A stretch of 64,000 nucleotides of DNA, taken from contig CAVPXI010000008.1 of NCBI GenBank assembly GCA_963709585.1, positions 20,258-84,257 on the forward strand, written 5' to 3'. Numbering within the stretch: position 1 is the first letter of the stretch; each line of letters opens with the position of its first letter. This DNA comes from Candidatus Dormiibacterota bacterium. Its GTDB lineage: Bacteria; Chloroflexota; Dormibacteria; Aeolococcales; Aeolococcaceae. The notes below the pieces were generated by a model. The model was not told the DNA's origin. It made no database searches and saw only the letters and a program-made list of their open reading frames with translations. Below are positions 1 to 64,000 of the stretch, in pieces. Both the position numbers and the translations under genes were made by a program.

Positions 1-398
1 TTCCACACCTGCTCGAACGAGGTGGCGGCTCGGTGATCAACGTCGCGTCTTTCGTCGCCCTGGTCGGCGCGGCCACGTCACAGATCGGCTATACGGCGTC
101 GAAAGGCGCCGTGCTGTCGATGAGCCGCGAGCTTGCGGTCCAGTTCGCACGTCAGGGCGTCCGAGTCAACGCGCTGTGTCCCGGGCCGGTCGAGACGCCG
201 TTGCTCATGCGCCTTTTCTCGGACAATCCTGACGCATATGAGCGCCGACGCATCCATCTGCCGATGGGCCGGCTTGCCACAGCCCGCGAGATCGCCAACG
301 CGGCGCTGTTTCTCGCCAGCGACAACTCCTCGTACGTCAACGGTGCGACGTTCCTCGTCGACGGTGGGCTCACCGCCGCCTATGTGACCCCGGAGTAG
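1..398 (+). CDS. short-chain dehydrogenase/reductase (SDR), C-terminal part; 5' end lies outside the window
   Basis: Translation contains SDR active-site and C-terminal motifs (YTASKGAVLSMSRELAVQ..., NALCPGPVETP, SSYVNGATFLVDGG). The reading frame is open to the window edge. Confidence 0.85.
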   Translation, partial: PHLLERGGGSVINVASFVALVGAATSQIGYTASKGAVLSMSRELAVQFARQGVRVNALCPGPVETPLLMRLFSDNPDAYERRRIHLPMGRLATAREIANAALFLASDNSSYVNGATFLVDGGLTAAYVTPE

Positions 399-495
399 CG
401 CCCGCCCAGTGGGTCTGTAACCCCCGGCGTAACCCTCTACGTGACGAATACACCGGCGACCGCCGCACCGACTGTCGGTGTCATGATCCCTCCAC

Positions 496-1596
496 ATGGC
501 TGTTGAGGCGGCGATCCGCTCCGCGGCGATGCCCGATCGTCGCGTGGCCCGGCCGGCGCCGGCGCCGGTGACCATCGAGGGGCTCGGTACCGCGGTTCCT
601 CCGAATCGCGTCGGCGGCGACGAGGTCCTCCGCCTGATCACTCAACTCTGGCCGCGACTGGAGCGGCGGGTCAGCCTGTTCACCAATGAACTCTCCGACA
701 GGCATCGTTACCTGGTGCGGCCGGTCGAAGAGGCGCTCGTCCCGCTCAGCCCCGGGGAGCAGGCGGCTCGCTACGCCGCCGAGGCAACGCCCCTTGCTCT
801 CGCCGCCGCTCGGCGAGCCATCACCCAGGCTGACGCGGCGATTGAGGACATCGGACTGATCGTCGTGTCATCGTGCACGGGATTCGTGCTTCCCGGGGTC
901 GATGTCCAGTTGATCAATCAGCTCCGGCTCCGGCGCGACATCCGGCGCATGCCGTTCATGAACTTCGGATGTGCCGGGGGCGCCGCTGCGCTGACCTGGG
1001 CATCCGACTGGGTTCGCTCGCATCCCGATGAGACCGCGCTGGTGGTGGCCGTCGAGGTGCCGTCGCTCACCTTTCGGCCCGAGGACGCGTCGGCCGACAA
1101 CCTGTTGAGCGTGCTCGTCTTCGGCGACGGCGCCGGCGCCGCAGTGCTCCGTGGTGGTGCGCTACCGGGGCGCATCGGGATCGGCAGGACCGGTCATCAG
1201 CTGGTGGCGTCGACCACCGAGGCGCTCGGCTTCGAGCTGGCCGATGACGGTTTCAGGCCTGTGGTGTCGCGCCGGCTGCCCCAGCTTCTCGAGAGCCACC
1301 TCCCCGCCATGGTCGATAATTTCATCGGTTCGGCCTCCGACCTCGACGCGATCGCGCTCCACCCGGGTGGCCAGGCAATCGTCGACTCGGTGACGCGGTG
1401 TCTTGGGTTGCGCGACGCTCAGCTCGCCGCGACCCGCCGGGTTATGAGCAGCACCGGCAACACATCGTCAGCCGCGATCCTGTTCGTCCTCGAGGAGCTC
1501 GCAGGGCATCTCCCCAGCACCGAAGGGAGAGGCCTTGGCGCGGCATTCGGGCCGGGCCTCATGGTCGAGCTCATCGAGCTGCTCTGGTCGTCATGA
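496..1596 (+). CDS. type III polyketide synthase (chalcone/stilbene synthase family)
   Basis: 366 aa with family motifs VVSSCTGFVLPG (active-site Cys context), FGDGAGAAVL, HPGGQAIVD, GNTSSAAILFVLEE and FGPGLMVE. Confidence 0.9.
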   Translation: MAVEAAIRSAAMPDRRVARPAPAPVTIEGLGTAVPPNRVGGDEVLRLITQLWPRLERRVSLFTNELSDRHRYLVRPVEEALVPLSPGEQAARYAAEATPLALAAARRAITQADAAIEDIGLIVVSSCTGFVLPGVDVQLINQLRLRRDIRRMPFMNFGCAGGAAALTWASDWVRSHPDETALVVAVEVPSLTFRPEDASADNLLSVLVFGDGAGAAVLRGGALPGRIGIGRTGHQLVASTTEALGFELADDGFRPVVSRRLPQLLESHLPAMVDNFIGSASDLDAIALHPGGQAIVDSVTRCLGLRDAQLAATRRVMSSTGNTSSAAILFVLEELAGHLPSTEGRGLGAAFGPGLMVELIELLWSS

Positions 1597-2210
1597 ACCG
1601 GCCCGCGCGAACCGCTCTGGTGCTCGTGAGTGGAGCGCAGCGGCTCGCCGAGCTGAGGACCTCGGCTCGCAACCGGGCCCGGGAAGGCGAAGCTGAGCAG
1701 GCATCGCCGTCGACCTACCCGGTCATGGTCGCTGTGCACGTTGCACTCTTCGCAGTCAGCGTCTGGCCGCGCTCCCGCCGGCGAGTGTCGCGGCCCGCCG
1801 AGGTCGCCGCGGTGATCGGTCTGGCCGCGGCCGCCGGCCTGCGTCGGTGGGTGATCCGAACCCTGGGCACGAGCTGGAACGTGACCGCCCATGTTCCACC
1901 GGAGGGTCACATACAGACTGGCGGCCCGTATCGCTATGTGCGCCATCCGAACTACGTCGCCGTGGCGCTCGAATTCGCGTGTCTCCCGACTGCGGTCGGT
2001 GCCATCCCAGAGGCTGTCGTCCTCTCGCTCGCAAATGCCGCGGTGATGGTGCCTCGAATTCGTGCCGAGGAGCGATTGCTCGATGCGATCCCCGGGTACC
2101 GCGAGGCGTTTCGCGGCGTCCCGCGCTTCATTCCCCGCCCCAGCCGCCGCAGCCGTCAGATCCCCGCCAGCGACACCCAGTCCCGCGCGGTGAGATTCCC
2201 GAACGTCTGA
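1593..2210 (+). CDS. isoprenylcysteine carboxyl methyltransferase (ICMT)-family membrane methyltransferase
   Basis: The internal ATG at 1593 overlaps the PKS stop (ATGA at 1593-1596). Hydrophobic protein with GPYRYVRHPNYVAVALEF and RIRAEERLL motifs. The longer track ORF from 1398 overlaps the PKS and is unlikely. Confidence 0.8.
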   Translation: MNRPARTALVLVSGAQRLAELRTSARNRAREGEAEQASPSTYPVMVAVHVALFAVSVWPRSRRRVSRPAEVAAVIGLAAAAGLRRWVIRTLGTSWNVTAHVPPEGHIQTGGPYRYVRHPNYVAVALEFACLPTAVGAIPEAVVLSLANAAVMVPRIRAEERLLDAIPGYREAFRGVPRFIPRPSRRSRQIPASDTQSRAVRFPNV

Positions 2211-3334
2211 TACCCGCAGTTGATCGCCATCAGCTTGCTCAATGCACGCGGATCGCGCGTTGCCCGCGTCAGCGCCCGGCGTGTCAGCATCGGCGATGCC
2301 GCCAGCCTGAGCGTCAATCGCGTGACCCGGCGCCGGTCACGCACCAGGTCGGCGTGGTCGGTCGCGTAGCGCGCTGCCGCAATGTCGACAGTGCTGCGAT
2401 TGCTGAGGAAGTCGCCGGTGTGCTGCGCGAGACGCTCGGCGAGTAGCATCCCGATCGCGATGCCATCGCCGGTGATCGGGTCGTCATACCCGGACGCGTC
2501 TCCCACGAGAAACACGCCACCGTCGGCGACCGCGCGCACTCGCTGATGGAAGTGAGCTGCGCCGAGGGGGTCCGACACCAGTTCCGCGTCGCTGAGCGCC
2601 GGAACATCTCGCCGTGCCGCACCCATGTAGCTTCGCGCCGTCATCGGTGGTCGCGATCGATGCGTGAGGATCGACACCAGGAGCAGGTCCGGCCCCACCG
2701 GTGCCTCGTACCATTCGTGGCCCCGCGCGATCGTCACATTCACGGCATCCCGATCGCGCGTATCGATTCGCCAGTGGCCTGCGAGCCCGTAGCGCATGCG
2801 GGCCTGCGATGGGACGCTCAGCCCGGCCCAGGCGCGGACCTGCGAATGCAGCCCGTCAGCGCCGACCACGATTCGAGCCGTGATGTCGCCGGTCGTGGTC
2901 GTGACCCCGATCACGCCGCTGGACGGGTCACGGAGCAGCCCGGTGACTCGCTCGGTCTCGCGGACCTCGGCGCGGTGCTCGTGACGCACCGCGTCCACAA
3001 GCATCGCGTCGAAGCTCGTACGTCGAACGCCGAGCCCGGCACCCGCTCCTCCGCGCGGCGGCACGGGAAAGGGCACGTGGACACGTGGCCCGCCGCGCTG
3101 CTGGAAGGTGACGCCGCGCAGCGCATGCGCACCGGTCGCAAGGACGGTCTCGTAGAGGCCCATCCTGCGGAGCGCTTCCACACCCGGGGGCATGACTCCC
3201 TCGCCACACGCTTTGTCACGAGGGAATCGAGCCCGATCCACGAGGACGACGTCGTGGCCGCTTCTGGCGAGGAGGAGCGCCGTGGTTGCGCCACTCGGAC
3301 CCGCGCCCACCACGACCGCCTCGGTCTCGATCAC
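2156..3334 (-). CDS. FAD-dependent oxidoreductase (geranylgeranyl-reductase / aromatic hydroxylase-like)
   Basis: Rossmann motif AVVVGAGPSGATTALLLARSGHDVVLVDR directly follows the GTG at 3334; also DKACGEG and GDASGYDDPITGDGI. The N-terminal extension of the track ORF to 3607 is low-complexity and overlaps the next gene. Confidence 0.8.
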   Translation of the reverse strand: MIETEAVVVGAGPSGATTALLLARSGHDVVLVDRARFPRDKACGEGVMPPGVEALRRMGLYETVLATGAHALRGVTFQQRGGPRVHVPFPVPPRGGAGAGLGVRRTSFDAMLVDAVRHEHRAEVRETERVTGLLRDPSSGVIGVTTTTGDITARIVVGADGLHSQVRAWAGLSVPSQARMRYGLAGHWRIDTRDRDAVNVTIARGHEWYEAPVGPDLLLVSILTHRSRPPMTARSYMGAARRDVPALSDAELVSDPLGAAHFHQRVRAVADGGVFLVGDASGYDDPITGDGIAIGMLLAERLAQHTGDFLSNRSTVDIAAARYATDHADLVRDRRRVTRLTLRLAASPMLTRRALTRATRDPRALSKLMAINCGYQTFGNLTARDWVSLAGI

Positions 3335-3416
3335 CGGGGCACTGTCGCAGAACGACCCGGACGCGGGCGTATCGACCGGGGACCACACTCCGCCGATCCC
3401 GGGGGATGATGCGTCG

Positions 3417-4661
3417 GTGACGTTTCTTTCGGGGCTGCACGGGGTGGTTGCGCTGGCGCTGCTCCCCGCGCTGCTCTTCGCCGAGGAGGCAGGCGTCCCG
3501 CTGCCGTTCGCCCCGGGGGAGCTGGTGCTCCTGGTTGCGGGCCTGCTCATCGCATCCGGCGGGCTCAATCCGTATGCGTTCATACCGCTGGCGCTCGTCG
3601 CCTGCATCGCCGGGTCGCTGGTCGGCTACAGCTGGGCTCGCGCCGTCGGTGATCGAGGTCTCAGAGGGCTGGCCCGGCGCCTGCGCCAGCAGCGCAACCT
3701 CGAGCGCGTCGAGGCACGGCTTCGCGCGACGGGATGGAGAGGGATCGCGATCAGCAGGCTGATCCCAGGCCTGCGCATCTACACCACGTTGGTCGCGGGT
3801 GCTGTCCAGGTCCGGCGGCAGTCATTCATCCTGGCGATGGTCGCGTCGACGATCGTCTGGGTCGGAGTCTTCGTCTCCCTCGGAATCCTGATCGGCGTGC
3901 CCGTCGAGCATTTTCTTGGCCGGATTCAACAACTCGCCGTTCAGGGGGCGATCCTCGTCGCCATGGGCGTCGGCTGCTACGTGGCGGTGCGCAAGACGCC
4001 GTCGTCGTCGGGGGCAGGGCTCGTCCGGGTGCCACGCTGGGTGCGAGTTGTGCTCGCCGCCCTGCTCGATATCGGCGTCGTGGCCAGCATCGTGACCGGG
4101 TTGCTTGCCCTCGGGCGCCTGCTCGATCTCGGCTTCGGGAGCGGCTGGTTGGACCCGGTGATTGCGCTCCTGGTCGTCGGAGCGTTTTATGTGATCGTCG
4201 CCCGGCGCAGTGCAGGGGCGACGGCAGGCGAGGTCCTGCTGCAGACCAGCTACGTCAGCGGTCATGGGTTGCCGCTGAAACCTCGAGCGGCGCTGGCGGC
4301 GGTGCGCTCCCTGGTCACACGATCGGACGACGAGCTGACGGCCACCGGTGACCTGCTCCACGCGCTCGGCGATCCCGAGCGGCTCCGGATCGTCACCCAG
4401 CTGCTCGACGGCCCCCAGACGCTCGATGAGCTCGCCTTGAGGTCGAGGCTCTCCCCCTTCGAAGTCCTGCACCAGCTCGATCGATTCCAGTCGACCGGAG
4501 TACTCGTGATCAACGGCCAGGAACCGAACGCGACGTATGCGATTCGCGCCGACCTGGGCCATGTGCTGCTCCAGCTGCTGGCCATCATGGAGTCGACACC
4601 GACGGCGACCGCGCCTCAGGAGGCCATGCCGAAGCCGGCGCAGACCAACCCCGTCGGCTAA
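3417..4661 (+). CDS. DedA-family membrane protein with additional TM/RDD-like segment and C-terminal ArsR-type winged-helix domain
   Basis: DedA-like N-terminus (EEAGVPLPFAPGELVLLVAG ... ISRLIPGLRIYTTLVAG), further TM helices, then LGDPERLRIVTQLLDGPQTLDELALRSRLSPFEVLHQLDRFQSTGVLV (ArsR HTH). Start set at GTG 3417 and is uncertain. Confidence 0.7.
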   Translation: MTFLSGLHGVVALALLPALLFAEEAGVPLPFAPGELVLLVAGLLIASGGLNPYAFIPLALVACIAGSLVGYSWARAVGDRGLRGLARRLRQQRNLERVEARLRATGWRGIAISRLIPGLRIYTTLVAGAVQVRRQSFILAMVASTIVWVGVFVSLGILIGVPVEHFLGRIQQLAVQGAILVAMGVGCYVAVRKTPSSSGAGLVRVPRWVRVVLAALLDIGVVASIVTGLLALGRLLDLGFGSGWLDPVIALLVVGAFYVIVARRSAGATAGEVLLQTSYVSGHGLPLKPRAALAAVRSLVTRSDDELTATGDLLHALGDPERLRIVTQLLDGPQTLDELALRSRLSPFEVLHQLDRFQSTGVLVINGQEPNATYAIRADLGHVLLQLLAIMESTPTATAPQEAMPKPAQTNPVG

Positions 4662-4698
4662 CCAGCCGGACGCGGCTTGGTTCTCCCGACGGTCGCGC

Positions 4699-5718
4699 TC
4701 AGAGCGCTCCGACGATGAGCGCAAACACAGCCGCCATTGCGGCAGTCGCAGGGATGGTGAGCACCCAGGCGACCAGAATATTTCGCGCCACACCCCATCG
4801 CACCGCTCCGAGCCGGCGGGTTGCCCCCGCTCCCATCACCGCCCCAGAGACCACATGTGTCGTGCTCACCGGCAGCGCGAGTTGCGTGGCGCCCTGAATC
4901 ACGACCGCCGCCATGGTCTGGGCGCAGAAGCCGTCGACCGGCTCGAGCCTGATCACCTTCATGCCCAGGGTCCGGATGATCCGCCAGCCGCCTGCGTATG
5001 TCCCGAACCCGATCGCCGTCGCCGCCAGCAGCACCACCCAGAGCGGCGGTGACGGAAATTGTTTTCCACCCGCGGAAAGCACGCCTGCGCTAACCAACGC
5101 GAGGGTGATCACCCCCATCGTCTTCTGCGCGTCATTGGCCCCGTGCGAAAACGACACGAACGCCCCGGACGCGATCTGAGCCAGGCGAAAGCGTCGGTTC
5201 ATGGGACTTGGCTGGGCGTGGCGGAACACGTCGAGGGTGAGGATGGTGAACGCATACGCCAAAACGAGTCCGATGAGTGGTGAGGCGACCAGTGCGATGA
5301 CCACAGGAACCACGGATCCCCATTTAACCGCGTCCACGCCATACGCGACCACGCCCATACCGATGAGTGCCCCGATCAATGCATGCGACGAGCTCGACGG
5401 CAATCCCAAACGCCAGGTGATGAGGTTCCAGACGATCGCGCCCACGAGCGCCGCAATGATCATGCCGAGCGACACGCCGTGCTTTGGCGCAACCAGTCCT
5501 CCGATTGTGTTGGCGACATGCGTGTGCAGAATCTCGATGGCGATCAGCGCGCCCAGAAGATTGAACGCCGCCGACATGGCGACCGCCGTGCGCGGCCCGA
5601 GCGCACGCGTGCTGATCGACGTCGCCACCGCGTTCGCTGTGTCATGGAATCCGTTGGTGAAGTCGAATCCCAGCGCGATCACCACGGTCGCGATCAGCAG
5701 CGTATCGACGCCGGTCAC
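4699..5718 (-). CDS. inorganic phosphate transporter, PiT family
   Basis: FDFTNGFHDTANAVATSISTRAL and SFSHGANDAQKTMG signature repeats. The GTG start overlaps the stop of the upstream DUF47 gene (GTGA at 5715-5718). Confidence 0.9.
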   Translation of the reverse strand: MTGVDTLLIATVVIALGFDFTNGFHDTANAVATSISTRALGPRTAVAMSAAFNLLGALIAIEILHTHVANTIGGLVAPKHGVSLGMIIAALVGAIVWNLITWRLGLPSSSSHALIGALIGMGVVAYGVDAVKWGSVVPVVIALVASPLIGLVLAYAFTILTLDVFRHAQPSPMNRRFRLAQIASGAFVSFSHGANDAQKTMGVITLALVSAGVLSAGGKQFPSPPLWVVLLAATAIGFGTYAGGWRIIRTLGMKVIRLEPVDGFCAQTMAAVVIQGATQLALPVSTTHVVSGAVMGAGATRRLGAVRWGVARNILVAWVLTIPATAAMAAVFALIVGAL

Positions 5719-6335
5719 GCGTTCTTGATGATGATGCCTTCGATAACGTTGGCCACGTCCTCGCAGCGATCGAGCGAATCTTCGAGCAGCGTGTAGAAGT
5801 CCTTGAGCTTGATGATCGTGACTGCGTCGTGCCCCCCGCTGAACAGCTCCCCGATTGCGCGCCGCAACTCGGTATCGGCGACGTTCTCGATGCGATGGAC
5901 CTCGATGCCGTGGTCGCTCACCCCGGCCTTCGCCTCGAGCTTCGAGACCGCCGCCTGGATCTGCACGGCCGCTTCCACGATCAGACCGGCCATGGATCGC
6001 GCCGCCGGTGGGATCTCGGCGATCCCGTAGAGGACGATCGTCTCGGCGATCTCGTCGATGTAGTCGAGCACATCATCGAGTCCCGAGCTCAAGGCGTAGA
6101 TGTCCTCGCGGTCGAACGGGGTGATAAAGGTGCGGTTCAGAGTCCTGATGATCTCGTGGGTCAGCTCGTCACCGGCGTGCTCCAGGTCCTTGATCGCCGC
6201 CTGGTGCGCAGGCATCGCCTCGATGCGGTCGTCGAAGGCGGCGCGGAGCAATTGCGAGGCTTCCACCACGTTGGCCGCCTGGCGATCGAACAGCTCGTAA
6301 AATCGGCGTTCGCGACGGAGGAGACTGACCGGCAT
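5715..6335 (-). CDS. DUF47 / PhoU-like phosphate transport regulator
   Basis: Internal ATG at 6335 (MPVSLLRRERRFYELFD...). All-helical PhoU-like protein, translationally coupled to the PiT gene, which is the usual pairing. Confidence 0.8.
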   Translation of the reverse strand: MPVSLLRRERRFYELFDRQAANVVEASQLLRAAFDDRIEAMPAHQAAIKDLEHAGDELTHEIIRTLNRTFITPFDREDIYALSSGLDDVLDYIDEIAETIVLYGIAEIPPAARSMAGLIVEAAVQIQAAVSKLEAKAGVSDHGIEVHRIENVADTELRRAIGELFSGGHDAVTIIKLKDFYTLLEDSLDRCEDVANVIEGIIIKNA

Positions 6336-6355
6336 GGGCGCGCCGATCCTACCTG

Positions 6356-8239
6356 ATGGACCTTCCATGCGACGACCAGGTCACCCGCGCGCCACAGAAC
6401 TCCGAACGACTGCCCCAATTTGGGCCTGAGAGGGGAACCTATTTCCAGGCCCTGCCCCGGGCCGCGCGAGGCAACATTGCGGAGAGGGGTGCCGCGGGGG
6501 TTGGACACATCACCGACGTCACCCGGCCGCCCACGCCGGACGCTGTCCCCTCCGCCCATCAGTGGCAACGTCGACCGGTTCTGAGCCTGCTCGTCCGTGC
6601 CGCGGTCGTGGTCGTTCCCGCCGCGGTCGCGATCGCGGCCGGAACCGCGGTGGGCCGTGTCCTGCCGCGACCGAACGGCTTCGCCGGTGCAGCGCTGTCG
6701 TTCGCAACGGTGACTCTGGTGATGCTCGTGACCATCATCGCGCTGGAACGCGCGGGTCGCCGTCTGCTCCCGCTCGCTGCGCTCCTCAATCTGTCGATGA
6801 TCTTCCCCGACCGCGCGCCGAAGCGGTTCGCTGTGGCTCGTCGGGTTGGGAAGCCACGCGATCTACAGCGCCAGCTTCAGGAAGCGCGCGAAAAGGGCGT
6901 AACCGGCGGCGAGGTCGCGCACATGCAGCTGGTGTTGGAGCTCGTCGCGGCGCTCAGCGTCCACGACCGCCAGACCCGCGGTCACTCGGAACGGGTTCGC
7001 GTGTTCACCGACCTCATCTCCGACGAGATGAAGCTCGCTCCCGGCGATCGCGCCCGGCTGCGCTGGGCGGCGCTGCTCCACGACATCGGCAAGCTGGTCG
7101 TCCCAGCCGAAATTCTGTCCAAGCCCGCAAAGCTGACCACCGCGGAGATGGACGACGTCCGTCGTCACCCCGACGAAGGCGCGAGGCTCATCGGTTCGTT
7201 GAGCGCCTGGCTCGGCGAGTGGGCCGGCGCAGTGGCCCAACATCACGAACGCTTCGACGGTCGCGGCTATCCGCGGGGGCTGGCCGGCGATCAGATCTCG
7301 CTCGCCGGGCGCATCGTCGCGGTCGCCAACTCGTATGAGGTGATGACCGCGGTGCGCCCGTATCGCAAGCCGATCGGCGTCTCAGCCGCCCGGCAGGAGC
7401 TGGTGAAGTGCTCGGGGGCACAGTTCGATCCGGTCGTCGTTCGCGCCTTTCTGAACATCTCCGTGGGACGTCTCTGGCGAGTCGTCGGACTCAGTTCCTG
7501 GATCGCGCAGCTACCGCTGATCGGCTGGGTCGACCGCCTGGGATGGAACTGGGGCGCGGCGGTCATGTCCGGGACCACGGCACTCGGCCTGACCGCGCCT
7601 GGAATACTGCCGCACACGTCCCGGCCTCCCGCGCCGACCGCGGCAATCTCGGTCGTCTCCACCGGCCCGCTGCCCGCTCAGGGACAGGGTGGATCGACCG
7701 GCCGGACCGGTGGCGCGCCAGGGACAGGCGCGACCCCCAACTCGGACAAATCATCCACTCCCTCAGCATCTCCGACGCCCGCGCCCGGCAGCGTGTTGTC
7801 GTTGCCAATCCCAACGCTCCCCGCTATCCCAGCGCCAATTCCGACCCCAACGCCCCGCAGCTCGCCGCCGTTGCCAATCCCGACGCCCACTGCTACATCA
7901 ACGCCAATCCCAACCCCAGCGCCTGCCCCGCCCCCCACGCCGCCGCCACCCGACAAGCCCCCGGTCGTGACCGTCAACGGGCGCGTCAACCTGCTCGGTG
8001 GTTTCAGCGGTTCGGGCAACTTTGCGGACCCCGACGGCGGCGGCGACACCTACACCGCGACGGTGAACTACGGGGACGGCAGCGGTCCGGTTCCGCTAAC
8101 ACTCACCAGCACCACCTTCGTCCTTTCATACCAGTATCCGGTGCTCGTCCTCTTGCCGCAGCAATACAAGATCACGGTGACCGTCACGGACAGCGAGGGA
8201 ATATCAGGCAGCGCTTCAACCACCATCACGATCCTGTAG
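6356..8239 (+). CDS. HD-GYP domain protein with N- and C-terminal TM segments, Pro/Thr-rich linker and C-terminal PKD-like domain
   Basis: HDIGKLVVP ... HHERFDGRGYP (HD-GYP); hydrophobic stretches before and after the domain; PT-rich tract; C-terminal YTATVNYGDGSG ... ITVTVTDSEGISGSASTTITI. The true start is probably downstream of 6356. Confidence 0.8.
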   Translation: MDLPCDDQVTRAPQNSERLPQFGPERGTYFQALPRAARGNIAERGAAGVGHITDVTRPPTPDAVPSAHQWQRRPVLSLLVRAAVVVVPAAVAIAAGTAVGRVLPRPNGFAGAALSFATVTLVMLVTIIALERAGRRLLPLAALLNLSMIFPDRAPKRFAVARRVGKPRDLQRQLQEAREKGVTGGEVAHMQLVLELVAALSVHDRQTRGHSERVRVFTDLISDEMKLAPGDRARLRWAALLHDIGKLVVPAEILSKPAKLTTAEMDDVRRHPDEGARLIGSLSAWLGEWAGAVAQHHERFDGRGYPRGLAGDQISLAGRIVAVANSYEVMTAVRPYRKPIGVSAARQELVKCSGAQFDPVVVRAFLNISVGRLWRVVGLSSWIAQLPLIGWVDRLGWNWGAAVMSGTTALGLTAPGILPHTSRPPAPTAAISVVSTGPLPAQGQGGSTGRTGGAPGTGATPNSDKSSTPSASPTPAPGSVLSLPIPTLPAIPAPIPTPTPRSSPPLPIPTPTATSTPIPTPAPAPPPTPPPPDKPPVVTVNGRVNLLGGFSGSGNFADPDGGGDTYTATVNYGDGSGPVPLTLTSTTFVLSYQYPVLVLLPQQYKITVTVTDSEGISGSASTTITIL

Positions 8240-8286
8240 CAGCTCACCTTGGCCGGCAGCCGCTCCCGCCACACGGCGGACGCCTG

Positions 8287-8670
8287 TTAGTCGGCTGGGG
8301 GTGGGGTCTCGCTGAACGACGGGGCGAGGTGGCGGCGAATTTCAGCTGCCACGCTTTCGGCGTCGGGTGTGGTTACGACGAGCCGAGCATAGTCTGCGCC
8401 CGCGAGATCCACGACCACGGCCCGTTCCCGACAGTGCACAACCGCGAAGTCCTTTCCGAACGCGCCCCTTCGAGTTCCGACGGCGATAACGCTCGGAATC
8501 CCGGTACCGGGTGCACGAATGCCCCGAAGCTCGGGCCATGCGTCATCCACAACTCGGACCGCTTGCACCGCGGCGAGCGGGACGCGCACGTCGCTGTGAA
8601 AGGCCTCCACCATCTCGAGTTCGGACATCTTCACCACAAGGTCAGCGCCGTCGAGGATCAACGAGGCCAC
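8287..8670 (-). CDS. hypothetical protein (small, soluble)
   Basis: 127-aa ORF with protein-like composition and no competing gene on either strand. No motif I can name with confidence. Confidence 0.5.
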   Translation of the reverse strand: MASLILDGADLVVKMSELEMVEAFHSDVRVPLAAVQAVRVVDDAWPELRGIRAPGTGIPSVIAVGTRRGAFGKDFAVVHCRERAVVVDLAGADYARLVVTTPDAESVAAEIRRHLAPSFSETPPPAD

Positions 8671-8720
8671 ACTCGGATCTTACGAGCCGGGAGGACCGAT
8701 TCGACCGCTACTCTTGCGAA

Positions 8721-9269
<549 letters not shown>

Positions 9270-9284
9270 CCATCGGGCGGCCGC

Positions 9285-9312
9285 CTGACCTCGCATATGT
9301 CAAAGGTATAAT
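9285..9312 (+). promoter_or_regulatory. candidate sigma-70-type promoter upstream of xylA (-35 CTGACC, -10 TATAAT)
   Basis: TATAAT at 9307-9312 stands out in GC-rich DNA. CTGACC lies 16 nt upstream and the xylA start about 70 nt downstream. Sequence-only guess. Confidence 0.3.
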
Positions 9313-9380
9313 CGCGGCAGCCCAAGCCAACTGCGATCGCTCCGCGGCACAGAATGCTGGGGGGCAGTGAGGAGGTAGTT

Positions 9381-10535
9381 GTGCTGCAAGCAAGTCGCGC
9401 CGATCGGTTCTCGTTCGGGCTGTGGACCGTGGGCTGGCAGGGCGTTGACGTTTTCGGCACCGCTGTGCGCGCGCCACTCGATCCCGAGCTCGCTGTAGGC
9501 CGGCTCGCCGAGCTGGGTGCGTATGGAGTGAGCTTCCACGACAACGACGTGTTCCCATTCGCGGCCACCGCCGCGGAGAAGAGCGCGGCGATCGACCGGT
9601 TGCGCCGGGCGGTCGACAGCGCCGGGCTGGTGGTGCCGATGGTGACCACGAATCTCTTCTCGCACCCGGTATTTCGCGACGGCGCGTTCACCGCCAATGA
9701 CCGGGAGGTGCGCCGCTTCGCGCTCCGCAAGGTGGCGGACAACCTCGATCTCGCCGCCGAGCTCGGTGCGGGTATCGTCGTGTTCTGGGGTGGTCGCGAG
9801 GGTGCGGAGTTGGGGGCCGCAAAGGACGTGGGCGCTGCGCTCGACCGGTACAAGGAAGCCTTCGACATCCTCACCGGCTATGTCATCGAGCAGGGCTACG
9901 CAATGCGCTTTGCCATCGAGCCCAAGCCAAACGAGCCCCGCGGCGACATCTTTCTGCCCACCATCGGTCACGCGCTCTCGTTCATCGGCGAGTTGGAGCA
10001 CTCTGAGATGGTCGGGCTCAATCCCGAGGTCGGTCACGAGGAGATGGCGAGCCTGAACTTCGCGCACGGGCTGGCTCAGGCGCTCTGGCACGGCAAGCTG
10101 TTCCATGTCGACCTCAACGGCCAGAACGGACCGCGCTACGACCAGGACCTTCGCTTCGGCGCCGGCAACGCCCGAGGCGCCTTCTGGACGGTGGACATCC
10201 TCGAATCCGGCGGTTACGAGGGACCTCGTCACTTCGACTTCAAGCCTCCGAGGACCGAGGACATGGAGGGGGTGTGGGAGAGCGCGGCGGCGTGCATGCG
10301 CAACTACCTGCTGCTCCGCAGTCGGACTCACGCATTCCGATCGGACCCCCAGGTGCAGGCGGCACTGGCGGCGGCTCGACTCGACGAGCTCCGGCAGACC
10401 ACCCTCGCGCCTGGGGAGTCCCTCAGCGCGATGCGCTCGCAGACCTTCGACGCCGACGCGGCCGCGGCTCGTGGCATGGCCTTTGAGCGCCTCGACCAGC
10501 TTGCGCTGGACTACCTCTACGGCATCCGCTACTAG
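9381..10535 (+). CDS. xylA: xylose isomerase
   Basis: [13 protein letters not shown]..., [19 protein letters not shown] and [11 protein letters not shown] motifs of actinobacterial XylA. GTG at 9381 is preceded by GAGGAGG at 9369-9375. Confidence 0.92.
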
Positions 10536-10601
10536 CGCCATGGCGCCGCCGCAGCTCCGGCGAGGCTCCTGCCGCACTTCCGCCGTCATACAGGCACCTC
10601 G

Positions 10602-12065
10602 ATGAGCTCGGCTGCGCTGGTCGGCATCGATATCGGGACCACGTCCGCCAAGGGCATCGCGATCGACCCCGGATCGGGGGCGGTGCTGGCGACCGCTGAA
10701 TCCGAGTACCCGGTGAGCTCACCCCAGGTGGGCTGGAGTGAGCAGGAGCCCGAGGCCTGGGTGACCGGGACGCACGAGGTGCTCGCGAGCTTGAGGACCG
10801 AAGCGTCGGAGATCCTCGGCATCGGCTTCTCCGGGCAGATGCACGGGCTGGTCTGCCAGGACGCCGGCGGTGCGGTGATCCGCCCCGCGATCCTCTGGAA
10901 CGACCAGCGTTCCGCACCTCAGTGCGCTGCCCTGGAGGCCGGGACCGGGAGGGATCGGCTGATCCGGCTGACCGGCAACCGCGCCCTGCCCGGTTTTACC
11001 GCGCCCAAGCTGCTCTGGATGCGCGAGAACGAACCGGCGGCGTTCGCCCGTATCCGACGGATCAGCCTTCCCAAGGACTACGTGCGTGACCTCCTCGTGG
11101 GCGGACACCGGAGCGACGTCGCCGATGCGTCGGGAACGCTGCTCCTCGATGTCGGCGAGCGCCGCTGGAGCAGCGAGCTGCTCGCGGAGCTGGACATCCC
11201 CGCGTCGTGGCTGCCCGAGCTTGCCGAAAGCCCCGATGCCGTCGGCAGGCTGGACGGTGTCCCGGTTGCAGCCGGAGCCGGAGATCAAGCCGCTGCCGCG
11301 ATGGGCGCCGGGATCACCGGTCCCGGCCCGCTCTCGGTCGTCCTGGGCACGTCGGGGGTCGTGCTCGCCGGGACCGATCGCTTCCTGGCCGACCATGAGG
11401 GACGGGTGCACGCCTTCTGCCACGCCGCGCCGGGACGGTGGCTGGTGATGGGCGTGATGCTGTCGGCGGCCGGGTCGCTTGCCTGGTTCCACGACACCCT
11501 GCTCCGCGGGGTCGCCTACGACGCCATGCTCGGCGAGGCCGAGAGCGTTCCGCCCGGCTGCGAGGGTCTCGTCTTCCTGCCCTATCTGGCCGGCGAGCGG
11601 ACCCCACACGCCGATCCGCTCGCGCGCGGCGCGTTTTGCGGCCTCTCGGTCACCCACGGGCGCGGCGCCCTGACCCGAGCCGTGTTGGAAGGAGTCGCGT
11701 TCGCGCTGCGCGATTGCCTCGACGTGGTCACTGGCGTGGGGGTTGCCGCCGCGCGTGGGCGTGTCTCGGGGGGAGGCTCGAGAAGCCGTCTGTGGCTCCA
11801 GATCGTCGCCAGCGCTCTCGAGATGCCTCTCGAAGTCATGGCCACCGATCAGGGCTCAGCGTTCGGCGCTGCCCTGCTAGGCGGTTTGGCCAGCGGTGTC
11901 TACAGCGACCTCGACCAGGCGAGCGCCGCCTGCGTTCGCGCCACAGAGGTCATCGATCCCGTCGCCGAGTGGATCGAGGCCTACCGGGAGGCACGGCGCC
12001 GGTTCCGCGACTACTATCCCGCCCTCCGCTCGGTCACGCAGACCCGGCCCGCCTCTTCAGGCTGA
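10602..12065 (+). CDS. xylB: xylulokinase
   Basis: FGGY kinase motifs (VGIDIGTTSAKG, GFSGQMHG, AGAGDQAAAAMGAG, FLPYLAGERTPH). Directly downstream of xylA. Confidence 0.9.
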   Translation: MSSAALVGIDIGTTSAKGIAIDPGSGAVLATAESEYPVSSPQVGWSEQEPEAWVTGTHEVLASLRTEASEILGIGFSGQMHGLVCQDAGGAVIRPAILWNDQRSAPQCAALEAGTGRDRLIRLTGNRALPGFTAPKLLWMRENEPAAFARIRRISLPKDYVRDLLVGGHRSDVADASGTLLLDVGERRWSSELLAELDIPASWLPELAESPDAVGRLDGVPVAAGAGDQAAAAMGAGITGPGPLSVVLGTSGVVLAGTDRFLADHEGRVHAFCHAAPGRWLVMGVMLSAAGSLAWFHDTLLRGVAYDAMLGEAESVPPGCEGLVFLPYLAGERTPHADPLARGAFCGLSVTHGRGALTRAVLEGVAFALRDCLDVVTGVGVAAARGRVSGGGSRSRLWLQIVASALEMPLEVMATDQGSAFGAALLGGLASGVYSDLDQASAACVRATEVIDPVAEWIEAYREARRRFRDYYPALRSVTQTRPASSG

Positions 12066-13274
12066 TCTGCGCTCGGCGCTGCGTGCCGGAACCAGGGTCG
12101 GCTCGTCGAGGACCCGCGTCAGCGCCAGCTCCGCCGCACCGAGCAACGGCCCGTCGGCGCCGAGCTGCGTCGGCCTGATCAGCGCATCCACGTCGAGAGC
12201 CGGCGCCATGACCCGGGCCCGGAGCTCCGCCTGCACGATGTGTTCGACGACGGGCCACATGGTGCCGAGGAAGCCGCCGAGCACGACCCGCTGCGGGTTG
12301 AAGACGTTGACGAGACCGGCCAGACCGGAGCCGAGCCAGTGGCCGACATCCTCCACCGCCGCGAGCGCCACCGGGTCGCCCCACGCCGCATCCCTGAGCA
12401 GGCGGGTGACTGCCTCGGGCTTGTAGCTCTTCTCGGCAATCCCGATCCGGCGCAACATCGCCGGGCCGCCGATCTCCGTCTCCCAGCAACCCATCGCCCC
12501 ACACCGGCATTGCACGCCGTTGGGATTCACCTGAACGTGCCCCACCTCGCCGGCGCAGCCCGCTGCCCCGACCAGCAGCTTTCCATCGATGACCAGGCCG
12601 CCGCCGACGCCCACCTCGCTGGTCACATAGATGAGGTGGCTGACCCCGACGCCCGCCCCCCACGTGTGTTCCGCAAGCGCTCCGAGATCCGCCTCGTTGG
12701 CGATGACCACAGGCAGGCCGGAGCCGAGCCGGTCCGCGACCAGACGCCCGAGCGGCACGTCCCTCCATCCCAGGTTCGGGGCGAAGTGCACGAGCCCGTC
12801 CGCTCGGCTGACCACGCCGGCGACGGCGATGCCGAGGCCGGCCACCCAGCAATCGGGGGGGATGGAAGCCAGTGCGGTCTGGATGAGCTTGCCGACGTCC
12901 TCGATGGTCTGGTCGACGGCCAGGCGACGCGGCTGATGGGTCGCCCGAGCGCGGTGGAGGATCCGGCCGCCGAGCCCGACGACGGCCGCGGACAGCGAAT
13001 TGACGGCGATCTCGGCGGTGATCACCGCGGCGCCCTCGGGGTTCGGACGAGCCACCAGTGAGGGGCGCCCGGGCGACCCCAGACGGGCGGGATCGCCCTC
13101 CTCCACCAGGCCGCGAGCGCGAAGGTCTGCGACCAGCTCGCCGATCGTGCTCCGGGTCATCCCCAGGGCGCCGCCGATCTCGGATCGGGACAGCGCCCCC
13201 GACTGATGCAGGTGGCGGAGCAACAGGCTCAGGTTGTGACGGCGGACGGACTCCGGCGAGGCCATGGGGCTCAT
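12057..13274 (-). CDS. ROK-family transcriptional regulator (XylR-like)
   Basis: N-terminal winged-helix (NLSLLLRHLHQSGALSRSEIGGALGMTRSTIGELV) plus ROK sugar-kinase-like body with CRCGAMGCWET zinc motif. Last gene of the minus-strand transporter operon. Confidence 0.85.
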   Translation of the reverse strand: MSPMASPESVRRHNLSLLLRHLHQSGALSRSEIGGALGMTRSTIGELVADLRARGLVEEGDPARLGSPGRPSLVARPNPEGAAVITAEIAVNSLSAAVVGLGGRILHRARATHQPRRLAVDQTIEDVGKLIQTALASIPPDCWVAGLGIAVAGVVSRADGLVHFAPNLGWRDVPLGRLVADRLGSGLPVVIANEADLGALAEHTWGAGVGVSHLIYVTSEVGVGGGLVIDGKLLVGAAGCAGEVGHVQVNPNGVQCRCGAMGCWETEIGGPAMLRRIGIAEKSYKPEAVTRLLRDAAWGDPVALAAVEDVGHWLGSGLAGLVNVFNPQRVVLGGFLGTMWPVVEHIVQAELRARVMAPALDVDALIRPTQLGADGPLLGAAELALTRVLDEPTLVPARSAERRSA

Positions 13275-13304
13275 AAGGACCGGACCCCTCTTACGTTCGC
13301 GATG

Positions 13305-14651
13305 TCAGGCTCGAGGCTGAGCGCCGCGGCGCGAGAGGACGTCGATGGTGCCTGCCGCCAGCAGCACGAGCGCCACAACGATGTCGATCCAGTCGGACGT
13401 GACCCCGATCAGGATCAGCCCGTTGTAGATGCCGCCGATCATCAACCCGCCGAGTAGACCGTGGATCGTCTTTCCCCGGCCGCCGAACAGGCTGGTGCCA
13501 CCGATGACCGCGGCAGCCACTGCCAGGAGCACGTAGCTGTTGGCGTCCTTGATGATGTTGGTCGTGATCGACACCTGCCACGACGCGAAGAGCACGCCGG
13601 CGATCCCGGCGGTCAGGGCGGCGAGCACGAATCCCCAGGTGCGGATGGTGGGCAGATTGATCCCGGCTCGGCGCGCCGCCTCGGGGTTCCCGCCGATCGC
13701 GTACACGTACCGGCCGAAGCGGGTGCGCTGCAGGAGGATGGTCCAGGTGACCAGCACCACCAGGACGATCGGAATGATGAAGGGCAGCCCGACGATGGTC
13801 CCGAAGTGCGCACGGTTCACGTTGCACACAGCGACGACGATGACCCCCGCCACTGCCCCGACGATGATCTTCAAAGCGGTGAGGCTGGCCGGCGGAGCCA
13901 CCAGGCCGGAGTGGCGGCGGCGGGAATCGGCGAACCACACCGCGCCGCCGGCGATCACCCCCACGACGGCCAGCAGGATCCAGCTGACCGTCGGGTCGAA
14001 CTTCCCATAGAAGATGTTGTAGATGGCGACCTCGTTGCCGAACCGGGAGTTCCCGAGGCCGACGAGGCTGCCCCCGAGGACGATGATCGAGACGCCCTCG
14101 AGCACCAGCAGGCCGCCCAACGTCACGATGAACGACGGCATCTTGACCCGGGCGACCAGAGTCCCCTGGATCAAGCCCACGGCCGAGCAGATGAGCAGGG
14201 CCACGATGATCGCGATCCACCACGGCCATCCGAGGCCGGCAGGCTGCACCTCCTCGGCGACCAGGACGGCGCCCAACCCCATGACCAGCCCGACAGAGAG
14301 GTCGATCTCCCCGAGCAGCAGGGCGAAGATCTCGGCCATCGCCAGGAGCATGTAGATGGTGCTCTGCTCGAAGAGGTTGACCAGGTTCTGCGGGGACAGG
14401 AACTTGCCGTTGGCGATCTGGAACGCGACGGCGACGACGATGATGCCGAGGAGGACGGGGAGGACGCCGCTGTCGCCGCCGCGGATCCGCTGTCCCCAGG
14501 CGCGCAGATACTGACCCAGGGATTGGGCCAGGAGCTCCGGCGGCACCTCCGCGACCGCCTCGGCCGGGGACGCCGCGGTGAGGTCGACGAGCGGCTCGGC
14601 GAGAGCCGGCTCGGCGGCCGCGATCGGCGGGTCGGTCTCTCTCCCAGCCAT
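13305..14651 (-). CDS. sugar ABC transporter permease (CUT2/XylH-like), distal copy
   Basis: 448-aa polytopic membrane protein. Its first ~71 aa are identical to the other permease (15487-16851), and the rest is only paralog-level similar. Confidence 0.85.
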   Translation of the reverse strand: MAGRETDPPIAAAEPALAEPLVDLTAASPAEAVAEVPPELLAQSLGQYLRAWGQRIRGGDSGVLPVLLGIIVVAVAFQIANGKFLSPQNLVNLFEQSTIYMLLAMAEIFALLLGEIDLSVGLVMGLGAVLVAEEVQPAGLGWPWWIAIIVALLICSAVGLIQGTLVARVKMPSFIVTLGGLLVLEGVSIIVLGGSLVGLGNSRFGNEVAIYNIFYGKFDPTVSWILLAVVGVIAGGAVWFADSRRRHSGLVAPPASLTALKIIVGAVAGVIVVAVCNVNRAHFGTIVGLPFIIPIVLVVLVTWTILLQRTRFGRYVYAIGGNPEAARRAGINLPTIRTWGFVLAALTAGIAGVLFASWQVSITTNIIKDANSYVLLAVAAAVIGGTSLFGGRGKTIHGLLGGLMIGGIYNGLILIGVTSDWIDIVVALVLLAAGTIDVLSRRGAQPRA

Positions 14652-15490
14652 GGCTCAGTCACTCCCTCTGGCGACCGCAGCTCCGAGCGGCGCGTGGGGC
14701 CGCCCGTTCGAACCCCCGGTGGTCATGTACTCGATCACGCTCTGCCGGTCGAAGCCGGCCACCGGCCCCTCGGCCACCATCCTCCCCAGGTGGAGCACGG
14801 CGATCCGGTCGGCCACCTCGAAGACGTCGTTGAGGTTGTGGGAGATCACCATCACCGCCAGGCCCCGGTCCCGGAGCCTGCGCACCAGGTCGAGCACCAT
14901 CCGGGTCTGGACCACCCCCAGCGCCGCGGTGGGCTCGTCCAGGAGCACCACCTTGGAGTTCCACATCACCGCCTTCGCCACCGCCACCGACTGGCGCTGC
15001 CCACCCGAGAGCGAGCCCACCGGCTGGCGGATCGAGCGCACCGTGGTCACCCGCAGGCTGCTCAGCGTCTCCGCCGCCGCCCGCTCCATCGAGTCCTCGT
15101 CGAGCAGCCCCCGGCGCAACCGCTCCCGCCCCAGGAACATGTTCTGGACGATGTCCAGGTTGTCGGCCAGGGCCAGGTCCTGGTAGACGGTCTCGATCCC
15201 CAGGCCGGCCGCGTCCCGGGTGGTGCGGATGTGCACCGGCTGGCCTTCGAAGAAGATCTGCCCGTGGTCGATCTGGTGGACCCCGGCGATGCACCGGGTG
15301 AGCACCGACTTGCCCGCCCCGTTGTCGCCACAGAGCCCGGTCACCTGGCCCGCGGGCAGATCCAGGTTCACCTGGTAGAGCGCCTGCACCGGCCCGAAGT
15401 GCTTGTCGATGCCCCGCAGCTGCAACAAGGCTTCCGCCGGGGCCGTCGCCCCACCGCTCACCCCTGCCCCGGGGTCGTGATTCATCTCAG
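14458..15490. repeat. 1,033-bp perfect direct repeat, copy A (ATPase gene plus 5' end of downstream permease)
   Basis: Line-by-line comparison shows 14458-15490 identical to 16658-17690 (offset exactly 2,200 bp). Identity breaks at 14457/16657 and 15491/17691. Confidence 0.95.
14655..15485 (-). CDS. sugar ABC transporter ATP-binding protein (single NBD), distal copy
   Basis: Walker A GDNGAGKS, signature LSGGQRQ, Walker B VVLLDEPTAALG. Nucleotide-identical to 16855-17685. The ATG at 15485 matches the other copy's start. Confidence 0.88.
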   Translation of the reverse strand: MNHDPGAGVSGGATAPAEALLQLRGIDKHFGPVQALYQVNLDLPAGQVTGLCGDNGAGKSVLTRCIAGVHQIDHGQIFFEGQPVHIRTTRDAAGLGIETVYQDLALADNLDIVQNMFLGRERLRRGLLDEDSMERAAAETLSSLRVTTVRSIRQPVGSLSGGQRQSVAVAKAVMWNSKVVLLDEPTAALGVVQTRMVLDLVRRLRDRGLAVMVISHNLNDVFEVADRIAVLHLGRMVAEGPVAGFDRQSVIEYMTTGGSNGRPHAPLGAAVARGSD

Positions 15491-16851
15491 ACACGAGACA
15501 CGCTCCCGGTCCTGGCTCCCCGCCGCGAGAGGACGTCGACCATGACCGCGATCAGGAGGACGCTGCCCGGCAGGATGTACTCGAGCGGCGTCGAGAGCTC
15601 TCCCAAGGAAAGCAGGGACACGCCGTAGGCGATGCCGCCGATCATCAGTCCGCCGAGGAGACCGTGGATCGGCTTGCCGCGGCCGCCGAACAGGCTGGTG
15701 CCGCCGATGACCGCGGCGGCCACCGAGTACAGGATGAGCTGACCGGGATCGGCATCGTTGGTGCTGTACTGCCCGTAGAAGAAGGAGCCCAGCAGGATCC
15801 CGGCGAACCCGGCGGTCGCCGAGCAGAGTGCGAATGCGCCGGTGCGAACCCAGGCCAGGTTCACGCCCGCCCGGCGAGCCGCTTCCGGATTGCCGCCGAT
15901 CGCGTAGACATAACGGCCGAACTGGGTGCGCTGGAGCAGCAGAGTCCAGACGCCCACGATAGCGAGGACGATCGGAATCACCTCGGGGACCCCCGAGGGG
16001 AGGTTCAACCCGCAGATCGCCACGACCGCGACTTCGAGGGCCGCCATGAAGACGATGCGAATCGCGACCAGGGGGAGCGGGGGTGCCACCAGGCCGCTGC
16101 GCCGTCGCGCGGAGGTGCGTATCAGGAGCGCTGCCGCCGCGATGAACACCAGCGCCGCCAGCGCCACCCAGCCGGCCACGGGGTTGATGACCCCCTGCAC
16201 CAGGTTGAAGATCACGCTCTGGTTGGGCACCTGAGAGCTGACCGTGAGGGTTCCATCAGCGCCGCCCAGGATGATGATGATGATGCCCTCGAAGAGCAGG
16301 AAGCCTGCCAGGGTGACGACGAATGAGGGGATCCTGAGGCGCGACACCAGGGTGCCCTGGATCGCGCCGATGATCGCGCAGCAGACCAGCGTGGTGAGGA
16401 TCGCCGCCCACCAGGGCCAGTTGGGTCCCGGGTTCTGCTGCACCAGCTTGAAGGCGATGGTCCCGCCGAGGAGCGCGACCGAACCGATGGAGAGATCGAT
16501 CTCGCCGAGCAGCAGGACCGCGATCTCGGCGGTGGCAAGAACCATATAGACCGTGCTCAAACCGAAGATGTAGACCAGGTTGCTGGGCCGCAGATAGGCG
16601 TTCTCCGGGGTGATGATTTCGAAGGTGACGGCGACCAGGATGATGCCGAGGAGGACTGGGAGGACGCCGCTGTCGCCGCCGCGGATCCGCTGTCCCCAGG
16701 CGCGCAGATACTGACCCAGGGATTGGGCCAGGAGCTCCGGCGGCACCTCCGCGACCGCCTCGGCCGGGGACGCCGCGGTGAGGTCGACGAGCGGCTCGGC
16801 GAGAGCCGGCTCGGCGGCCGCGATCGGCGGGTCGGTCTCTCTCCCAGCCAT
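15487..16851 (-). CDS. sugar ABC transporter permease (CUT2/XylH-like), proximal copy
   Basis: 454-aa polytopic membrane protein. Its stop codon (15487-15489) lies inside the repeated block, 1 nt before the next ATPase start. Confidence 0.85.
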   Translation of the reverse strand: MAGRETDPPIAAAEPALAEPLVDLTAASPAEAVAEVPPELLAQSLGQYLRAWGQRIRGGDSGVLPVLLGIILVAVTFEIITPENAYLRPSNLVYIFGLSTVYMVLATAEIAVLLLGEIDLSIGSVALLGGTIAFKLVQQNPGPNWPWWAAILTTLVCCAIIGAIQGTLVSRLRIPSFVVTLAGFLLFEGIIIIILGGADGTLTVSSQVPNQSVIFNLVQGVINPVAGWVALAALVFIAAAALLIRTSARRRSGLVAPPLPLVAIRIVFMAALEVAVVAICGLNLPSGVPEVIPIVLAIVGVWTLLLQRTQFGRYVYAIGGNPEAARRAGVNLAWVRTGAFALCSATAGFAGILLGSFFYGQYSTNDADPGQLILYSVAAAVIGGTSLFGGRGKPIHGLLGGLMIGGIAYGVSLLSLGELSTPLEYILPGSVLLIAVMVDVLSRRGARTGSVSRV

Positions 16852-17690
16852 GGCTCAGTCACTCCCTCTGGCGACCGCAGCTCCGAGCGGCGCGTGGGGC
16901 CGCCCGTTCGAACCCCCGGTGGTCATGTACTCGATCACGCTCTGCCGGTCGAAGCCGGCCACCGGCCCCTCGGCCACCATCCTCCCCAGGTGGAGCACGG
17001 CGATCCGGTCGGCCACCTCGAAGACGTCGTTGAGGTTGTGGGAGATCACCATCACCGCCAGGCCCCGGTCCCGGAGCCTGCGCACCAGGTCGAGCACCAT
17101 CCGGGTCTGGACCACCCCCAGCGCCGCGGTGGGCTCGTCCAGGAGCACCACCTTGGAGTTCCACATCACCGCCTTCGCCACCGCCACCGACTGGCGCTGC
17201 CCACCCGAGAGCGAGCCCACCGGCTGGCGGATCGAGCGCACCGTGGTCACCCGCAGGCTGCTCAGCGTCTCCGCCGCCGCCCGCTCCATCGAGTCCTCGT
17301 CGAGCAGCCCCCGGCGCAACCGCTCCCGCCCCAGGAACATGTTCTGGACGATGTCCAGGTTGTCGGCCAGGGCCAGGTCCTGGTAGACGGTCTCGATCCC
17401 CAGGCCGGCCGCGTCCCGGGTGGTGCGGATGTGCACCGGCTGGCCTTCGAAGAAGATCTGCCCGTGGTCGATCTGGTGGACCCCGGCGATGCACCGGGTG
17501 AGCACCGACTTGCCCGCCCCGTTGTCGCCACAGAGCCCGGTCACCTGGCCCGCGGGCAGATCCAGGTTCACCTGGTAGAGCGCCTGCACCGGCCCGAAGT
17601 GCTTGTCGATGCCCCGCAGCTGCAACAAGGCTTCCGCCGGGGCCGTCGCCCCACCGCTCACCCCTGCCCCGGGGTCGTGATTCATCTCAG
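16658..17690. repeat. 1,033-bp perfect direct repeat, copy B
   Basis: See copy A. All overlapping six-frame ORFs are duplicated with identical translations (for example 14578-15186 and 16778-17386). Confidence 0.95.
16855..17685 (-). CDS. sugar ABC transporter ATP-binding protein (single NBD), proximal copy
   Basis: Same protein as 14655-15485, with identical Walker A, signature and Walker B motifs. Confidence 0.88.
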   Translation of the reverse strand: MNHDPGAGVSGGATAPAEALLQLRGIDKHFGPVQALYQVNLDLPAGQVTGLCGDNGAGKSVLTRCIAGVHQIDHGQIFFEGQPVHIRTTRDAAGLGIETVYQDLALADNLDIVQNMFLGRERLRRGLLDEDSMERAAAETLSSLRVTTVRSIRQPVGSLSGGQRQSVAVAKAVMWNSKVVLLDEPTAALGVVQTRMVLDLVRRLRDRGLAVMVISHNLNDVFEVADRIAVLHLGRMVAEGPVAGFDRQSVIEYMTTGGSNGRPHAPLGAAVARGSD

Positions 17691-17710
17691 TCGCCTCAGA
17701 TCAATGAGTT

Positions 17711-17736
17711 GTCGATGGCATTAGTCGATGGCATTA
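17711..17736. repeat. tandem 13-mer (GTCGATGGCATTA x2) just upstream of the first ATPase gene
   Basis: Two exact adjacent copies at 17711-17723 and 17724-17736, AT-richer than their surroundings, about 25 nt upstream of the ATG at 17685 on the minus strand. Confidence 0.6.
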
Positions 17737-17834
17737 AATGACGTGCCCGGTCCAGCCCGCGTCTTCCGGCATCCGTCCCGTGTTCGAGGCACCGGCCGAT
17801 CTCGGGTGGTGCGGTGCCCTGGGAGCAGGGCAAA

Positions 17835-17860
17835 CCGGGCCGCCCCGAAGGGCGACCCGG
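17835..17860 (-). terminator. GC-rich hairpin with UUCG loop between the SBP and ATPase genes (attenuator / mRNA-stabilising hairpin candidate)
   Basis: Minus-strand RNA CCGGGUCGCCC-UUCG-GGGCGGCCCGG (one G-U pair) followed by UUUG. It lies about 50 nt after the SBP stop, in a 220-nt intergenic gap. Confidence 0.45.
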
Positions 17861-17906
17861 CTGCTCTCTCCTGCGGAGATGCCCACAAGGGCGCTCCGTC
17901 AGACGA

Positions 17907-19199
17907 TTACGAGATTCCTGCCGCCGTGCAGAGGCTCTGGCCGGCGATGGCGCAGATCGACATGGCGGGGTCGAAGCCGTCCTTGACCACCGTCGCCTCC
18001 ATGTTGGCCGCGTTGACCCACGATGCGGTCAGAAGCGACGCCGGCTCGGTGATGCTGCTGTTGGCGGGGTCAATCGTGGTGCCGTTCAAGAGCGCCGTCG
18101 GGACCGTGTTGCCGGAGAGGAGGATGTCGGCCAACGCGACCGCATCCTGGGCCTCCTTGTAGACCGGCTTGTACACGGAGCCGCACTGGTAGCCCTCGAG
18201 AATCCACGCCATACCCTGGGCGGTCGCGTCCTGCCCGGTCACGGGGATTTGCTTCGGCTTCACCCCCGCCGCCTTGAGGTCGTTGATCACCGCGTTGCCG
18301 AGCCCGTCGTTGGCCTCGATGGTCGCGTTGATCGTGGGATGGGACGTGAACTCCTGCTGGAAGATCGTGCCGCCCTGGGTGTTCGACCACCCCGGAGCGA
18401 AGTTCTCTCCGACGAGCTTCATCCCTTGGCTGTTGGTCGCACCCGCGGTGACGCTTTTGGCCGCCTGGCTCCAGACAACCTTGTTGTATCCGGTGGCGAA
18501 GGAGATGGCGTTGGGATCGGTGTCCTCACCGCCGTTGAGCACGAACACCTGCGGGCTCTTGATGCCCCAATCGGAGACGCAGGTCACGAAGCCGTTGCCG
18601 ATGGCCTCGCCGACGGCCTCGTTGTTGAAGCTGACGTAGTAGGTCTTGGAGCCCTGGAAGGTCGCCCGGTCGTAGCTGATCAGGGTGACTCCCTTGGACT
18701 CGGCCAGCTGCGCGATCGCCTGGCCCGTCGGCCCATCGAGTGGGCACATGATCAGGACCTTGGCGCCGAGGTTGATATCGGCGGTCGCGTCGTCGAGCTC
18801 GGTCGCATCACTGCCCTGGGCGTTGTCGATCCGGAACTGCTGCTGGTTGAACCCGGCGTCCGCCAGCGCTGACGTCAGGTAGGGCTGATCGAAGTCCACC
18901 CAGCGCGTCGACGAGGTCGTGTCGGGGAGGATCACTCCGATGAGCAGGCTGTTGACGCCCTTGGTCGCGTACGCGGTCAGCGACTTGAGCGAACCCATCG
19001 TCGACGCGATGTCGGTGGTGAACGCGCTGACGGTCACGCCCGATGGGACGCCGGGGTTCGTGACGGCCGAGCCGGTGTTGCCGGTCGACGTGCTTCCGCA
19101 GGCCGCAGCCACGAGCGCGGCACCACCCACCAGGGTGACCCGGCTCAACTTCGACAGACCATGGGACCCCCGGCCCCTGATTCCATCTTGCAAACGCAT
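17907..19199 (-). CDS. sugar ABC transporter substrate-binding lipoprotein (XylF-like)
   Basis: Signal/lipobox LVGGAALVAAACGS, then a periplasmic-binding-protein fold typical of CUT2 binding proteins. Internal ATG at 19199 preferred over 19262. Confidence 0.85.
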   Translation of the reverse strand: MRLQDGIRGRGSHGLSKLSRVTLVGGAALVAAACGSTSTGNTGSAVTNPGVPSGVTVSAFTTDIASTMGSLKSLTAYATKGVNSLLIGVILPDTTSSTRWVDFDQPYLTSALADAGFNQQQFRIDNAQGSDATELDDATADINLGAKVLIMCPLDGPTGQAIAQLAESKGVTLISYDRATFQGSKTYYVSFNNEAVGEAIGNGFVTCVSDWGIKSPQVFVLNGGEDTDPNAISFATGYNKVVWSQAAKSVTAGATNSQGMKLVGENFAPGWSNTQGGTIFQQEFTSHPTINATIEANDGLGNAVINDLKAAGVKPKQIPVTGQDATAQGMAWILEGYQCGSVYKPVYKEAQDAVALADILLSGNTVPTALLNGTTIDPANSSITEPASLLTASWVNAANMEATVVKDGFDPAMSICAIAGQSLCTAAGIS

Positions 19200-19337
19200 C
19201 AGACCTTTGCCCTCCGAACCGGAATCGACCGTCTGCGACGCCACTTGCTCCGGTAGCGACAAGTGTCGCCACCCGAACCTCTGTGAGGCAGCGTGCGGAT
19301 GGTTCGCCTATCGGGAAGGGTTTGTCAACTCCTCGAA

Positions 19338-19367
19338 CGAAAAATCACCCTAACGGGGGATTTTTCG
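19338..19367. terminator. 30-nt imperfect palindrome (CGAAAAATCACCC-TAAC-GGGGGATTTTTCG); terminator of the SDR gene and/or operator of the transporter operon
   Basis: 13-bp arms with one mismatch and a 4-nt loop, with A/T runs at the stem base. It lies between the SDR stop (19436) and the SBP start (19199). Confidence 0.4.
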
Positions 19368-19435
19368 TACGGCTCGCCCCAGGACGACGCATCAAAAGCA
19401 TCGAAAGCCGGGTCCGCGGGACGCCCCAGCCGGCC

Positions 19436-20209
19436 CTAGTCCACCTGTTCCGTGGGACGAACGAGCACCTCGTTGATGGCGACGTGGCGAGGCCGGGAGA
19501 CGATGTACGCGATCGCATCGGCGATGTCCTCGGCAGTGAGTCGCTCGATCGACGCGAAGCGCTGGCGCAACCCGGTCAGGATCTCCGGCCGGTTGTGTGA
19601 CGCAAGCTCGGTGGCGACGGCGCCCGGTTCCACCAGCGACACCCGGACGTGCCGGGTGGTGACCTCCTTTCGCAAGGCGTCGCTGAACGCACCAACCCCG
19701 TGCTTGGTCGCGTTGTAGACGCCACTGCCGTTGCGCGTCTCGCGCCCGGCGACCGAGCTGATGTTCACCAGGTCGGCGACCTGACGGGGACTGTCCTCCG
19801 CGGCGCGAAGCAGGTGCGGCAGCGCGGCGTGCGTGCAGTAGAGCAGCCCGAGGACGTTGATCCGCACCATCCGGTCCCACTCGTCGACGGGGGCGTCGAC
19901 GACCGGTCCAAGCAGCATCACGCCCGCGTTGTTGACCAGCGTGTCGAGGCGTCCAAGCTCGCCGACCGTCTGCTCCACCGCCCGTTCCGCCTCGGTTTGG
20001 TTGGTGATGTCGGCCGTGATCACCGTTGCCGTCGCGCCGTCTGCGCGAAGCCGCTTGGCCAGTTCCTCCAGACGCTCCGAGCGGCGGGCGACCAGTGCCA
20101 CACCGGCGCCCAGAGCTGCGAGCGCTATGGCCGTCGCCTCACCGATGCCGCTCGACGCGCCGGTGACGAGCGCGACGGTGCCGTCAAGGGATCGGTTCTG
20201 TGTCGCCAT
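19436..20209 (-). CDS. SDR-family oxidoreductase
   Basis: TGASSGIGEATA cofactor motif, NNAG, and YNATKHGV catalytic motif. Internal ATG at 20209 gives a standard N-terminus. Confidence 0.88.
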   Translation of the reverse strand: MATQNRSLDGTVALVTGASSGIGEATAIALAALGAGVALVARRSERLEELAKRLRADGATATVITADITNQTEAERAVEQTVGELGRLDTLVNNAGVMLLGPVVDAPVDEWDRMVRINVLGLLYCTHAALPHLLRAAEDSPRQVADLVNISSVAGRETRNGSGVYNATKHGVGAFSDALRKEVTTRHVRVSLVEPGAVATELASHNRPEILTGLRQRFASIERLTAEDIADAIAYIVSRPRHVAINEVLVRPTEQVD

Positions 20210-20245
20210 GGGATCAGTAGCGTGCCATAGGCGCGCCCGGCGAGC

Positions 20246-20707
20246 GTGGCTGGTCGATCGTGTCAAAGTAGACCCGTGGACAGCGACGGCTACGGCTACA
20301 CGTCAGACGATCGCGGGAGCGCGCGGCTCCTCGACGACTTGCGCACCCTCTCGCCGTCGGCGATCGAGCGCGTGGCGCACGGCTGGGAGTCGCACGCACT
20401 GCCGCATCTCGACCGGTATCACGCCGCCGAGACCGCGGCGCTCGAGGCCATCGAGAGCGCTCACCGCACCACCGACTGGGAGGCTCTCCAGCGTCAGATT
20501 CTCGATCTCACCGAGGGTCGCACATCGCTCGTGTCGTGGAAGGTCGAACACGGGCAGACCGGCCATCACGCCGAGTCGGCGGCGCTCGGCGCAGCGCTCG
20601 CGCTGCACGCCGCGGGATACCTCGACCGGGCCCACACCCAAACGCTCGCGCGTCCCATGGCGGAGGCGTTGCCGTGGCTGCTCAGCCTGCCCGGCGGGAC
20701 CGCGTAG
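20246..20707 (+). CDS. hypothetical protein
   Basis: 153-aa ORF with helical, protein-like composition in a gap with no competing gene. No recognisable motif, and the start is uncertain. Confidence 0.4.
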   Translation: MAGRSCQSRPVDSDGYGYTSDDRGSARLLDDLRTLSPSAIERVAHGWESHALPHLDRYHAAETAALEAIESAHRTTDWEALQRQILDLTEGRTSLVSWKVEHGQTGHHAESAALGAALALHAAGYLDRAHTQTLARPMAEALPWLLSLPGGTA

Positions 20708-20728
20708 CCGCGCACGACTGCCCGAGGT

Positions 20729-23095
20729 CTACTCGCTGACCAGCTCGTAGTCGGGATTCAGGATGGCGAGCCGGCGCGTCCACGATCCGACCATCCCTTC
20801 GACGATCAAACGTGCTCCGGGCTCGATGCCGGGAATCTTCGGGCGCCCCTGGAACACGAGCAGGAGCACGCCGGTATCGTCGGTGATCTCGCATTCGAGG
20901 TTGGCCGTGCCCTTGGCGGTCTGCACCCGCAACGACCGGATCCGGCCGGCGACCCGGACGCGGGTGCGCCAGGCCACTTCGCTGATGGGGATGGTGCCGG
21001 TCGCCCGACGAGCAAGCTCTCGATCCACACCCGCGCCACGCATCGGCTTGCGGCGGCCTGCGTCGTGCTGCGCGTGTGGCCTCACCTTGCGCCGCTGCGC
21101 GGATTCGAGGTTGAACGGAACGATCGTCGCGGCCACATGAGCGACCGTGCCGACCGCGTCGGCGATGCCGTCGGCGGTGCGATCGTGCAGCACCCGCGCA
21201 AGCCGCGAGTTGAACGCGCGACGCGGGAGGAGCACCGTGCACTCCGTCTTTCCGTCGGCGACAATATCGGCGACGTACTCGAGCGCCGCTCGTTCCAGGC
21301 GGCGGTCCCGGCACTCCACGATGTCGAGCGGCAGGTGTGCGAGGCCCAACCTGCTCCATTCGTCCTTGAGCTGTTCGGTGGCTACGGCATCGATGTCGAA
21401 ATGCACCGCGCGCACTTCGTCCGGCCGCAGCGTGCGCGCGTACTGCACCGCTCGCGCCGCGGCCATGTCGAGTTGACCCACGAGCACAAGAACGACGTGA
21501 CGTTGCAGGACCGGCGCTTCGGCGGCTGCGGCCGCCCCGGTCTCCAGCTGCTTCTCCTCCGCCACGTACTGCCGGTGGAGCCGGATCAGTCCGTAGTACA
21601 GAGGTGGCCCGACCACGATCACGATCCAGGCGCCCTCGAAAAACTTGGTGACCATCAGAATCCCCACGACGGCGACCGAAAGCGCTCCCGCAAACCCGTT
21701 GATCACCGCGCCGAGGCGCCACCGCCTGGCGCGTTGGGTCAGATGATGTTTGAGCATGCCGAACCCGGCAAAGGAGAATCCCGTGAAGACGCCGATCGCG
21801 TAGAGACCGACCAGCGAGTTGAGGTTCGCTTTGAACACGATGATCAGGAGGATCGCCACCGCGGCGAGCACGAAGATGCCGTTCGAGAATGCAAGCCTGT
21901 GGCCGCGCCTGGTCAGCTGGCGCGGCAGGAATGAGTCGCCGGCGACGAAGCTCGCCAGGTAGGGAAACCCGTTGAAGCTGGTGTTGCCACCCGTGAAGAG
22001 GATCATCACCGTCGCCGCCTGCACGAGATAGAAGAGCCCGGTGCCCACCCACGTGTTGCCGAGGACGTACTGCACCTCCTGCGAGACCACCGTCGGGCTG
22101 CCACTGGCATACGGAACCGCGTGGGTCCAGTGCGCGAGCAACGACGTCCCCAGGACGAGGAACCCTAGGATCCCGCACATGACCAGGAGCGCGATGCGTC
22201 CGTTTCGCGCTTCGGGTTTGCGGAAGCTGGAGATGCCGTTGGAGACTGCCTCCATCCCGGTGAGCGAGGATCCGCCATTTGCAAAGGCGCGCAGGCAGTA
22301 GAAGATCCCCAGCCCCATGAGGAATCCGCGCTGATTACCGATTGGATAACCGAGCATGCCGGCGCTCGGGAGTGCATGCACGTGCAGCCCACCGAGTACA
22401 CCCTTGACAAGCCCGATGATCACCACGAGTGACAGTGACACCACGTAGAAATACGTGGGGATCGCAAAGATGGAGCCCGCTTCGCGGATCCCGCGCAGAT
22501 TCCCGAACAGCATGAGCAGTGTGACCGCGACAGTGATTCCGATCGTGATTGCGGTCGGCCTCAGCGCTGGAAATGCCGACGACAGCGCCGCGGTCCCCGC
22601 CGACGTCTGCACGGCGACCGTGACCGTGTAGTCGATGAGCAATGCCACCGCTGCCACCTGCGCGACGTTCGGTCCGAAGTTGTCGCGCGCCACCACGTAG
22701 GACCCACCGCTCTTCGTATAGACACCGATGACCTGGATGTACGAGATCATTACAAAGACCATCACGGCGAGGATCGCCAGCGTGATGGGGATAACCATCG
22801 CGAATGCGGCGAGCCCGATGATCGGCACCATGACGACCAACATCTCTTCGGTGCCGTACGCGGACGACGAGATCATGTCCGGAGCCAGCACTCCGATTGC
22901 GACGGGCGTGGCGAGCCGCTCCTGGGTCAGTTGTTCCGACACCATCGGTGGGCCGAGGATGCGGTTCTTGAGCCGGTACGCCCAGGACTCGGGATAAGAC
23001 CCCCCTCCCGGTGCGTAGGGGACGTCGGGAGCCAGTGGGCGCGAGGGCGCCAGCGGCAGACCCTGAGGCTCTTCCACGGCCGCAGTATGCCCCAT
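20729..23095 (-). CDS. APC-superfamily permease with long cytoplasmic C-terminal extension ending in an OB-fold domain
   Basis: About 12 TM helices of amino-acid/polyamine/organocation type, then a soluble region (VLVLVGQLDMAAARAVQYA...). The C-terminus is VRVAGRIRSLRVQTAKGTANLECEITDDTGVLLLVFQGR...LIVEGMV...NPDYELV (OB fold). Start at ATG 23095 or further upstream. Confidence 0.8.
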   Translation of the reverse strand: MGHTAAVEEPQGLPLAPSRPLAPDVPYAPGGGSYPESWAYRLKNRILGPPMVSEQLTQERLATPVAIGVLAPDMISSSAYGTEEMLVVMVPIIGLAAFAMVIPITLAILAVMVFVMISYIQVIGVYTKSGGSYVVARDNFGPNVAQVAAVALLIDYTVTVAVQTSAGTAALSSAFPALRPTAITIGITVAVTLLMLFGNLRGIREAGSIFAIPTYFYVVSLSLVVIIGLVKGVLGGLHVHALPSAGMLGYPIGNQRGFLMGLGIFYCLRAFANGGSSLTGMEAVSNGISSFRKPEARNGRIALLVMCGILGFLVLGTSLLAHWTHAVPYASGSPTVVSQEVQYVLGNTWVGTGLFYLVQAATVMILFTGGNTSFNGFPYLASFVAGDSFLPRQLTRRGHRLAFSNGIFVLAAVAILLIIVFKANLNSLVGLYAIGVFTGFSFAGFGMLKHHLTQRARRWRLGAVINGFAGALSVAVVGILMVTKFFEGAWIVIVVGPPLYYGLIRLHRQYVAEEKQLETGAAAAAEAPVLQRHVVLVLVGQLDMAAARAVQYARTLRPDEVRAVHFDIDAVATEQLKDEWSRLGLAHLPLDIVECRDRRLERAALEYVADIVADGKTECTVLLPRRAFNSRLARVLHDRTADGIADAVGTVAHVAATIVPFNLESAQRRKVRPHAQHDAGRRKPMRGAGVDRELARRATGTIPISEVAWRTRVRVAGRIRSLRVQTAKGTANLECEITDDTGVLLLVFQGRPKIPGIEPGARLIVEGMVGSWTRRLAILNPDYELVSE

Positions 23096-23138
23096 GCCGG
23101 AGATGGCGGCGATACCGCCGGACCCGTGAACGACCTGC

Positions 23139-23840
23139 TTGAATGGAGCCGTGCACATCGTCATCGTCGGCTGCGGGAGGGTCGGCTCCGGCCTCGCTCG
23201 TGCCCTCGAAGCCGAGGGTCACACGGTGTCGGTCATCGACCGCAATCGCAGGGCTTTCCGCCGTCTTCCCGCCGACTTCAAGGGGCTCATCGTCGAGGGG
23301 TCCGGGTTCGACAGGGACGCCCTCAACGACGCGAAGATTGCACAGGCGGACGCTTTCGCCGCGGTGACCTCGGGCGACAACTCCAATATTCTCGCTGCCC
23401 GCATCGCCCGCGAAACCTTCGGCGTCGAGCGCGTCGTGGCGCGCATCTACGACCCGCAGCGTGCCCAGGTGTACCAACGACTTGGGATCCCCACCGTGGC
23501 GACGGTCACATGGACGGTGGATCAGGTGCGCAGCTGGTTGCTGCCTGAGGAGCTCTCACCCCACTGGCGTGACGCCACGGGCTCGCTGCTGCTCATGGAC
23601 CGCGTCCTTCCCGAGCACCTTGCGGGACAGAAACTGTTGTCGTTGGAGATAGACGGCAAGGTGCGCCTCGTGGCGGTCACCCGGGCGGGCGTCCCTCGAC
23701 TTGACGCCAGAGGCCTGGTCGGTCAGGACGGCGACCTGCTCCATTTCGCGGTGATGAAGGACGACCTCGACGAGCTGGCAGCTCTGCTCGCGCCGCCGAA
23801 GCCGGCAGCACTCGCCGTCGCCGCCAAGGTGGAGTCGTGA
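23139..23840 (+). CDS. trkA: TrkA-family potassium-uptake protein (NAD-binding, RCK)
   Basis: VIVGCGRVGSGLARALEAEGHTVSVID Rossmann motif plus TrkA-C domain. Start is TTG 23139 or GTG 23151 (GGAG upstream). Confidence 0.88.
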   Translation: MNGAVHIVIVGCGRVGSGLARALEAEGHTVSVIDRNRRAFRRLPADFKGLIVEGSGFDRDALNDAKIAQADAFAAVTSGDNSNILAARIARETFGVERVVARIYDPQRAQVYQRLGIPTVATVTWTVDQVRSWLLPEELSPHWRDATGSLLLMDRVLPEHLAGQKLLSLEIDGKVRLVAVTRAGVPRLDARGLVGQDGDLLHFAVMKDDLDELAALLAPPKPAALAVAAKVES

Positions 23841-24532
23841 AGGTCGCCGTTGCAGGGGGTGGGAGCGTCGGCATGGCTGTCGCCTCCGACCTCAAGGAAC
23901 ACGGTCACGACGTCTTCATCCTCGAGGTCGACCCCGAGCAGGTGGCCCGATTCCAGCCACACGTCGATGTTCGATGGATCGTGGCCGACGCCTGCGAGGT
24001 GTCGTCTTTGCAGGCCGCAGGCATGGCCGAGGTCGACGTGATGGTGGCGGCCACCGGCGACGACGAGGACAACCTCGTTATCTCGCTGCTGTCGAAGCAG
24101 GAGTTCGCGGTTCCGCGAGTGATTTCGCGCGTCAACAACGCAAGCAACCAGTGGCTGTTCACAGAGAGCTGGGGGGTCGACGTCCCGGTCTCGACGCCAC
24201 AGCTGTACACCGCGCTCGTCGAAGAGGCCGTGTCGATCGGTTCCCTGGTGCACTTGATGAGCTTCGAGGGAGCGTCGGCGCATCTGCTCGAAGTCACGCT
24301 GGCAGAGGATTCGCCCGCCCTCGGCCTGCCGATCGGCGAGCTCGGTCTCCCGCGGGAGTCAGCGATTGTCGCCATCGTCCGCCGCGATCACATGATCATT
24401 CCCGACCCGGAGACCTGTCTGTGGGCGGGAGACGAGGTGATCGTGCTCGCGATGGTCGAAAGCGAGCGCGCGATCCAGACCATCCTAGTGGGCGACGCGC
24501 CGGCGACCGTCCCCGCGCCCACGCTCGCGTAG
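23837..24532 (+). CDS. trkA: TrkA-family potassium-uptake protein, second subunit
   Basis: MKVAVAGGGSVGMAVASDLKEHGHDVFILE Rossmann motif plus TrkA-C. The start overlaps the previous stop (GTGA at 23837-23840). Confidence 0.88.
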   Translation: MKVAVAGGGSVGMAVASDLKEHGHDVFILEVDPEQVARFQPHVDVRWIVADACEVSSLQAAGMAEVDVMVAATGDDEDNLVISLLSKQEFAVPRVISRVNNASNQWLFTESWGVDVPVSTPQLYTALVEEAVSIGSLVHLMSFEGASAHLLEVTLAEDSPALGLPIGELGLPRESAIVAIVRRDHMIIPDPETCLWAGDEVIVLAMVESERAIQTILVGDAPATVPAPTLA

Positions 24533-24564
24533 CCGCAGTCGCGCGGCCTCGCGGGGCGCTTCGC

Positions 24565-25293
24565 ATGTACGTCGACGAGCGTCCAGGCCGCGATCCTGCG
24601 ACTGTGTGGCTCCATCACGGCGCGGGGTCGACGCGCGCGTGGGAGACGTTCCTCCCCGCTGCAGCCGGGGGACGCCGGGCGATCGTCTATGACCGTCGAG
24701 GATTCGGGCGCTCGTCCCACGCTCGCCGTCTCACGACCGCCATGTTCGACGAGGACGTGGCGGAGCTGCGCGCCCTGGTCGGCGAACGGTGCGACCAGCC
24801 CGTGCATCTGATCGGGCACAGTGACGGCGGCACGGTCGCGCTGCTCCTCGCCGCTCGGGCGCCGGAGCTGGTGCTCAGCGTCGCGGTGGTGTCGGTCCAC
24901 GTGCGCGCTGACCGCACGACCGTGGCTACACTCCGGCGCATGGGTCCGCCGGAGGAGTGGCCTGACCCGATGCGGCGCAGCCTTCGGCGCGCTCACGGTG
25001 AGGACTGGGTCGACGTGGCCGGCCGCTGGTACGCGCTCTGGACGTCATCGGAGTGGGAGCGCTGGAGCGCCGTCGACGAGCTTGCCGCGGTTGGCTGTCC
25101 CGTCTATGCGATGCACGGGCTCCACGATGACCTATCGCCGCCGCTCCACGCGGAGGTGATCGGCGATGTCCTGCCCGGGGCGCGGGTCACCTGGGTCGAC
25201 ACGGCGACGCACGACCCTCACCGCGCCGAGCCGGAGCGGTTTGGCAGCGACGTGCAGTCCCTCTGGCGAGACGCCGAGGCCCGCGGTGGCTGA
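24565..25293 (+). CDS. alpha/beta hydrolase
   Basis: Internal ATG at 24565: HHGAGS..., nucleophile elbow GHSDGG, C-terminal His region. The upstream part of the track ORF (from 23974) overlaps trkA and is spurious. Confidence 0.75.
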   Translation: MYVDERPGRDPATVWLHHGAGSTRAWETFLPAAAGGRRAIVYDRRGFGRSSHARRLTTAMFDEDVAELRALVGERCDQPVHLIGHSDGGTVALLLAARAPELVLSVAVVSVHVRADRTTVATLRRMGPPEEWPDPMRRSLRRAHGEDWVDVAGRWYALWTSSEWERWSAVDELAAVGCPVYAMHGLHDDLSPPLHAEVIGDVLPGARVTWVDTATHDPHRAEPERFGSDVQSLWRDAEARGG

Positions 25294-26841
25294 GCACTTC
25301 AACTGCAGCGAGTGGCTCGTCGATCGCCACGTCGAAGCCGGGTACGGCGCGCGCACCGCATTGCGCTGCGGCGATGCAGCGATCACGTACGCGGAATTGC
25401 TCGACGCAGTGAGCGCCGCTTCGGGGGACTCCGCGGCCTCGGTGTCCGGGCGGAGGAGCGCGTTGTGATGATCCTTCGCGACGGCATCGAGCTCGCGATC
25501 GCAATTCTCGGTGCGATGCGGATCGGAGCGATCGCGCTTCCGGTCAACCCGCTGCTGCCGCCGCGCGATCTCGCGGCCATCGCCCGCGACGCTCGCGCCC
25601 GGTGCGCGATCGTCTCCGCCGATGCCATATCGATGATCGCCGCGCTGACAGCGGATGCGCCCGACCTCACCGCGCTGGTACGCGTCGGCCCGAGCGACGG
25701 CGGTGACGCAACAGGCCATCTCTGGTCCGAGGTCCTCGCGAGCGGCGGCGACGGGAGCGTCGACGAGACCTCGACCGAATCCCCCTGTTTCTGGCTTTGC
25801 ACGTCCGGCACCACCGGCCGCCCGAAGCTCGCGATGCACCGTCACGCCGACGTGCGCACCACCTGCGACGGCTACGCCCGCGAAGTGCTGGCGGTGCAGC
25901 CGGGTGACAAGCATCTCTCGGTGGCTCCGATGTTCCACGCCTACGGGTTCGGCAACTCGCTCACGTTCCCGCTCGCCGCCGGCGCGGAAGCGGTGCTCGA
26001 ACCCACCCGTCCGCCAACCCCGGCGCGCGTGGCGGCGCTGATGGACCGGCACCGGCCGACGCTCTTTTTCGCGGTACCCACGTTCTACGCCGCGCTGATC
26101 GCCGCCGACATTCCAGACACGACCTTCGGCTCACTTCGCCAGGCCGTCTCCGCGGGTGAGGCCTTGCCCGCGGAACTGTTCCTGCGCTTCCGCGAACGCT
26201 TCGGCGTCGAGATCCTCGACGGGATCGGATCGACCGAGATGACCCACATCTTCATCTCCAACCGTGCCGGTCACGCGGTGCCGGGCGCGTCCGGAACACC
26301 TGTCGGCGGACACGGGGTCCGGGTGCTCGACGACCTGGGCGACGAGGTCGCCGTTGGTTCGCCTGGTCAGCTCTGGGTGACTGGCGCCGCCGCAGCGACC
26401 GGCTACTGGTGTCGAAGTGAGGAGACCCGGCGGACGTTCGTCGGGGATTGGGTCGCCACCGGCGACCTGTACGCGGTCGACGCGGATGGGATGTACCGCC
26501 ACCTCGGCCGTCGCGACGACATGCTGAAGGTCGGTGGCGAGTGGGTCTCACCCGCCGAGGTGGAGCGTGTGCTGCTCGGCCACGAGTGCGTCGCCGAGGT
26601 GGCCGTGGTCGGCGCCCTTGCCGGAGATGGGCTCATGCGCACCGTCGCGTTCGCCGTGCCGCGCCCTGGAGTGCAGTTCGATGCCGACGACGTGCTGGCG
26701 CGCTGCCGCGCCGAGCTTGCCGGCTATAAGCGCCCGCGGCGTCTGATCGTCGTCGAGACGCTGCCGAAGACCGCGACCGGGAAGGTGATTCGCGCCGAGC
26801 TCCGGCGCGAGGCGACCCGCGTGCTCGCCGACGGAGGCTGA
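25286..26841 (+). CDS. benzoate-CoA ligase-family AMP-dependent synthetase; single frame disruption as sequenced near 25412-25420
   Basis: The N-terminus (VAEHFNCSEWLVDRH...AITYAELLDAVS) is in one frame from GTG 25286, overlapping the hydrolase stop. The rest is in the -1 frame (RFGGLRGLGVRAEERVVMIL..., TSGTTGRPK, YGFGNS, GDLY...GRRDDMLKVGGEWV). One missing nt restores a full-length protein. Confidence 0.75.
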
Positions 26842-26847
26842 GCGCCG

Positions 26848-28266
26848 CTAGGTCAGGTGGACGTACTCGTAGTCCACGGACTGGCCGTTGATGCCGGTGG
26901 AAGGCGGAGCGATCCATGCGGCCATCCTGCCGGGCTCGAAGACAGGCTTCATCAATGACTGGACGTGGTCGAAATCGTCTTCTGTCGGAAGCCACTCCGA
27001 TCGATGTCGCTCCCAGCTCTCGGCATCGGTGAGTGCTCCACCCGGGGTCACCCAATGACCGGCAAACGCACCCACACGACGGTTGAACCCGTGATGGGGC
27101 AGGGCCAACGTTCTGTCAACGCCTGCCTCCTCGAGGATGCGGTTCCAGCGGCGCACGCCGTTGTTGCAATCGGTGAAGTATTCGGATCGGAGATCCTGGT
27201 TCAGCGCGATCAGGGCAGGGATATCGGCGCGCTCGATGCGCCCGTCGACAACCACGTCAACGCCGGCGGTGAGCTCGGTGAGCTGGTGGTCGTCGGCTCG
27301 GCGCTCTTCCTGCCAGCGGCCCTTGAGGCCGGCGGTGAAGTAATTGGCGACGTTGGTGGAGCGCTCGCCGCCGAACAGGTCGAGGGAGACGCTGTAGTGG
27401 AAATTCAAATAGCGCTGGAGGATGTCGAGCGGAATACCGCCGTATCGCCCGATGCCATCGGTGTCGTGCTCGCGCATGAGCGCAGCGGTACGCCGGACCA
27501 CGCGGTCGATGCCGGTGGTCCCGACCATCATGTGGTGCGCCTCCTCACGAAGCATGAACCTGCAGGTGCGGGAGAGCGGGTCGAACCCACTTTCGGCGAG
27601 CGTGCCGAGCTGGAATTTCCCATCGCGGTCGGTGAAGTACGTGAACATGAAGAAGGCGAGCCAGTCTCGCGTCGGTTCATTGAACGCGCCGAGGATGCGC
27701 GGCGCATCCACGCTCCCGGAATGGCGCATGAGGAGCTCCTCAGCCTGCTCGCGCCCTTCGCGCCCGAAGAAGGCGTGGAGCAGATAGACCATCGCCCAGA
27801 GATGACGGCCCTCCTCGACATTCACCTGAAACAGGTTGCGGAGGTCGTAGAGGCTCGGCGCCGTGAATCCGAGCAGCCGCTGCTGCTCCACCGACGCCGG
27901 CTCGGTGTCCCCCTGGACGACGAGCAGGCGCTGCAGCTCGGCGCGATATTCCCCAGGCACCTGCTGCCATGCCTGCGTTCCCATGTGCTCGCCAAAGGCG
28001 ATGCGCCGGTCGGGCTCGCGGTCGGCCAGGAAGATTCCCCATCGATACTCCTCGAGCGGGATGTGACCGAAATGAGCCCAGCCGTCGCGGTCCGCGCTGA
28101 TGGCGGTGCGGAGATACACGTCGCGCGCGATCAGATCCGGTCCGAGGTCACGCCACCACTGCATGAACCGCGGTTGCCAGGCCTCGAGCGCGCGTTGCAG
28201 ACGGCGGTCGCCGCGGAGATCCACGTTGTTGGGGATGCGGTCCGTGTAATCGGCGCTGAGGCTCAT
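26848..28266 (-). CDS. boxB: benzoyl-CoA 2,3-epoxidase, oxygenase component
   Basis: Internal ATG at 28266: MSLSADYTDRIPNNVDLRGDRRLQRALEAWQPRFMQWW... A di-iron BoxB-type protein of about 472 aa, adjacent to boxC and the ligase. Confidence 0.85.
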   Translation of the reverse strand: MSLSADYTDRIPNNVDLRGDRRLQRALEAWQPRFMQWWRDLGPDLIARDVYLRTAISADRDGWAHFGHIPLEEYRWGIFLADREPDRRIAFGEHMGTQAWQQVPGEYRAELQRLLVVQGDTEPASVEQQRLLGFTAPSLYDLRNLFQVNVEEGRHLWAMVYLLHAFFGREGREQAEELLMRHSGSVDAPRILGAFNEPTRDWLAFFMFTYFTDRDGKFQLGTLAESGFDPLSRTCRFMLREEAHHMMVGTTGIDRVVRRTAALMREHDTDGIGRYGGIPLDILQRYLNFHYSVSLDLFGGERSTNVANYFTAGLKGRWQEERRADDHQLTELTAGVDVVVDGRIERADIPALIALNQDLRSEYFTDCNNGVRRWNRILEEAGVDRTLALPHHGFNRRVGAFAGHWVTPGGALTDAESWERHRSEWLPTEDDFDHVQSLMKPVFEPGRMAAWIAPPSTGINGQSVDYEYVHLT

Positions 28267-28267
28267 G

Positions 28268-29969
28268 TCATACCCGTTCCTTGTCCAGCGATGCGCGTTG
28301 ACCGCTGCCGTAGCGGCGGAGCGCGCCTGCCGGGCCGATTGCGTTGGGGCGGCTGAACACCCAATTCTGCCAGGCGGTGAGACGGCCGAAGATCTTGGTT
28401 TCCATCGTCTCGGGACCGACGAATCGCACGTTCGCCTCCATGGCGGTGAGCGCGTCGGGGCTGAACGCTGCGCGCTGCTCGAGCGCGATGCGCAGCTCGT
28501 CCTCCCAGTCGATGGCATCGGGGGCGAAGGTCACCAGCCCGAGCTCCGATGCCGCAGCGGCGTCAAGGGAGACCCACGTTGCCGCACGAGCCGCCTCGAG
28601 ATCGGACGCGCGCCCGAAGAATCGCGCCTCGAGGCGTGAGAGGTCATTGCCCATCGGGTATAGGCCGGTGTTCGCATCGGTGATCACGATCACCGATGGA
28701 TGCTGACCCTCCTCCATCGTGCCGTCGAGCATGAACTGCTGGTCGCACGCGAGCGCGAGTTCGAGCAGGAGTTCCGCCAAAACATCCGCCCGGTTCGATC
28801 GACGCCACCAGGCTGCGGCTGGTCACGTCCACACGTTTGAACACGCGCTTGAGCAGAAGCACCACCTCGTTGACGAACCAGTCCGACGCACGGTGCTCGA
28901 GCAGGAACCGGTCGTGTGCGAGGACGCGGGACATGTCGCCCACAGTCTTGATGACCCAGGTTCCCAGGGTGAGCTCGTTGGTCCGGAGGCGAAGGATCAG
29001 GTCGTCGAGCTCACGGGCAACGGCGAGCGGCCAGTACCTGCTTCCCAGGTCGCGTGCTGCTTCGGCATTCTCCGGAGCGGGCTGCTCGGGCCCGATGACG
29101 GTGATGGTGACCACGCCCGTGGTCCGGTCGAGCGTGGCGGTGACGTGTTCGTAGGCGATCCCATCACTGTCCGACGATGTGGTGAGCGGTTCGAGTGCAA
29201 CACCATGGGATCGCTTCGCGCGCGAGGAACCCGCTGCGATCGCCTCGGCGCGGGCGCGCACCAGGTCGTCGAACTGCCCACGTGGAATCGCCGAGTCGAC
29301 CAGCCCCCATTTCACCGCCGCCGGTGCCTTGACGCCCTCGCTCTTGGTGACGAAGACGTCGGTGAGATCCCGGCGCACATGCCGTTTGTCGCCGAGACGG
29401 GTCAGCCCCCCGGTCGCCGGGAGCACCGCGAGGAGCGGCAGTTCGGGGAGCGACACCGCCGACGATCCGTCGTCGATGAGCAGGATCTCATCGCAAGCGA
29501 GCGCCAGCTCGTACCCTCCTCCGGCGGCGGCACCGTTGACGGCCGCGATGTATCTCTGTCCGGAGTTGGCGCTCGCGTCCTCCATCTCCAGCCGCGTCTC
29601 GTTCGTGAACTTGCAGAAATTGACCTTCCACGGATGCGTGGCCTGCGCGAGCATCCCGATGTTGGCGCCGGCCGAGAAGCACCGGTTCTTTGCCGAGGTG
29701 ACGACCACGCACCCGACCTCCGGGTGCTCGAAGCGCAGACGCTGGACCGCGTCGTGCAGCTCGATGTCCACGCCCAGGTCATACGAGTTCAGCTTCATGA
29801 CGTAGCCCGGACGCAGCCCTCGCTGCTCGTCGACGTCCATCGTGAGCGTGGCGACAGCGCCATCAATGCTGAGACGCCAGTGCACGTAGTGCTCCGGGTC
29901 CGTGGCGAACGACACCGCCGGGACGCGGTCATCGGTCGTGGCGACCTTCTCGGCGGCTTCGAGCATCAT
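28268..29969 (-). CDS. boxC: 2,3-epoxybenzoyl-CoA dihydrolase (two crotonase-like domains); frame disruption as sequenced near 28771-28790
   Basis: The N-terminal 441-aa ORF (…AAVNGAAAGGGYELALACDEILL…) and the C-terminal 170-aa ORF (AELLLELALACDQQFML…) join into one BoxC-length protein if the frame is corrected at ...EPGGCFGG|AELLLE... Confidence 0.8.
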
Positions 29970-30077
29970 CGACTTATACCTCCGGGGAGCGTGCGAAGTC
30001 CCTCCATTATGGACGCCGACTCCGGACCGCCTTCCCGGAGCCCGACGCCTTTGCGTCGCTTGATCCCGGGTTCTATG

Positions 30078-30094
30078 TCTGACTAAGAGTCAGA
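30078..30094. promoter_or_regulatory. perfect 7-3-7 palindrome TCTGACT-AAG-AGTCAGA abutting the MarR-GNAT start codon (candidate operator)
   Basis: Seen directly at 30078-30094, 3 nt before the ATG at 30097, in the divergent boxC / MarR-GNAT intergenic region. Confidence 0.4.
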
Positions 30095-30096
30095 GA

Positions 30097-30996
30097 ATGG
30101 ATCAGGCGATGATCGCGCAGGTCCGCCGCTTCAACCGAGTGGTGACCCAGCACGTCGGCGCCCTCAACGAGCGATATCTCGCCCGCGACCACTCGCTCGG
30201 CGAGGCGAGGGTGCTGTGGGAGATCGGCGCTGAGGGCTGTGACGTTCGCACTCTTCGCACCCGGCTCGGCCTCGACTTCGGGTACCTGAGCCGGCTGCTC
30301 GGATCGTTGGTCGCGGCCGGGCTCATCGTCTTGGGACGGAGCGGATCGGACCGGCGGATTCGCACAGCTCGATTGACTCCCGCCGGGGTGACCGAGCGTT
30401 CGGTGCTCGACGAGCGCAGCGACGAGCTCGCCGAGTTGATGCTCGCCCCACTGAGCGCTGCGCAGCGTGATCGCCTGACTGCAGCCATGGGGGAGGTCGA
30501 GCGGGTCATCACCAGCGCGAGGGTCGCCATCGCTCCCACCGACCCCTCGGATCCGCAAGCTCGCGAGTGTCTGGGCGCGTATTTCTCGGAGCTTGACCGC
30601 CGGTTCGAGGTGGGCTTCGACCCGTCACAGAGCATCAGCGCGGACGACGACGAGCTTCGACCACCGGCCGGACTGCTCGTGCTCGTCCGGCTGCGTGAAC
30701 GCCCGGTCGGCTGCGGTGCGCTCAAATTCCACGCGGACAATCCGGCGGAGCTCAAGCGCATGTGGGTCGCAGAATCCGCACGCGGCCTCGGCATTGGTCG
30801 CCGCCTGCTGTGCGAGCTTGAACGGCTCGCGGCAACGCACGGTGCGCGGACCGTGCGACTCGAGACGAATGGGACGCTCACCGAAGCGCTCGCCCTGTAT
30901 CGGTCGGCGGGGTACATCGAGGTTCCCGCCTTCAACGACGAACCGTACGCGCACCATTGGTTCGAGAAGCCGCTGATCGGTGGGGCTGCGACCTAG
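30097..30996 (+). CDS. bifunctional MarR-family HTH regulator / GNAT N-acetyltransferase
   Basis: N-terminal MarR winged helix (LGEARVLWEIGAEGCDVRTLRTRLGLDFGYLSRLLGSLVAAGLI). C-terminal GNAT motif A (KRMWVAESARGLGIGRRLL). Confidence 0.85.
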   Translation: MDQAMIAQVRRFNRVVTQHVGALNERYLARDHSLGEARVLWEIGAEGCDVRTLRTRLGLDFGYLSRLLGSLVAAGLIVLGRSGSDRRIRTARLTPAGVTERSVLDERSDELAELMLAPLSAAQRDRLTAAMGEVERVITSARVAIAPTDPSDPQARECLGAYFSELDRRFEVGFDPSQSISADDDELRPPAGLLVLVRLRERPVGCGALKFHADNPAELKRMWVAESARGLGIGRRLLCELERLAATHGARTVRLETNGTLTEALALYRSAGYIEVPAFNDEPYAHHWFEKPLIGGAAT

Positions 30997-31019
30997 CGGC
31001 AGCAGCGCTCAGCGCCCGG

Positions 31020-31523
31020 TCAAGCGCGCGGCGCAGCTGCCTCGCGTGCGTCGAGATCGAGGTGCAGGATGCGGTTGGTCTCCCCGAATCCGAAGCGCTC
31101 GTAGAGCGGATATGCGCGCTCACTTGGATGCACGATCAAATACCCGAGCCCACGCGCGTGGGCTTCCGCGATCACAGCTTCGACGAGCGCCCCGCCGATG
31201 CCGCGGTTACGGTGCTCCTCGAGAACGAAGACGCTCTGAACATTGCCCGCCCGGCGGTCCAATCGCCGCGGCTGCGGGATGCGGTCGAAGATCGCCAGCC
31301 ATGCCATACCAGCGGGGTGCCCGGCCCGCTCCGCGATGAATTCCGTGTGGCCCGACTGATGGCCGGACCACCAGTCTGTGAACGCCGTCTCGAACGCCGG
31401 CTCCGACAGCCCATATTCATCGCGCTCGGTTATGCGCCACAGCCAGCGCAGCCGCGCCAGGTCCGCCGCATCCTCGATGCCGGCGCGACGGATTCTCGCG
31501 ATGGAGTCGCGTGCGTTCGGCAC
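31020..31523 (-). CDS. GNAT-family N-acetyltransferase
   Basis: VFVLEEHRNRGIGGALVEAVIAEAHARG (motif A) and YPLYERFGF. Start set at in-frame GTG 31523; the longer track ORF overlaps the DinB gene. Confidence 0.75.
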   Translation of the reverse strand: MPNARDSIARIRRAGIEDAADLARLRWLWRITERDEYGLSEPAFETAFTDWWSGHQSGHTEFIAERAGHPAGMAWLAIFDRIPQPRRLDRRAGNVQSVFVLEEHRNRGIGGALVEAVIAEAHARGLGYLIVHPSERAYPLYERFGFGETNRILHLDLDAREAAAPRA

Positions 31524-31596
31524 AGAGCGACTATCGCACCGGGAGGCGACGCTGCGCGGACGCCGATGCCTGGTCCAGCCAAGTAACGTTCGCCGG

Positions 31597-32076
31597 ATGC
31601 CGGCCGACCTGGATCTGCTCTTCCCGGTGGGGAACCCCGACGAACGCGAGTTGCTGCTGAGCTGGCTGGGGTGGCTGCGCGGTGCTGTGCTGCGAAAGAT
31701 CGACGGCCTGAACGAGGTTGACGCTCGGTGGAGCCCAGACGGAGCGCTCATCTCGCTCCTCGGGATCGTCAACCATCTCACCCACGTCGAATGGCGGTGG
31801 ATCGACGGCGCAATGCGTGGCATGGACACGTCCCGCCTCGAGGCGGAGTTCCGGCCAGGACCAGAGATCACCGTGGAGTCCACGGTTGCGGCGTACCGAG
31901 CACGCGCAGAGGCGACCGACGTATACGTGCGCTCGACGTCGCTCACGCAGCCGGCCAGAACCGGCGACGGAACGGATCTGCGCTGGGTCGTGCTGCATCT
32001 CATCAACGAGACGGCTCGCCACGCGGGCCACGCCGACGCGACGCGCGAACTGCTGGACGGACTGACCGGCGAATAA
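31597..32076 (+). CDS. DinB/DUF664-family protein
   Basis: Internal ATG at 31597: ERELLLSWLGWLRGAVLRKIDGL ... IVNHLTHVEWRW ... LINETARHAGHADATRELLDG, typical of actinobacterial DUF664 four-helix-bundle proteins. Confidence 0.75.
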   Translation: MPADLDLLFPVGNPDERELLLSWLGWLRGAVLRKIDGLNEVDARWSPDGALISLLGIVNHLTHVEWRWIDGAMRGMDTSRLEAEFRPGPEITVESTVAAYRARAEATDVYVRSTSLTQPARTGDGTDLRWVVLHLINETARHAGHADATRELLDGLTGE

Positions 32077-32080
32077 CCTG

Positions 32081-32920
32081 TCAGCGGGCGCGCGGCGGAC
32101 CGTCGCCGACGACGCTCATGACCCGGTCGGGCGGTTCGCCGGGTGGAAAGCCCTCGAGGATCCAGGTCACGCCGGATTCCTCGAGCTCGGAGACGATATC
32201 CGGTACGCGCGCCGGGTCTTCGAGCGACAACGCACAGCGCACCGCGATGTCGATGGTGGGTCGCGCGCCGAGGTCCATGAGCGCGCCACGAAGCTCGCGG
32301 ATATCTGCGGGGTCAGGCGGAGGGATCGCGCCGTCTGTCCGAAAGATCGGGAAGCAACCTTGCAGACTCGCGATCCGTGCCAGCGGCTTGCGATTCGGCC
32401 ACCGGCACGCTCCCCAGATGGGCAGCGGACTCTGGCGCGGCCTCGGGAGGAGCGGCGGCGAATGCACAACATAGTGCCGACCTGTGTAGCTCACCGGTTC
32501 GCCGGAGAGAAAGCGCTGCAGTAACCCGAGCGCCTCGTCGAGCATCTGTCCACGAACGATGGGATCGACTGCGTCGCCGAACGCACTGAACTCGGACCAC
32601 CCGTCATCGCCCAGCCCGATCCCGCCGATGAGACGGCCGTCGGACAGGCGATCCAGGGTCGCCATCTGCCGGCTGAGTACCCACGGCCGCCGTCTCGGCA
32701 GCGGCGTCACGAGTGCCCCGAGCCGGATCCCGTTTGTGGCCGCCGCGACGCCCGCCATCGTCACCCAGGGATCGGCGATGGCCATGCCGGTCTCGGCGAG
32801 CATGTGGTCCCACAGGAAGAACCCATCCCAGCCGGCTTCCTCGGCTACGACGGCAAGCACCACCACAAGGTCTGGCTCGGCATATTCGGCGAAGGGTGGC
32901 AGGAAGACTCCGAAGCGCAC
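32081..32920 (-). CDS. LLM-class (luciferase-like) flavin/F420-dependent oxidoreductase
   Basis: MRFGVFLPPF...AEEAGWDGFFLWDHM ... LSDGRLIGGIGLG, a typical LLM-family signature. Confidence 0.8.
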   Translation of the reverse strand: MRFGVFLPPFAEYAEPDLVVVLAVVAEEAGWDGFFLWDHMLAETGMAIADPWVTMAGVAAATNGIRLGALVTPLPRRRPWVLSRQMATLDRLSDGRLIGGIGLGDDGWSEFSAFGDAVDPIVRGQMLDEALGLLQRFLSGEPVSYTGRHYVVHSPPLLPRPRQSPLPIWGACRWPNRKPLARIASLQGCFPIFRTDGAIPPPDPADIRELRGALMDLGARPTIDIAVRCALSLEDPARVPDIVSELEESGVTWILEGFPPGEPPDRVMSVVGDGPPRAR

Positions 32921-32995
32921 CGCGCGATTATGGGAGCCGGCGGCAGGCGGACCGGAGCTCAGTCCATGAAGTTCGCTGCGGCGGCGCCGCGGGCG

Positions 32996-33175
32996 TCAGA
33001 TGACGATCGCGATCTTGACGCCGAGCAGGATGAACGGCCAGAGGATCACGGCCAGGATGGCCGACAGGATCGCGCCGATGGTGCCGACGTGGTCGAAGAA
33101 ATGGTGGGTCGCCGCCACGACGATTCCGATCACGATCCAGATCAGTGGTAGGAGGGAGACACTCGACCGTCTCAC
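32996..33175 (-). CDS. small (59-aa) two-TM membrane protein, below the ORF-track length cutoff
   Basis: My translation: VRRSSVSLLPLIWIVIGIVVAATHHFFDHVGTIGAILSAILAVILWPFILLGVKIAIVI*. GTG start preceded by GAGGTG about 6 nt upstream. Confidence 0.4.
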   Translation of the reverse strand: MRRSSVSLLPLIWIVIGIVVAATHHFFDHVGTIGAILSAILAVILWPFILLGVKIAIVI

Positions 33176-33329
33176 GCTTGCACCTCAGTCATGCGTCGCG
33201 TCGAGACGCGACGGCGATGGTCAGCGATCGTCCGCTTTGATAGCACGAGTATCACACAATGCACCAGCATATGTGGGTTGCTGGTGTCTCGCGGTCAGGA
33301 CTTTTCAGCGCCGCCGATGCCGGGCGGGC

Positions 33330-34208
33330 CTACCAGTGCTCCAGGAGCCAGTCGTACACCTCGCCGAGATGCAGTGCCGTCAGGGTCAGGTGCCCGTCAT
33401 CCTCGGTGAGCCGAGCCTCGACTCCAGGGACGTGCTCGGCAAGCCAGACGCCGTGACCGAATGGGACGAATCGATCCTGCTGCCCATGCAAGAGCAGCAC
33501 CGGAATGTCGATGTCACTGAACGCGAAGCCCCAGGGCTCGAATTCCGCGGCGCCGTCCTCCCACCAGCCCTCGCCACCGGGTCCAAGCCCAGCAGCCGCG
33601 CTGTCCACGAAATACTGGGCCAGCTGGGGCGTGAAGACAGCGGCGTCGGCATCGGAGACCAGGGTCCTGATGATGCCCCCGACCTGCTCGGCGGTGGCGC
33701 CGAGCATCGCCACGCGGTCATTCTCGAGCTTGATCCTCGCCGCCTTCTTGTCCTCGAGGTGGAGCCTGGTGTCGTCGGCGTTCATCTCGCCCATCCCGGC
33801 GAAATAGTCCAGGCCGTCGGCCCCCCAGGGCGCGGGCGAGGCGAGGGACGCCGCCGCAGGAACGATATCGGGCAGCAGTGCGGCGCACGCGAGCACATGC
33901 GGCCCACCGCCGGAGATGCCCCAGGTCAGCACCCGGTCGATACCGAGCGCCGCGCAGATGGTGCGGACGTCAGCGGCACAGTCGCCGACGGTACGTCCCG
34001 GCTGGGCTGTCGAACCACCATAACCGGGACGGTCGTAGGTGATCATGCGTACACCGTGCTCGGCAGCCGCGTCCACGTCAGGGCCGTACTGCAGCCTCGA
34101 ATTCGGGGTGCCGTAGTGCACGAGGACGGGAACACCGTCAGCGTCGCCGCCTTCGGAGACGGCCAGCTTCCGTCCGTCCGGCGCATCGATCACATGCTCC
34201 ATTGACAT
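33330..34208 (-). CDS. alpha/beta hydrolase
   Basis: Internal ATG at 34208: VLVHYGTP..., nucleophile elbow GISGGG, LLLHGQQDRFVP, C-terminal His. Confidence 0.8.
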   Translation of the reverse strand: MSMEHVIDAPDGRKLAVSEGGDADGVPVLVHYGTPNSRLQYGPDVDAAAEHGVRMITYDRPGYGGSTAQPGRTVGDCAADVRTICAALGIDRVLTWGISGGGPHVLACAALLPDIVPAAASLASPAPWGADGLDYFAGMGEMNADDTRLHLEDKKAARIKLENDRVAMLGATAEQVGGIIRTLVSDADAAVFTPQLAQYFVDSAAAGLGPGGEGWWEDGAAEFEPWGFAFSDIDIPVLLLHGQQDRFVPFGHGVWLAEHVPGVEARLTEDDGHLTLTALHLGEVYDWLLEHW

Positions 34209-34299
34209 CCACCTCGTTGCACTGGAAAGAGCCGCAGCGTACCCGGCGCGTGATCGCGCTCGCTCGCATCTGTCCGCGGAATGGCGCAACTCAGCGTCG

Positions 34300-35028
34300 A
34301 TGTATGCTCCGGCGATGCTGAACTCCCGTGAGGAACACATCCGTGGCGAGGACGGCCACGAATTCACTGGCTATCTCTCCCTCCCGGCGACCGGAACGGG
34401 TGCCGGCATGGTGGTGGTGCAGGAGATCTTCGGAGTCACCGATTACATCAAGGACGTCTGCGCGCGTCTCAGTGACCTCGGGTACGTTGCCCTCGCGCCC
34501 GACCTGTACTCGAGGATCGACGGTGAATCGGTCATCGACGAGCGCTCGGACAACTCGCTGCCGCGCGCGTTCGCTTCGATGCAGAAGCTGGACATGGCGC
34601 AGGCCGCGCGCGACTCGGCCACGGCTCTCGAACATCTGCGCACGGTGCCTGAGGTGAGGGAACGACGCGCCGGCATCATCGGGTTCTGTCTCGGCGGCGG
34701 CATGGCGTATCTCGTCGCTGCGGCGTCAGACCCCGACGTGGCCGTCTGCTACTACGGCTCCGCGATTCCCGGCAATCTCGACAAGGCGCCCGACGTCCAT
34801 TGCCCGGTGCTCTTCCAGTTCGGTGATGCCGATGAGTACATCACCGCCGAGCAGCGTTCGGCAGTGGAGAAGGCATTCGAGGGACGGCCGCACACCGAGT
34901 TCCATCTCCATCAAGGGCCTAACCACGCGTTTGACAATCACCATGCGGCGATGTTCCATCACGCGGAAGCGGCAGCAGCAGCCTGGAAGCAGACCGCCGC
35001 TTTCCTGGCACGCGAGTTTCCGGCGTAG
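34300..35028 (+). CDS. dienelactone hydrolase-family protein
   Basis: GMVVVQEIFGVTDYIKDVCARLSDLGYVALAPDLY, GFCLGG nucleophile, and the HAFDN region. Confidence 0.85.
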   Translation: MYAPAMLNSREEHIRGEDGHEFTGYLSLPATGTGAGMVVVQEIFGVTDYIKDVCARLSDLGYVALAPDLYSRIDGESVIDERSDNSLPRAFASMQKLDMAQAARDSATALEHLRTVPEVRERRAGIIGFCLGGGMAYLVAAASDPDVAVCYYGSAIPGNLDKAPDVHCPVLFQFGDADEYITAEQRSAVEKAFEGRPHTEFHLHQGPNHAFDNHHAAMFHHAEAAAAAWKQTAAFLAREFPA

Positions 35029-35040
35029 CCGGCAAGAACC

Positions 35041-36027
35041 TCAGACCACCTCGATCACGTGTCGACCGCGAGGTACCAGCTCGCCGATGATCGGTGATCC
35101 CGCAACCTCGCAGGCGACGAGCAGGCCACCGCTCGTCTGCGCGTCGGCGAGCAGGAGGCGCTCGCGTTCATCGCCGGCCGCGCGACCGCCCCACTTGACA
35201 TGCGGCGCGACCCACTCGAGGTTGCGGCGGGTGCCACCGCTCACGTACCCGGCGTCGAGCGCATCGCGTGCGCCCTCGAGGTAGGGCACGGCGTCGGCGT
35301 TGATCACGGCGGTGAGGTTGCTCGCCCGCGCCAGCTTGAACAGGTGACCGAGAAGACCGAACCCGGTGACGTCGGTAGCGCAGCGCGCGCCCGCCGCGAG
35401 CGCCGCCTCGGAGGCACCGCGATTGAGCTCGACCATGGTCTCGACCGCTTGTGGAAAAACCTCCCCGGTCTGCTTGTGCCGGCTGTTGAGCACCCCGATA
35501 CCGAGCGGTTTGCTGAGCGAGAGCGGTTGCCCGGCGACCCCGGCGTCGGTACGGAGCAGCCGGTCCGAAGGCGCTACTCCGGTGACCGCCATACCATATT
35601 TCGGCTCGGGGTCGTCGACGCTGTGACCACCAGCCACGGGGCATCCGGCCTCGGTTGCGACCGCGAGGCCGCCGCGCAGGACGTCGGCAGCGAGGGTCAT
35701 GGGCAGGAGGTCGCGCGGCCAGCACACCAGGTTCACGGCGAGGATGGGCCTCCCACCCATCGCATAGATATCTGAGAACGCGTTGGCGGCGGCGATGCGA
35801 CCCCAGTCGTAGGCATCGTCGACGACCGGGGTGAAGAAGTCCACGGTGCTGAGCACGGCGATTCCATTGCCGTCCAGGCGGACCGCGGCCGCGTCATCGC
35901 CGTGCTCGAGGCCGACGAGCAGCGTCTCGCTGGGCACGCCGATCAGCCCCGCGACCATCTCCTCCAACTCCCCTGGCGGGATCTTGCAGGCACAGCCGCC
36001 GCCGTGCGCGTATGCGGTCAGACGCAT
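35041..36027 (-). CDS. selD: selenide, water dikinase (selenophosphate synthetase), Cys-type
   Basis: N-terminal MRLTAYAHGGGCACKIPPGEL (Cys in place of Sec) and an AIR-synthase-like fold (DDAAV..., GGHSVDD). Divergent from tRNA-Sec. Confidence 0.9.
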   Translation of the reverse strand: MRLTAYAHGGGCACKIPPGELEEMVAGLIGVPSETLLVGLEHGDDAAAVRLDGNGIAVLSTVDFFTPVVDDAYDWGRIAAANAFSDIYAMGGRPILAVNLVCWPRDLLPMTLAADVLRGGLAVATEAGCPVAGGHSVDDPEPKYGMAVTGVAPSDRLLRTDAGVAGQPLSLSKPLGIGVLNSRHKQTGEVFPQAVETMVELNRGASEAALAAGARCATDVTGFGLLGHLFKLARASNLTAVINADAVPYLEGARDALDAGYVSGGTRRNLEWVAPHVKWGGRAAGDERERLLLADAQTSGGLLVACEVAGSPIIGELVPRGRHVIEVV

Positions 36028-36082
36028 GCCACGATGTTCGCAGGTTGACGGCCGAGCCCCACTGTCGCCTACGCTTGTTGAC

Positions 36083-36175
36083 GGAGGCGTCTGGGCACCT
36101 GGTGGGCTTCCTGATCTTCAAAATCAGTGTGACCGAGTATCCCGGTCAAGCGGGTTCGATTCCCGTCCGCCTCCG
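36083..36175 (+). tRNA. selC: tRNA-Sec (anticodon UCA)
   Basis: Acceptor GGAGGCG/CGCCUCC; anticodon arm CUGAU-CUUCAAA-AUCAG (UCA); long variable arm GACCG-AGUAUCC-CGGUC; T arm GCGGG-UUCGAUU-CCCGU; discriminator G. CCA is not encoded. Lies between selD and selA. Confidence 0.85.
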
Positions 36176-36183
36176 CCGATTCG

Positions 36184-37506
36184 GTGGTCTGCAGCCGGCC
36201 GTTGCACGTGAGGTCATCGCGCTTGGACACGGATCCGCGCCGGGCGATCCCGCAGACGGACTCGGTGCTCGCCAACTCGCGTCTCGCCGAGCCGCAACGC
36301 CGCCTCGGTCGCACCCGCGTGCGTGACACCGTGCGCATGTCCCAGGAACGCGTGCGCGATGGACTGGTGCCGCCCGAGCGGCTGATCGACGATGTCCTCC
36401 GCGGCCTGCCGGCTCGGGCAACGAGCCTGCAGCCGGTCATCAACGCCACCGGGACCGTGCTGCATACGAACCTGGGGCGGGCTCCCCTCTCCGATGCCGC
36501 GCGCGACGCACTCCTCGCCGCCGCTGGGTACGTGGATGTCGAATACGACCTCGTCGACGGGAAGCGCGCGCCGCGTGGACGCGGCACCCTGACCACACTC
36601 CGCGCGGCGCTGCCGGACGCGGGCGATGTCATGGTGGTGAACAACGGAGCCGCGGCGCTGCTGCTCGCGGTGACCGTGCTTGCGGCCGGCCGCGAGGTCG
36701 TCTGGAGTCGTGGTGAGCTCGTCGAGATCGGTGACGGGTTTCGACTCCCCGACCTCGTCGCATGTACCGGCGCGACGCTGCGCGAGGTGGGGACGACCAA
36801 CCGCACCACCCGCGCCGACTACGTGGCCGCGCTCGGGGACCGCACCGGGTGTGTGCTCAAGGTGCACACGTCCAATTTCCGGATGACCGGGTTCACCTCG
36901 TCGGTAGCGATCGGCGAGCTCACCGGACTTGGCCCTCCTCTGGTGGTGGACGTCGGGTCGGGTCTGCTCGCGCCCGACCGTCTGCTGCCTGACGAGCCAG
37001 ACGTCGGCGGCGCCCTGCGCGCAGGCGCGGACGTCGTGACCGCGAGCGGCGACAAGCTGCTCGGCGGGCCGCAGGCGGGGCTCATCGCCGGCAGAGCTGA
37101 CCTCATCGCCGGGTTCCGGCGGCATCCGCTCGCCCGCGCGCTTCGGGTCGACAAGCTGACCCTGGCGGCGCTCGAGGCGACGCTGAGCGGCCCTCGGCCA
37201 CCGACCGTGATGGCGCTGCATGCCGATCCGAACCTGTTGCGCTCGCGCGCCGAGGCGATCGTCGCCCGGCTGGGCGGCGACGCCGGTGTCGTTCCGAGTG
37301 CGGGGACGGTCGGCGGGGGCAGCGGACCCGGTATCTCGTTGCCCGGCTGGGCCGTGAGCCTTCCTGAGCGTTATGCCCCGCGACTGCGCGCCGGTGACCC
37401 CGTGGTGGTAGCCCGGCTCGAGGGCGGCCGATGCCTTCTCGATCTTCGCTGCATACCACCGGCGTCCGACGACGCCCTGGTTGAGGCGGTGCTCGCGTGC
37501 AGGTGA
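36184..37506 (+). CDS. selA: L-seryl-tRNA(Sec) selenium transferase
   Basis: IPQTDSVLA N-terminal motif, INATGTVLHTNLGRAPL, and the PLP-lysine region ASGDKLLGGPQAG. The start (36184 or a nearby GTG/TTG) is uncertain. Confidence 0.9.
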   Translation: MVCSRPLHVRSSRLDTDPRRAIPQTDSVLANSRLAEPQRRLGRTRVRDTVRMSQERVRDGLVPPERLIDDVLRGLPARATSLQPVINATGTVLHTNLGRAPLSDAARDALLAAAGYVDVEYDLVDGKRAPRGRGTLTTLRAALPDAGDVMVVNNGAAALLLAVTVLAAGREVVWSRGELVEIGDGFRLPDLVACTGATLREVGTTNRTTRADYVAALGDRTGCVLKVHTSNFRMTGFTSSVAIGELTGLGPPLVVDVGSGLLAPDRLLPDEPDVGGALRAGADVVTASGDKLLGGPQAGLIAGRADLIAGFRRHPLARALRVDKLTLAALEATLSGPRPPTVMALHADPNLLRSRAEAIVARLGGDAGVVPSAGTVGGGSGPGISLPGWAVSLPERYAPRLRAGDPVVVARLEGGRCLLDLRCIPPASDDALVEAVLACR

Positions 37507-39353
37507 TCGCGACCGCGGGGCACGTCGACCATGGGAAGTCGACGCTGGTGCGGGCGCTGACCGGGATGGAGCCCGACCGGTGGGCCGAGGAGCGCCGCCG
37601 CGGCATGACGATCGACCTTGGTTATGCGTGGACCACGCTGCCCTCGGGACAGGAGATGGCGTTCGTCGACGTTCCCGGCCACGAGCGCTTCACGACCAAC
37701 ATGCTCGCCGGGGTGGGCCCGGTCCCCGCGGTGTTGCTGGTCATCGCCGCCGACGAGGGCTGGTGCGCGCAGACCGACGAGCACGTGAGAGCGCTCGACG
37801 CACTCGGGGTCCGTCACGGCGTCGTGGCTGTGACCCGCTGCGACCTGGCCGATCCCAGCCCGGCGATCGAGCAGGCGGCCGAACTCCTTGCCGCCACGAC
37901 GCTGGCGGGCATCCCGGCGGTGAGCGTCTCCGGTCAGACCGGGGCCGGCTTGGCGGCTCTCCGAGCCGCGCTTGACGTGCTCGCGAGCGAGCTGCCCCTG
38001 CCCGACCCCGAGGCGCGAATCCGTCTCTGGGTGGACCGCTCGTTCACCGTCCGGGGGAGCGGCACCGTGGTCACCGGAACGCTCGCGGCCGGAACCCTGC
38101 GCCGGGGCGACCTCCTCGAACTTCACAACTCCACGGTGTTCGTGAGAGCCCTCCAGCAACTCGGGCACCCGATGGACCACGTGACCGCGCCCGCTCGCGT
38201 TGCTGTGAACCTCCGCGGCGTTGCCCGTGAGGACGTCCGGCGCGGCGACGCGCTGCTGACACCCGGAGTGTGGCGGCGGACCAACGTGGTGGATGCCCGT
38301 GTCGAGGGCGGGGATCTCCCGAGCCATGTCGTGCTCCACGTGGGGGCGGCCGCCGTGCCCGCCAGAGTCCGCAGGCTGGACGCGCTCACCCCGGCCGGCT
38401 CATTGCGGGGCTTGTCGCCGAACTCGTCGCCTGACTCTTGGCCGGGCTCTAGCCGGAACTCGTGCGTCGTGCGGCTGATGCTCGACGCGGCGCTGCCGCT
38501 TCAGGTTGGTGACCGCGTGCTGCTCAGGGATCCAGGTCGCCGTCAGATCATCGGCGGCGCGACGGTGCTCGACCCGGCGCCACCTGCGCTGCGGCGGCGC
38601 GGCGCCGCCAAGGCCCGCGCCGCGTCGCTTGCCGAGGACCGCGGCACTCCGGACGCCGGTGCGGAACTGGCCCGCCGCGGCGCCGTCAGCCGCTCGTTTT
38701 TGCGCGAGATCGGCGTCCCAGTCGGTGACACGCCGCCGCCCGGGGTGATTTCGTCCGGGTCGTGGCTTGTCACCGAGCCACTCTGGGAGCAATGGCGACG
38801 CAGGCTCCGCGGTGCCGTCGAGCGCCGACCTGGCTTGCTGCTCGACGCCGGTGTGAGTCATGCGGATCTCGCGCGCGCCCTCAAACTCGAGGAGCCGCAC
38901 CTCCTGACCGCGCTGCTGGATTCGTGCCCCGAGCTCGAGGACGTCGGTGGCCGGGTCCGCCCACGTGGCACCGCGCCGGCACTCCGTCAGGACGTGGGAG
39001 ATGCGGTGTCGCGTCTCGTCATGTCGCTCCTCGCCGAGCCTTTCGCGGCGCCGGACCAGCAGCGGATCGCCGCTCTCGGGCTGGGACGGCGCGAACTCGG
39101 CGCGGCGGCTGCGGCGCGAGCCATCCTGCTGTTGCCCGGAGACATCGCGTTGCTTCCCAGCGCGCCGGACGTCGCCGCCGAACGCCTCCGCGAATTGCCG
39201 CAGCCATTCACGCTCTCGGCGGCGCGCCAGGCGCTCGGCACAACCCGTCGCGTTGCGGTCCCGCTTCTCGAGTATCTCGACCGAATCGGCGTCACCGAGC
39301 GAATGGACGGGGACCTGCGCCGGTTGCGCGTGCCCGCGGCGGTCGGCGCCTAA
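37497..39353 (+). CDS. selB: selenocysteine-specific translation elongation factor
   Basis: GTPase motifs AGHVDHGKSTL, DVPGHERF and TRCD, with C-terminal winged-helix domains. Overlaps the selA stop. Confidence 0.9.
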   Translation: MQVIATAGHVDHGKSTLVRALTGMEPDRWAEERRRGMTIDLGYAWTTLPSGQEMAFVDVPGHERFTTNMLAGVGPVPAVLLVIAADEGWCAQTDEHVRALDALGVRHGVVAVTRCDLADPSPAIEQAAELLAATTLAGIPAVSVSGQTGAGLAALRAALDVLASELPLPDPEARIRLWVDRSFTVRGSGTVVTGTLAAGTLRRGDLLELHNSTVFVRALQQLGHPMDHVTAPARVAVNLRGVAREDVRRGDALLTPGVWRRTNVVDARVEGGDLPSHVVLHVGAAAVPARVRRLDALTPAGSLRGLSPNSSPDSWPGSSRNSCVVRLMLDAALPLQVGDRVLLRDPGRRQIIGGATVLDPAPPALRRRGAAKARAASLAEDRGTPDAGAELARRGAVSRSFLREIGVPVGDTPPPGVISSGSWLVTEPLWEQWRRRLRGAVERRPGLLLDAGVSHADLARALKLEEPHLLTALLDSCPELEDVGGRVRPRGTAPALRQDVGDAVSRLVMSLLAEPFAAPDQQRIAALGLGRRELGAAAAARAILLLPGDIALLPSAPDVAAERLRELPQPFTLSAARQALGTTRRVAVPLLEYLDRIGVTERMDGDLRRLRVPAAVGA

Positions 39354-40384
39354 GGGCGCCGGACGCCGCCGTCCGTGATTTCATTCAGACGCTGACGTTG
39401 CGGCACCACGGTGTAACGGGGGTCGCGCGCCAACTCCTGCCCGGCTTCGAAGATGGCGAAGCGGGTACAGGCCGCACCAGCGAGGAGCGCCGCACCCGAG
39501 ACTCGCGCGGCTCGCTGATGACGGCCGAGGATGACCGCTCCCAGGGCCCCGCCGATCGTGAGCGCACGGCTCGCGTCGAGAAGCCGTTTGGCCGTCCCGT
39601 GGCGAAGCGTCTCGGCGCTGAGGCCCATGTTCCGCACCATCTGCGCCTCCATGGCGAGCGCCATCGCCGCCCCGCCCACGCCCATACGGCGCGCCGGCGC
39701 CGCCTGCTCGACACAGGTGCCGAGCATGGCGAAACCTCCCGCGGATGCTGCCGCGGACGCCACGAACACGAAGGGGAGCTCACCACGGGCGGCGTGCCAG
39801 CCCGGGGTCGCCGTGTTGGAGAGGAGGACTCCGGTGTACGAGGCAAGCGCAGGCGCAAGCATGGCCGCGATCAGTCCCGCGGGCCGCGCGCCCAGAGTGA
39901 GAAGCCGGCCGGCGATCGGGACCCGGCGCGGCAGCATCTCGGCCACCTCCGCCGCTCCGGCCAGGCTCGCCAGCGGAGCGTACGTTGCGAGCACCCACGT
40001 GCCCATCGACATCGGCGACGTGGGTTTTGCCGTTCGCAACATGTTCAGAAACCGCGTTGGTTTGCCGAGATCGTGGATCAGAGCGGCGGTACCGGCTGCG
40101 GCGCCGGCGACCGCGCCGATGCGCGCCACCCGGCGCAACTCCGGCAGATTCCCGAGGTCAGCGCCGGCCGCGAGCAGGGACGACCCGGCCGCCAGCCCAC
40201 CGAAAAAGAGGTACGCGGGGATGTCGGCCTTCCACGGCGAGGCCTTCACCACCGGGCGTCCGTAGTAGGAGGTGAAGGTCGCCGGCGGGACCATCAGCCG
40301 CTCGCCGCCGCGACCGCCACCGCCCCGGCGCCGGCGTCGGGGCGCGGTGTCCGCCGGGTGCGTCGCCCGCGCCTCCACGGTCAC
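39350..40384 (-). CDS. formate dehydrogenase membrane anchor subunit, NrfD/PsrC family
   Basis: SYYGRPVVKASPWKADIPAYLFFGGLAAGS plus about 8 TM helices. GTG 40384 overlaps the Fe-S subunit stop (GTGA). Confidence 0.8.
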   Translation of the reverse strand: MTVEARATHPADTAPRRRRRGGGGRGGERLMVPPATFTSYYGRPVVKASPWKADIPAYLFFGGLAAGSSLLAAGADLGNLPELRRVARIGAVAGAAAGTAALIHDLGKPTRFLNMLRTAKPTSPMSMGTWVLATYAPLASLAGAAEVAEMLPRRVPIAGRLLTLGARPAGLIAAMLAPALASYTGVLLSNTATPGWHAARGELPFVFVASAAASAGGFAMLGTCVEQAAPARRMGVGGAAMALAMEAQMVRNMGLSAETLRHGTAKRLLDASRALTIGGALGAVILGRHQRAARVSGAALLAGAACTRFAIFEAGQELARDPRYTVVPQRQRLNEITDGGVRRP

Positions 40385-41295
40385 GAGCGGGCCCGGACAA
40401 ATGCCGCCGCCGCACCGGCGAGCAGAGTCACACCCGCGATCGCGGATGTCCGCCACATCGCCGGGAGGTCCCGGGTGGTGACCACCGGATCGGGCGGCAA
40501 CCCATAGACCTCGGGCTCGTCCAGGAGCAGGAAGAACGCTCCAGCTCCGCCGATACCATCATTCGGGTCCGCGCCGTAGAGCCTGGCGTCGGCGACGCCC
40601 GCGGCGTGCAGCTTCCCGACGCGGTGCTGGGCGCGGACTCGCAGCTCGTCGAGGTCGCCGTACTGGATCGACTGTGTCGGGCACGCCTGCGCACACGCCG
40701 GAGTCATGCCCTCGCCAAGGCGGCCGTAGCAGAGCGTGCACTTCTGCGCGATGCCGACGTTCCTTGCGCCGGCCGGGCCTTCGCGGCGGTCGATGACACC
40801 GAAGGGACAAGCCGGAACGCAATACCCGCAGCCGTTGCAGATGTCGTCCTGGATGACCACAGTCCCGAACTCGGTGCGCGTCAACGATCCGGTCGGGCAG
40901 ACGTCGAGACACGCGGCGTGCGTGCAGTGCTTGCAGACGTCCGACGACATCAGCCACCGGATGCCGGCCTCCACTCCCACCGGAGCTGCGTTCTGGCCAG
41001 GTGTGGCGGCAACCACGGGGAGCGGCGTGAAGCCGGTCGCGTCCGCCGGGCGGCGCGGCTGTTCGATGAAGGCAACGTGGCGCCAGGTGCTGGCACCGAG
41101 TGCCCCGGTGTTGTCGTAGGACATCCCGAGCATCTGCAGTCCGTCCTCGGGGATGCCGTTCCACTCCTTGCACGCCACCTCGCACGCCTTGCAGCCGATG
41201 CAGATGGAACTGTCCGTGAAAAACCCCTTGCGCGGCGGGGCATCGGTCCAGCCCGCGGCCAGGGCCGGGTCGGGCGCGCTCGACCATCGCTCCAT
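40381..41295 (-). CDS. formate dehydrogenase iron-sulfur (4Fe-4S) subunit
   Basis: CIGCKACEVACKEWN, CKHCTHAACLDVCP, CNGCGYCVPACP and CTLCYGR cluster motifs. The ATG at 41295 overlaps the alpha-subunit stop by 1 nt. Confidence 0.85.
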   Translation of the reverse strand: MERWSSAPDPALAAGWTDAPPRKGFFTDSSICIGCKACEVACKEWNGIPEDGLQMLGMSYDNTGALGASTWRHVAFIEQPRRPADATGFTPLPVVAATPGQNAAPVGVEAGIRWLMSSDVCKHCTHAACLDVCPTGSLTRTEFGTVVIQDDICNGCGYCVPACPFGVIDRREGPAGARNVGIAQKCTLCYGRLGEGMTPACAQACPTQSIQYGDLDELRVRAQHRVGKLHAAGVADARLYGADPNDGIGGAGAFFLLLDEPEVYGLPPDPVVTTRDLPAMWRTSAIAGVTLLAGAAAAFVRARS

Positions 41296-44200
41296 CAAGG
41301 TGGGTCCCCGGGTGGCGTCACCCGCACGGTCCCGGTGTCGATGGTCAGGCGCGCGCGGCGCCGGTACACCTCGACGTAACGTGGCAGCGCTGCCCCGGTG
41401 GGGCGCCTGCCCGGTTGGATGTCGCACGACGCGGCTTTCGACTCCTGGATGTGCACGTTGGGATCGAGCGAGACCCCCATGACGTCGTTCGCCGAATCAC
41501 CGCTGACGATCGCCCCGCCGCCGCCCACCCCCCAGTGGTACGGGAGGCCGATCTGGTGGATGGTGCGCCCGCCGACTGTGAGTGGGGTCATCCGCTCGGT
41601 GACCAGCACCCTCGCCTCGATCGCGGTTCGCGCCGTGACGATGGTTGCCCAGCCGAGGTGCTCGAGGCCGCGCTCGGTCGCAAGCTCTGGCGAGACTTCG
41701 CAGAAGAACTCCGGCTGCAACTCGGCGAGGTACGGCGACCAGCGGCTCATGCCACCTGCGGTGTGATGCTCGGTGAGCCGGTACGTGGTCACGATGTACG
41801 GAAACACGTCGGAGCCCGGCTCCGGTGGCGACGGGCTCGTGAGATTCTCGTTGCGCGGAAACATGTCGCGCGTGGGGTTCGATTGCTGCGGATGCAACGC
41901 GTTGCGAAGCGGCGATTCGACCGGCTCGTAGTGCACCGGCAGCGGGCCGTCGAGCAGTCCGCTCGGGGCGTAGAGCCATGCCTTCCCGTCGCCCTGCATG
42001 ATGAAGGGGTCGTCACCTGCGAGCCCGTCGGGCCCGCCGACGCCCGGCTCGGGACGAAACGAAGGCGCCTTGGTCGCCTGGAAGTCCGGCACGTCGTGCC
42101 CGGTCCATTTCCCCGCGGCCTCGTCCCACCAGACGTACGCTTTGCGTTCGCTCCAGGGCTTGCCTTCCGGGTCGGCCGACGCGCGGTTGTAGAGAATCCG
42201 CCGGTTCATCGGCCAGGCCCACCCCCAGTCGGGTGCGACCCACGACTGCTCCGATCCCGGCTTCCGCCTCGCCGACCGGTTGACGCCGTCGCTGTAGACA
42301 CCCGTGTAAATCCAGCAGCCACCCGATGTTGAACCATCCGCCTTCATCTCGATGAAGCTGCTGAGCATCTGCCCGGCCCTCTCTCCGCTGAGGTGGCGAC
42401 CGTTGATCTCGCGCAACACCGCCTCAGCATCGGGCTCCTCGCCGGCGAGCAGCGGATAGTCCCACGCCAGCGTGCGCAGCGGCAGGTCGCGTTCGAGCGG
42501 TGACGTCTCAAGACGCTCCCGAAGCAGCCTGCCGAGGTGATAGAAGAAGTGGAGCTCGCTGCGACAGTCGCCCGACGGCTCGACTGCCTTGTGGTGCCAC
42601 TGGAGCAGGCGTTGAGTCTGCGTGAAGGTGCCGTCCTTCTCCGTGTGCGCCGCGGCTGGGAGGAAGAACACCTCGGTGCCGATATCCTCAGTGCGCATCT
42701 CGCCGGTGGCGATCTCCGGACCGTCCTTCCAGAACGTGGCGGACTCGATGAGATTGAAGTCCCGAACCACCAGCCACCTCAGGTGGGACATCGCGAGCCG
42801 CTGCAGCTTGCCGTTCGCGGACCCGACTGCGGGATTCTGCCCGAGCAGGAAGTAACCCTCGACCTTCCCGTCGAGCATGTCCACGATCGTCTGATAGTTG
42901 CTGTGGTCGCCACTGATGCGCGGCAGCCATTCGAAGCCGAAGTCGTTGTCCGGCGTGGCAGCGTCACCCCACCATGCTTTGAGCAGGCTGACGACATATG
43001 TGTCCGCTGCCGTCCAGAAGCCCTTCTGTCCGTCGCTTTTGATCGACGCGAGGTACGCGTGGAGATCCGCGTGCACCCCCGCCTTCGGCATCGGGAGATA
43101 CCCGGGGAGCAGATCAAAGAGCGTTGGAATGTCTGTCGATCCCTGGATGCTCGCGTGGCCGCGGAGCGCGAGGATGCCGCCGCCCGGACGCCCGATGTTG
43201 CCGAGCAGCAGCTGGATGATGGCCGCACCGCGGATGTACTGGACCCCGACGGAGTGCTGTGTCCACCCCACCGAATACACCCACGCTGTCGTGCGTTCGC
43301 GACCACTGTTGGCGGTGACCGCCTCGCACACCGTCGCGAACTGCCCGGCTGGGACACCGCAGATGCGCTCGACCACCTCGGGGGTGTACCGCGCGTAGTG
43401 ACGCTTGAGAATCTGAAAGACGCAGAAGGGATCCTGGAGGCTTTCATCGCGCCGGACCCCCCGTGGGGCAGGGCTGTGCCGCGGCCACCGAGCTCGTGGC
43501 CACCCCCGCCCGCGTGCGCCGCCGGCTGCCTGCCCGGCACCACCCGCGAGCCCGCCGCCGCGGCCATCTCCATCCCCTCATATGCCCAGCTGGTGGTGTC
43601 ATACGTCCCGGCCGTCGGGTCGAAGCCGGAGAAGAGGCCGCCGAGCTGGTCGGCGTCCTGGAAGTCCTCACTGACGATCGTGGCCGCGTTGGTGTAGCGC
43701 ACGACGTACTCACGGAAATACTTCTCGGTGCTGAGGATGTAGTTGATGATTCCGCCAAGGAAGGCGATATCGCTGCCGGCGCGAACCGGCACGAACACGT
43801 CGGCCATCGCCGATGTCCTGGTGAAGCGCGGGTCGATGTGGATGATCGTCGCGCCGCGCGCCTTGGCCTCCATGACCCACTGAAATCCAACCGGGTGACA
43901 CTCGGCCATGTTCGAGCCCTGGATGACGATGCAGTCAGCGTTCTGCAGGTCCTGCTGGAAGGTCGTGGCTCCGCCCCGTCCGAACGATGTCCCCAGACTG
44001 GGGACGGTGGAGCTATGTCAAATACGGGCCTGGTTCTCGACCTGCACGACCCCGATCGCTGTGAAGAGTTTCTTGATCAGGTAGTTCTCTTCGTTGTCCA
44101 GGGTGGCGCCGCCGAGGCTTGCGATTCCGAGCGTGCGGTGCACCGCGTCTCCGCGCGCGTCGGCGTCCTCCCAGGTTCGGGTGCGAGTGTCGATCAATCG

Positions 44201-44587
44201 GTCGGCGATCATCTCCATGGCACGCTCGAGCGGGAGGTCTTCCCAATCGGTGCCGTAGGGGCGCCGGTACTTGACCGTTGTCACCCGGCTCGGGCTGTTG
44301 ACCAGCTGCTCGCTCGCCGATCCCTTCGGGCACAGACGGCCTCGCGATATCGGCGAGTCGGGATCGCCCTCGATCTGCACCACGCGCTCACCTTTCACGT
44401 AGACGCGCTGGCCGCAGCCGACCGCGCAGTACGGACAGATGCTCTTGACCATGCGGTCGGCGGTCCTGGTCCGGGGCGTGAGCGCTTCGGTGCGCGCCGA
44501 GCGAACCGCGGTCCCGCGTCCGAGCCGGTCCCCGCCGGTGAGTTGGCGAACCACCGGCCACGTACCAAGTCGACGGCGGATGCTCAC
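41295..44587 (-). CDS. formate dehydrogenase alpha subunit (molybdopterin), selenocysteine-containing; in-frame UGA at 44018-44020 and one frame disruption at the C6 run 43457-43462
   Basis: GTG 44587 lies 7 nt after GGAGG. Twin-arginine N-terminus (VSIRRRLG...), CPYCAVGCGQ Fe-S motif, then ...VENQARI-UGA-HSSTVPSLGTSFGRGGAT. Three track ORFs (44018-44863, 42779-43909, 41295-43376) join into about 1,097 codons. Confidence 0.85.
43989..44017 (-). promoter_or_regulatory. candidate bacterial SECIS hairpin directly 3' of the fdh UGA
   Basis: Minus-strand RNA UGA-CAUAGCUCCACC-GUCCCC-AGUCU-GGGGAC. A 6-bp stem with a 5-nt loop starts 12 nt after the UGA, which is the expected position for SelB recruitment. 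Confidence 0.45.
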
Positions 44588-44754
44588 TCGATTACCTCCA
44601 GGCATGCTGCAACCGGCGAGGCGGACCGCCAAGGATGATAGTCCCCAGCGGCGGGGACGGACGAGCAGAATGACGAATTCTCCCGACGACCTCGCCGGCG
44701 CGATCAGGCGACTGGAGCGCACCACGTGCATCTTGTGAGGACTGGGAAATCTCG

Positions 44755-47025
44755 ATGACCGGCCAGGCGACCGTTCCCGCTGTGGCGGAGGCCGCGCCCT
44801 CCCCCCCGCGTGCCGCCCCCGAGAGGCGCGCCGACCCCCGCCGCGTGACCCTGCACCGCGCAACCCGGGCAGCGATCGTCAATCCCGCCGTCTTCGCGTT
44901 CAGCCTCCTGGTGATCCGCGATCTGCAGGTTGCCACCTTTGCCGCTTTCGGATGCTTCGGGTTGCTGGTGATGGCGGACTTCGGCGGTCCTCGGCGGACC
45001 CGAGCGCTCGCGTACGCCGCCGCGACCCTCGCCGGCGCTGCGCTGGTTGCGCTCGGAACCGTTGTCTCGTTCAGCGCCGTCATTGCCGCGATCGTCATGC
45101 TGGCGATCGGTTTCACGCTGTCCTTCGCGAGCGTCTTCGGTGGGTACGTCGCGGCTGCGCAGACGGCGCTCCTGCTCGTGTTCGTGCTCTCGGCCTCGGT
45201 AGTCGCTCCCGCCTCCGCAATCCCGACCCGTCTAGCTGGATGGCTGCTCGCCGGGGTGGTCTCGACCCTCGCCGGGGTGGTCTTCTGGCCGTGGTTTGAG
45301 CATGCCTCGCTGCGCAAACGGGCCGCCGAAGCCTGCGACGCCTTGGCAGACCTCGTCGCGGCGATGCGACGTGGTCCCGCGAACGAGCAGGTCGCAGCGT
45401 ACGCTCGGGCGGCGCGCACGGCCGTGTCGGCGGTCCGTAGGGAGTACGCGCACACCGGCATGCGACCCGCGGGTCCCACCCTCCGCGATCGTGCATTCGT
45501 CGAGCTCGTGGCTCAGAGCGAGCAGGTCGTCGATCTCATCGAGCGACCGTTCCACGAACTGCGTCCGTCGCTGCGGCCCTGCATCCAGGAGGGGGACCTG
45601 CTTGCCGAGGCGGTGATCGCCGCGTTGCGTAGGAGTGCCGAGGTCCTCACGGGCGGATCTCCACCGCCCGTGCGCGACCTCGAGGTGGCGCGGCGCGCAC
45701 ATCGCGCCGCACTCGACCGCTGGGCTGCCGATGAGCTGCGAACCGGACGTGCGCCGGACGACGTGCTCGACGGCCTCGACGTCGATCACACGCTTCGGGT
45801 GATCGCATACCTGACCATCGGACTGAGCACGAATGCGGTCATCGCGGCTGGAGGGAGACCGGAAGGCGGCGTGTCGTTGCCGGCCGGAACCTCACGACAG
45901 GAAGGCGCCCGCGGCGTCGCGCTGCGAACTGCGCGGACGCTGCGCACCCACCTGGAGCCGAGCTCGACGATCCTCCACAGCAGCGCACGCGTGGCCGTTG
46001 GGCTGGCGATCTCAGTGCTGCTTGCACGGACCCTCGGTCTCGGCCACGCGTTCTGGGTGGTGCTGGGCACGCTCTCCGTGCTTCGTTCGAACGCCCTGGC
46101 AACGGGGCGGACCACGGTGCAGGCGCTGGCAGGCAGCGTCATCGGGTTTGCCGCCGGCGGTCTCTTCGCAAGTCTTGCCGGCAATGATCCGGTCCTCATG
46201 TGGGTTGCGATGCCGATTGCGATCTTCCTCGCGTCGTACGCTGCCAGCGCCATCGGGTTCGTGGCCGGCCAGGCGGCCTTCACCGTGACGGTGATCATCA
46301 TCTTCAACCTGATCACGCCGGTCGGATGGCAGGTGGGCCTGGTGCGCATCGAGGACGTGGCGGTCGGCACCGGCGTCAGCATCGTTGTCGGAGTCCTGCT
46401 CTGGCCGCGAGGCGCGCGGCGCGACCTCGCCCGAGCGACCGCCGGCTTCTATCGCGCCGTTCGCGCCTACGTCGCCCAGGCGTTCGGCCTGGTGCTCGGC
46501 ATGGACAGCACCGCCGACGTCGCCCGGATCCGCGCCGACGCGGTGCGAGCACGGGACCGCGCGGGCGAAGCATTCGACGTCTTCCTCAACGAACGCGGCG
46601 CCAAGCCTCTCGGTACCGATGTGGCGGCTCGCCTCGTCGCTGCGGGAAACCAGGCGTTGCTGGCCGGCGACCTGCTCGTGGTGGTCGCGACCGACCTCGG
46701 CTACCGGGCCACTTCCTGCCCCGACGGTGCCGCGACAGTCGACGCGCAGGTGCGCACGCTGCTGGCTGGGGTCGATCATCTCGCCGATGAACTGACCGGG
46801 GTGCGCAACGCTCGCGCCGGCCCCGAGCATCCATCGCTCGAGGCACTGCGTTCCGCCGCGGTGAAGTGCATGCGTCGGGCAGGGAGCGATCAGCGGGCCG
46901 TCCGCGGCGCGATCGCGCTCGTGATCGCGGGCGAATGGGTGCAGAACCTGGCGCGCATGGAAGAGGGTCTCGAGCAGCCTGTCGAGGCGGCCGTGGCAAC
47001 TGCGCGAATGCGGTGGTGGCGCTGA
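44755..47025 (+). CDS. FUSC-family (fusaric-acid-resistance / aromatic acid exporter-like) membrane protein
   Basis: Two hydrophobic bundles separated and followed by long helical soluble regions, the YccS/FUSC architecture. 756 aa; start uncertain. Confidence 0.75.
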   Translation: MTGQATVPAVAEAAPSPPRAAPERRADPRRVTLHRATRAAIVNPAVFAFSLLVIRDLQVATFAAFGCFGLLVMADFGGPRRTRALAYAAATLAGAALVALGTVVSFSAVIAAIVMLAIGFTLSFASVFGGYVAAAQTALLLVFVLSASVVAPASAIPTRLAGWLLAGVVSTLAGVVFWPWFEHASLRKRAAEACDALADLVAAMRRGPANEQVAAYARAARTAVSAVRREYAHTGMRPAGPTLRDRAFVELVAQSEQVVDLIERPFHELRPSLRPCIQEGDLLAEAVIAALRRSAEVLTGGSPPPVRDLEVARRAHRAALDRWAADELRTGRAPDDVLDGLDVDHTLRVIAYLTIGLSTNAVIAAGGRPEGGVSLPAGTSRQEGARGVALRTARTLRTHLEPSSTILHSSARVAVGLAISVLLARTLGLGHAFWVVLGTLSVLRSNALATGRTTVQALAGSVIGFAAGGLFASLAGNDPVLMWVAMPIAIFLASYAASAIGFVAGQAAFTVTVIIIFNLITPVGWQVGLVRIEDVAVGTGVSIVVGVLLWPRGARRDLARATAGFYRAVRAYVAQAFGLVLGMDSTADVARIRADAVRARDRAGEAFDVFLNERGAKPLGTDVAARLVAAGNQALLAGDLLVVVATDLGYRATSCPDGAATVDAQVRTLLAGVDHLADELTGVRNARAGPEHPSLEALRSAAVKCMRRAGSDQRAVRGAIALVIAGEWVQNLARMEEGLEQPVEAAVATARMRWWR

Positions 47026-47065
47026 TGACCGCCGCGATTGCAACCGAACCAGACGGCGGAGGTGG

Positions 47066-47929
47066 ATGATGACGACGGTCGCGGTCCTCGGTATCGGCAA
47101 GATGGGCGGCGCGATGGCGCGCCGTCTCGCCGCCTCCGGCTTTGACCTGACGCTGTGGAATCGCACGCCCAGCAGGGCGCAGGAACTGGGCATCGGTCGC
47201 GTCGCGGCCACACCGGCGGATGCTGCGCGCGATGCCGAGGTTGTGCTCAGCAGCCTGACCAACGAAGCCGCTGTCCGCGATGTCTACCTGGGCGACGACG
47301 GAGTGCTCCGGACCGCGGCGGGCAAGCTGATCATCGACGCGAGCACCGCGGGGCCGCGCGTGGCCGAAGAACTGGGCCGCGAAGCGCAGGCAAAGGGAGC
47401 GCGGTTTCTCGAAGCGCCGGTGGTCGGGAGCGTGCCCGCAGTGGAGAGCGGCAAGCTGCTCATCCTTGTGGCGGGCGATCGCACCGTCGTCGAGCAGGCG
47501 CGACCGGTGCTCGAACAGCTCGGCCAGATCACCTACGCCGGTGCGTGGGGCAATGCGCAGCGGTTGAAGCTGATCGCCAACAGCATGTTGGGCATCACCA
47601 GCGCTGCCGCCGCCGAGCTGCTCGCTGCCGGGGCGGCCGCGGGGCTCGATGGCGGACAGGTTTTCTCGATCCTGACTCGGTTTGCGCCGGGGCTGGCCGC
47701 GCGCGAGCGCGGCTTCCTCCACGACCAGCACAGCCCGACGATGTTCGCGGTGCGCGACCTGGTCAAGGACCTCGACCTTTCGCTCGAGACGTACAGCGGT
47801 GCGGGTAGCCGGATGCCGCTCACGCGCCAGGCGCGCGAACTGTTCGCGGCGACCATGCAACAGTCGCCGGACCTCGATATCTCAGCCATCGTCGGGTTAG
47901 GTGATGCCGTCGAGTTGCCGCCACGTTGA
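47066..47929 (+). CDS. NAD(P)-dependent oxidoreductase, 3-hydroxyisobutyrate / 6-phosphogluconate dehydrogenase-like
   Basis: VAVLGIGKMGGAMARRLAASGFDLTLWNRT Rossmann motif, FLEAPVVGS, and a C-terminal helical domain. Confidence 0.85.
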   Translation: MMTTVAVLGIGKMGGAMARRLAASGFDLTLWNRTPSRAQELGIGRVAATPADAARDAEVVLSSLTNEAAVRDVYLGDDGVLRTAAGKLIIDASTAGPRVAEELGREAQAKGARFLEAPVVGSVPAVESGKLLILVAGDRTVVEQARPVLEQLGQITYAGAWGNAQRLKLIANSMLGITSAAAAELLAAGAAAGLDGGQVFSILTRFAPGLAARERGFLHDQHSPTMFAVRDLVKDLDLSLETYSGAGSRMPLTRQARELFAATMQQSPDLDISAIVGLGDAVELPPR

Positions 47930-48911
47930 CCCGGTCAGCGCCCAGATGTGAAGTGGACTCGCGCTCTGCGCCCGCGAGCCGACCACAACGAGTTGGCGGC
48001 GATCAAGGTCAGCAATCTCGATCGCCGGTGTGACTGGAGAGGGCGCCACCTCGAGTGATGCCCAGGCCGTACCGGTCCACATCCACAACTTCGGCTCAGA
48101 CGTGAACACACCGTTACAGCTGCACAGTACGAGTCGACCGAGCGCAGGATCGAGCGCCAGACTCGATCCGACCGCCGGGGGGTTGGGAGCGAGCACGATT
48201 TGACGCCAAACGCCCTTGTCCAGGCGCCATGTCGTGTCCACCGTGCCGCCGTCGGACGATGGTGCTTGACAGCATCCGACCGCCAGGAGCGATCGAGTCA
48301 CCGGGTCGAATGCCATACCACTGACGAAGGCTGCGTTCGGAAAGTAGCTGCTCATCTGGTTGACCCATCGAGACCCACGCCAGATCCAGTTGCCGGCTCC
48401 CCCTTCACTGGCGGCGGTGACGAGCACCATCTCCTTCTTGGCTTCGTCCCAGGCCATCGCAGAACCTTCCCCGGGCGGCGGACCGCCGGAGCCGCCGGCG
48501 AGCTTGCGCCACGTGATCCCGTTCCACGCCCACGTGTCGTTGGCTGCATCGCCTGAACTCGAGCCGTCCACCGAAGAGCAACACCTGCGCGGTCTGAGGA
48601 TCAAAGGCGGCAGACGCACCGACCCGACCCAGCGGGCTCGCCGAGGGGTGGGTGAGCAGCCACCTCGTGCCGTTCCAGAGCCAGGTGTTGTCGTAGTTGT
48701 CCACGCCACCAAAGAGGACGACCGCGTGCATGGGCGGATCGTCCACCGCTGAAAACCCGAGGGCGGTCAGCGGTTGCGCTGGGGCTGCGGTCGGGGTCAC
48801 TCCGGGAACAGTCGGCGGCGCCGTGGGGCGCTGAGCCAGCGAGAGAGCGCCGCCTGCAATCGCTGTGACGGCAATCACACTCGCGAGCACAAGCGCGGAC
48901 CGATGCTGCAA
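47897..48911 (-). CDS. secreted Kelch-repeat (beta-propeller) protein; frame disruption as sequenced near 48561-48575
   Basis: Signal peptide (ALVLASVIAVTAIAGGALSLA) and repeated LFGG...DTWxWNGxxW units. The repeats continue across two track ORFs (48405-48911 and 47897-48712) in different frames. Confidence 0.65.
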
Positions 48912-49072
48912 TCGTCACCTCCGCCAGACTGGCTCTCTGAGTTTGGCGGACCGAATTGTCCTATTTACTCATGGAGCCGAACGTGCTTCAGAGCCTTGCT
49001 AGAGCCACACCCGCCGGTCGGTAGCGCTGCCCGACGGTACCCGAAAACCGCCTTCGGCCGTCTATAGGATGC

Positions 49073-49578
49073 ATGCCTCATCCGAACCGCATCAGCTCCG
49101 ACGGCAAGGGAGCGCGCGAGGTCAGCGAGTTCTTTGATCGGTATGCACGCGAGTTAGCCGCTGCGGTGGCGCTTGCGACCGGCGACATTGCCGCAGCCGA
49201 AGACGCCATCCAGGAAGCGATCGCCAGCGCATATTCTGATTGGGATCGGGTGTCCCGAATGGGCCGCCCAGGCATCTGGGTCCTTCGCGTGGCGCAGCGC
49301 AAGGCGATCGACGGATGGCGCAAGCGGCACCGAGAGTACGCCCTTGACGACGAATCCACACGCGCTTCCGTGCCCGACGTTGTGCAGCGTCTCTGGGTCA
49401 GGTGGGGCCTCGAACGTCTGACACCGGAGGACCGAATGCTGGTCATCCTCCGGCACCGCGACAGCCTGAGCGTCGACGAGATTGCCGTCGCCGTGGGAAA
49501 CCAACGAATACGGTGGCGGTTGCGCTGAAGAGGGCTCGCCGACGCTTGCGCAATTTGCTAAGGGAGGCCGATCAGTGA
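49073..49578 (+). CDS. ECF-type RNA polymerase sigma factor; frame disruption as sequenced at 49495-49500
   Basis: Region 2 (AEDAIQEAIASAYSDWDRV...WVLRVAQRKAIDGWRKR) is in one frame. Region 4 HTH (LSVDEIAVAVG|KPTNTVAVALKRARRRLRNLL) continues in the -1 frame to TGA 49576-49578. One extra G or A in GGGAAA restores it. Confidence 0.75.
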
Positions 49579-50444
49579 ATCGCATGGAACAGGACCTTCA
49601 CGACCTCGGAGCCATTCTCTGGCCGGACGGCGTATCCCTCCGGCCGAAGTTGCGAGGTACGAAGGAAGGATCATCGCCAGCACCGTCCCGCTTCATTGTG
49701 GCCGCCATCGGGACAGCAACCCTCCTCGTCGTTTTCGGCATCATTGGGCTGGGTCTCGTGGTCCTGCACAGACAAACGCCGCCTTCAAGTGTCGCGTCAG
49801 TGCCGCCAGTCGCGACGGCATCGGCGGGGCCTACCGTAACTCGCGTCGAAATGTCGGTTCCGGGGAATCCGCTTACATTTGAGGTCGCCAACGGCACGAT
49901 CATCGCGATGCACCTCCACAGCACGACAAACGCGCCTGGGAGCACGTGGGCGGTGGGCACGACGGGGCCCGGGGTCGACTTCCAGCCTGTCAAAGTTACT
50001 TACCCGGGAACACATCCGGCGTCATCGGCCGTCGACTTCTATGTCGCGTTCCGCATTCCCGACATAGGAGTGACACACATCGACATCGGGATTCCGGTCA
50101 CCTGCCCGAAGGCGTTGTCCTGCCCTGACCTGTTTCAGACGTTCAATATTCGTTCGGTCGCCCCGCCGATGCACACGGGAACGGTGACTGGAGAACTCAC
50201 GCTGGAATGCATGCCAGCCAACTGTGTCGCACCAGCCAGGAATGCGTTGATCAGCTTCCGGAATACGCTGGGTCAAACCATCAGCACCAAGACCGATGCT
50301 GCGGGCGACTACTTCGCGGAGTTGCCCCCGGGGATCTGGCAACTGGGAACACCGCTAGCGCCCACGCCCGGTTCAACGATCCGGTTCACGATCAGGGCAG
50401 CGGGCGACATCGTAATCGAGGACGTCCAACTCCCCCGGCTGTGA
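49575..50444 (+). CDS. single-pass membrane protein downstream of the ECF sigma (putative anti-sigma / sensor) with extracytoplasmic Ig-like and carboxypeptidase-regulatory-like region
   Basis: GTG 49575 overlaps the sigma stop (GTGA) and is preceded by AGGGAGG. One TM helix (FIVAAIGTATLLVVFGIIGLGLVVL). C-terminal ...GTVTGELT...TDAAGDYFAELPPGIW. The anti-sigma role is inferred from position only. Confidence 0.55.
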   Translation: MNRMEQDLHDLGAILWPDGVSLRPKLRGTKEGSSPAPSRFIVAAIGTATLLVVFGIIGLGLVVLHRQTPPSSVASVPPVATASAGPTVTRVEMSVPGNPLTFEVANGTIIAMHLHSTTNAPGSTWAVGTTGPGVDFQPVKVTYPGTHPASSAVDFYVAFRIPDIGVTHIDIGIPVTCPKALSCPDLFQTFNIRSVAPPMHTGTVTGELTLECMPANCVAPARNALISFRNTLGQTISTKTDAAGDYFAELPPGIWQLGTPLAPTPGSTIRFTIRAAGDIVIEDVQLPRL

Positions 50445-50754
50445 TAAGCCCCGTGCTCGCCAGATCCGCGCGTTGGTCCTCTGCCAAAGCCGCAGCCGGT
50501 GGCGTTCGCGCAGCCTGCCACGAAGGCAACATGACCACGGCCGCCTTGTTGGCTGGAAGGAATGAGCATTCTCGGAAGCATCAGGGGTCAGACGGGTACC
50601 CCGCTATCGAGACGGGAGTGCACCGATCGCCCTCCTGGGTGAGGCGGGCCTTTCCTGGCGCAGAGCAGCAGGGCACAAGATTTCGTTACATCGGGGCGCA
50701 CATGCGTCAAACCGGCAGCACCAATGGCCGCGCTGTTGCTCGTAGCGTATTCCC

Positions 50755-51801
50755 ATGCGGGTTTCGAACCGATGGCCGGCGCTCGACGGCTTGCGGGCGG
50801 TCGCGGTCTGTGCGGTCATACTCACACACACGTGGGTCTCGCAATTCCCGGGAGGCTGGATCGGGGTCGATGTCTTCTTCGTGCTCTCCGGCTTTCTCAT
50901 AACCGGTGTGCTCCTTCGCGAGGACGGAGAGACGGGGACCATCTCGCTTCTTCGTTTCTATCGGCGACGCGCAGTACGACTGCTCCCCGCCGTTTTGGTC
51001 ATGCTGCCGATCGTCGTCGTTGCGGCATACGTATTTCGCCCAGGTCTCGCGTCAGCAACCCTGCGCATGGCCATCTTCACTGTGGTGTACAGCGCCAACT
51101 GGTTTGCTGCCTCTCACCAGCCCACGGGGCTCCTGAGCCACACGTGGTCGCTCTCCGTGGAGGAGCAGTTTTATCTGGTCTGGCCCGTGCTTTTGATATT
51201 GATGCTCCGCTGGCGCAGCGCTCGTCTCGCGCTGGTCTTGACCATTGTCTGCATCGTCGCCGTGGTCATCCATCGAACGATGGCCGCGCAGGCCGTGAAC
51301 CCACACGACGCGCAGCTCTTTTGGCGCACCGACACTCGGGTGGATTCGATTTTGGTTGGGTGCGCACTCTGCTTGGCATCGTCGCTTGGCTACAAGGGAT
51401 CCGAACGGTTGTGGCGCACCGCCGCTCTGATTGGCGCGGCGTACATGGCCGCGCTCCTTCCGACCGCGTACAACACCGGAGGCTGGAATTACACCGTCGG
51501 TTATACGGTACTCGCGTTGGCCGCAGCAAGCGTCGTCGGAGCGGTGGCCGTGCATCCCTGGCCACCACTTGTACGCGTGCTCTCGTGGACTCCACTTGTG
51601 CGGATAGGCAAGATATCGTACGCCGTCTATCTCTGGCACTTCCCGATCGCGGTTTTGCTGCCTCTCGGTCAGGGCCCGGTGCTGGCGCTGGCGACCTTCG
51701 CGCTGAGCGTCCTGGTTGCCGAAGTGTCGTGGCGAGTTGTGGAGCGCCCCGCACAGCGATGGCGCTCTCCACGCAACGCGCTCCGACCCGTGGCGGCGTG
51801 A
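50755..51801 (+). CDS. acyltransferase family 3 (integral membrane O-acyltransferase)
   Basis: ALDGLRAVAVCAVILTHT...GGWIGVDVFFVLSGFLITGVLL and HTWSLSVEEQFYLVWP signature; about 10 TM helices. Confidence 0.88.
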   Translation: MRVSNRWPALDGLRAVAVCAVILTHTWVSQFPGGWIGVDVFFVLSGFLITGVLLREDGETGTISLLRFYRRRAVRLLPAVLVMLPIVVVAAYVFRPGLASATLRMAIFTVVYSANWFAASHQPTGLLSHTWSLSVEEQFYLVWPVLLILMLRWRSARLALVLTIVCIVAVVIHRTMAAQAVNPHDAQLFWRTDTRVDSILVGCALCLASSLGYKGSERLWRTAALIGAAYMAALLPTAYNTGGWNYTVGYTVLALAAASVVGAVAVHPWPPLVRVLSWTPLVRIGKISYAVYLWHFPIAVLLPLGQGPVLALATFALSVLVAEVSWRVVERPAQRWRSPRNALRPVAA

Positions 51802-51938
51802 GTTGATGGCGTACAGGCTAACGTTGCATCGCTGTCACAGCCCAACCTCGGAACAGCGAGCAGAGTACACGCGTGATCTACGTTGGAGCCGAGTTCGGAT
51901 GCCCGGGGTGATCGAAGTCGTTCAACTATGGACGGCGC

Positions 51939-52574
51939 TTGCTCTCCGAGCGGGGATCCGCTTCGACCGTACTCAGGGCTCCCGCGTTGGCTGATACCGC
52001 CGCAGTCCACCCGACCGCCGACGTCGAGAACGGCGCGCGTGTGGGCAAGCGGACCCGCATCTGGGCACGATCACATCTCCGTCGCGGCGCCTCCGTCGGT
52101 GACGATTGCATCATCGGCGAAAACGTGCTGATCGATCTCGATGTGCAGGTGGGCAGTCGCTGCAAGATACAGAACAACGCGCTCTTGTACCACGGAGCCG
52201 TGCTCGGCGATGAGGTATTCGTGGGTCCGGGCGCGTGCCTAACCAACGACCGCTACCCTCGAGCATCGACGTCTGATGGATCGCTCAAGGCCGACACCGA
52301 CTGGGTGGTCTCGGGTGTGGTGGTGGAGCGAGGGGCCACGATTGGAGCGCATGCGGTGGTGGTCGGCGGAGTCCACATCGGCGGCTGGTCGATGATTGGT
52401 TCCGGTGCCGTGGTCACGCACGACGTACCTGCCCACGGAATCGTGGTTGGAAACCCGGCTCGCCGGATCGGCTGGGCCTGCCGGTGCGGCCATCCTCTCG
52501 ACGCAATGCTTATCTGTGCCGAATGCAGTCGTATCCACGCACTTCGCGATGGTGAGCTCGTCGAGCTGAGCTAG
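51939..52574 (+). CDS. hexapeptide-repeat (left-handed beta-helix) acetyltransferase with C-terminal Cys4 ribbon
   Basis: Repeating [LIV]G-x4 units (VGKRTRIWARSHL, VGDDCIIGENVLI, VGSRCKIQNNALL, IGAHAVVVGGVHIG). Terminal CRCG...CAEC. The start is likely downstream of 51939. Confidence 0.8.
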   Translation: MLSERGSASTVLRAPALADTAAVHPTADVENGARVGKRTRIWARSHLRRGASVGDDCIIGENVLIDLDVQVGSRCKIQNNALLYHGAVLGDEVFVGPGACLTNDRYPRASTSDGSLKADTDWVVSGVVVERGATIGAHAVVVGGVHIGGWSMIGSGAVVTHDVPAHGIVVGNPARRIGWACRCGHPLDAMLICAECSRIHALRDGELVELS

Positions 52575-54035
52575 ATCCCATAAGTTGTTGTCAAGCTAAT
52601 CCGGCGCTGCCATGCGCCGGATCGAAGTCCTTGTCGCCGCGCCACACGCCCCAGACGATGGCGAGCGCCTTGCTCATGCAGTGACCAAGGGAGTTCATCG
52701 CTGACTTGCCCGCGGCCCGCTTGCGAGCGTAGTGGGCGCGGATGATCGGGTTGTGTTGCACGCCGACCACCGCCATCCGGTACGCCGCCGCACGCAGATA
52801 CGAGTTGCCGGTCTTGGCCATGGTCCAGCTCGTCTCGGGGTTCGCACCCTTCTTCCCTGAACTCTGCTCCTTGGGATGCACGCCTGCGTAGGCGAGCAAC
52901 TGGTCGACATCGCTGAAGCGCCAGATGTCGCCGATCTCGGCCATGAGTGTGGCCGCGGTGGACGGCCCGACACCGGGAATCGAGAGCAGCCGCTGCGACA
53001 CCTCGCCGTCGAGCAGGGAGGCGACCCGGGTGTCCGCGCTGGCGATCTGCTGGTCGAGCAGGTCGTGCTGCGCAATCAGGAGGCGCATCGCGAACCCGAC
53101 CTGCTGCGCGAGTTCCGGCGCAGCCACCGAGGTCTGAGCCAGCTGCTTGAGCTGGCCGGCCTTGAGCGGTCCGATCGCACGGCCACCACCGCCCGGACAC
53201 TTGAGCCGAGCCAGGCGGTCCTGGTGCATGCGCGCCACGGCCGCGGCGGTCGGCGCGTGGCGGAGCACCGCCAGGGCGCTCACGCAGGTCGGGTCGTCCC
53301 AGACCTCGCGCAGCTCAGGAAAGCCGATGTCCACCAACCGCTGGATGCGCTGGCAGACCTGGGCCTGCTCACGCACCAAACGCATCGCGAACCGCGCCGC
53401 CTCCTTGAGCTCGGCCCCCACCAGGGGCTCGCTGATCCGCGGCTGGTCGTGCGTTCCCAACGCCGCCAGTGTGCGCGCGTCGGCCGGGTCGCTCTTGCTC
53501 CGCTGCAGCCGGCTCTTGGCGAAGTACTTGGCCTGCAACGGGTTCACCACCGCCACCGGATACCCCTGGCGACGCAGGTGGCTGGCCAGGTTGAACCAGT
53601 AGTGGCCGCTCGATTCCATCACCACCACCTCGATCGGCGCTTCCTGCTTCGTCATCCACGCGTCCAGTTCGCCGAAGCCCTTGCGCTTGGTGGTGATGGT
53701 GAGCACCTTCCGATCCGCCTCGCGCTCACCCTGGCGACACACCGCCGCCGCGCACTTGTATGCCCCCACGTCGATCCCCACCGCCAGGCTCATACGCACC
53801 TCCTGTGTCGGGTTGCGACCCCAGGGGTCCTCGCCTTGCTTCGTCGCCGCGTGGGCTGATGCTCCATCACCGGTCACCGCCGTCGGATCCCAATCACCGC
53901 TCGAAGACGAAGCACGAGGGCCGGTCACTAGCTCCATCGGTCCCGTCGCCGGATAGCTATGCGCCGGTCTCCCCGTCGAGGTCAGATTCCCCGCGATTCT
54001 GACCCTGCCAGGAGATATATCAGCTATAAGCGGTC
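52575..54035 (-). mobile_element. IS110-family insertion sequence (ends approximate)
   Basis: The transposase gene has only about 16 nt to the neighbouring gene on its 3' side and a non-coding leader of about 240 nt on its 5' side. No terminal inverted repeats were seen, as expected for IS110. The boundaries are guesses. Confidence 0.55.
52591..53793 (-). CDS. IS110-family transposase (DEDD/RuvC-like recombinase)
   Basis: ATG 53793 preceded by AGGAGG. N-terminal LAVGIDVGAYK...VVMESSGHYW and C-terminal LLSIPGVGPSTAATLMAEIGDIWRFSDVDQLLAYAGVHPKEQSSGK (Transposase_20 region). Confidence 0.9.
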   Translation of the reverse strand: MSLAVGIDVGAYKCAAAVCRQGEREADRKVLTITTKRKGFGELDAWMTKQEAPIEVVVMESSGHYWFNLASHLRRQGYPVAVVNPLQAKYFAKSRLQRSKSDPADARTLAALGTHDQPRISEPLVGAELKEAARFAMRLVREQAQVCQRIQRLVDIGFPELREVWDDPTCVSALAVLRHAPTAAAVARMHQDRLARLKCPGGGGRAIGPLKAGQLKQLAQTSVAAPELAQQVGFAMRLLIAQHDLLDQQIASADTRVASLLDGEVSQRLLSIPGVGPSTAATLMAEIGDIWRFSDVDQLLAYAGVHPKEQSSGKKGANPETSWTMAKTGNSYLRAAAYRMAVVGVQHNPIIRAHYARKRAAGKSAMNSLGHCMSKALAIVWGVWRGDKDFDPAHGSAGLA

Positions 54036-54137
54036 GCGGGACCTACTCACGAGAGGGCTGCCGGCGACATCCTCCGTAGGGCCGACCTCGAGGATGGAGT
54101 TGAGCGCAAGCGGATGGAATTCGCTGGGGCGGCCCGA

Positions 54138-54596
54138 TCAGCCGCAGATGAACACGACAGCCGCACCCGTCTCCAAGCCACCGTACCCCTTGGCTGAGGT
54201 CGCCATGAAGGTCCAGGTATCCCCGCAATTGTTTGTGACGATGGTCACCTTCACGGACCTGCCGGGTGCGAGCGTGCCGTTGGCGGGAGTTACTGTGGAC
54301 TGAGTTCCGCCCTCAGGAACGATGAATTGTGGGAACCAATTCAAAGCGGCGCTAGAGCTACTTGGGTTGCTCAGGGTCACGTGGCACGTCGCTGTGAAGA
54401 TGGGTGTGCCCGGGGATTGGGTGCAGTTGGCGGGAGGGATGACGTCAAACTGGAGCCCGACCGCGCGCGGACTAACCTCCAATCGTGGGGCCGTTGAGGC
54501 GGTCACGGTTCCGCCTGCCTCGGCCAGCATCATGCCGATTGCCAGTAACGGCAGCACCCACAGGACGCGCCTGATTTGCTTCCTGACCATGGTCAT
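54138..54596 (-). CDS. secreted hypothetical protein
   Basis: Internal ATG at 54596: MTMVRKQIRRVLWVLPLLAIGMMLAEAGG (signal peptide) followed by a beta-rich, Cys-containing region of about 120 aa. Confidence 0.5.
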   Translation of the reverse strand: MTMVRKQIRRVLWVLPLLAIGMMLAEAGGTVTASTAPRLEVSPRAVGLQFDVIPPANCTQSPGTPIFTATCHVTLSNPSSSSAALNWFPQFIVPEGGTQSTVTPANGTLAPGRSVKVTIVTNNCGDTWTFMATSAKGYGGLETGAAVVFICG

Positions 54597-54684
54597 CGGC
54601 TCTGCTGCCGCCGCCGAAGGCTTGACTTTGCGTGGCAAAGTGAGGTAGCTTTGTGGTGCAAAGTCACCCAAGGAGATCCCAACC

Positions 54685-55359
54685 ATGGATAACACCCGTG
54701 ATCTGGAGCAGGCCGCGACCGCCGACAACGGCGGTGCGCTCGACCCGCGCGAAGCAGCGCGGCTGCTGGAGCAGACCAACCGAGAGGCCCGGCGTCAATT
54801 CTCCATGAACCCGCCGCTGGCGACCGCGCTGATGGGGGTGCTGATCCTTTTCGCCTACGGCGCTCTGTGGCTCTCGGTGCTCGGACAGCAACCCTACGCC
54901 GGACCGAACCTCGGCGTGATCGCGCTGGTGTACGTGACGGTCGCCGTCGCGGCCGCCGTGACCGTGAGGATCCACCACCGCGCAACCGCCGGCGTCAGTG
55001 GACCCTCCACGAGACAGCGCACGGTCGAGGGGATTGCGGTCCTCGTGTCCATCGTCGGCGGCAGCCCCGTGATTCAGGGCGCGATGAAGGAGTACGGCGC
55101 CAGCGCTGCCATCGTCTACGGAGTGATCCCGGCCGCGGCGCCGCTGATCATCATCGGCACGACCCTCGTGGGCATTGCCGCTAGCAAGTCCGACTGGCCG
55201 ATGTTCGGCACCGCTCTCGCGGTCGTGACCGGGGGGATCGTCGCCGCGTTCGTGGGGCCGATCGATGCGTGGCTGGTCGCCGGGATCAGCCTGTTCATCG
55301 CGGTGGTCGGCTACGCCGCTGCCACCACCTCGCAGGGCCGCGCAGCCGGCCGCGTATGA
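54685..55359 (+). CDS. hypothetical membrane protein (4-5 TM)
   Basis: Hydrophobic helices after a polar N-terminus. Its stop overlaps the start of the following HTH gene (ATGA at 55356-55359). Confidence 0.6.
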   Translation: MDNTRDLEQAATADNGGALDPREAARLLEQTNREARRQFSMNPPLATALMGVLILFAYGALWLSVLGQQPYAGPNLGVIALVYVTVAVAAAVTVRIHHRATAGVSGPSTRQRTVEGIAVLVSIVGGSPVIQGAMKEYGASAAIVYGVIPAAAPLIIIGTTLVGIAASKSDWPMFGTALAVVTGGIVAAFVGPIDAWLVAGISLFIAVVGYAAATTSQGRAAGRV

Positions 55360-55652
55360 CAGAGGAAGCGCTGGACCCGCTGATCCATGCGCCGGCCCGT
55401 CTGCGGATCGTCGCGACGCTGGCCGCGCTGCCCGAGGGCGACGCGCTCTCATTCACCAGGCTGCAGGACATGCTCGAGCTGACGCCCGGCAACCTGATCA
55501 CGCACGTGCGAAAGCTCGAGGACGCCGGCTACCTGACGACCGAAAAGACCGGCAACGGGACGGCGTCACGCACCTCGATCGGCCTCACGGCGCGAGGCCG
55601 GGCGGCGCTGGAGGCCTACACGGCCGCCCTGCGGGGCTTGCTAGGCGTCTGA
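55356..55652 (+). CDS. small winged-helix transcriptional regulator
   Basis: MTEEALDPLIHAPARLRIVATLAALPEGDALSFTRLQDMLELTPGNLITHVRKLEDAGYL. A 98-aa wHTH protein, translationally coupled to the membrane protein. Confidence 0.75.
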   Translation: MTEEALDPLIHAPARLRIVATLAALPEGDALSFTRLQDMLELTPGNLITHVRKLEDAGYLTTEKTGNGTASRTSIGLTARGRAALEAYTAALRGLLGV

Positions 55653-55672
55653 ACCGTCCCCGAGTTCGCGCG

Positions 55673-55778
55673 AGCGGGAGACGAGGCTCGAACTCGCGAC
55701 CCCTACCTTGGCAAGGTACGCTTCTCATTCTGTATTCGGGAGGGGCTGAAATTGGCCTCTAAGCCACTACTTACCCCC
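55673..55778 (-). other. tRNA-Gly(GCC)-derived ~106-nt element, copy 1 (no CCA, internal hairpin degenerate)
   Basis: The 3' 45 nt equal a tRNA-Gly 3' half (anticodon loop UUGCCAA, T arm GCGAG-UUCGAGC-CUCGU, acceptor CUCCCGC). Ungapped homology to 62512-62617 runs over the whole length. No canonical D arm. Confidence 0.5.
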
Positions 55779-55988
55779 AGTTTCCACGGGGATCCACGCT
55801 GACCGCACGGGACGCCCCGCTGGCCCTACGGGCGTCCACGCTGAACACAACATCGGGAATACGGGGCCCATCTCGATGTTGCACAGCTGAACCGACTCCG
55901 CGACCCGAAACTCCGACCGGTTGCGGGGTACGCGCCAATCGTTGGCCGGGAACTGGTGGCGCGCCGCCGGCGCCTCCACGCCCTTCCA

Positions 55989-57022
55989 TCATGGTGCCGT
56001 GCCCCAGACCGGGCCTCGGGGGAAGATGTTGGTGAGTGGCGTGGGATGCCAGATCACCACCGGGTGTGAGCCGTCGGCCTGCATGATCACTAGCCCAACG
56101 AAGTGGGTTCCATCCTGAAACTGGAGGAAGGCGATCATCGTGCCATCGGGCGACCAGGCGGGGTCCTCCGCCCAACTGGGGTCAGACTCGTGGGTTAGCG
56201 CTGTCAGCCCGCTCCCATCAGAGTTAACGACGTAGACGTTCCGGTCCGAGGGAGCAGTATCGGAATCGGGTGCACCGAAAAGGAGCTTCGACCCATCCGG
56301 CGACCAGCGCGGTCTCCAAGCGTCTGCTGAGGTCGGCGTCACTTTGCGAAGGCCCATTCCGTCGATCCCAACAATGTAGATCGTTCCATCGCCACCATCA
56401 CTCCCATCCCGAACGAAGGCGAGTTTCGTTCCATCGGGCGAGAAGTCCGGTAGCTGGTCTCCGCCGACAGCCGACGCCGGCGGCGTGGTGATCCGAACAA
56501 TGTGGCTCCCATCGGCGTTCATGAGATAGATCCCAGTCAGATGTCCACTTAGATCGAACCGGTCGAATGCAATGCGCGTGCCATCCGGCGATATCGCAGG
56601 ATCACCGTCATACACATGGATGGGCTCGGATGTGAGTTGCCGGATGGAGCCACCATGTGAGTCCATCCAGAACAGATTGCTCGACGTCGCATTCGCGCTG
56701 GAAGCATTAGGAGGAAAGGTGCTATCGAAGACAATCCGATCACCCGCTGCGGTCCACGCCGGCTCGCCGACACGTCCGGCGGTGACGTTGGTGAGCATGC
56801 GCAGGCCGGTACCATCGGGCTCGATGGTCAGGATATTGCCATCGTCTCCAGTTGGGCCGAACTCCAGGGTGAACGCGATCCGGCCGTGCCCCGGAAGTCC
56901 ACTCGCGGATGAAGGCGTTGTCGCGATCGGGGTGTTCGCATTCGAGGTGCGGATTGGGGCGGCGAGCCGCAGGCAACGAGCGCCAGCAGCGTAGACGCCG
57001 TGAAGGCGGTCATCAGCTTCAT
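55989..57022 (-). CDS. TolB-like beta-propeller lipoprotein; frame disruption as sequenced at the G4 run 56956-56959
   Basis: MKLMTAFTASTLLALVACGS lipobox in one frame. ...PIRTSNANTPIATTPSSASGLPGHGRIAFT...DGTGLRMLTN and PD40-type repeats (PxWSPDGxxIAF) follow in another. Adding one nt to the run joins them. Confidence 0.7.
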
Positions 57023-57212
57023 GTCAGGACCTTCAAACAAGTCGCCGTCGGTGTTGGGTTGATCACGCAACGAGCCCGGCGATCGCGTCGACCCTTCGAA
57101 CCCGTCGACCGCGATCCGCGTTGCCGCCCCTCAACCTCGCCAACCTGGCGAATTCGGGTCTGAATGTCGGCCTCTACGGCTGGCACGGCGACGCTCCCTG
57201 CACACGCATCTC

Positions 57213-58871
57213 TCAGCATCCAAAGCACTGATCAGGCAGGTTGCGAGCGGTGGTGCTGTTACTCAGCGTCACGGGAAAGGCGGTGAAGAGACCTCCCCCA
57301 TGCGCCGTGATGCCAGGGCTCGCCGTCAACGTGTTGCCCGACACCGTGCTACCGGACAGTGTGAGCTGGACCGGCGGGGTGGCGCAGGGGACCGGGCCGT
57401 TCCAGATGCCGCCGCCCTGGACCTTCCCAGAAGCGCCTCGCGCCGTCCCTGTGTTGTTCTCGACGACTGTGCTTTGCAGCATCAGCAGCTCGTCGCTCTG
57501 GATGCCGCCGCCCTCGACGATCGCCGAGCCGCTCGTCGTCGTCGCGGTTACGCGATTGTCAGCGATGACGCTATCGCTGATCGTGGTCACTGGGTTGGTG
57601 CCGCCAATGAATGCCCCACCAGCGGCCTGGGCAGTCCCGGCCGATGAGGTGGCCTCGACGCTGTTGGAAGTGAATCGAGTGTTGCGGATCGGGCCAGGCG
57701 CATTCATCTCGCCGGCGCCAGAGTTGGCAAAGGCACTGCCCGATGAGCCAGCCGATGTGCTCGCGCTGACGCTGTTGCCGCTGAAGGTGTCGTTGGACAG
57801 CACGAGCGCGAGCGGGCCATCGGAGTGAAGGCCGCCCGAAGTCGGCGGTTGCGTCACCAGCCGTATTCGTCGCCCTGACGGAATTCTCGGAGATCGTGGT
57901 GTCACTTATAGTTCCGGAGGTGGAGGTGGAGACATGAACGCCTCCGGCGATCGCGCCCAGCCGCCGGTCGCTGATGCAATCCGTTGGGTTCGTAAACGGC
58001 AGCGAAGACGAAAGCTCCGCCGCGTTGCCCGTCACGAAGTCGTGGTTCATCGTCAGTGTCGCGCCCTCAACATAGATGCCGCCGGAGTCAACGAAGCGAC
58101 CGTTGGGCGCGGTCGTGCTTGCATGGTTGTTGCTGATCATGGAATCGTTGACCACGAGGGTGCCCGTCGGCTCGACCATGATCCCGCCTCCATTTGCGTC
58201 GCTGGCGAGCGTCGAGAGCCCGGATGCGGAGCCGATCAGGTTCTCGCTGACCGTAGTGTGGGCGAGCGTCAGCCTGCCCCAGTCGTCGATCCCGCCACCG
58301 TCCGCTTCGGCGTAGGGGCAATTGACGTTGCCCGGGCACGGAGATCCGATGGGGAGAGTTCGGGTCGGGGCGGCCCGGTTCCCGGTGATGACGCTGTTCG
58401 TGATGGTCACGGTGGCCCCAGTGCCGGCCTTCGACTGCGGGATCTCGATGCCGCCCCCTTGCGCGATGACACCGGAATAGCTCGCAATCCCGACCCCGGG
58501 GTTCGACTGGGGGCTCGAGCGAGTCACTCCGCCGGTGATCGTCACGCCGGCGATCGAGACAGTCGGCTCAGTCGGCGCCTCGTACATGCCGATAGTCAGG
58601 ACGCTGTTCCCACCCCGGATGATGGTCGACGTCGCCCCTGCCCCGATGATCGTGACGCTCACGTTGACGGTGACTTCGCCCGAGAACGTGCCCGAGTTCG
58701 ATCCGGATCGTGTTACCCGCGTGGGCTGCAGCGATCGCCGCCTTCAGCGTTGAGTAACAGCCTGAACTCGCCGCCAACGCACAAAGCGTTCTTGGCAGGT
58801 GCCGGGTTGCAAGCCACACCCCCCGCGACAAGGACCCCGCAGGCTACCGCAAGAAGGCGCTTGGTTCGCAT
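57213..58871 (-). pseudogene. secreted right-handed parallel beta-helix repeat protein, at least 3 frame disruptions as sequenced
   Basis: Four frame segments: signal peptide MRTKRLLAVACGVLVAGGVAC...; then CYSTLKAAIAAAHAGNTIRI; then SNSGTFSGEVTVNVSVTIIGAGATSTIIRGG...(GGGI/N-x-[ST] repeats); then ...GGLHSDGPLALVLSNDTFSGN...PDQCFGC. Junctions lie near 58779-58790, 58695-58712 and 57831-57846. Confidence 0.65.
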
Positions 58872-58884
58872 CAGATCCACCCCG

Positions 58885-59193
58885 TCATCGCAGTCTGCCA
58901 GTTGTGTCTTCTGTGCCCCCATCCGACCAGCGCCACTCGATCACGCGCTCGATGGGGATGGACGCGTGCTGGCTGACGGCTCGTATCTCAGGTTCATTGC
59001 CGTGGAAGAGGCAGAAGACGGTCTCATCTGCCGGCATGAGGATTGAGCCGACGAACCAGACGTTCGCGCCCGCGCAACGCAGTTGTGTGGCTGCAGCCTC
59101 GATGCGTCGTGCTGCGGTGGCGAGTTCTTGGTCATTGATGCCGGGCCAGTAGCACTCGACCAGGTAGCTGTTGCCGGCGCGGTTCGCGAGCAT
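58885..59193 (-). CDS. DUF4242-like small protein
   Basis: YLVECYWPGINDQELATAARRIEAA...VFCLFHGNEPEIRAVSQHASIPIERVIE resembles the DUF4242 family as I recall it. First gene of the minus-strand operon. Confidence 0.5.
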   Translation of the reverse strand: MLANRAGNSYLVECYWPGINDQELATAARRIEAAATQLRCAGANVWFVGSILMPADETVFCLFHGNEPEIRAVSQHASIPIERVIEWRWSDGGTEDTTGRLR

Positions 59194-59310
59194 GCGTTCG
59201 AGGGTACGGGCGCGGCCACCGGAGAGGAATCGGGTGTTTCCCTACTTCTGCGAAGGTCGCGGCGGCCTGAGGACTTTACGGTCGCCAACCACGTGTGCAA
59301 GAGTGCGCCC

Positions 59311-62108
59311 ATGCCGGACGGCATCCTGGGACGCGAGCAGGAGCTCATGGTTGCGGCAGGGCTCCTCGGAAGGCTGGAACACGGGCCGGCTGCCCTCGTC
59401 TTTGCAGGTGAAGCGGGGATCGGCAAGACGACGCTGTGGCGGGAGGCCGTCGATCGTGCTCGGGCGGAGCCGGTGGTGGCCCTTGTTGCCTCCCCCGCAG
59501 CCGCGGAGGCCGCACTAGCTTTTGCCGCCCTCGCCGACTTGCTTGAGCCGGTGGTTGACGGACTGCTGCCTGAGCTCAGCGAGCCTCAGCGCCACGCCCT
59601 GGCGATCGCGTTACTCCGCGAAGGTCCTGGCTCCCGACGTCTCGACCAGCGCGCCGCATCGGCAGGCGTGCTTTCGATATTCCGAATGCTGGCCGGGACA
59701 AGCAAGGTGCTTGTGGCGATTGACGACCTCCAGTGGCTCGACCAGCCATCTGCCCATGTGCTCGGCTATGTAATGCGCCGCCTGGGGGATTTGCCGGTGG
59801 GGGTGTTGGCTTGCGAACGGCTAGGAGAGGTGAGGGAGCTTCCGCTTGATTTGCGCGCCGGCCTGGGCGAGGAACGCTTCGTTGGGATGGAGCTGGGGCC
59901 GCTCAGCCTTGCGGCCTTGCACGAACTCTTGAAGGAGCGGCTGGGCAGGTCCTTTTCGCGGAGGACGCTCACCCGCATCGAGCAGGTGGCCGGAGGCAAT
60001 CCCTTCTTCGCCCTGGAGATCGGTCGCGCCTTGCGGGAAGACCTGCCGTCTGGCGCTCCAGCGGTGCCGATTCCGGAGAACCTGCGCCAACTCATCGAGG
60101 GTCGTATGGCTGGCCTTCCCAAAGCCACGCGCACGACGCTGCTCGCCACAGCGTCACTTCCCGCACCGACCGTTGATGTCGTGGCCTCGGCAACCGGCAC
60201 GCTGCCGTCAAACACACGTCGGGCTCTTGAGCGTGCGGCCGCAGCCGGACTGGTGAGGTTGGATGCCTCCAACGTCCGCTTCTCTCACCCGCTTTACGCA
60301 GCCGTCGCCTACTCATCAGCGGTCCCCAGCGAGCGCCGTCGGGCTCACAGGCGGCTCGCTCTGGTCAGCACCGACATCGAGGAGCGAGCCCGTCATCGTG
60401 CGCTGAGCGCGGAAGGTGACGATGAGGAGGCGGCTGCGCTCCTCGAGGCTGCAGCAGAGCACGCTCTGTCGCGGGGCGCGCCGGAGACCGCAGCTGAGCT
60501 GGCAGACCACGCGCGGTTGCTGACACCGCGGGATCAGCATGCCCGGATGCAGCGGCGCAGCATCCAGGCAGCCGAGTACCGCTTCCACGCCGGTGAGCGA
60601 GAGCCGGCACGGTTGCTACTGGAGGAGGTCCTACGTGAAACTCCCGCCGGGCGCGTGCGGGCGGATGTGCTCGTCCTGCTCGGTGAAATCCGATATCACG
60701 AGAATAGTTTTCCTGAAGCGATTCGTCACTTCGAGGAGGCGTTGGAGCATGTGGGCGACGCTCTGGGGGTGAGCGCTGCGATTGAAACCCAACTCGCGTA
60801 CAGCTACAACGCGATCGCCGACTGGGCCGGCGCTGAGCGGCATGCAAGCCGCGGGCTGGAACTCGCGGAGCAGGCCGGTGAGCCCGGCGTCCTGGCGGAA
60901 GCGCTCGCCGTCCACGCCATTGCGACCTTCCTGCTGGGGCGGGGTCTCGATCGAGCGCAACTCGAACGAGCACTCGAGTTGGAGGATGCTCAGCGTCAGG
61001 TTGTCGTCGAGATGCGACCGAGCCTGATCGCCGGATGCCTGGAGCTGTATCTAGGCGAACTGGATCGATCGATCGCCTATCTGTCGGTCCTTCGCGAGCG
61101 TGCCCTGGAGCACGGCGCAGAGAGTGATCTCGTCTTTGTCAGCGGCCAGCTGGCGTTGGCGCAGTGCTGGAAGGGCAACCTCGGTGCTGCCGCGACGTAT
61201 GCGGACGAAGCCATCGACACAGCGACGCATATCGAAAGCGACTCCGCCTCTGCTCCGCGCTTGCGTTCGGCGCCGTAGCGGCTGCATTTGCGGGTGACGT
61301 CGAGGTGGCGACTAGCAGAGCCGCGCAAACGTGCGCCCTAGCAAGTGAGACGGGATACCGCATCGGGATCATGTGGGCAAGTTGGGCACTCGGCGTCCTT
61401 GAGCTCGCTCGTGGCGACCCTCAAGCCGTCGATGCCGTCCTCGGGCCGTTGGCGACGATGATCGAGCAGGAGGGTCTCGGGGAGCCAGTGCGCGCGATCC
61501 ACCTCGCCGATGAGATCGAAGCGTTGATCGCCCTCGGGCAACTGGGTCGTGCTGAGCGACTGACGGCCATGCTCGAGGAGACGGGAACGCGCCTCGAGCG
61601 ACAGTGGACTCTCGTACAAGCCAACAGATCCCGCGCGCTGCTCTTGGCGGCGCGGGGCGAACTAGATGCAGCCTCCCTGGCGGCCAGCCAAGCAGTTGCG
61701 CTCTGCGCTGATCTTGAACCCGGGCTCGAGGTCGCGCGTTCGCTGCTTGTCGCAGGTAGCGTCGAGCGGCGGCGGCGGCGCAAGCGAGCGGCGAGCGACA
61801 TGCTGCAGCGGTCACTCGAGATATTCGAGCAAGCGGGCGCGCGCCTATGGGCGGAGAAGGCGCAGAGAGAACTCGACCGGGTCGGAATCCACCGGGTAGC
61901 AGGGAAGCAGCTGAGCGCCGCGGAGCAGCGCGTCGCCGAGCTTGCCGCGTCGGGCTTTACGAACCGCCAGGTCGCCGGCGCGCTGTTCATGAGCCCAAAG
62001 ACGGTGGAAGCGAATCTCGCCCACGTCTATGCCAAGCTGGGCATACGCTCACGCGCCGAACTCGGCGCCCGAGTTAGTACTGTCCTTTTGGGGGACCCGC
62101 AAAGGTAG
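59311..62108 (+). CDS. large LuxR-family regulator (N-terminal AAA/P-loop ATPase, TPR-like middle, C-terminal LuxR HTH; LAL/MalT-like); frame disruption as sequenced near 61241-61255
   Basis: Internal ATG at 59311: GREQELMVAAGLL...LVFAGEAGIGKTTLWREAV (Walker A), VAIDDLQWLD (Walker B). C-terminal LSAAEQRVAELAASGFTNRQVAGALFMSPKTVEANLAHVYAKLGI. Two track ORFs join if one nt is added. Confidence 0.8.
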
Positions 62109-62508
62109 GGGGCGCTTGTCAACGCTGACAAGTTGACACCCGTGGCGCCGGTGGCTTTGGCCATTTCCAGCACACGCGGTTGCGCTTGCCGGAAGGTGAA
62201 AGGAGCTACAGGCGCTTCCGGCCGCGTGTTCTTGGCCGGCGCGCTGCTGTGGACCATGGGACCGGGACAAGACTTGGGCTTTGTGTCCGATCGGCGAGGT
62301 GAAATGCAGGTGTTGTAGTACGTGATGACCACAGCACTCGGAGGAGCGGCGGACTTCAAGCGCCCGACCCTGCGCGGCTCCGCTCGAGGGCCCTAACACC
62401 ACTTTCTCCAGGTAGTGCGTCTAGGAATTCCTGGACACGTACTCTCGGCGAGTTTCACGCGGTCGGCCGCCGACCGAAGCCGGGCCACTCCGTATTCAAA
62501 TCGCGGAG

Positions 62509-62617
62509 TGGAGCGGGAGACGAGGCTTGAACTCGCGACCCTTACCTTGGCAAGGTCCAGCTCCAATTCCGAATACGCGAGGAGCTGAAAACGGCCTTGC
62601 GGCGCCTACTTCCCCGC
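62509..62617 (-). ncRNA. tRNA-Gly(GCC)-derived ~109-nt tRNA-like element, copy 2 (encoded CCA, pairable acceptor ends, extra 7-bp hairpin)
   Basis: RNA: GCGGGGA-AGUAGGCGCCGCAAGGCCGUUUU-[CAGCUCC-16 nt-GGAGCUG]-GACCUUGCCAAGGUAAGG-GUCGCGAGUUCAAGCCUCGU-CUCCCGC-U-CCA. The 5' GCGGGG pairs with the 3' CUCCCGC. Not a canonical cloverleaf. Confidence 0.45.
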
Positions 62618-62928
62618 TGGATCGATGCTGTTCGACGCGGAGTTGACGGCGGGCGACGTCAAGCCACGACGACCTGTCGGTGATCGAGTGAGAGCACACT
62701 CGCGTGTGCGAGGACGCTCGTAGCTGAGAAACTGTGACTAACGTGGTGCAGGGCGATGGGTAGGGTTCGGATACAAGTTGCTCGACGCGGAACTGTCGAC
62801 TAACAAGTTCGTCGGGGTCACCAGGTCCACCGCGCAGCAACCAAAGCGATCCTGACGGTCCCGCGCCAATGGCGCGAGGCAGCAGCGGCCGCCGACGTGG
62901 ACCCAAGATCACAGAGAACCCACGAGGC

Positions 62929-63630
62929 CTATGCACTCGTGGCGAGTTGCCGGACCGCAGCTCGAAGGAGGTCTTCCTCCGTGTCCTCGGAGAGATTGGA
63001 TGGCCGTCCGAACACCAGGCTGGTGGCCGGGAGTACCAACATCGCGGCGACCGGGTACGTCGCGATGTGCAGATGCAGGGCTGGTGGACGCGGGCGCATC
63101 GACCGGAACTCCTCGTAGAGGCGCTGGCGACGCTCGAAGCGCTGCTCGACGGAGGTATCGAGATCGAGTGGGATGGTCGACGATGTAATGGCCCGCCAGC
63201 GGTCGAGACATGTGGCGAGAGCGATAAGGGTCCTAGCGTCTCCGGGCCATGCGGCAAGAATGTCTCCCGCTTGTCCGTGCTGTCGAAGTGCTGCCTGGAC
63301 TCGAGGATCGGCGAAGTTGGGCAGCGCAGATGGCGGAGATGCTCGGAACGTCTGAAAAAGTGACGCCTGAGCCTGAGCGTGCCGTGCGACGAGCTCCAGG
63401 AGCCATGCGTGCCATGTGTCTCCGTTTACCCCGGCCGCTCGAAGGCTGCCGTTGCCTTCGGCATGTTCCACAAATGGCTCAACCCGAAGGCCGTCATCGA
63501 GCAAAGTCCACACTGCGAAAGCAACAGGTCCACTATCCCATTCCTCCCAAGTCCATCGATCCGGGTCGCTAGCGGAGAACACGTCGTCAGTTTGGAGGTT
63601 CGCGAATGCTCGCGTGGGCTCGAGTGACAT
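62929..63630 (-). CDS. hypothetical protein
   Basis: 233-aa ORF with protein-like, Trp-rich composition (WTWEEWDSGPVAFAVW...). No motif I recognise. Confidence 0.5.
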   Translation of the reverse strand: MSLEPTRAFANLQTDDVFSASDPDRWTWEEWDSGPVAFAVWTLLDDGLRVEPFVEHAEGNGSLRAAGVNGDTWHAWLLELVARHAQAQASLFQTFRASPPSALPNFADPRVQAALRQHGQAGDILAAWPGDARTLIALATCLDRWRAITSSTIPLDLDTSVEQRFERRQRLYEEFRSMRPRPPALHLHIATYPVAAMLVLPATSLVFGRPSNLSEDTEEDLLRAAVRQLATSA

Positions 63631-63743
63631 TTGCGGACCCTGGCCTGGTCGACGAGCGTAACGGGTGAATCGCGCCGACCTTCAAGACCCGTTGATACCC
63701 TCCCCACGCCCTACCAACCGTCGGCGCCCAGAGGAATGTCGAC

Positions 63744-64000
63744 ATGACCTACGCGCTCCTGTTCGACTTCGATGGCGTGCTAGTCGACTCCACCCCTGCC
63801 TACCGTGCGGCCTGGTCGGAATGGGCACGAACCTATCGAGCAAACGAGGCGTTCATTTGGGCAGACGCACACGGACGACGACCTGATGACATCATTCGTC
63901 GCGTCGCGCCCCGCGTTGACTTCTCAGAGGCGCTTCTGACGTTCGATCTGCTCCTTAGCGCCGCAATCCCTGGGCGCGTGACTCCGTTGCCGGGTGCCCT
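63744..64000 (+). CDS. HAD-superfamily hydrolase, N-terminal part; 3' end lies outside the window
   Basis: ATG 63744 preceded by GAGGAA. MTYALLFDFDGVLVDSTPAY carries HAD motif I (DxDGxxxDS). The frame is open to the window end and is not in the ORF track. Confidence 0.7.
   Translation, partial: MTYALLFDFDGVLVDSTPAYRAAWSEWARTYRANEAFIWADAHGRRPDDIIRRVAPRVDFSEALLTFDLLLSAAIPGRVTPLPGA

Follow-up and report, generated by a model that had tools for sequence, protein, structure and literature searches.

The operon described here lies on the minus strand of a 64,000-nucleotide stretch of DNA, referred to below as the window. Its order is SBP-A1-P1-A2-P2-ROK, that is, a gene for a substrate-binding lipoprotein (SBP), two pairs of an ATPase gene (A1 and A2) and a permease gene (P1 and P2), and a gene for a ROK-family regulator (Table 1). 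All ORFs of the operon are intact. The SBP gave a match to PF13407 (about 1e-38 to 6.6e-38), and its scores for xylF (113 bits, with a cut-off of 390) and ChvE (111 bits) both lie below cut-off. The permeases match PF02653, the BPD_transp_2-type family, with E-values of 5e-30 and 2e-30. P1 and P2 share 59% identity overall and ~53% in their bodies; in P1 the body comprises codons ~72-454, and its C-terminal tail runs into the second copy of the repeat described below. A GAGG ribosome-binding site is located ~10 nt upstream of A1. The ATG of A2 follows 1 nt past the P1 stop codon (TGAgATG) and has no separate ribosome-binding site, so that translation of A2 is probably coupled to that of P1. 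P1 and P2 carry the same EAA-type coupling motif, GGNPEAARRAG, in keeping with one ATPase serving both permeases.

Table 1. Genes and sequence features at the locus (window positions)
Feature	Position	Strand	Remarks
SBP, XylF/ChvE-like substrate-binding lipoprotein	17907..19262	-	Peripla_BP_4; start codon uncertain
Repeat copy 1 (promoter-proximal)	16658..17690	-	1,033 bp
ATPase A1, 276 aa	16855..17685	-	One ABC_tran domain (single NBD)
Permease P1, 454 aa, XylH/GguB-like	15487..16851	-	PF02653; body in P1 clade
Repeat copy 2	14458..15490	-	1,033 bp
ATPase A2, 276 aa	14655..15485	-	Same protein as A1
Permease P2, 448 aa	13305..14651	-	PF02653; body in P2 clade
Downstream edge of homogenised tract	14400..14457	-	First mismatch 14457/16657
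ROK-family regulator, N-terminal HTH, XylR-like	12057..13274	-	Family/profile matches
Xylulokinase xylB	10602..12065	+	TIGR01312, 512 bits, above cut-off
Xylose-isomerase-like (xylA-like) TIM-barrel gene	9354-10535		

With its Peripla_BP_4 binding protein and BPD_transp_2 permeases, the operon has two of the features that define the CUT2 importers (TC 3.A.1.2). However, the ~500-aa ATPase with two tandem NBDs that also belongs to this definition is replaced by a protein of 276 aa with one ABC_tran domain, which aligns solely to positions 1-240 of the ~500-aa XylG, YtfR and RbsA profiles. On the strength of these profile matches, we assign the ATPase to a single-NBD subgroup of CUT2. The scores for the XylFGH-type equivalogs were 113 bits versus a cut-off of 390 for xylF, 184 versus 724 for xylG, and 202 and 183 versus 450 for GguB. 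Since all transporter scores fall below the equivalog cut-offs, the substrate can be read from the gene context only, and the neighbours, namely xylB with its score above cut-off, the xylA-like gene and the ROK gene, suggest xylose.

The repeated block and its edges

A base-by-base comparison of the assembled sequence revealed that the two repeat copies, offset by 2,200 bp, do not differ at any of their 1,033 bp; no other perfect run at this offset is as long. A match of this length arising by chance is impossible in practice. The block is present exactly twice in the whole 3.52-Mb genome and no inverted repeats were found at the locus, which rules out a mobile element or further copies.

Repeat copy 1 consists of 5 nt of leader, the complete A1 gene, a 3-nt spacer and the first 64.7 codons of P1, whereas copy 2 contains the TGA stop codon of P1 (15487-15489), the complete A2 gene, the spacer and the first 64.7 codons of P2. 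The permease share of the block is therefore 194 nt and its upstream share is the 5 nt before the ATPase ATG; at the protein level, P1 and P2 are identical up to residue 71. Beyond the limits of the block, identity between the units is only ~55-60% when measured in 60-nt windows. An earlier note on this DNA had already described the perfect repeat and its offset, placed the stop codon of the proximal permease inside it and judged the permease bodies to be similar at the level of paralogs only, all of which is borne out here. Its statement that the block covers the 276-aa ATPase plus ~71 permease codons agrees with the protein identity, the nucleotide block reaching 64.7 codons.

The downstream edge of the tract coincides with a conserved, P1/P2-specific 2-codon indel: within ~60 nt past the first mismatch, both this indel and P1/P2 signature residues are found. 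At the upstream junction of the window genome, the end of P1 is joined to an A1-type start at a CTGAG microhomology. This junction varies among species, with (T)CTGAG microhomology being used, and its differences between species point to several independent events.

Layout, identity and phylogeny across genomes

The layout S-A-P1-A-P2-ROK-xylB, in which S stands for the SBP gene, was found in 19 further assemblies, giving 20 two-unit genomes with units of 2,145-2,216 bp (2,199 bp in the relatives G023 and G010). The comparison with close relatives that the earlier note had proposed shows the same arrangement and speaks against a misjoin. Short-read contigs stop at the repeat in at least six relatives, and one genome, G017, has S-A-P2 only, on a 19.8-kb contig, reflecting either a recombinational deletion or a collapsed short-read assembly. 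Many operons have one ATPase gene together with both permeases; this order, S-A-P1-P2, is seen in 13 of 13 Actinomycetota loci and in the basal Dormibacterota loci L059 and G024. Every related locus in the three phyla encodes a single-NBD ATPase of ~260-276 aa, so that the half-size ATPase, which the earlier note had regarded as an unusual outcome of the arrangement, does not result from it and is normal for this subfamily. CUT2 importers that combine a single-NBD ATPase with two diverged permeases occur widely in soil Actinomycetota, Chloroflexia-type bacteria and Dormibacterota.

Among the 20 two-unit genomes, the two copies of the ATPase core (726 nt) are 96.7-100% identical within a genome, with 0 differences in 12 and no more than 2 in 17 of them; G006, G005 and G002 have 14-24 differences between their own copies. 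Between species of the genus, the median identity of the same core is 87.6%, and 71.9% at third codon positions, and the window genome (G000) shares 87.6-92.8% with the others. Within the window genome, third codon positions are 100% identical between the copies, as are the 3-nt spacer and the leader bases. When 12 genomes were profiled along the unit, identity was ~100% from the ATPase start to ~+900 to +1,060 nt and then dropped to ~55%. Perfect runs measured 716-1,077 bp in 7 of the 12 (G000, G019, G021, G020, G004, G003 and G023); the remaining 5 genomes have runs of 98-461 bp.

The two copies of a genome group together in the ATPase tree, as a clade with 100% support or as identical rows; the exception is G005, whose copies are unresolved at the base of the tree. 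A tree in which the ATPases are grouped by position is rejected, at a cost of 795 log-likelihood units and with a p-AU of 1.9e-36. The permease bodies, for which the earlier note had likewise suggested a phylogeny, cluster by position: in trees built without G005 and G002, whose genes are incomplete or strongly divergent, the P1 bodies and the P2 bodies each formed a clade, with support of 100/100 and 100/99. The topologies of the two clades mirror each other, and operons with a single permease branch outside them. Because the permease bodies cluster by position, P1 and P2 are ancient paralogs, present also in Actinomycetota and Chloroflexia operons. The ATPase copies within a genome are thus closer to each other than to their orthologs in other genomes. 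The duplication is older than the species compared, as seen from the layout in 20 genomes and from the P1 and P2 clades, and the identity includes synonymous and noncoding positions (third positions 100% within the window genome versus ~72% between species).

Probable homogenisation of the repeat and possible origin of the second ATPase gene

We consider it very probable that this is an ancient P1/P2 importer operon whose ATPase block is homogenised by recurrent recombination within each genome. The locus is read here as the operon of a xylose-type, single-NBD CUT2 ABC importer in the order SBP-A-P1-A-P2, with the gene for the ROK regulator coming last. The two permeases most likely act as a P1-P2 heterodimer, and the half-size ATPase would have to dimerise. 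As the ATPase gene is carried twice, once before each permease gene, the operon contains direct repeats of ~1 kb placed 2.2 kb apart, and homologous recombination between them, which would depend on RecA, would repeatedly overwrite one copy with the other, by gene conversion and possibly also by cycles of unequal exchange and collapse. Gene conversion and unequal exchange would fit the sequence equally. The ATPase gene and the 5' ~65 permease codons would in this way evolve in concert in each genome, with the permease bodies staying distinct, and the perfect 1,033-bp block would be the current state of the process. Upstream, the tract would end where homology ends; downstream, mismatches at the P1/P2-specific 2-codon indel and signature, and probably also selection, would block its spread. 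Any selective value of the second ATPase gene may lie in a 2:1:1 balance of the subunits. Recombination between old paralogous units had been proposed in the earlier note, and the permease bodies as positional paralogs, together with an ATPase block homogenised in each genome, agree with this. Of the recent event that it envisaged, the recombination stands, but homogenisation appears to be a standing process across the genus and also in a Chloroflexia-type lineage, and no one-off event.

The earlier note had also allowed for an assembly artefact, which might take the form of a single true A-P unit turned into a chimera of two strains or species, or of differing ATPase copies made alike by polishing. 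The source assembly is MAG-like (24 contigs, 88.8% complete), G017 illustrates that assemblies can differ at this locus, and most of the compared genomes are long-read MAGs from one project, for which a common tendency of assembly or polishing to make repeats alike is conceivable. Nevertheless, such an artefact is very unlikely: the two-unit layout with positionally orthologous P1 and P2 recurs in 19 other assemblies, among them two closed chromosomes (OY970355.1 and OY970307.1), Illumina contigs of other genomes contain A-P1-A, every ORF at the locus is intact, and the 14-24 differences retained in G006, G005 and G002 indicate that the pipelines do not force identity. A recent tandem duplication of A-P in the window genome alone, with one permease body then swapped for a foreign homolog, has even less to recommend it. 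Tandem units of 2.2 kb that are perfectly alike over 1 kb would suit such a young duplication, but the permease-body trees reject it, the P1 and P2 bodies having orthologs in the 19 other two-unit genomes and also in operons of Actinomycetota and Chloroflexia; from this orthology across genomes and phyla, it follows that the arrangement is older than these species. ABC ATPases are strongly conserved proteins, and it could be argued that purifying selection on the ATPase keeps the copies identical without recombination. We regard this as virtually inconceivable, since selection of this kind is ruled out by the 100% identity at third positions, which compares with ~72% between species and is shared by the 3-nt spacer and the fast-evolving permease leader; furthermore, the ATPase copies group by genome in the trees.

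How the second ATPase gene arose is a separate matter. It is conceivable, if somewhat short of probable, that the ancestral operon was S-A-P1-P2, that A-P1 was duplicated later and that the leader of P1 was then joined to the body of P2 by a deletion, in which case the block is no remnant of the original A-P tandem duplication that made P1 and P2. The S-A-P1-P2 order of all 13 Actinomycetota loci and of L059 and G024 speaks for such a secondary gain, as does parsimony on the permease tree, which by our own count needs ~3 steps for gains and ~4 for losses. On the other hand, two rare steps would have had to occur at least twice independently, in the Dormibacterota genus and in the clade of L067, L079 and L089, with the block ending at the same place each time; in mechanistic terms, a pair of direct repeats readily loses one copy, and a tandem A-P duplication yields P1, P2 and a second ATPase in one step. 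As an observation on the one-ATPase operons, the N-terminal similarity of P1 and P2 is confounded there by the strong conservation of the leader.

A further possibility, which we put forward tentatively and consider rather unlikely in its full form, is that A-P1-A-P2 arose directly from the tandem A-P duplication to which P1 and P2 owe their origin, that homogenisation of the block has continued unbroken from a time before the Dormibacterota, Chloroflexia-type and Actinomycetota operon lineages split, and that it was kept because one coupled ATPase gene per permease gene gives an A2-P1-P2 balance of 2:1:1. If true, this would be an exceptionally long-lasting and sharply bounded case of concerted evolution. 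The permease leader of ~65 residues, conserved and always co-converted, might be co-adapted with the ATPase.

Comparison with known systems

The best family matches of the operon are XylF/ChvE for the SBP, GguB for both permeases and XylG/YtfR for the ATPase, and a ROK/XylR-type regulator gene and xylB adjoin it, similar to E. coli XylFGH and Agrobacterium ChvE-GguAB. However, in these canonical systems a single permease gene is accompanied by one fused ATPase of ~500 aa with two NBDs in tandem. FrcA-type transporters are an example with a single NBD. A single-NBD CUT2 transporter for pentoses, xylose and arabinose, is also known in Sulfolobus acidocaldarius (Wagner et al. 2018, as cited in PMC7264815). 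As far as that account describes it, the archaeal transporter resembles the one reported here in its CUT2-type SBP and permease, its single-NBD ATPase, presumed to be a homodimer, and its pentose context, and differs from it in that our operon has two diverged permease genes, two identical ATPase genes and a permease with an N-terminal extension of ~65 residues.

The 1-kb repeat has a practical consequence, as it breaks short-read assemblies of these genomes and leaves P1 on orphan contigs of ~1.6 kb that are lost at binning; annotation of Dormibacterota MAGs is therefore expected to miss one permease in many cases. Concerted evolution is a known process, and this locus provides a clear new instance of it, clean and well replicated in 20 genomes, within a single operon of a soil bacterium from an uncultured phylum. 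A full-text literature search on concerted evolution in ABC transporter operons did not return a description of this locus. The case adds to a short list in prokaryotes and is tractable enough for a study of what determines the boundaries of such tracts.

The tufA and tufB genes of Salmonella and E. coli evolve in concert via gene conversion. Long-lasting concerted evolution has been reported to be rare in prokaryotes, with 26 cases, including amoCAB, haoAB and cycAB, and it was argued that such cases, which concern subunits of complexes, serve gene balance (Wang and Chen 2018, PMC6053082); the text of that paper mentions no ABC transporter. Like those cases, the copies described here are near-identical within a genome, including synonymous sites, and diverged between species, their conserved synteny points to an old duplication, and they encode subunits of a complex. 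Unlike those cases and tufA/tufB, the repeats stand in tandem in one operon, 2.2 kb apart, and the tract extends from one gene into the next, where a fixed, paralog-specific indel delimits it.

The repeat and its operon

The perfect repeat that the earlier note had claimed was confirmed base for base: positions 14458-15490 and 16658-17690 (1,033 bp) are offset by 2,200 bp and show 0 mismatches, and exactly two copies of this block are present in the whole genome (3.52 Mb, 24 contigs). Each copy runs from a 5-nt leader through the ATPase gene and a 3-nt spacer into 64.7 codons of the permease gene. At the protein level, P1 and P2 are identical through residue 71, matching the previously proposed shared permease start of ~71 codons, and then share ~53% identity. 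As had also been noted, the TGA stop codon of P1 lies inside the block, 1 nt ahead of the A2 ATG.

Genes of the transporter operon and its neighbors in the window
Feature	Position	Strand	Remark
XylF/ChvE-like substrate-binding protein (S, SBP)	17907-19262	minus	
ABC ATPase A1, 276 aa	16855-17685	minus	single-domain
Permease P1, 454 aa	15487-16851	minus	
ATPase A2	14655-15485	minus	same protein as A1
Permease P2, 448 aa	13305-14651	minus	
ROK regulator	12057-13274	minus	
Xylulokinase (xylB)	10602-12065	plus	adjoins transporter operon
Xylose-isomerase-like TIM-barrel gene	9354-10535	plus	adjoins transporter operon

The 220-nt gap between the SBP gene and A1 (17686-17906, minus strand) ends in a leader of ~40 nt (AATGCCATCGAC...CTCATTGATCTGAGGCGACTGAGATG, especially 17690-17745) that is conserved in most species of the genus and could be an operator or RNA element. 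The 13-mer TAATGCCATCGAC of this leader is tandemly duplicated in the window's genome.

Homogenized ATPase genes and diverged permease bodies

When the two units of each genome were aligned against each other, identity was in every case ~100% from the ATPase start to ~+900 to +1,060 nt and dropped to ~55% within ~100 nt past this tract. Besides the 1,033 bp in the window's genome, perfect runs extend over 1,077 bp (relative G019), 1,024 bp (G021), 985 bp (G023) and 966 bp (G003). The ATPase core copies (726 nt) are 96.7-100% identical within all 20 two-unit genomes, with no differences in 12 and at most two in 17 of the 20. Comparisons across species within the genus give a median of 87.6%, falling to 71.9% for third codon positions, and the window's genome matches the others at 87.6-92.8%. 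In a maximum-likelihood tree, the ATPase pair of each genome forms a clade, with the exception of G005 (both copies basal and loosely placed), and forcing the tree by position was 795 log-likelihood units worse (p-AU, 1.9e-36). The permease bodies (codons ~72 onward) split into two clades, P1 and P2 (support of 100/100 and 100/99), with single-permease operons outside both. ATPases cluster by genome and permease bodies by position; the units therefore duplicated long ago, and their ATPase block has been homogenized repeatedly. Recombination between old paralogous units, one of two explanations in the earlier note, is borne out by these trees and the within-genome identity. Judged from sequence, the process is concerted evolution by homologous recombination, which may have proceeded by gene conversion or by cycles of unequal exchange and collapse, as the data fit both.

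At the downstream edge, the first mismatch (14457/16657) lies just ahead of an indel of two codons and a run of signature residues; in every phylum compared, these features distinguish all P1 proteins from all P2 proteins. Heteroduplex rejection would halt conversion here, and selection against hybrid permeases would probably do so too. The upstream junction varies among species: in most, A2 retains a 5' end of its own and starts at a GTG a few codons past the P1 stop, and in the window's genome, G019, G021 and locus L050 the start codon is of the A1 type and has been copied ahead of A2 along with 4-19 nt of the A1 leader. Copied and resident sequence meet at a CTGAG or TCTGAG microhomology present at the P1 end and upstream of A1. 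Because these junctions differ between species, they point to several independent events.

Authenticity and age of the two-unit layout

The other explanation in the earlier note, an assembly artefact, was not upheld. Our search of 40 relatives and the GTDB genome collection placed the organism in Candidatus Dormibacteraeota and found the S-A-P1-A-P2-ROK-xylB layout in 19 further assemblies (units of 2,145-2,216 bp), including the closed chromosomes OY970355.1 and OY970307.1. Short-read contigs of relatives terminate at the repeat or within it (G022, G001, G016, G007, G014, G013, L078 and L080), and small Illumina contigs carry P1 between ATPase fragments (L049, 1,596 bp, A-3'/P1/A-5'; L056, A-P1-A-5'), both being effects that a real 1-kb repeat has on a de Bruijn assembler. 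The comparative evidence that the repeat is real is strong. In G017, contig C141 (L036, 2510-8950) reads S-A-P2-ROK-xylB, lacking P1 and one ATPase copy; this may be the exact deletion expected from direct-repeat recombination or a collapsed short-read assembly. In several long-read MAGs (L030 of G003, L031 of G023, L032 of G010 and L033 of G005), frameshifts interrupt P1 and in some cases P2 or the SBP gene; the cause may be homopolymer errors or genuine decay of P1.

P1 and P2 long predate the genus. Thirteen Actinomycetota MAG loci (Streptosporangiaceae, Trebonia and Acidimicrobiales) read S-A-P1-P2, with a single ATPase gene and one permease of each type. A Chloroflexia-type clade (L067, L079 and L089) has A-P1-A-P2 with an internal 1.1-kb repeat at 95-96%, the ATPase cores being 99.9-100% identical within L067 and within L079. 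The P1 and P2 subtrees are mirror images, and two basal Dormibacterota loci have one ATPase in S-A-P1-P2-ROK (L029 of G024, 3648-7134; L059, 3173-6756). By our count on the P1/P2 tree, a second ATPase gained at least twice requires ~3 steps, versus ~4 for an ancestral second ATPase with losses. We lean toward an ancestral second ATPase that was lost several times, since a single tandem A-P duplication accounts for the second ATPase as well as for P1/P2 and since one member of a direct-repeat pair is easily lost.

Some individual loci have further features. The P1 and P2 genes of G024 overlap by ~35 nt. In the Streptosporangiaceae MAG locus L075, an 813-bp repeat (99.3% identity; 692-1502 and 6920-7731) flanks the S-A-P1-P2 operon, has a diverged second SBP gene after it and may be another gene-converted duplicate. 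In L065, also Streptosporangiaceae, a second ATPase-like domain (45% identical; 465-1115, opposite strand) upstream of the SBP gene may be part of an ATPase-headed kinase.

Transporter function and comparison with known cases

In profile searches, the ATPase aligns with no more than the first half of the XylG, YtfR and RbsA profiles, and we infer a CUT2 sugar importer of the single-NBD type. Half-size NBD genes with two different TM subunits had been considered an unusual way to build such an importer, yet the single-NBD ATPase is the norm in every related locus seen and has been published before for the Sulfolobus acidocaldarius pentose transporter (PMC7264815). P1 and P2 share one EAA-type coupling motif, as would suit a single ATPase that docks on both permeases. 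As P1 and P2 always co-occur, a P1-P2 heterodimer with an ATPase homodimer is suggested. Having an ATPase gene ahead of either permease gene, at a distance of 1-3 nt, would allow balanced synthesis; one-ATPase operons exist, so this arrangement is not obligatory. Only gene context suggests xylose as the substrate; all scores of the transporter proteins in the profile search were under the equivalog cut-offs. At the N-terminus, each permease has an extension of ~65 residues (residues 1-66; window 13305-16851) beyond the coverage of the GguB profile. It is always within the homogenized tract, and its motif, DLTAA...PPE[IL]LAQSLGQYLR.W...GDSGVLPV, is kept across phyla.

Concerted evolution is known from tufA/tufB. 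Wang and Chen (2018; PMC6053082) described 26 long-lasting cases, termed such cases rare and tied them to subunit balance; the text of that paper mentions no ABC transporter. The locus in the window is moderately interesting for molecular evolution and a useful warning for MAG assembly and annotation. Its repeat reflects the same process as tufA/tufB and the 26 cases, and it is a further, well-documented example of a process already known.

Follow-up and report, generated by a model that had tools for sequence, protein, structure and literature searches.

Two tRNA-like units in a Dormibacterota genome as probable scars of integrase-less mobile DNA in a glycine tRNA gene

The two tRNA-like units that bracket a 6.8-kb segment of this genome are not RNA genes but the scars left by integrase-less mobile DNA in an ordinary glycine tRNA gene. 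Very probably, mobile DNA integrated site-specifically into the anticodon stem/loop of a tRNA-Gly(GCC) gene and so split it. The inserted DNA extends from position 55719 to at least 64000, the end of the window (the whole stretch of 64,000 nucleotides that was analysed). The first unit (copy 1) retains a native fragment of the split gene, whereas the second (copy 2) is a duplicate of the tRNA 3' half that was brought in from outside, with a conserved arm upstream of it and a conserved block downstream. The host belongs to an uncultured soil phylum, and insertion into tRNA genes is in itself common. The features of the locus are collected in Table 1.

Both units lie on the minus strand, copy 1 at 55673-55778 and copy 2 at 62512-62617, and they align without gaps, with a CCA adjoining copy 2 at 62509-62511, all as the initial annotation had placed them. 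Their identity is 83/106 over the full unit, made up of 43/45 for the 3'-terminal 45 nt, 27/40 for the adjoining 40 nt and 13/21 at the 5' end, a recount that reproduces the two 3' differences and the upstream 27/40 reported earlier. The window contains two occurrences of a 43-nt core, for which 100 shuffles give an expectation of 0.00, and the core forms a direct repeat of 46-47 nt in the same orientation, terminating at the tRNA 3' end, as a tDNA island predicts. The proposed tRNA-Gly origin of the 3' half is borne out by copy 2, the last 48-55 nt of which are 81-94% identical to annotated tRNA-Gly genes of phage and plasmid records; the sequence upstream of these nucleotides has no match in those records. 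Repeat searching lengthens the unit to 131 nt at 75% identity (55672-55802 vs 62511-62641), and the homology therefore passes the supposed 5' end of an RNA.

Table 1. Features of the split tRNA-Gly(GCC) locus in the window
Feature	Coordinates	Strand	Evidence
Displaced native tRNA-Gly(GCC) 3' fragment	55673..55718	-	identical, with downstream flank, to L088, L096, L097
Type-1 arm (P-arm-like), in place of the tRNA 5' 26 nt	55719..55853	-	L064 and L094 matches
Three direct repeats, exact 21-nt period, TCAGCGTGGAnnCCCGTrG	55782..55844	-	within type-1 arm
E1 cargo, inner 6.8-kb element	55854..62280	.	Pfam scan
Conserved non-coding block (P'-arm-like), directly 3' of copy 2 CCA	62281..62508	-	L094 alignment
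Element-borne tRNA-Gly(GCC) 3' half with encoded CCA	62509..62556	-	2/45 differences from native fragment
Type-2 arm	62557..62706	-	90-91% to L079 B, L079 D, L076, L078
E2, next inserted segment, runs off window	62707..64000	.	L096 sequence upstream of intact tRNA unmatched in window

The empty site is preserved in three independent assemblies of the same species, namely L088 (Logan), L096 (an ENA k141 contig) and L097 (JGI). L088 is 100% identical to window positions 54262-55718, and L096 and L097 are 98.2% identical to 54598-55718. All three carry a canonical tRNA-Gly(GCC) of about 72 nt, which ARAGORN places exactly where copy 1 lies, and similarity to the window stops at 55718|55719 in 3/3. 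The 3' 46 nt of copy 1 are therefore the native fragment of a split tRNA gene, displaced in the same orientation to the distal end of the island. This fragment starts with the 5' strand of the anticodon stem and ends with the discriminator base; copy 1 lacks a CCA because the native gene encodes none. Upstream of the intact tRNA, L096 and L097 run on into DNA missing from the window, the L096 sequence having no match anywhere in it. For L088 on its own, a de Bruijn mis-join across the 47-nt repeat is conceivable, an objection met by L096 and L097, which show the empty site too. In island-free conspecifics the intact gene occupies 55673-55744, convergent with an HTH_34 gene that ends at 55652; in the window its 5' 26 nt are replaced by foreign DNA, and the retained fragment is the core of an attR-type junction composed of an element arm and the displaced native 3' tRNA fragment. 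The relation proposed in the initial annotation, with copy 1 as the degenerate copy, is thus inverted, the 3' half of copy 1 being chromosomal and that of copy 2 imported. Two of its other suggestions, a disrupted tRNA-Gly gene plus a relic and serial integration of related elements at a tRNA-Gly 3' end, gain support from the intact conspecific genes and the shared breakpoint.

The headline of that annotation was a structured RNA, and the corresponding explanation, in which copy 2 and its family constitute a functional, CCA-ended tRNA-Gly-like RNA with a hairpin replacing the D arm, is highly unlikely. Copy 2 does encode a CCA, both its T arm and its anticodon loop are canonical, the GCGGGG at its 5' end is able to pair with the 3' CUCCCGC, the perfect 7-bp hairpin CAGCUCC/GGAGCUG is present as described at 62558-62587, hairpins come after several copies, and the family is kept in other genomes. 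However, the hairpin is paired in 50% of cells across eight family members, with three uncompensated changes in L079 B, and its covariation of 0.082 compares with a shuffled mean of 0.089 and is equalled or exceeded by 352/500 shuffles, which leaves the hairpin without covariation support. The pairing register of the 5' strand differs between the two types of module, or pairing is absent; the 3' half is swapped in L079 C and D, and the insert is deleted in L079 A. As had been anticipated for standard tRNA finders, ARAGORN calls neither copy, its sole tRNA in the window being a tRNA-Sec at 36083-36177, and Rfam matches neither at gathering score or at E<=10, with no tRNA-clan match; a cloverleaf with a D arm is thus seen by tRNA models at neither copy. 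The fold z-scores of -2.2 and -0.95 count as absence of RNA signal, a search for an upstream sigma-70-like promoter returned none, and conservation runs well past the proposed RNA on either side, by about 90 nt in the upstream direction and, past the CCA, by 228 nt in the downstream direction. The 3' half of copy 1, moreover, demonstrably comes from a normal gene. An intact tRNA-like RNA with an inserted hairpin at copy 2 is consequently not supported, its hairpin being unconserved, the models negative and the homology outrunning the RNA.

The sequences that flank the cores are conserved as arms. The type-1 arm, which includes a tRNA 5'-end-like relic, GGGGGTAAGTAG, and an "insert" region, matches two modules of L094 at 77-82%; together with the core (55672-55853) it is 87% identical over 182 nt to L064, a Ca. 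Dormibacteraeota MAG in which the flanks of the match lack similarity. Its outer edge coincides with the point where L064/L094 synteny breaks. The triplet of 21-nt repeats recurs in L064, L094 a and b, and L079 C, and these repeats are candidate arm-type recombinase-binding sites. The type-2 arm carries the GCGGGGAAGTAG relic of a tRNA 5' end along with the non-conserved hairpin; the core beside it is intact in L079 B, and its homology to L079 D, L076 and L078 stops directly past CCTTGCCAAGG. On the other side of copy 2, the 228-nt block contains a palindrome, GTGTCCAGGAATTCCTAGACGCAC, at 62415-62438. Window 62281-62590, core and part of the arm included, aligns with L094 4146-4451 at 83% overall, exceeding 90% over the first ~115 nt past the CCA. 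A type-1-like arm and a core precede the block in L094, where the genes around it are unrelated. A CCA is also encoded in the core copies of L064, L079 A, L079 B and L094 b, and the CCA-bearing core of copy 2 is that of an attP-like junction.

The suggested search for further copies proved productive, with related arm-plus-core modules found in Dormibacterota MAGs and metagenomes (L064, L079, L094 and others) as same-orientation arrays, the sample amounting to about 10 modules at 5 loci. Four modules occupy 5 kb of L079 and two occupy 0.7 kb of L094, where a tRNA-Ser(CGA) 3' relic sits between them. The modules exchange arms and 3' parts with the anticodon region as the boundary: the type-2 arm joins an intact tRNA 3' half in copy 2 and L079 B and a different, decayed 3' module in L079 D, and the type-1 arm joins an intact 3' half in copy 1 and L064 and a different, decayed 3' module in L079 C. 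Sequence downstream of most modules is unconserved, the P'-like block being common only to copy 2 and L094 b. In L094 b the type-1 arm, core and 228-nt block are contiguous, which corresponds to the attP arrangement expected of the 6.8-kb element. The outer edge of a module acts as a discrete boundary between L064 and L094, a feature that a simple arm model does not need.

Such edges, together with a unit of ~180-200 nt, also suit a tRNA-derived, MITE- or SINE-like transposing repeat, mobilised for example by the nearby IS110-family transposase, with one copy of the repeat landing by chance in the tRNA gene. An IS110 transposase lies at 52591-53937, a second adjoins a related cassette gene in L086, and the short-read contigs L087 and L098 end at the unit. 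This explanation is nevertheless highly unlikely, given that only two copies occur in 64 kb, at one locus and in one orientation, that the unit has no terminal inverted repeats, that copy 1 and the native tRNA are colinear at their 3' ends, and that the empty site reveals an exact replacement of the 5' half rather than whole-unit insertion with target duplication.

The inserted DNA encodes assorted cargo. On the minus strand of E1, Pfam identifies a PD40 beta-propeller protein at 55989-56798 and, in two overlapping frames, a beta-helix protein at 57213-58662; on the plus strand, two frames at 59083-62108 encode an AAA_16-TPR-LuxR regulator. E2 holds a 233-aa gene (62929-63630, minus), which recurs as a discrete ~730-nt block in unrelated contexts of L081-L086, and, on the plus strand from 63744 onward, the 5' part of a gene for a HAD hydrolase. 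The earlier statement that no integrase lies between or next to the copies stands: a Pfam scan of large ORFs across 26-64 kb finds none within or beside them, a regex scan of all six frames finds no tyrosine or serine recombinase motifs, and neither an integrase nor another recombinase is found in the window, in the 6.8-kb segment or next to any related module.

Under the favoured explanation of integration into the tRNA gene, recombination would have been carried out by a tyrosine-type integrase, given in trans or since lost, so that the 6.8-kb segment would be a decayed or cis-mobilizable island. The 21-nt repeats would be its arm-type binding sites, and the GCGGGGAAGTAG-like 5' end would be a tRNA 5'-half relic carried in the attP arm, outside any functional RNA. 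A second related element would have integrated into the tRNA regenerated by the first, making copy 2 a putative hybrid attP-like junction that combines the P arm of the outer element, the core and the P' arm of the inner 6.8-kb element. The regenerated functional tRNA, composed of the native 5' half and an element-borne 3' half, would be expected past the window end. Within the window ARAGORN calls no tRNA-Gly, the 16-mer of the 5' half is not found, and the insert passes 64000; a regenerated tRNA-Gly (5' half GCGGGAGTAGCTCAGTGGTAGAGCAC plus core) is not in the window, and the array head is therefore unseen.

A module spacing of 0.3-2.2 kb in L079 and L094 is too small for autonomous elements and counts against this explanation. 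An alternative is that the modules are recombination sites of a trans-mobilised gene-cassette system, in which a recombinase encoded elsewhere serially adds integrase-less cassettes of 0.3-7 kb, each with one ~190-430 bp attP-like module, to an integron-like platform with the tRNA-Gly gene as attI. Consistent with this, at least six inter-module segments were examined and none encodes a recombinase, the arrays are densely packed and uniformly oriented, the genes carried are small and unrelated (for example those for a VanX-like peptidase, a globin and a Na/H exchanger), modules are 82-91% conserved between genomes around unrelated cargo, and L094 differs from L064 by one added "gene + module" unit at the module outer edge. 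However, the decay and deletion of ordinary islands, through CIME formation and accretion (PMC5704250), would yield the same picture; L094 a, L079 C and L079 D are visibly decayed, neither a dedicated integrase nor an array head is seen, and the module sample is small. Of the hallmarks of an integron (IntI, an attI head, attC inverted repeats), an IntI-type integrase was not found, the scans of the window giving no recombinase, and the modules are tRNA-derived direct repeats with internal 21-nt direct repeats, unlike attC palindromes. A cassette system of this kind is improbable. In its broader form, trans-acting, integron-like gene capture would operate in Dormibacterota, with the arrays of the window, L079 and L094 active rather than decayed islands and a module that may consist of an arm with three 21-bp repeats, a tRNA 5'-end relic and a tRNA-Gly 3'-half core; we likewise give this little credence.

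Among known systems, mycobacteriophage L5 uses a tRNA-Gly gene as attB, with a common core of about 43 bp from the anticodon region to the 3' end and arm-type sites on both sides of the core; it is a complete temperate phage encoding Int and Xis. The arms of the window copies have no sequence similarity in the phage collection searched. The locus shares with the tDNA islands of Islander (Hudson, Lau & Williams 2015, PMC4383910) a split target tRNA gene, a 3' tDNA fragment in the same orientation (about 46 nt here) at the far insert end, and a conspecific empty-site allele with an intact gene, and the crossover at the anticodon arm places this locus in the "anticodon-centred attP" class of the Islander / Williams 2002 sublocation scheme; tandem arrays and such attP sites are already known (PMC4383910). 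Islander requires one integrase per island, whereas neither the 6.8-kb island nor the window has one; in addition, the window shows no regenerated tRNA, and the arm adjoining the core keeps a tRNA 5'-end relic. The ssrA islands of Dehalococcoides (McMurdie et al. 2011, PMC3146451) likewise form a tandem series downstream of a single small-RNA gene, with direct repeats of the 3' end of that gene as boundaries and a short conserved motif adjoining each repeat, and some islands, lacking an integration module, have been proposed as CIMEs. Their target is tmRNA, with a 20-bp repeat and a serine integrase, DsiB, in many islands, compared with tRNA-Gly, a 46-nt repeat and no recombinase seen here. 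CIMEs and accretion have been described for ICESt1/ICESt3 of Streptococcus thermophilus (PMC5704250), where att-bounded elements without integration and transfer genes are stacked in tandem with relatives at a target gene's 3' end and internal junctions are hybrid att sites. The same layout is found here, with 55719-62508 lying between core repeats, bearing arm and P'-like sequences and no recombinase, and with more inserted DNA upstream of copy 2; no functional partner ICE or IME is seen here, phylum (Dormibacterota) and target differ, and any mobility is putative. The locus is an ordinary tDNA island with an att remnant, and its sole unusual aspect is the integrase-less, cassette-like arrays.

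The two minus-strand units derived from tRNA-Gly(GCC), copy 1 and copy 2, occur where the initial annotation had placed them and align without gaps, as borne out by alignment of the window sequence. The copies agree at 83/106 positions over the whole unit: 43/45 in the 3'-terminal 45 nt, 27/40 in the adjoining 40 nt, and 13/21 at the 5' end. The window contains exactly two occurrences of the 43-nt core, which corresponds to the tRNA-Gly(GCC) 3' half, where chance predicts 0.00. In the repeat search the repeat between the copies reaches 131 nt at 75% identity, so the similarity runs past the 5' end of the proposed RNA. BLAST against phage and plasmid collections showed the last 48-55 nt of copy 2 to be 81-94% identical to annotated tRNA-Gly genes and gave no match upstream of them. 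Neither copy is called by ARAGORN, the sole tRNA in the window being a tRNA-Sec, and Rfam gives no match at either copy at the gathering score or at E<=10.

Examination of conspecific contigs, retrieved by exact-protein look-up with the 224-aa membrane protein and the HTH_34 gene product, revealed the uninterrupted site. Contig L088 is 100% identical to window 54262-55718, beyond which it reads GCGGGAGTAGCTCAGTGGTAGAGCAC. This is the 5' half of a gene that ARAGORN calls as a canonical tRNA-Gly(GCC), with a standard cloverleaf but without an encoded CCA. L096 (an ENA k141 contig) and L097 (from JGI) are 98.2% identical to window 54598-55718, carry an intact tRNA-Gly(GCC) at the same place, diverge from the window at that same base, and upstream of the tRNA enter sequence and genes absent from the whole window. 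The intact tRNA in all three contigs, together with the shared breakpoint, identifies 55673-55718 as the native 3' fragment, now displaced, of an ordinary tRNA-Gly(GCC) gene, and shows that horizontally acquired DNA, reaching from 55719 to at least 64000, has been inserted in that gene. The native 5' half was not found in the window. Two short-read contigs (L087, L098) are interrupted within the core, as a repeat would lead one to expect, and in L089-L093, which hold more distant relatives of the membrane/HTH gene pair, the corresponding site lacks a tRNA-Gly. The empty-site alleles thus support two readings proposed at the outset, remnants of serial integration at a tRNA-Gly 3' end and a disrupted tRNA-Gly gene plus a relic.

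Coordinates of the tRNA-Gly-derived units, their arms and neighbouring genes, with other loci of the window and related contigs
Feature	Contig	Position (strand)	Remark
Copy 1	window	55673-55778 (-)	
Copy 2	window	62512-62617 (-)	CCA at 62509-62511
Core of copy 2	window	62509-62556	
Core start			ACCTTGCCAAGG...
Type-1 arm	window	55719-55853	
21-nt direct repeats	window	55782-55844	in type-1 arm
Type-2 arm	window	62557-62706	upstream of copy 2 core
P'-like block	window	62281-62508	downstream of copy 2's CCA
Palindrome	window	62415-62438 (-)	within P'-like block
224-aa membrane protein gene	window	54685-55359	just downstream of copy 1, convergent with copy 1
HTH_34 gene	window	55356-55652	just downstream of copy 1, convergent with copy 1
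Beta-helix gene, two overlapping frames	window	57213-57905 and 57571-58662	
AAA_16-TPR-LuxR regulator gene, two overlapping frames	window	59083-61278 and 61164-62108	
233-aa gene	window	62929-63630 (-)	block 62918-63648
IS110-family transposase gene	window	52591-53937 (-)	
Selenocysteine locus	window	36083-43376	
tRNA-Sec	window	36083-36177	
selA	window	36184-37506	
selB	window	37497-39353	
Tandem 2.2-kb duplication	window	13305-17204	
Branched-chain amino acid ABC permease genes	window	13305-14651, 15487-16851	paralogous
Flank upstream of intact tRNA-Gly	L096		GGGCCTTTTGATCTCAGC...
Four modules	L079	398-470, 1352-1555, 3796-3954, 4787-4956	all (-)
tRNA-Ser(CGA) 3' fragment	L094	~3913-3985 (+)	

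Copy 2 had also been regarded as an intact tRNA-like RNA with a hairpin, a proposal that found no support when eight family members were aligned and the pairs of the proposed structure counted. The 7-bp hairpin is paired in 50% of cells, with three uncompensated changes in module B of contig L079, and the covariation score of 0.082 is not above the shuffled mean of 0.089. Acceptor pairing reaches 79%, with registers differing between the two arm types, and the T stem, invariant across the eight members, is uninformative. Fold z-scores are weak (-2.2 for copy 2, -0.95 for copy 1), no sigma-70-like promoter was found upstream of either copy, and conservation runs beyond the proposed RNA on both sides. 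Readings as a tmRNA-like, YrlA-like, or allo-tRNA/Sec-like molecule were rejected, being without model matches and contradicted by the empty-site evidence and by an 'anticodon arm' 87% identical to E. coli-type tRNA-Gly. The GCGGGGAAGTAG / GGGGGTAAGTAG motif resembles the native tRNA 5' end GCGGGAGTAG and would most simply be a relic of the tRNA 5' half in an attP arm.

A pattern scan for the unit, with one genome per species, matched 73 loci, 72 of which are not homologues, most of them being ordinary tRNA-Gly genes with TTTCAGC upstream. Three of the 72 (L007, L012, L016), from other phyla, consist of a 3' half alone, preceded by unrelated DNA, and were dismissed as ordinary displaced fragments. 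The sole true homologue is L064, a Candidatus Dormibacteraeota MAG, which shares 87% identity with copy 1 across 182 nt (window 55672-55853) and has the CCA; its flanks show no similarity to the window flanks, and its neighbours are two-component-system genes and a Flp pilin gene. A metagenome scan found L076, L078, and L079, the last comprising 5 kb with four same-orientation modules (arm plus core), between which lie small unrelated genes including those for a VanX-like peptidase and a globin. Module A, a short form, lacks the ~44-nt 'insert' and has GTGGGGGTAAGTAG directly joined to GCCGGACCTTGCC..., while module B, which matches window 62506-62709 at 91% identity, combines a type-2 arm with an intact, CCA-bearing tRNA 3' half. 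Module C has a diverged type-1 arm, and module D a type-2 arm 90% identical to copy 2, with homology ending right after CCTTGCCAAGG; a decayed 3' module (GTCTGGTATTCGAT) common to C and D replaces the tRNA 3' half. These combinations show that arms and 3' modules are reassorted, with a breakpoint in the anticodon region. Viral-contig scans with three patterns gave no homologue of the unit, their sole match (L001) being a normal tRNA-Gly with AAGTAG upstream by chance, and the arms and P'-like block had no match in phage, plasmid, and IMG/VR collections.

The core of copy 2 has two mismatches to the native fragment and encodes CCA, which is also present on the cores of L064, L079 A, L079 B, and module b of L094, a relative of L064. 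The type-2 arm upstream of this core is 90-91% conserved in L079. The P'-like block is non-coding and 228 nt long; the stretch holding it shares 83% overall identity with the sequence that follows L094 module b on the downstream side, with identity above 90% in the first ~115 nt of the block, and the genes around the block in L094 are unrelated to those of the window. The block contains a near-perfect palindrome, GTGTCCAGGAATTCCTAGACGCAC, kept in L094 and possibly a protein-binding site. Module b runs from a type-1-like arm through the core to the 228-nt block, exactly the attP arrangement that would be predicted for the circularised 6.8-kb segment (55719-62508). L094 also holds a decayed second module and, between two tRNA-Gly-type modules, a tRNA-Ser(CGA) 3' fragment extending from anticodon stem to CCA, a second kind of att relic in the array. 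The decayed module and this relic suggest that module loci serve as graveyards for past integrations.

Neither the window, the 6.8-kb segment included, nor the surroundings of any related module yielded a tyrosine or serine recombinase. The segment's cargo encodes a PD40 protein, a beta-helix protein, and an AAA_16-TPR-LuxR regulator, and the split beta-helix and regulator genes are either pseudogenes in a decaying island or assembly indel errors. With no integrase found and cargo genes split, the segment is more in keeping with a decayed or cis-mobilizable island than with an autonomous element. The only aspect of possible further interest is that conserved integrase-less modules recur in dense arrays in several genomes; that such arrays represent a trans-mobilised cassette system is considered improbable. 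The type-1 arm of the island contains three direct repeats with an exact 21-nt period, kept in L064, L094, and L079 C, which are candidate arm-type binding sites. A putative small ORF in these repeats was also considered: the period equals 7 codons, stop codons lie within the invariant AAGTAG, and in window 55782-55853 and L064 5867-5945 the repeats are open in two frames ending at TAA/TAG of GGGGGTAAGTAG. One frame reads, for example, ...SVDPRGNWG-stop, and of the 3 differences that set L064 apart from the window within the last repeat, 2 are synonymous in this frame. Such an ORF is conceivable; its frames are not preserved from one arm type to the other.

Other loci in the window were recorded alongside the modules. 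The 233-aa gene, with no function assigned, forms a discrete ~730-nt block that recurs at 81-90% identity in six other contigs (L081-L086), with flanks lacking any similarity; these contigs have neither modules nor synteny. The gene behaves like a single-gene mobile cassette. Intergenic regions near it in L081, L082, and L086 repeat short motifs similar to its 5' end (CCAGGGTCCGCAAATGTC...), and an IS110 transposase adjoins the gene in L086. The window's own IS110-family transposase (DEDD_Tnp_IS110 + Transposase_20) lies 1.7 kb from the island boundary, and no link between it and the tRNA-derived modules was found. A link between the transposase and its bridge RNA was also considered, and nothing supports it. 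The selenocysteine locus comprises tRNA-Sec, selA, and selB, followed downstream of selB by NrfD-like and molybdopterin oxidoreductase genes that probably encode a selenoprotein formate dehydrogenase. The two ABC permease genes lie within the tandem duplication, whose blocks are up to 98% identical.

A well-known mechanism explains the two units, serial integration that split a tRNA gene and left att remnants, and novelty is limited to the integrase-less island and the att-module family in an uncultured phylum. For annotation, the 'tRNA-like' units are att sites and a tRNA gene fragment, not RNA genes. The analysis provides island boundaries at single-nucleotide level and an attB sequence for the uncultured phylum Candidatus Dormibacterota, which could serve metagenome genotyping of island-bearing versus island-free populations. 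Given the attP-like order of L094 b, the best interpretation of copy 2 and its flanks is a hybrid junction of two elements in tandem, in which the outer element's P arm, the core, and the inner element's P' arm would be joined. Accretion of elements at one att site gives such a hybrid-junction structure (PMC5704250), which the copy 2 junction resembles, and it is likewise similar to the tandem islands at Dehalococcoides ssrA, where a comparable structure is found (PMC3146451).
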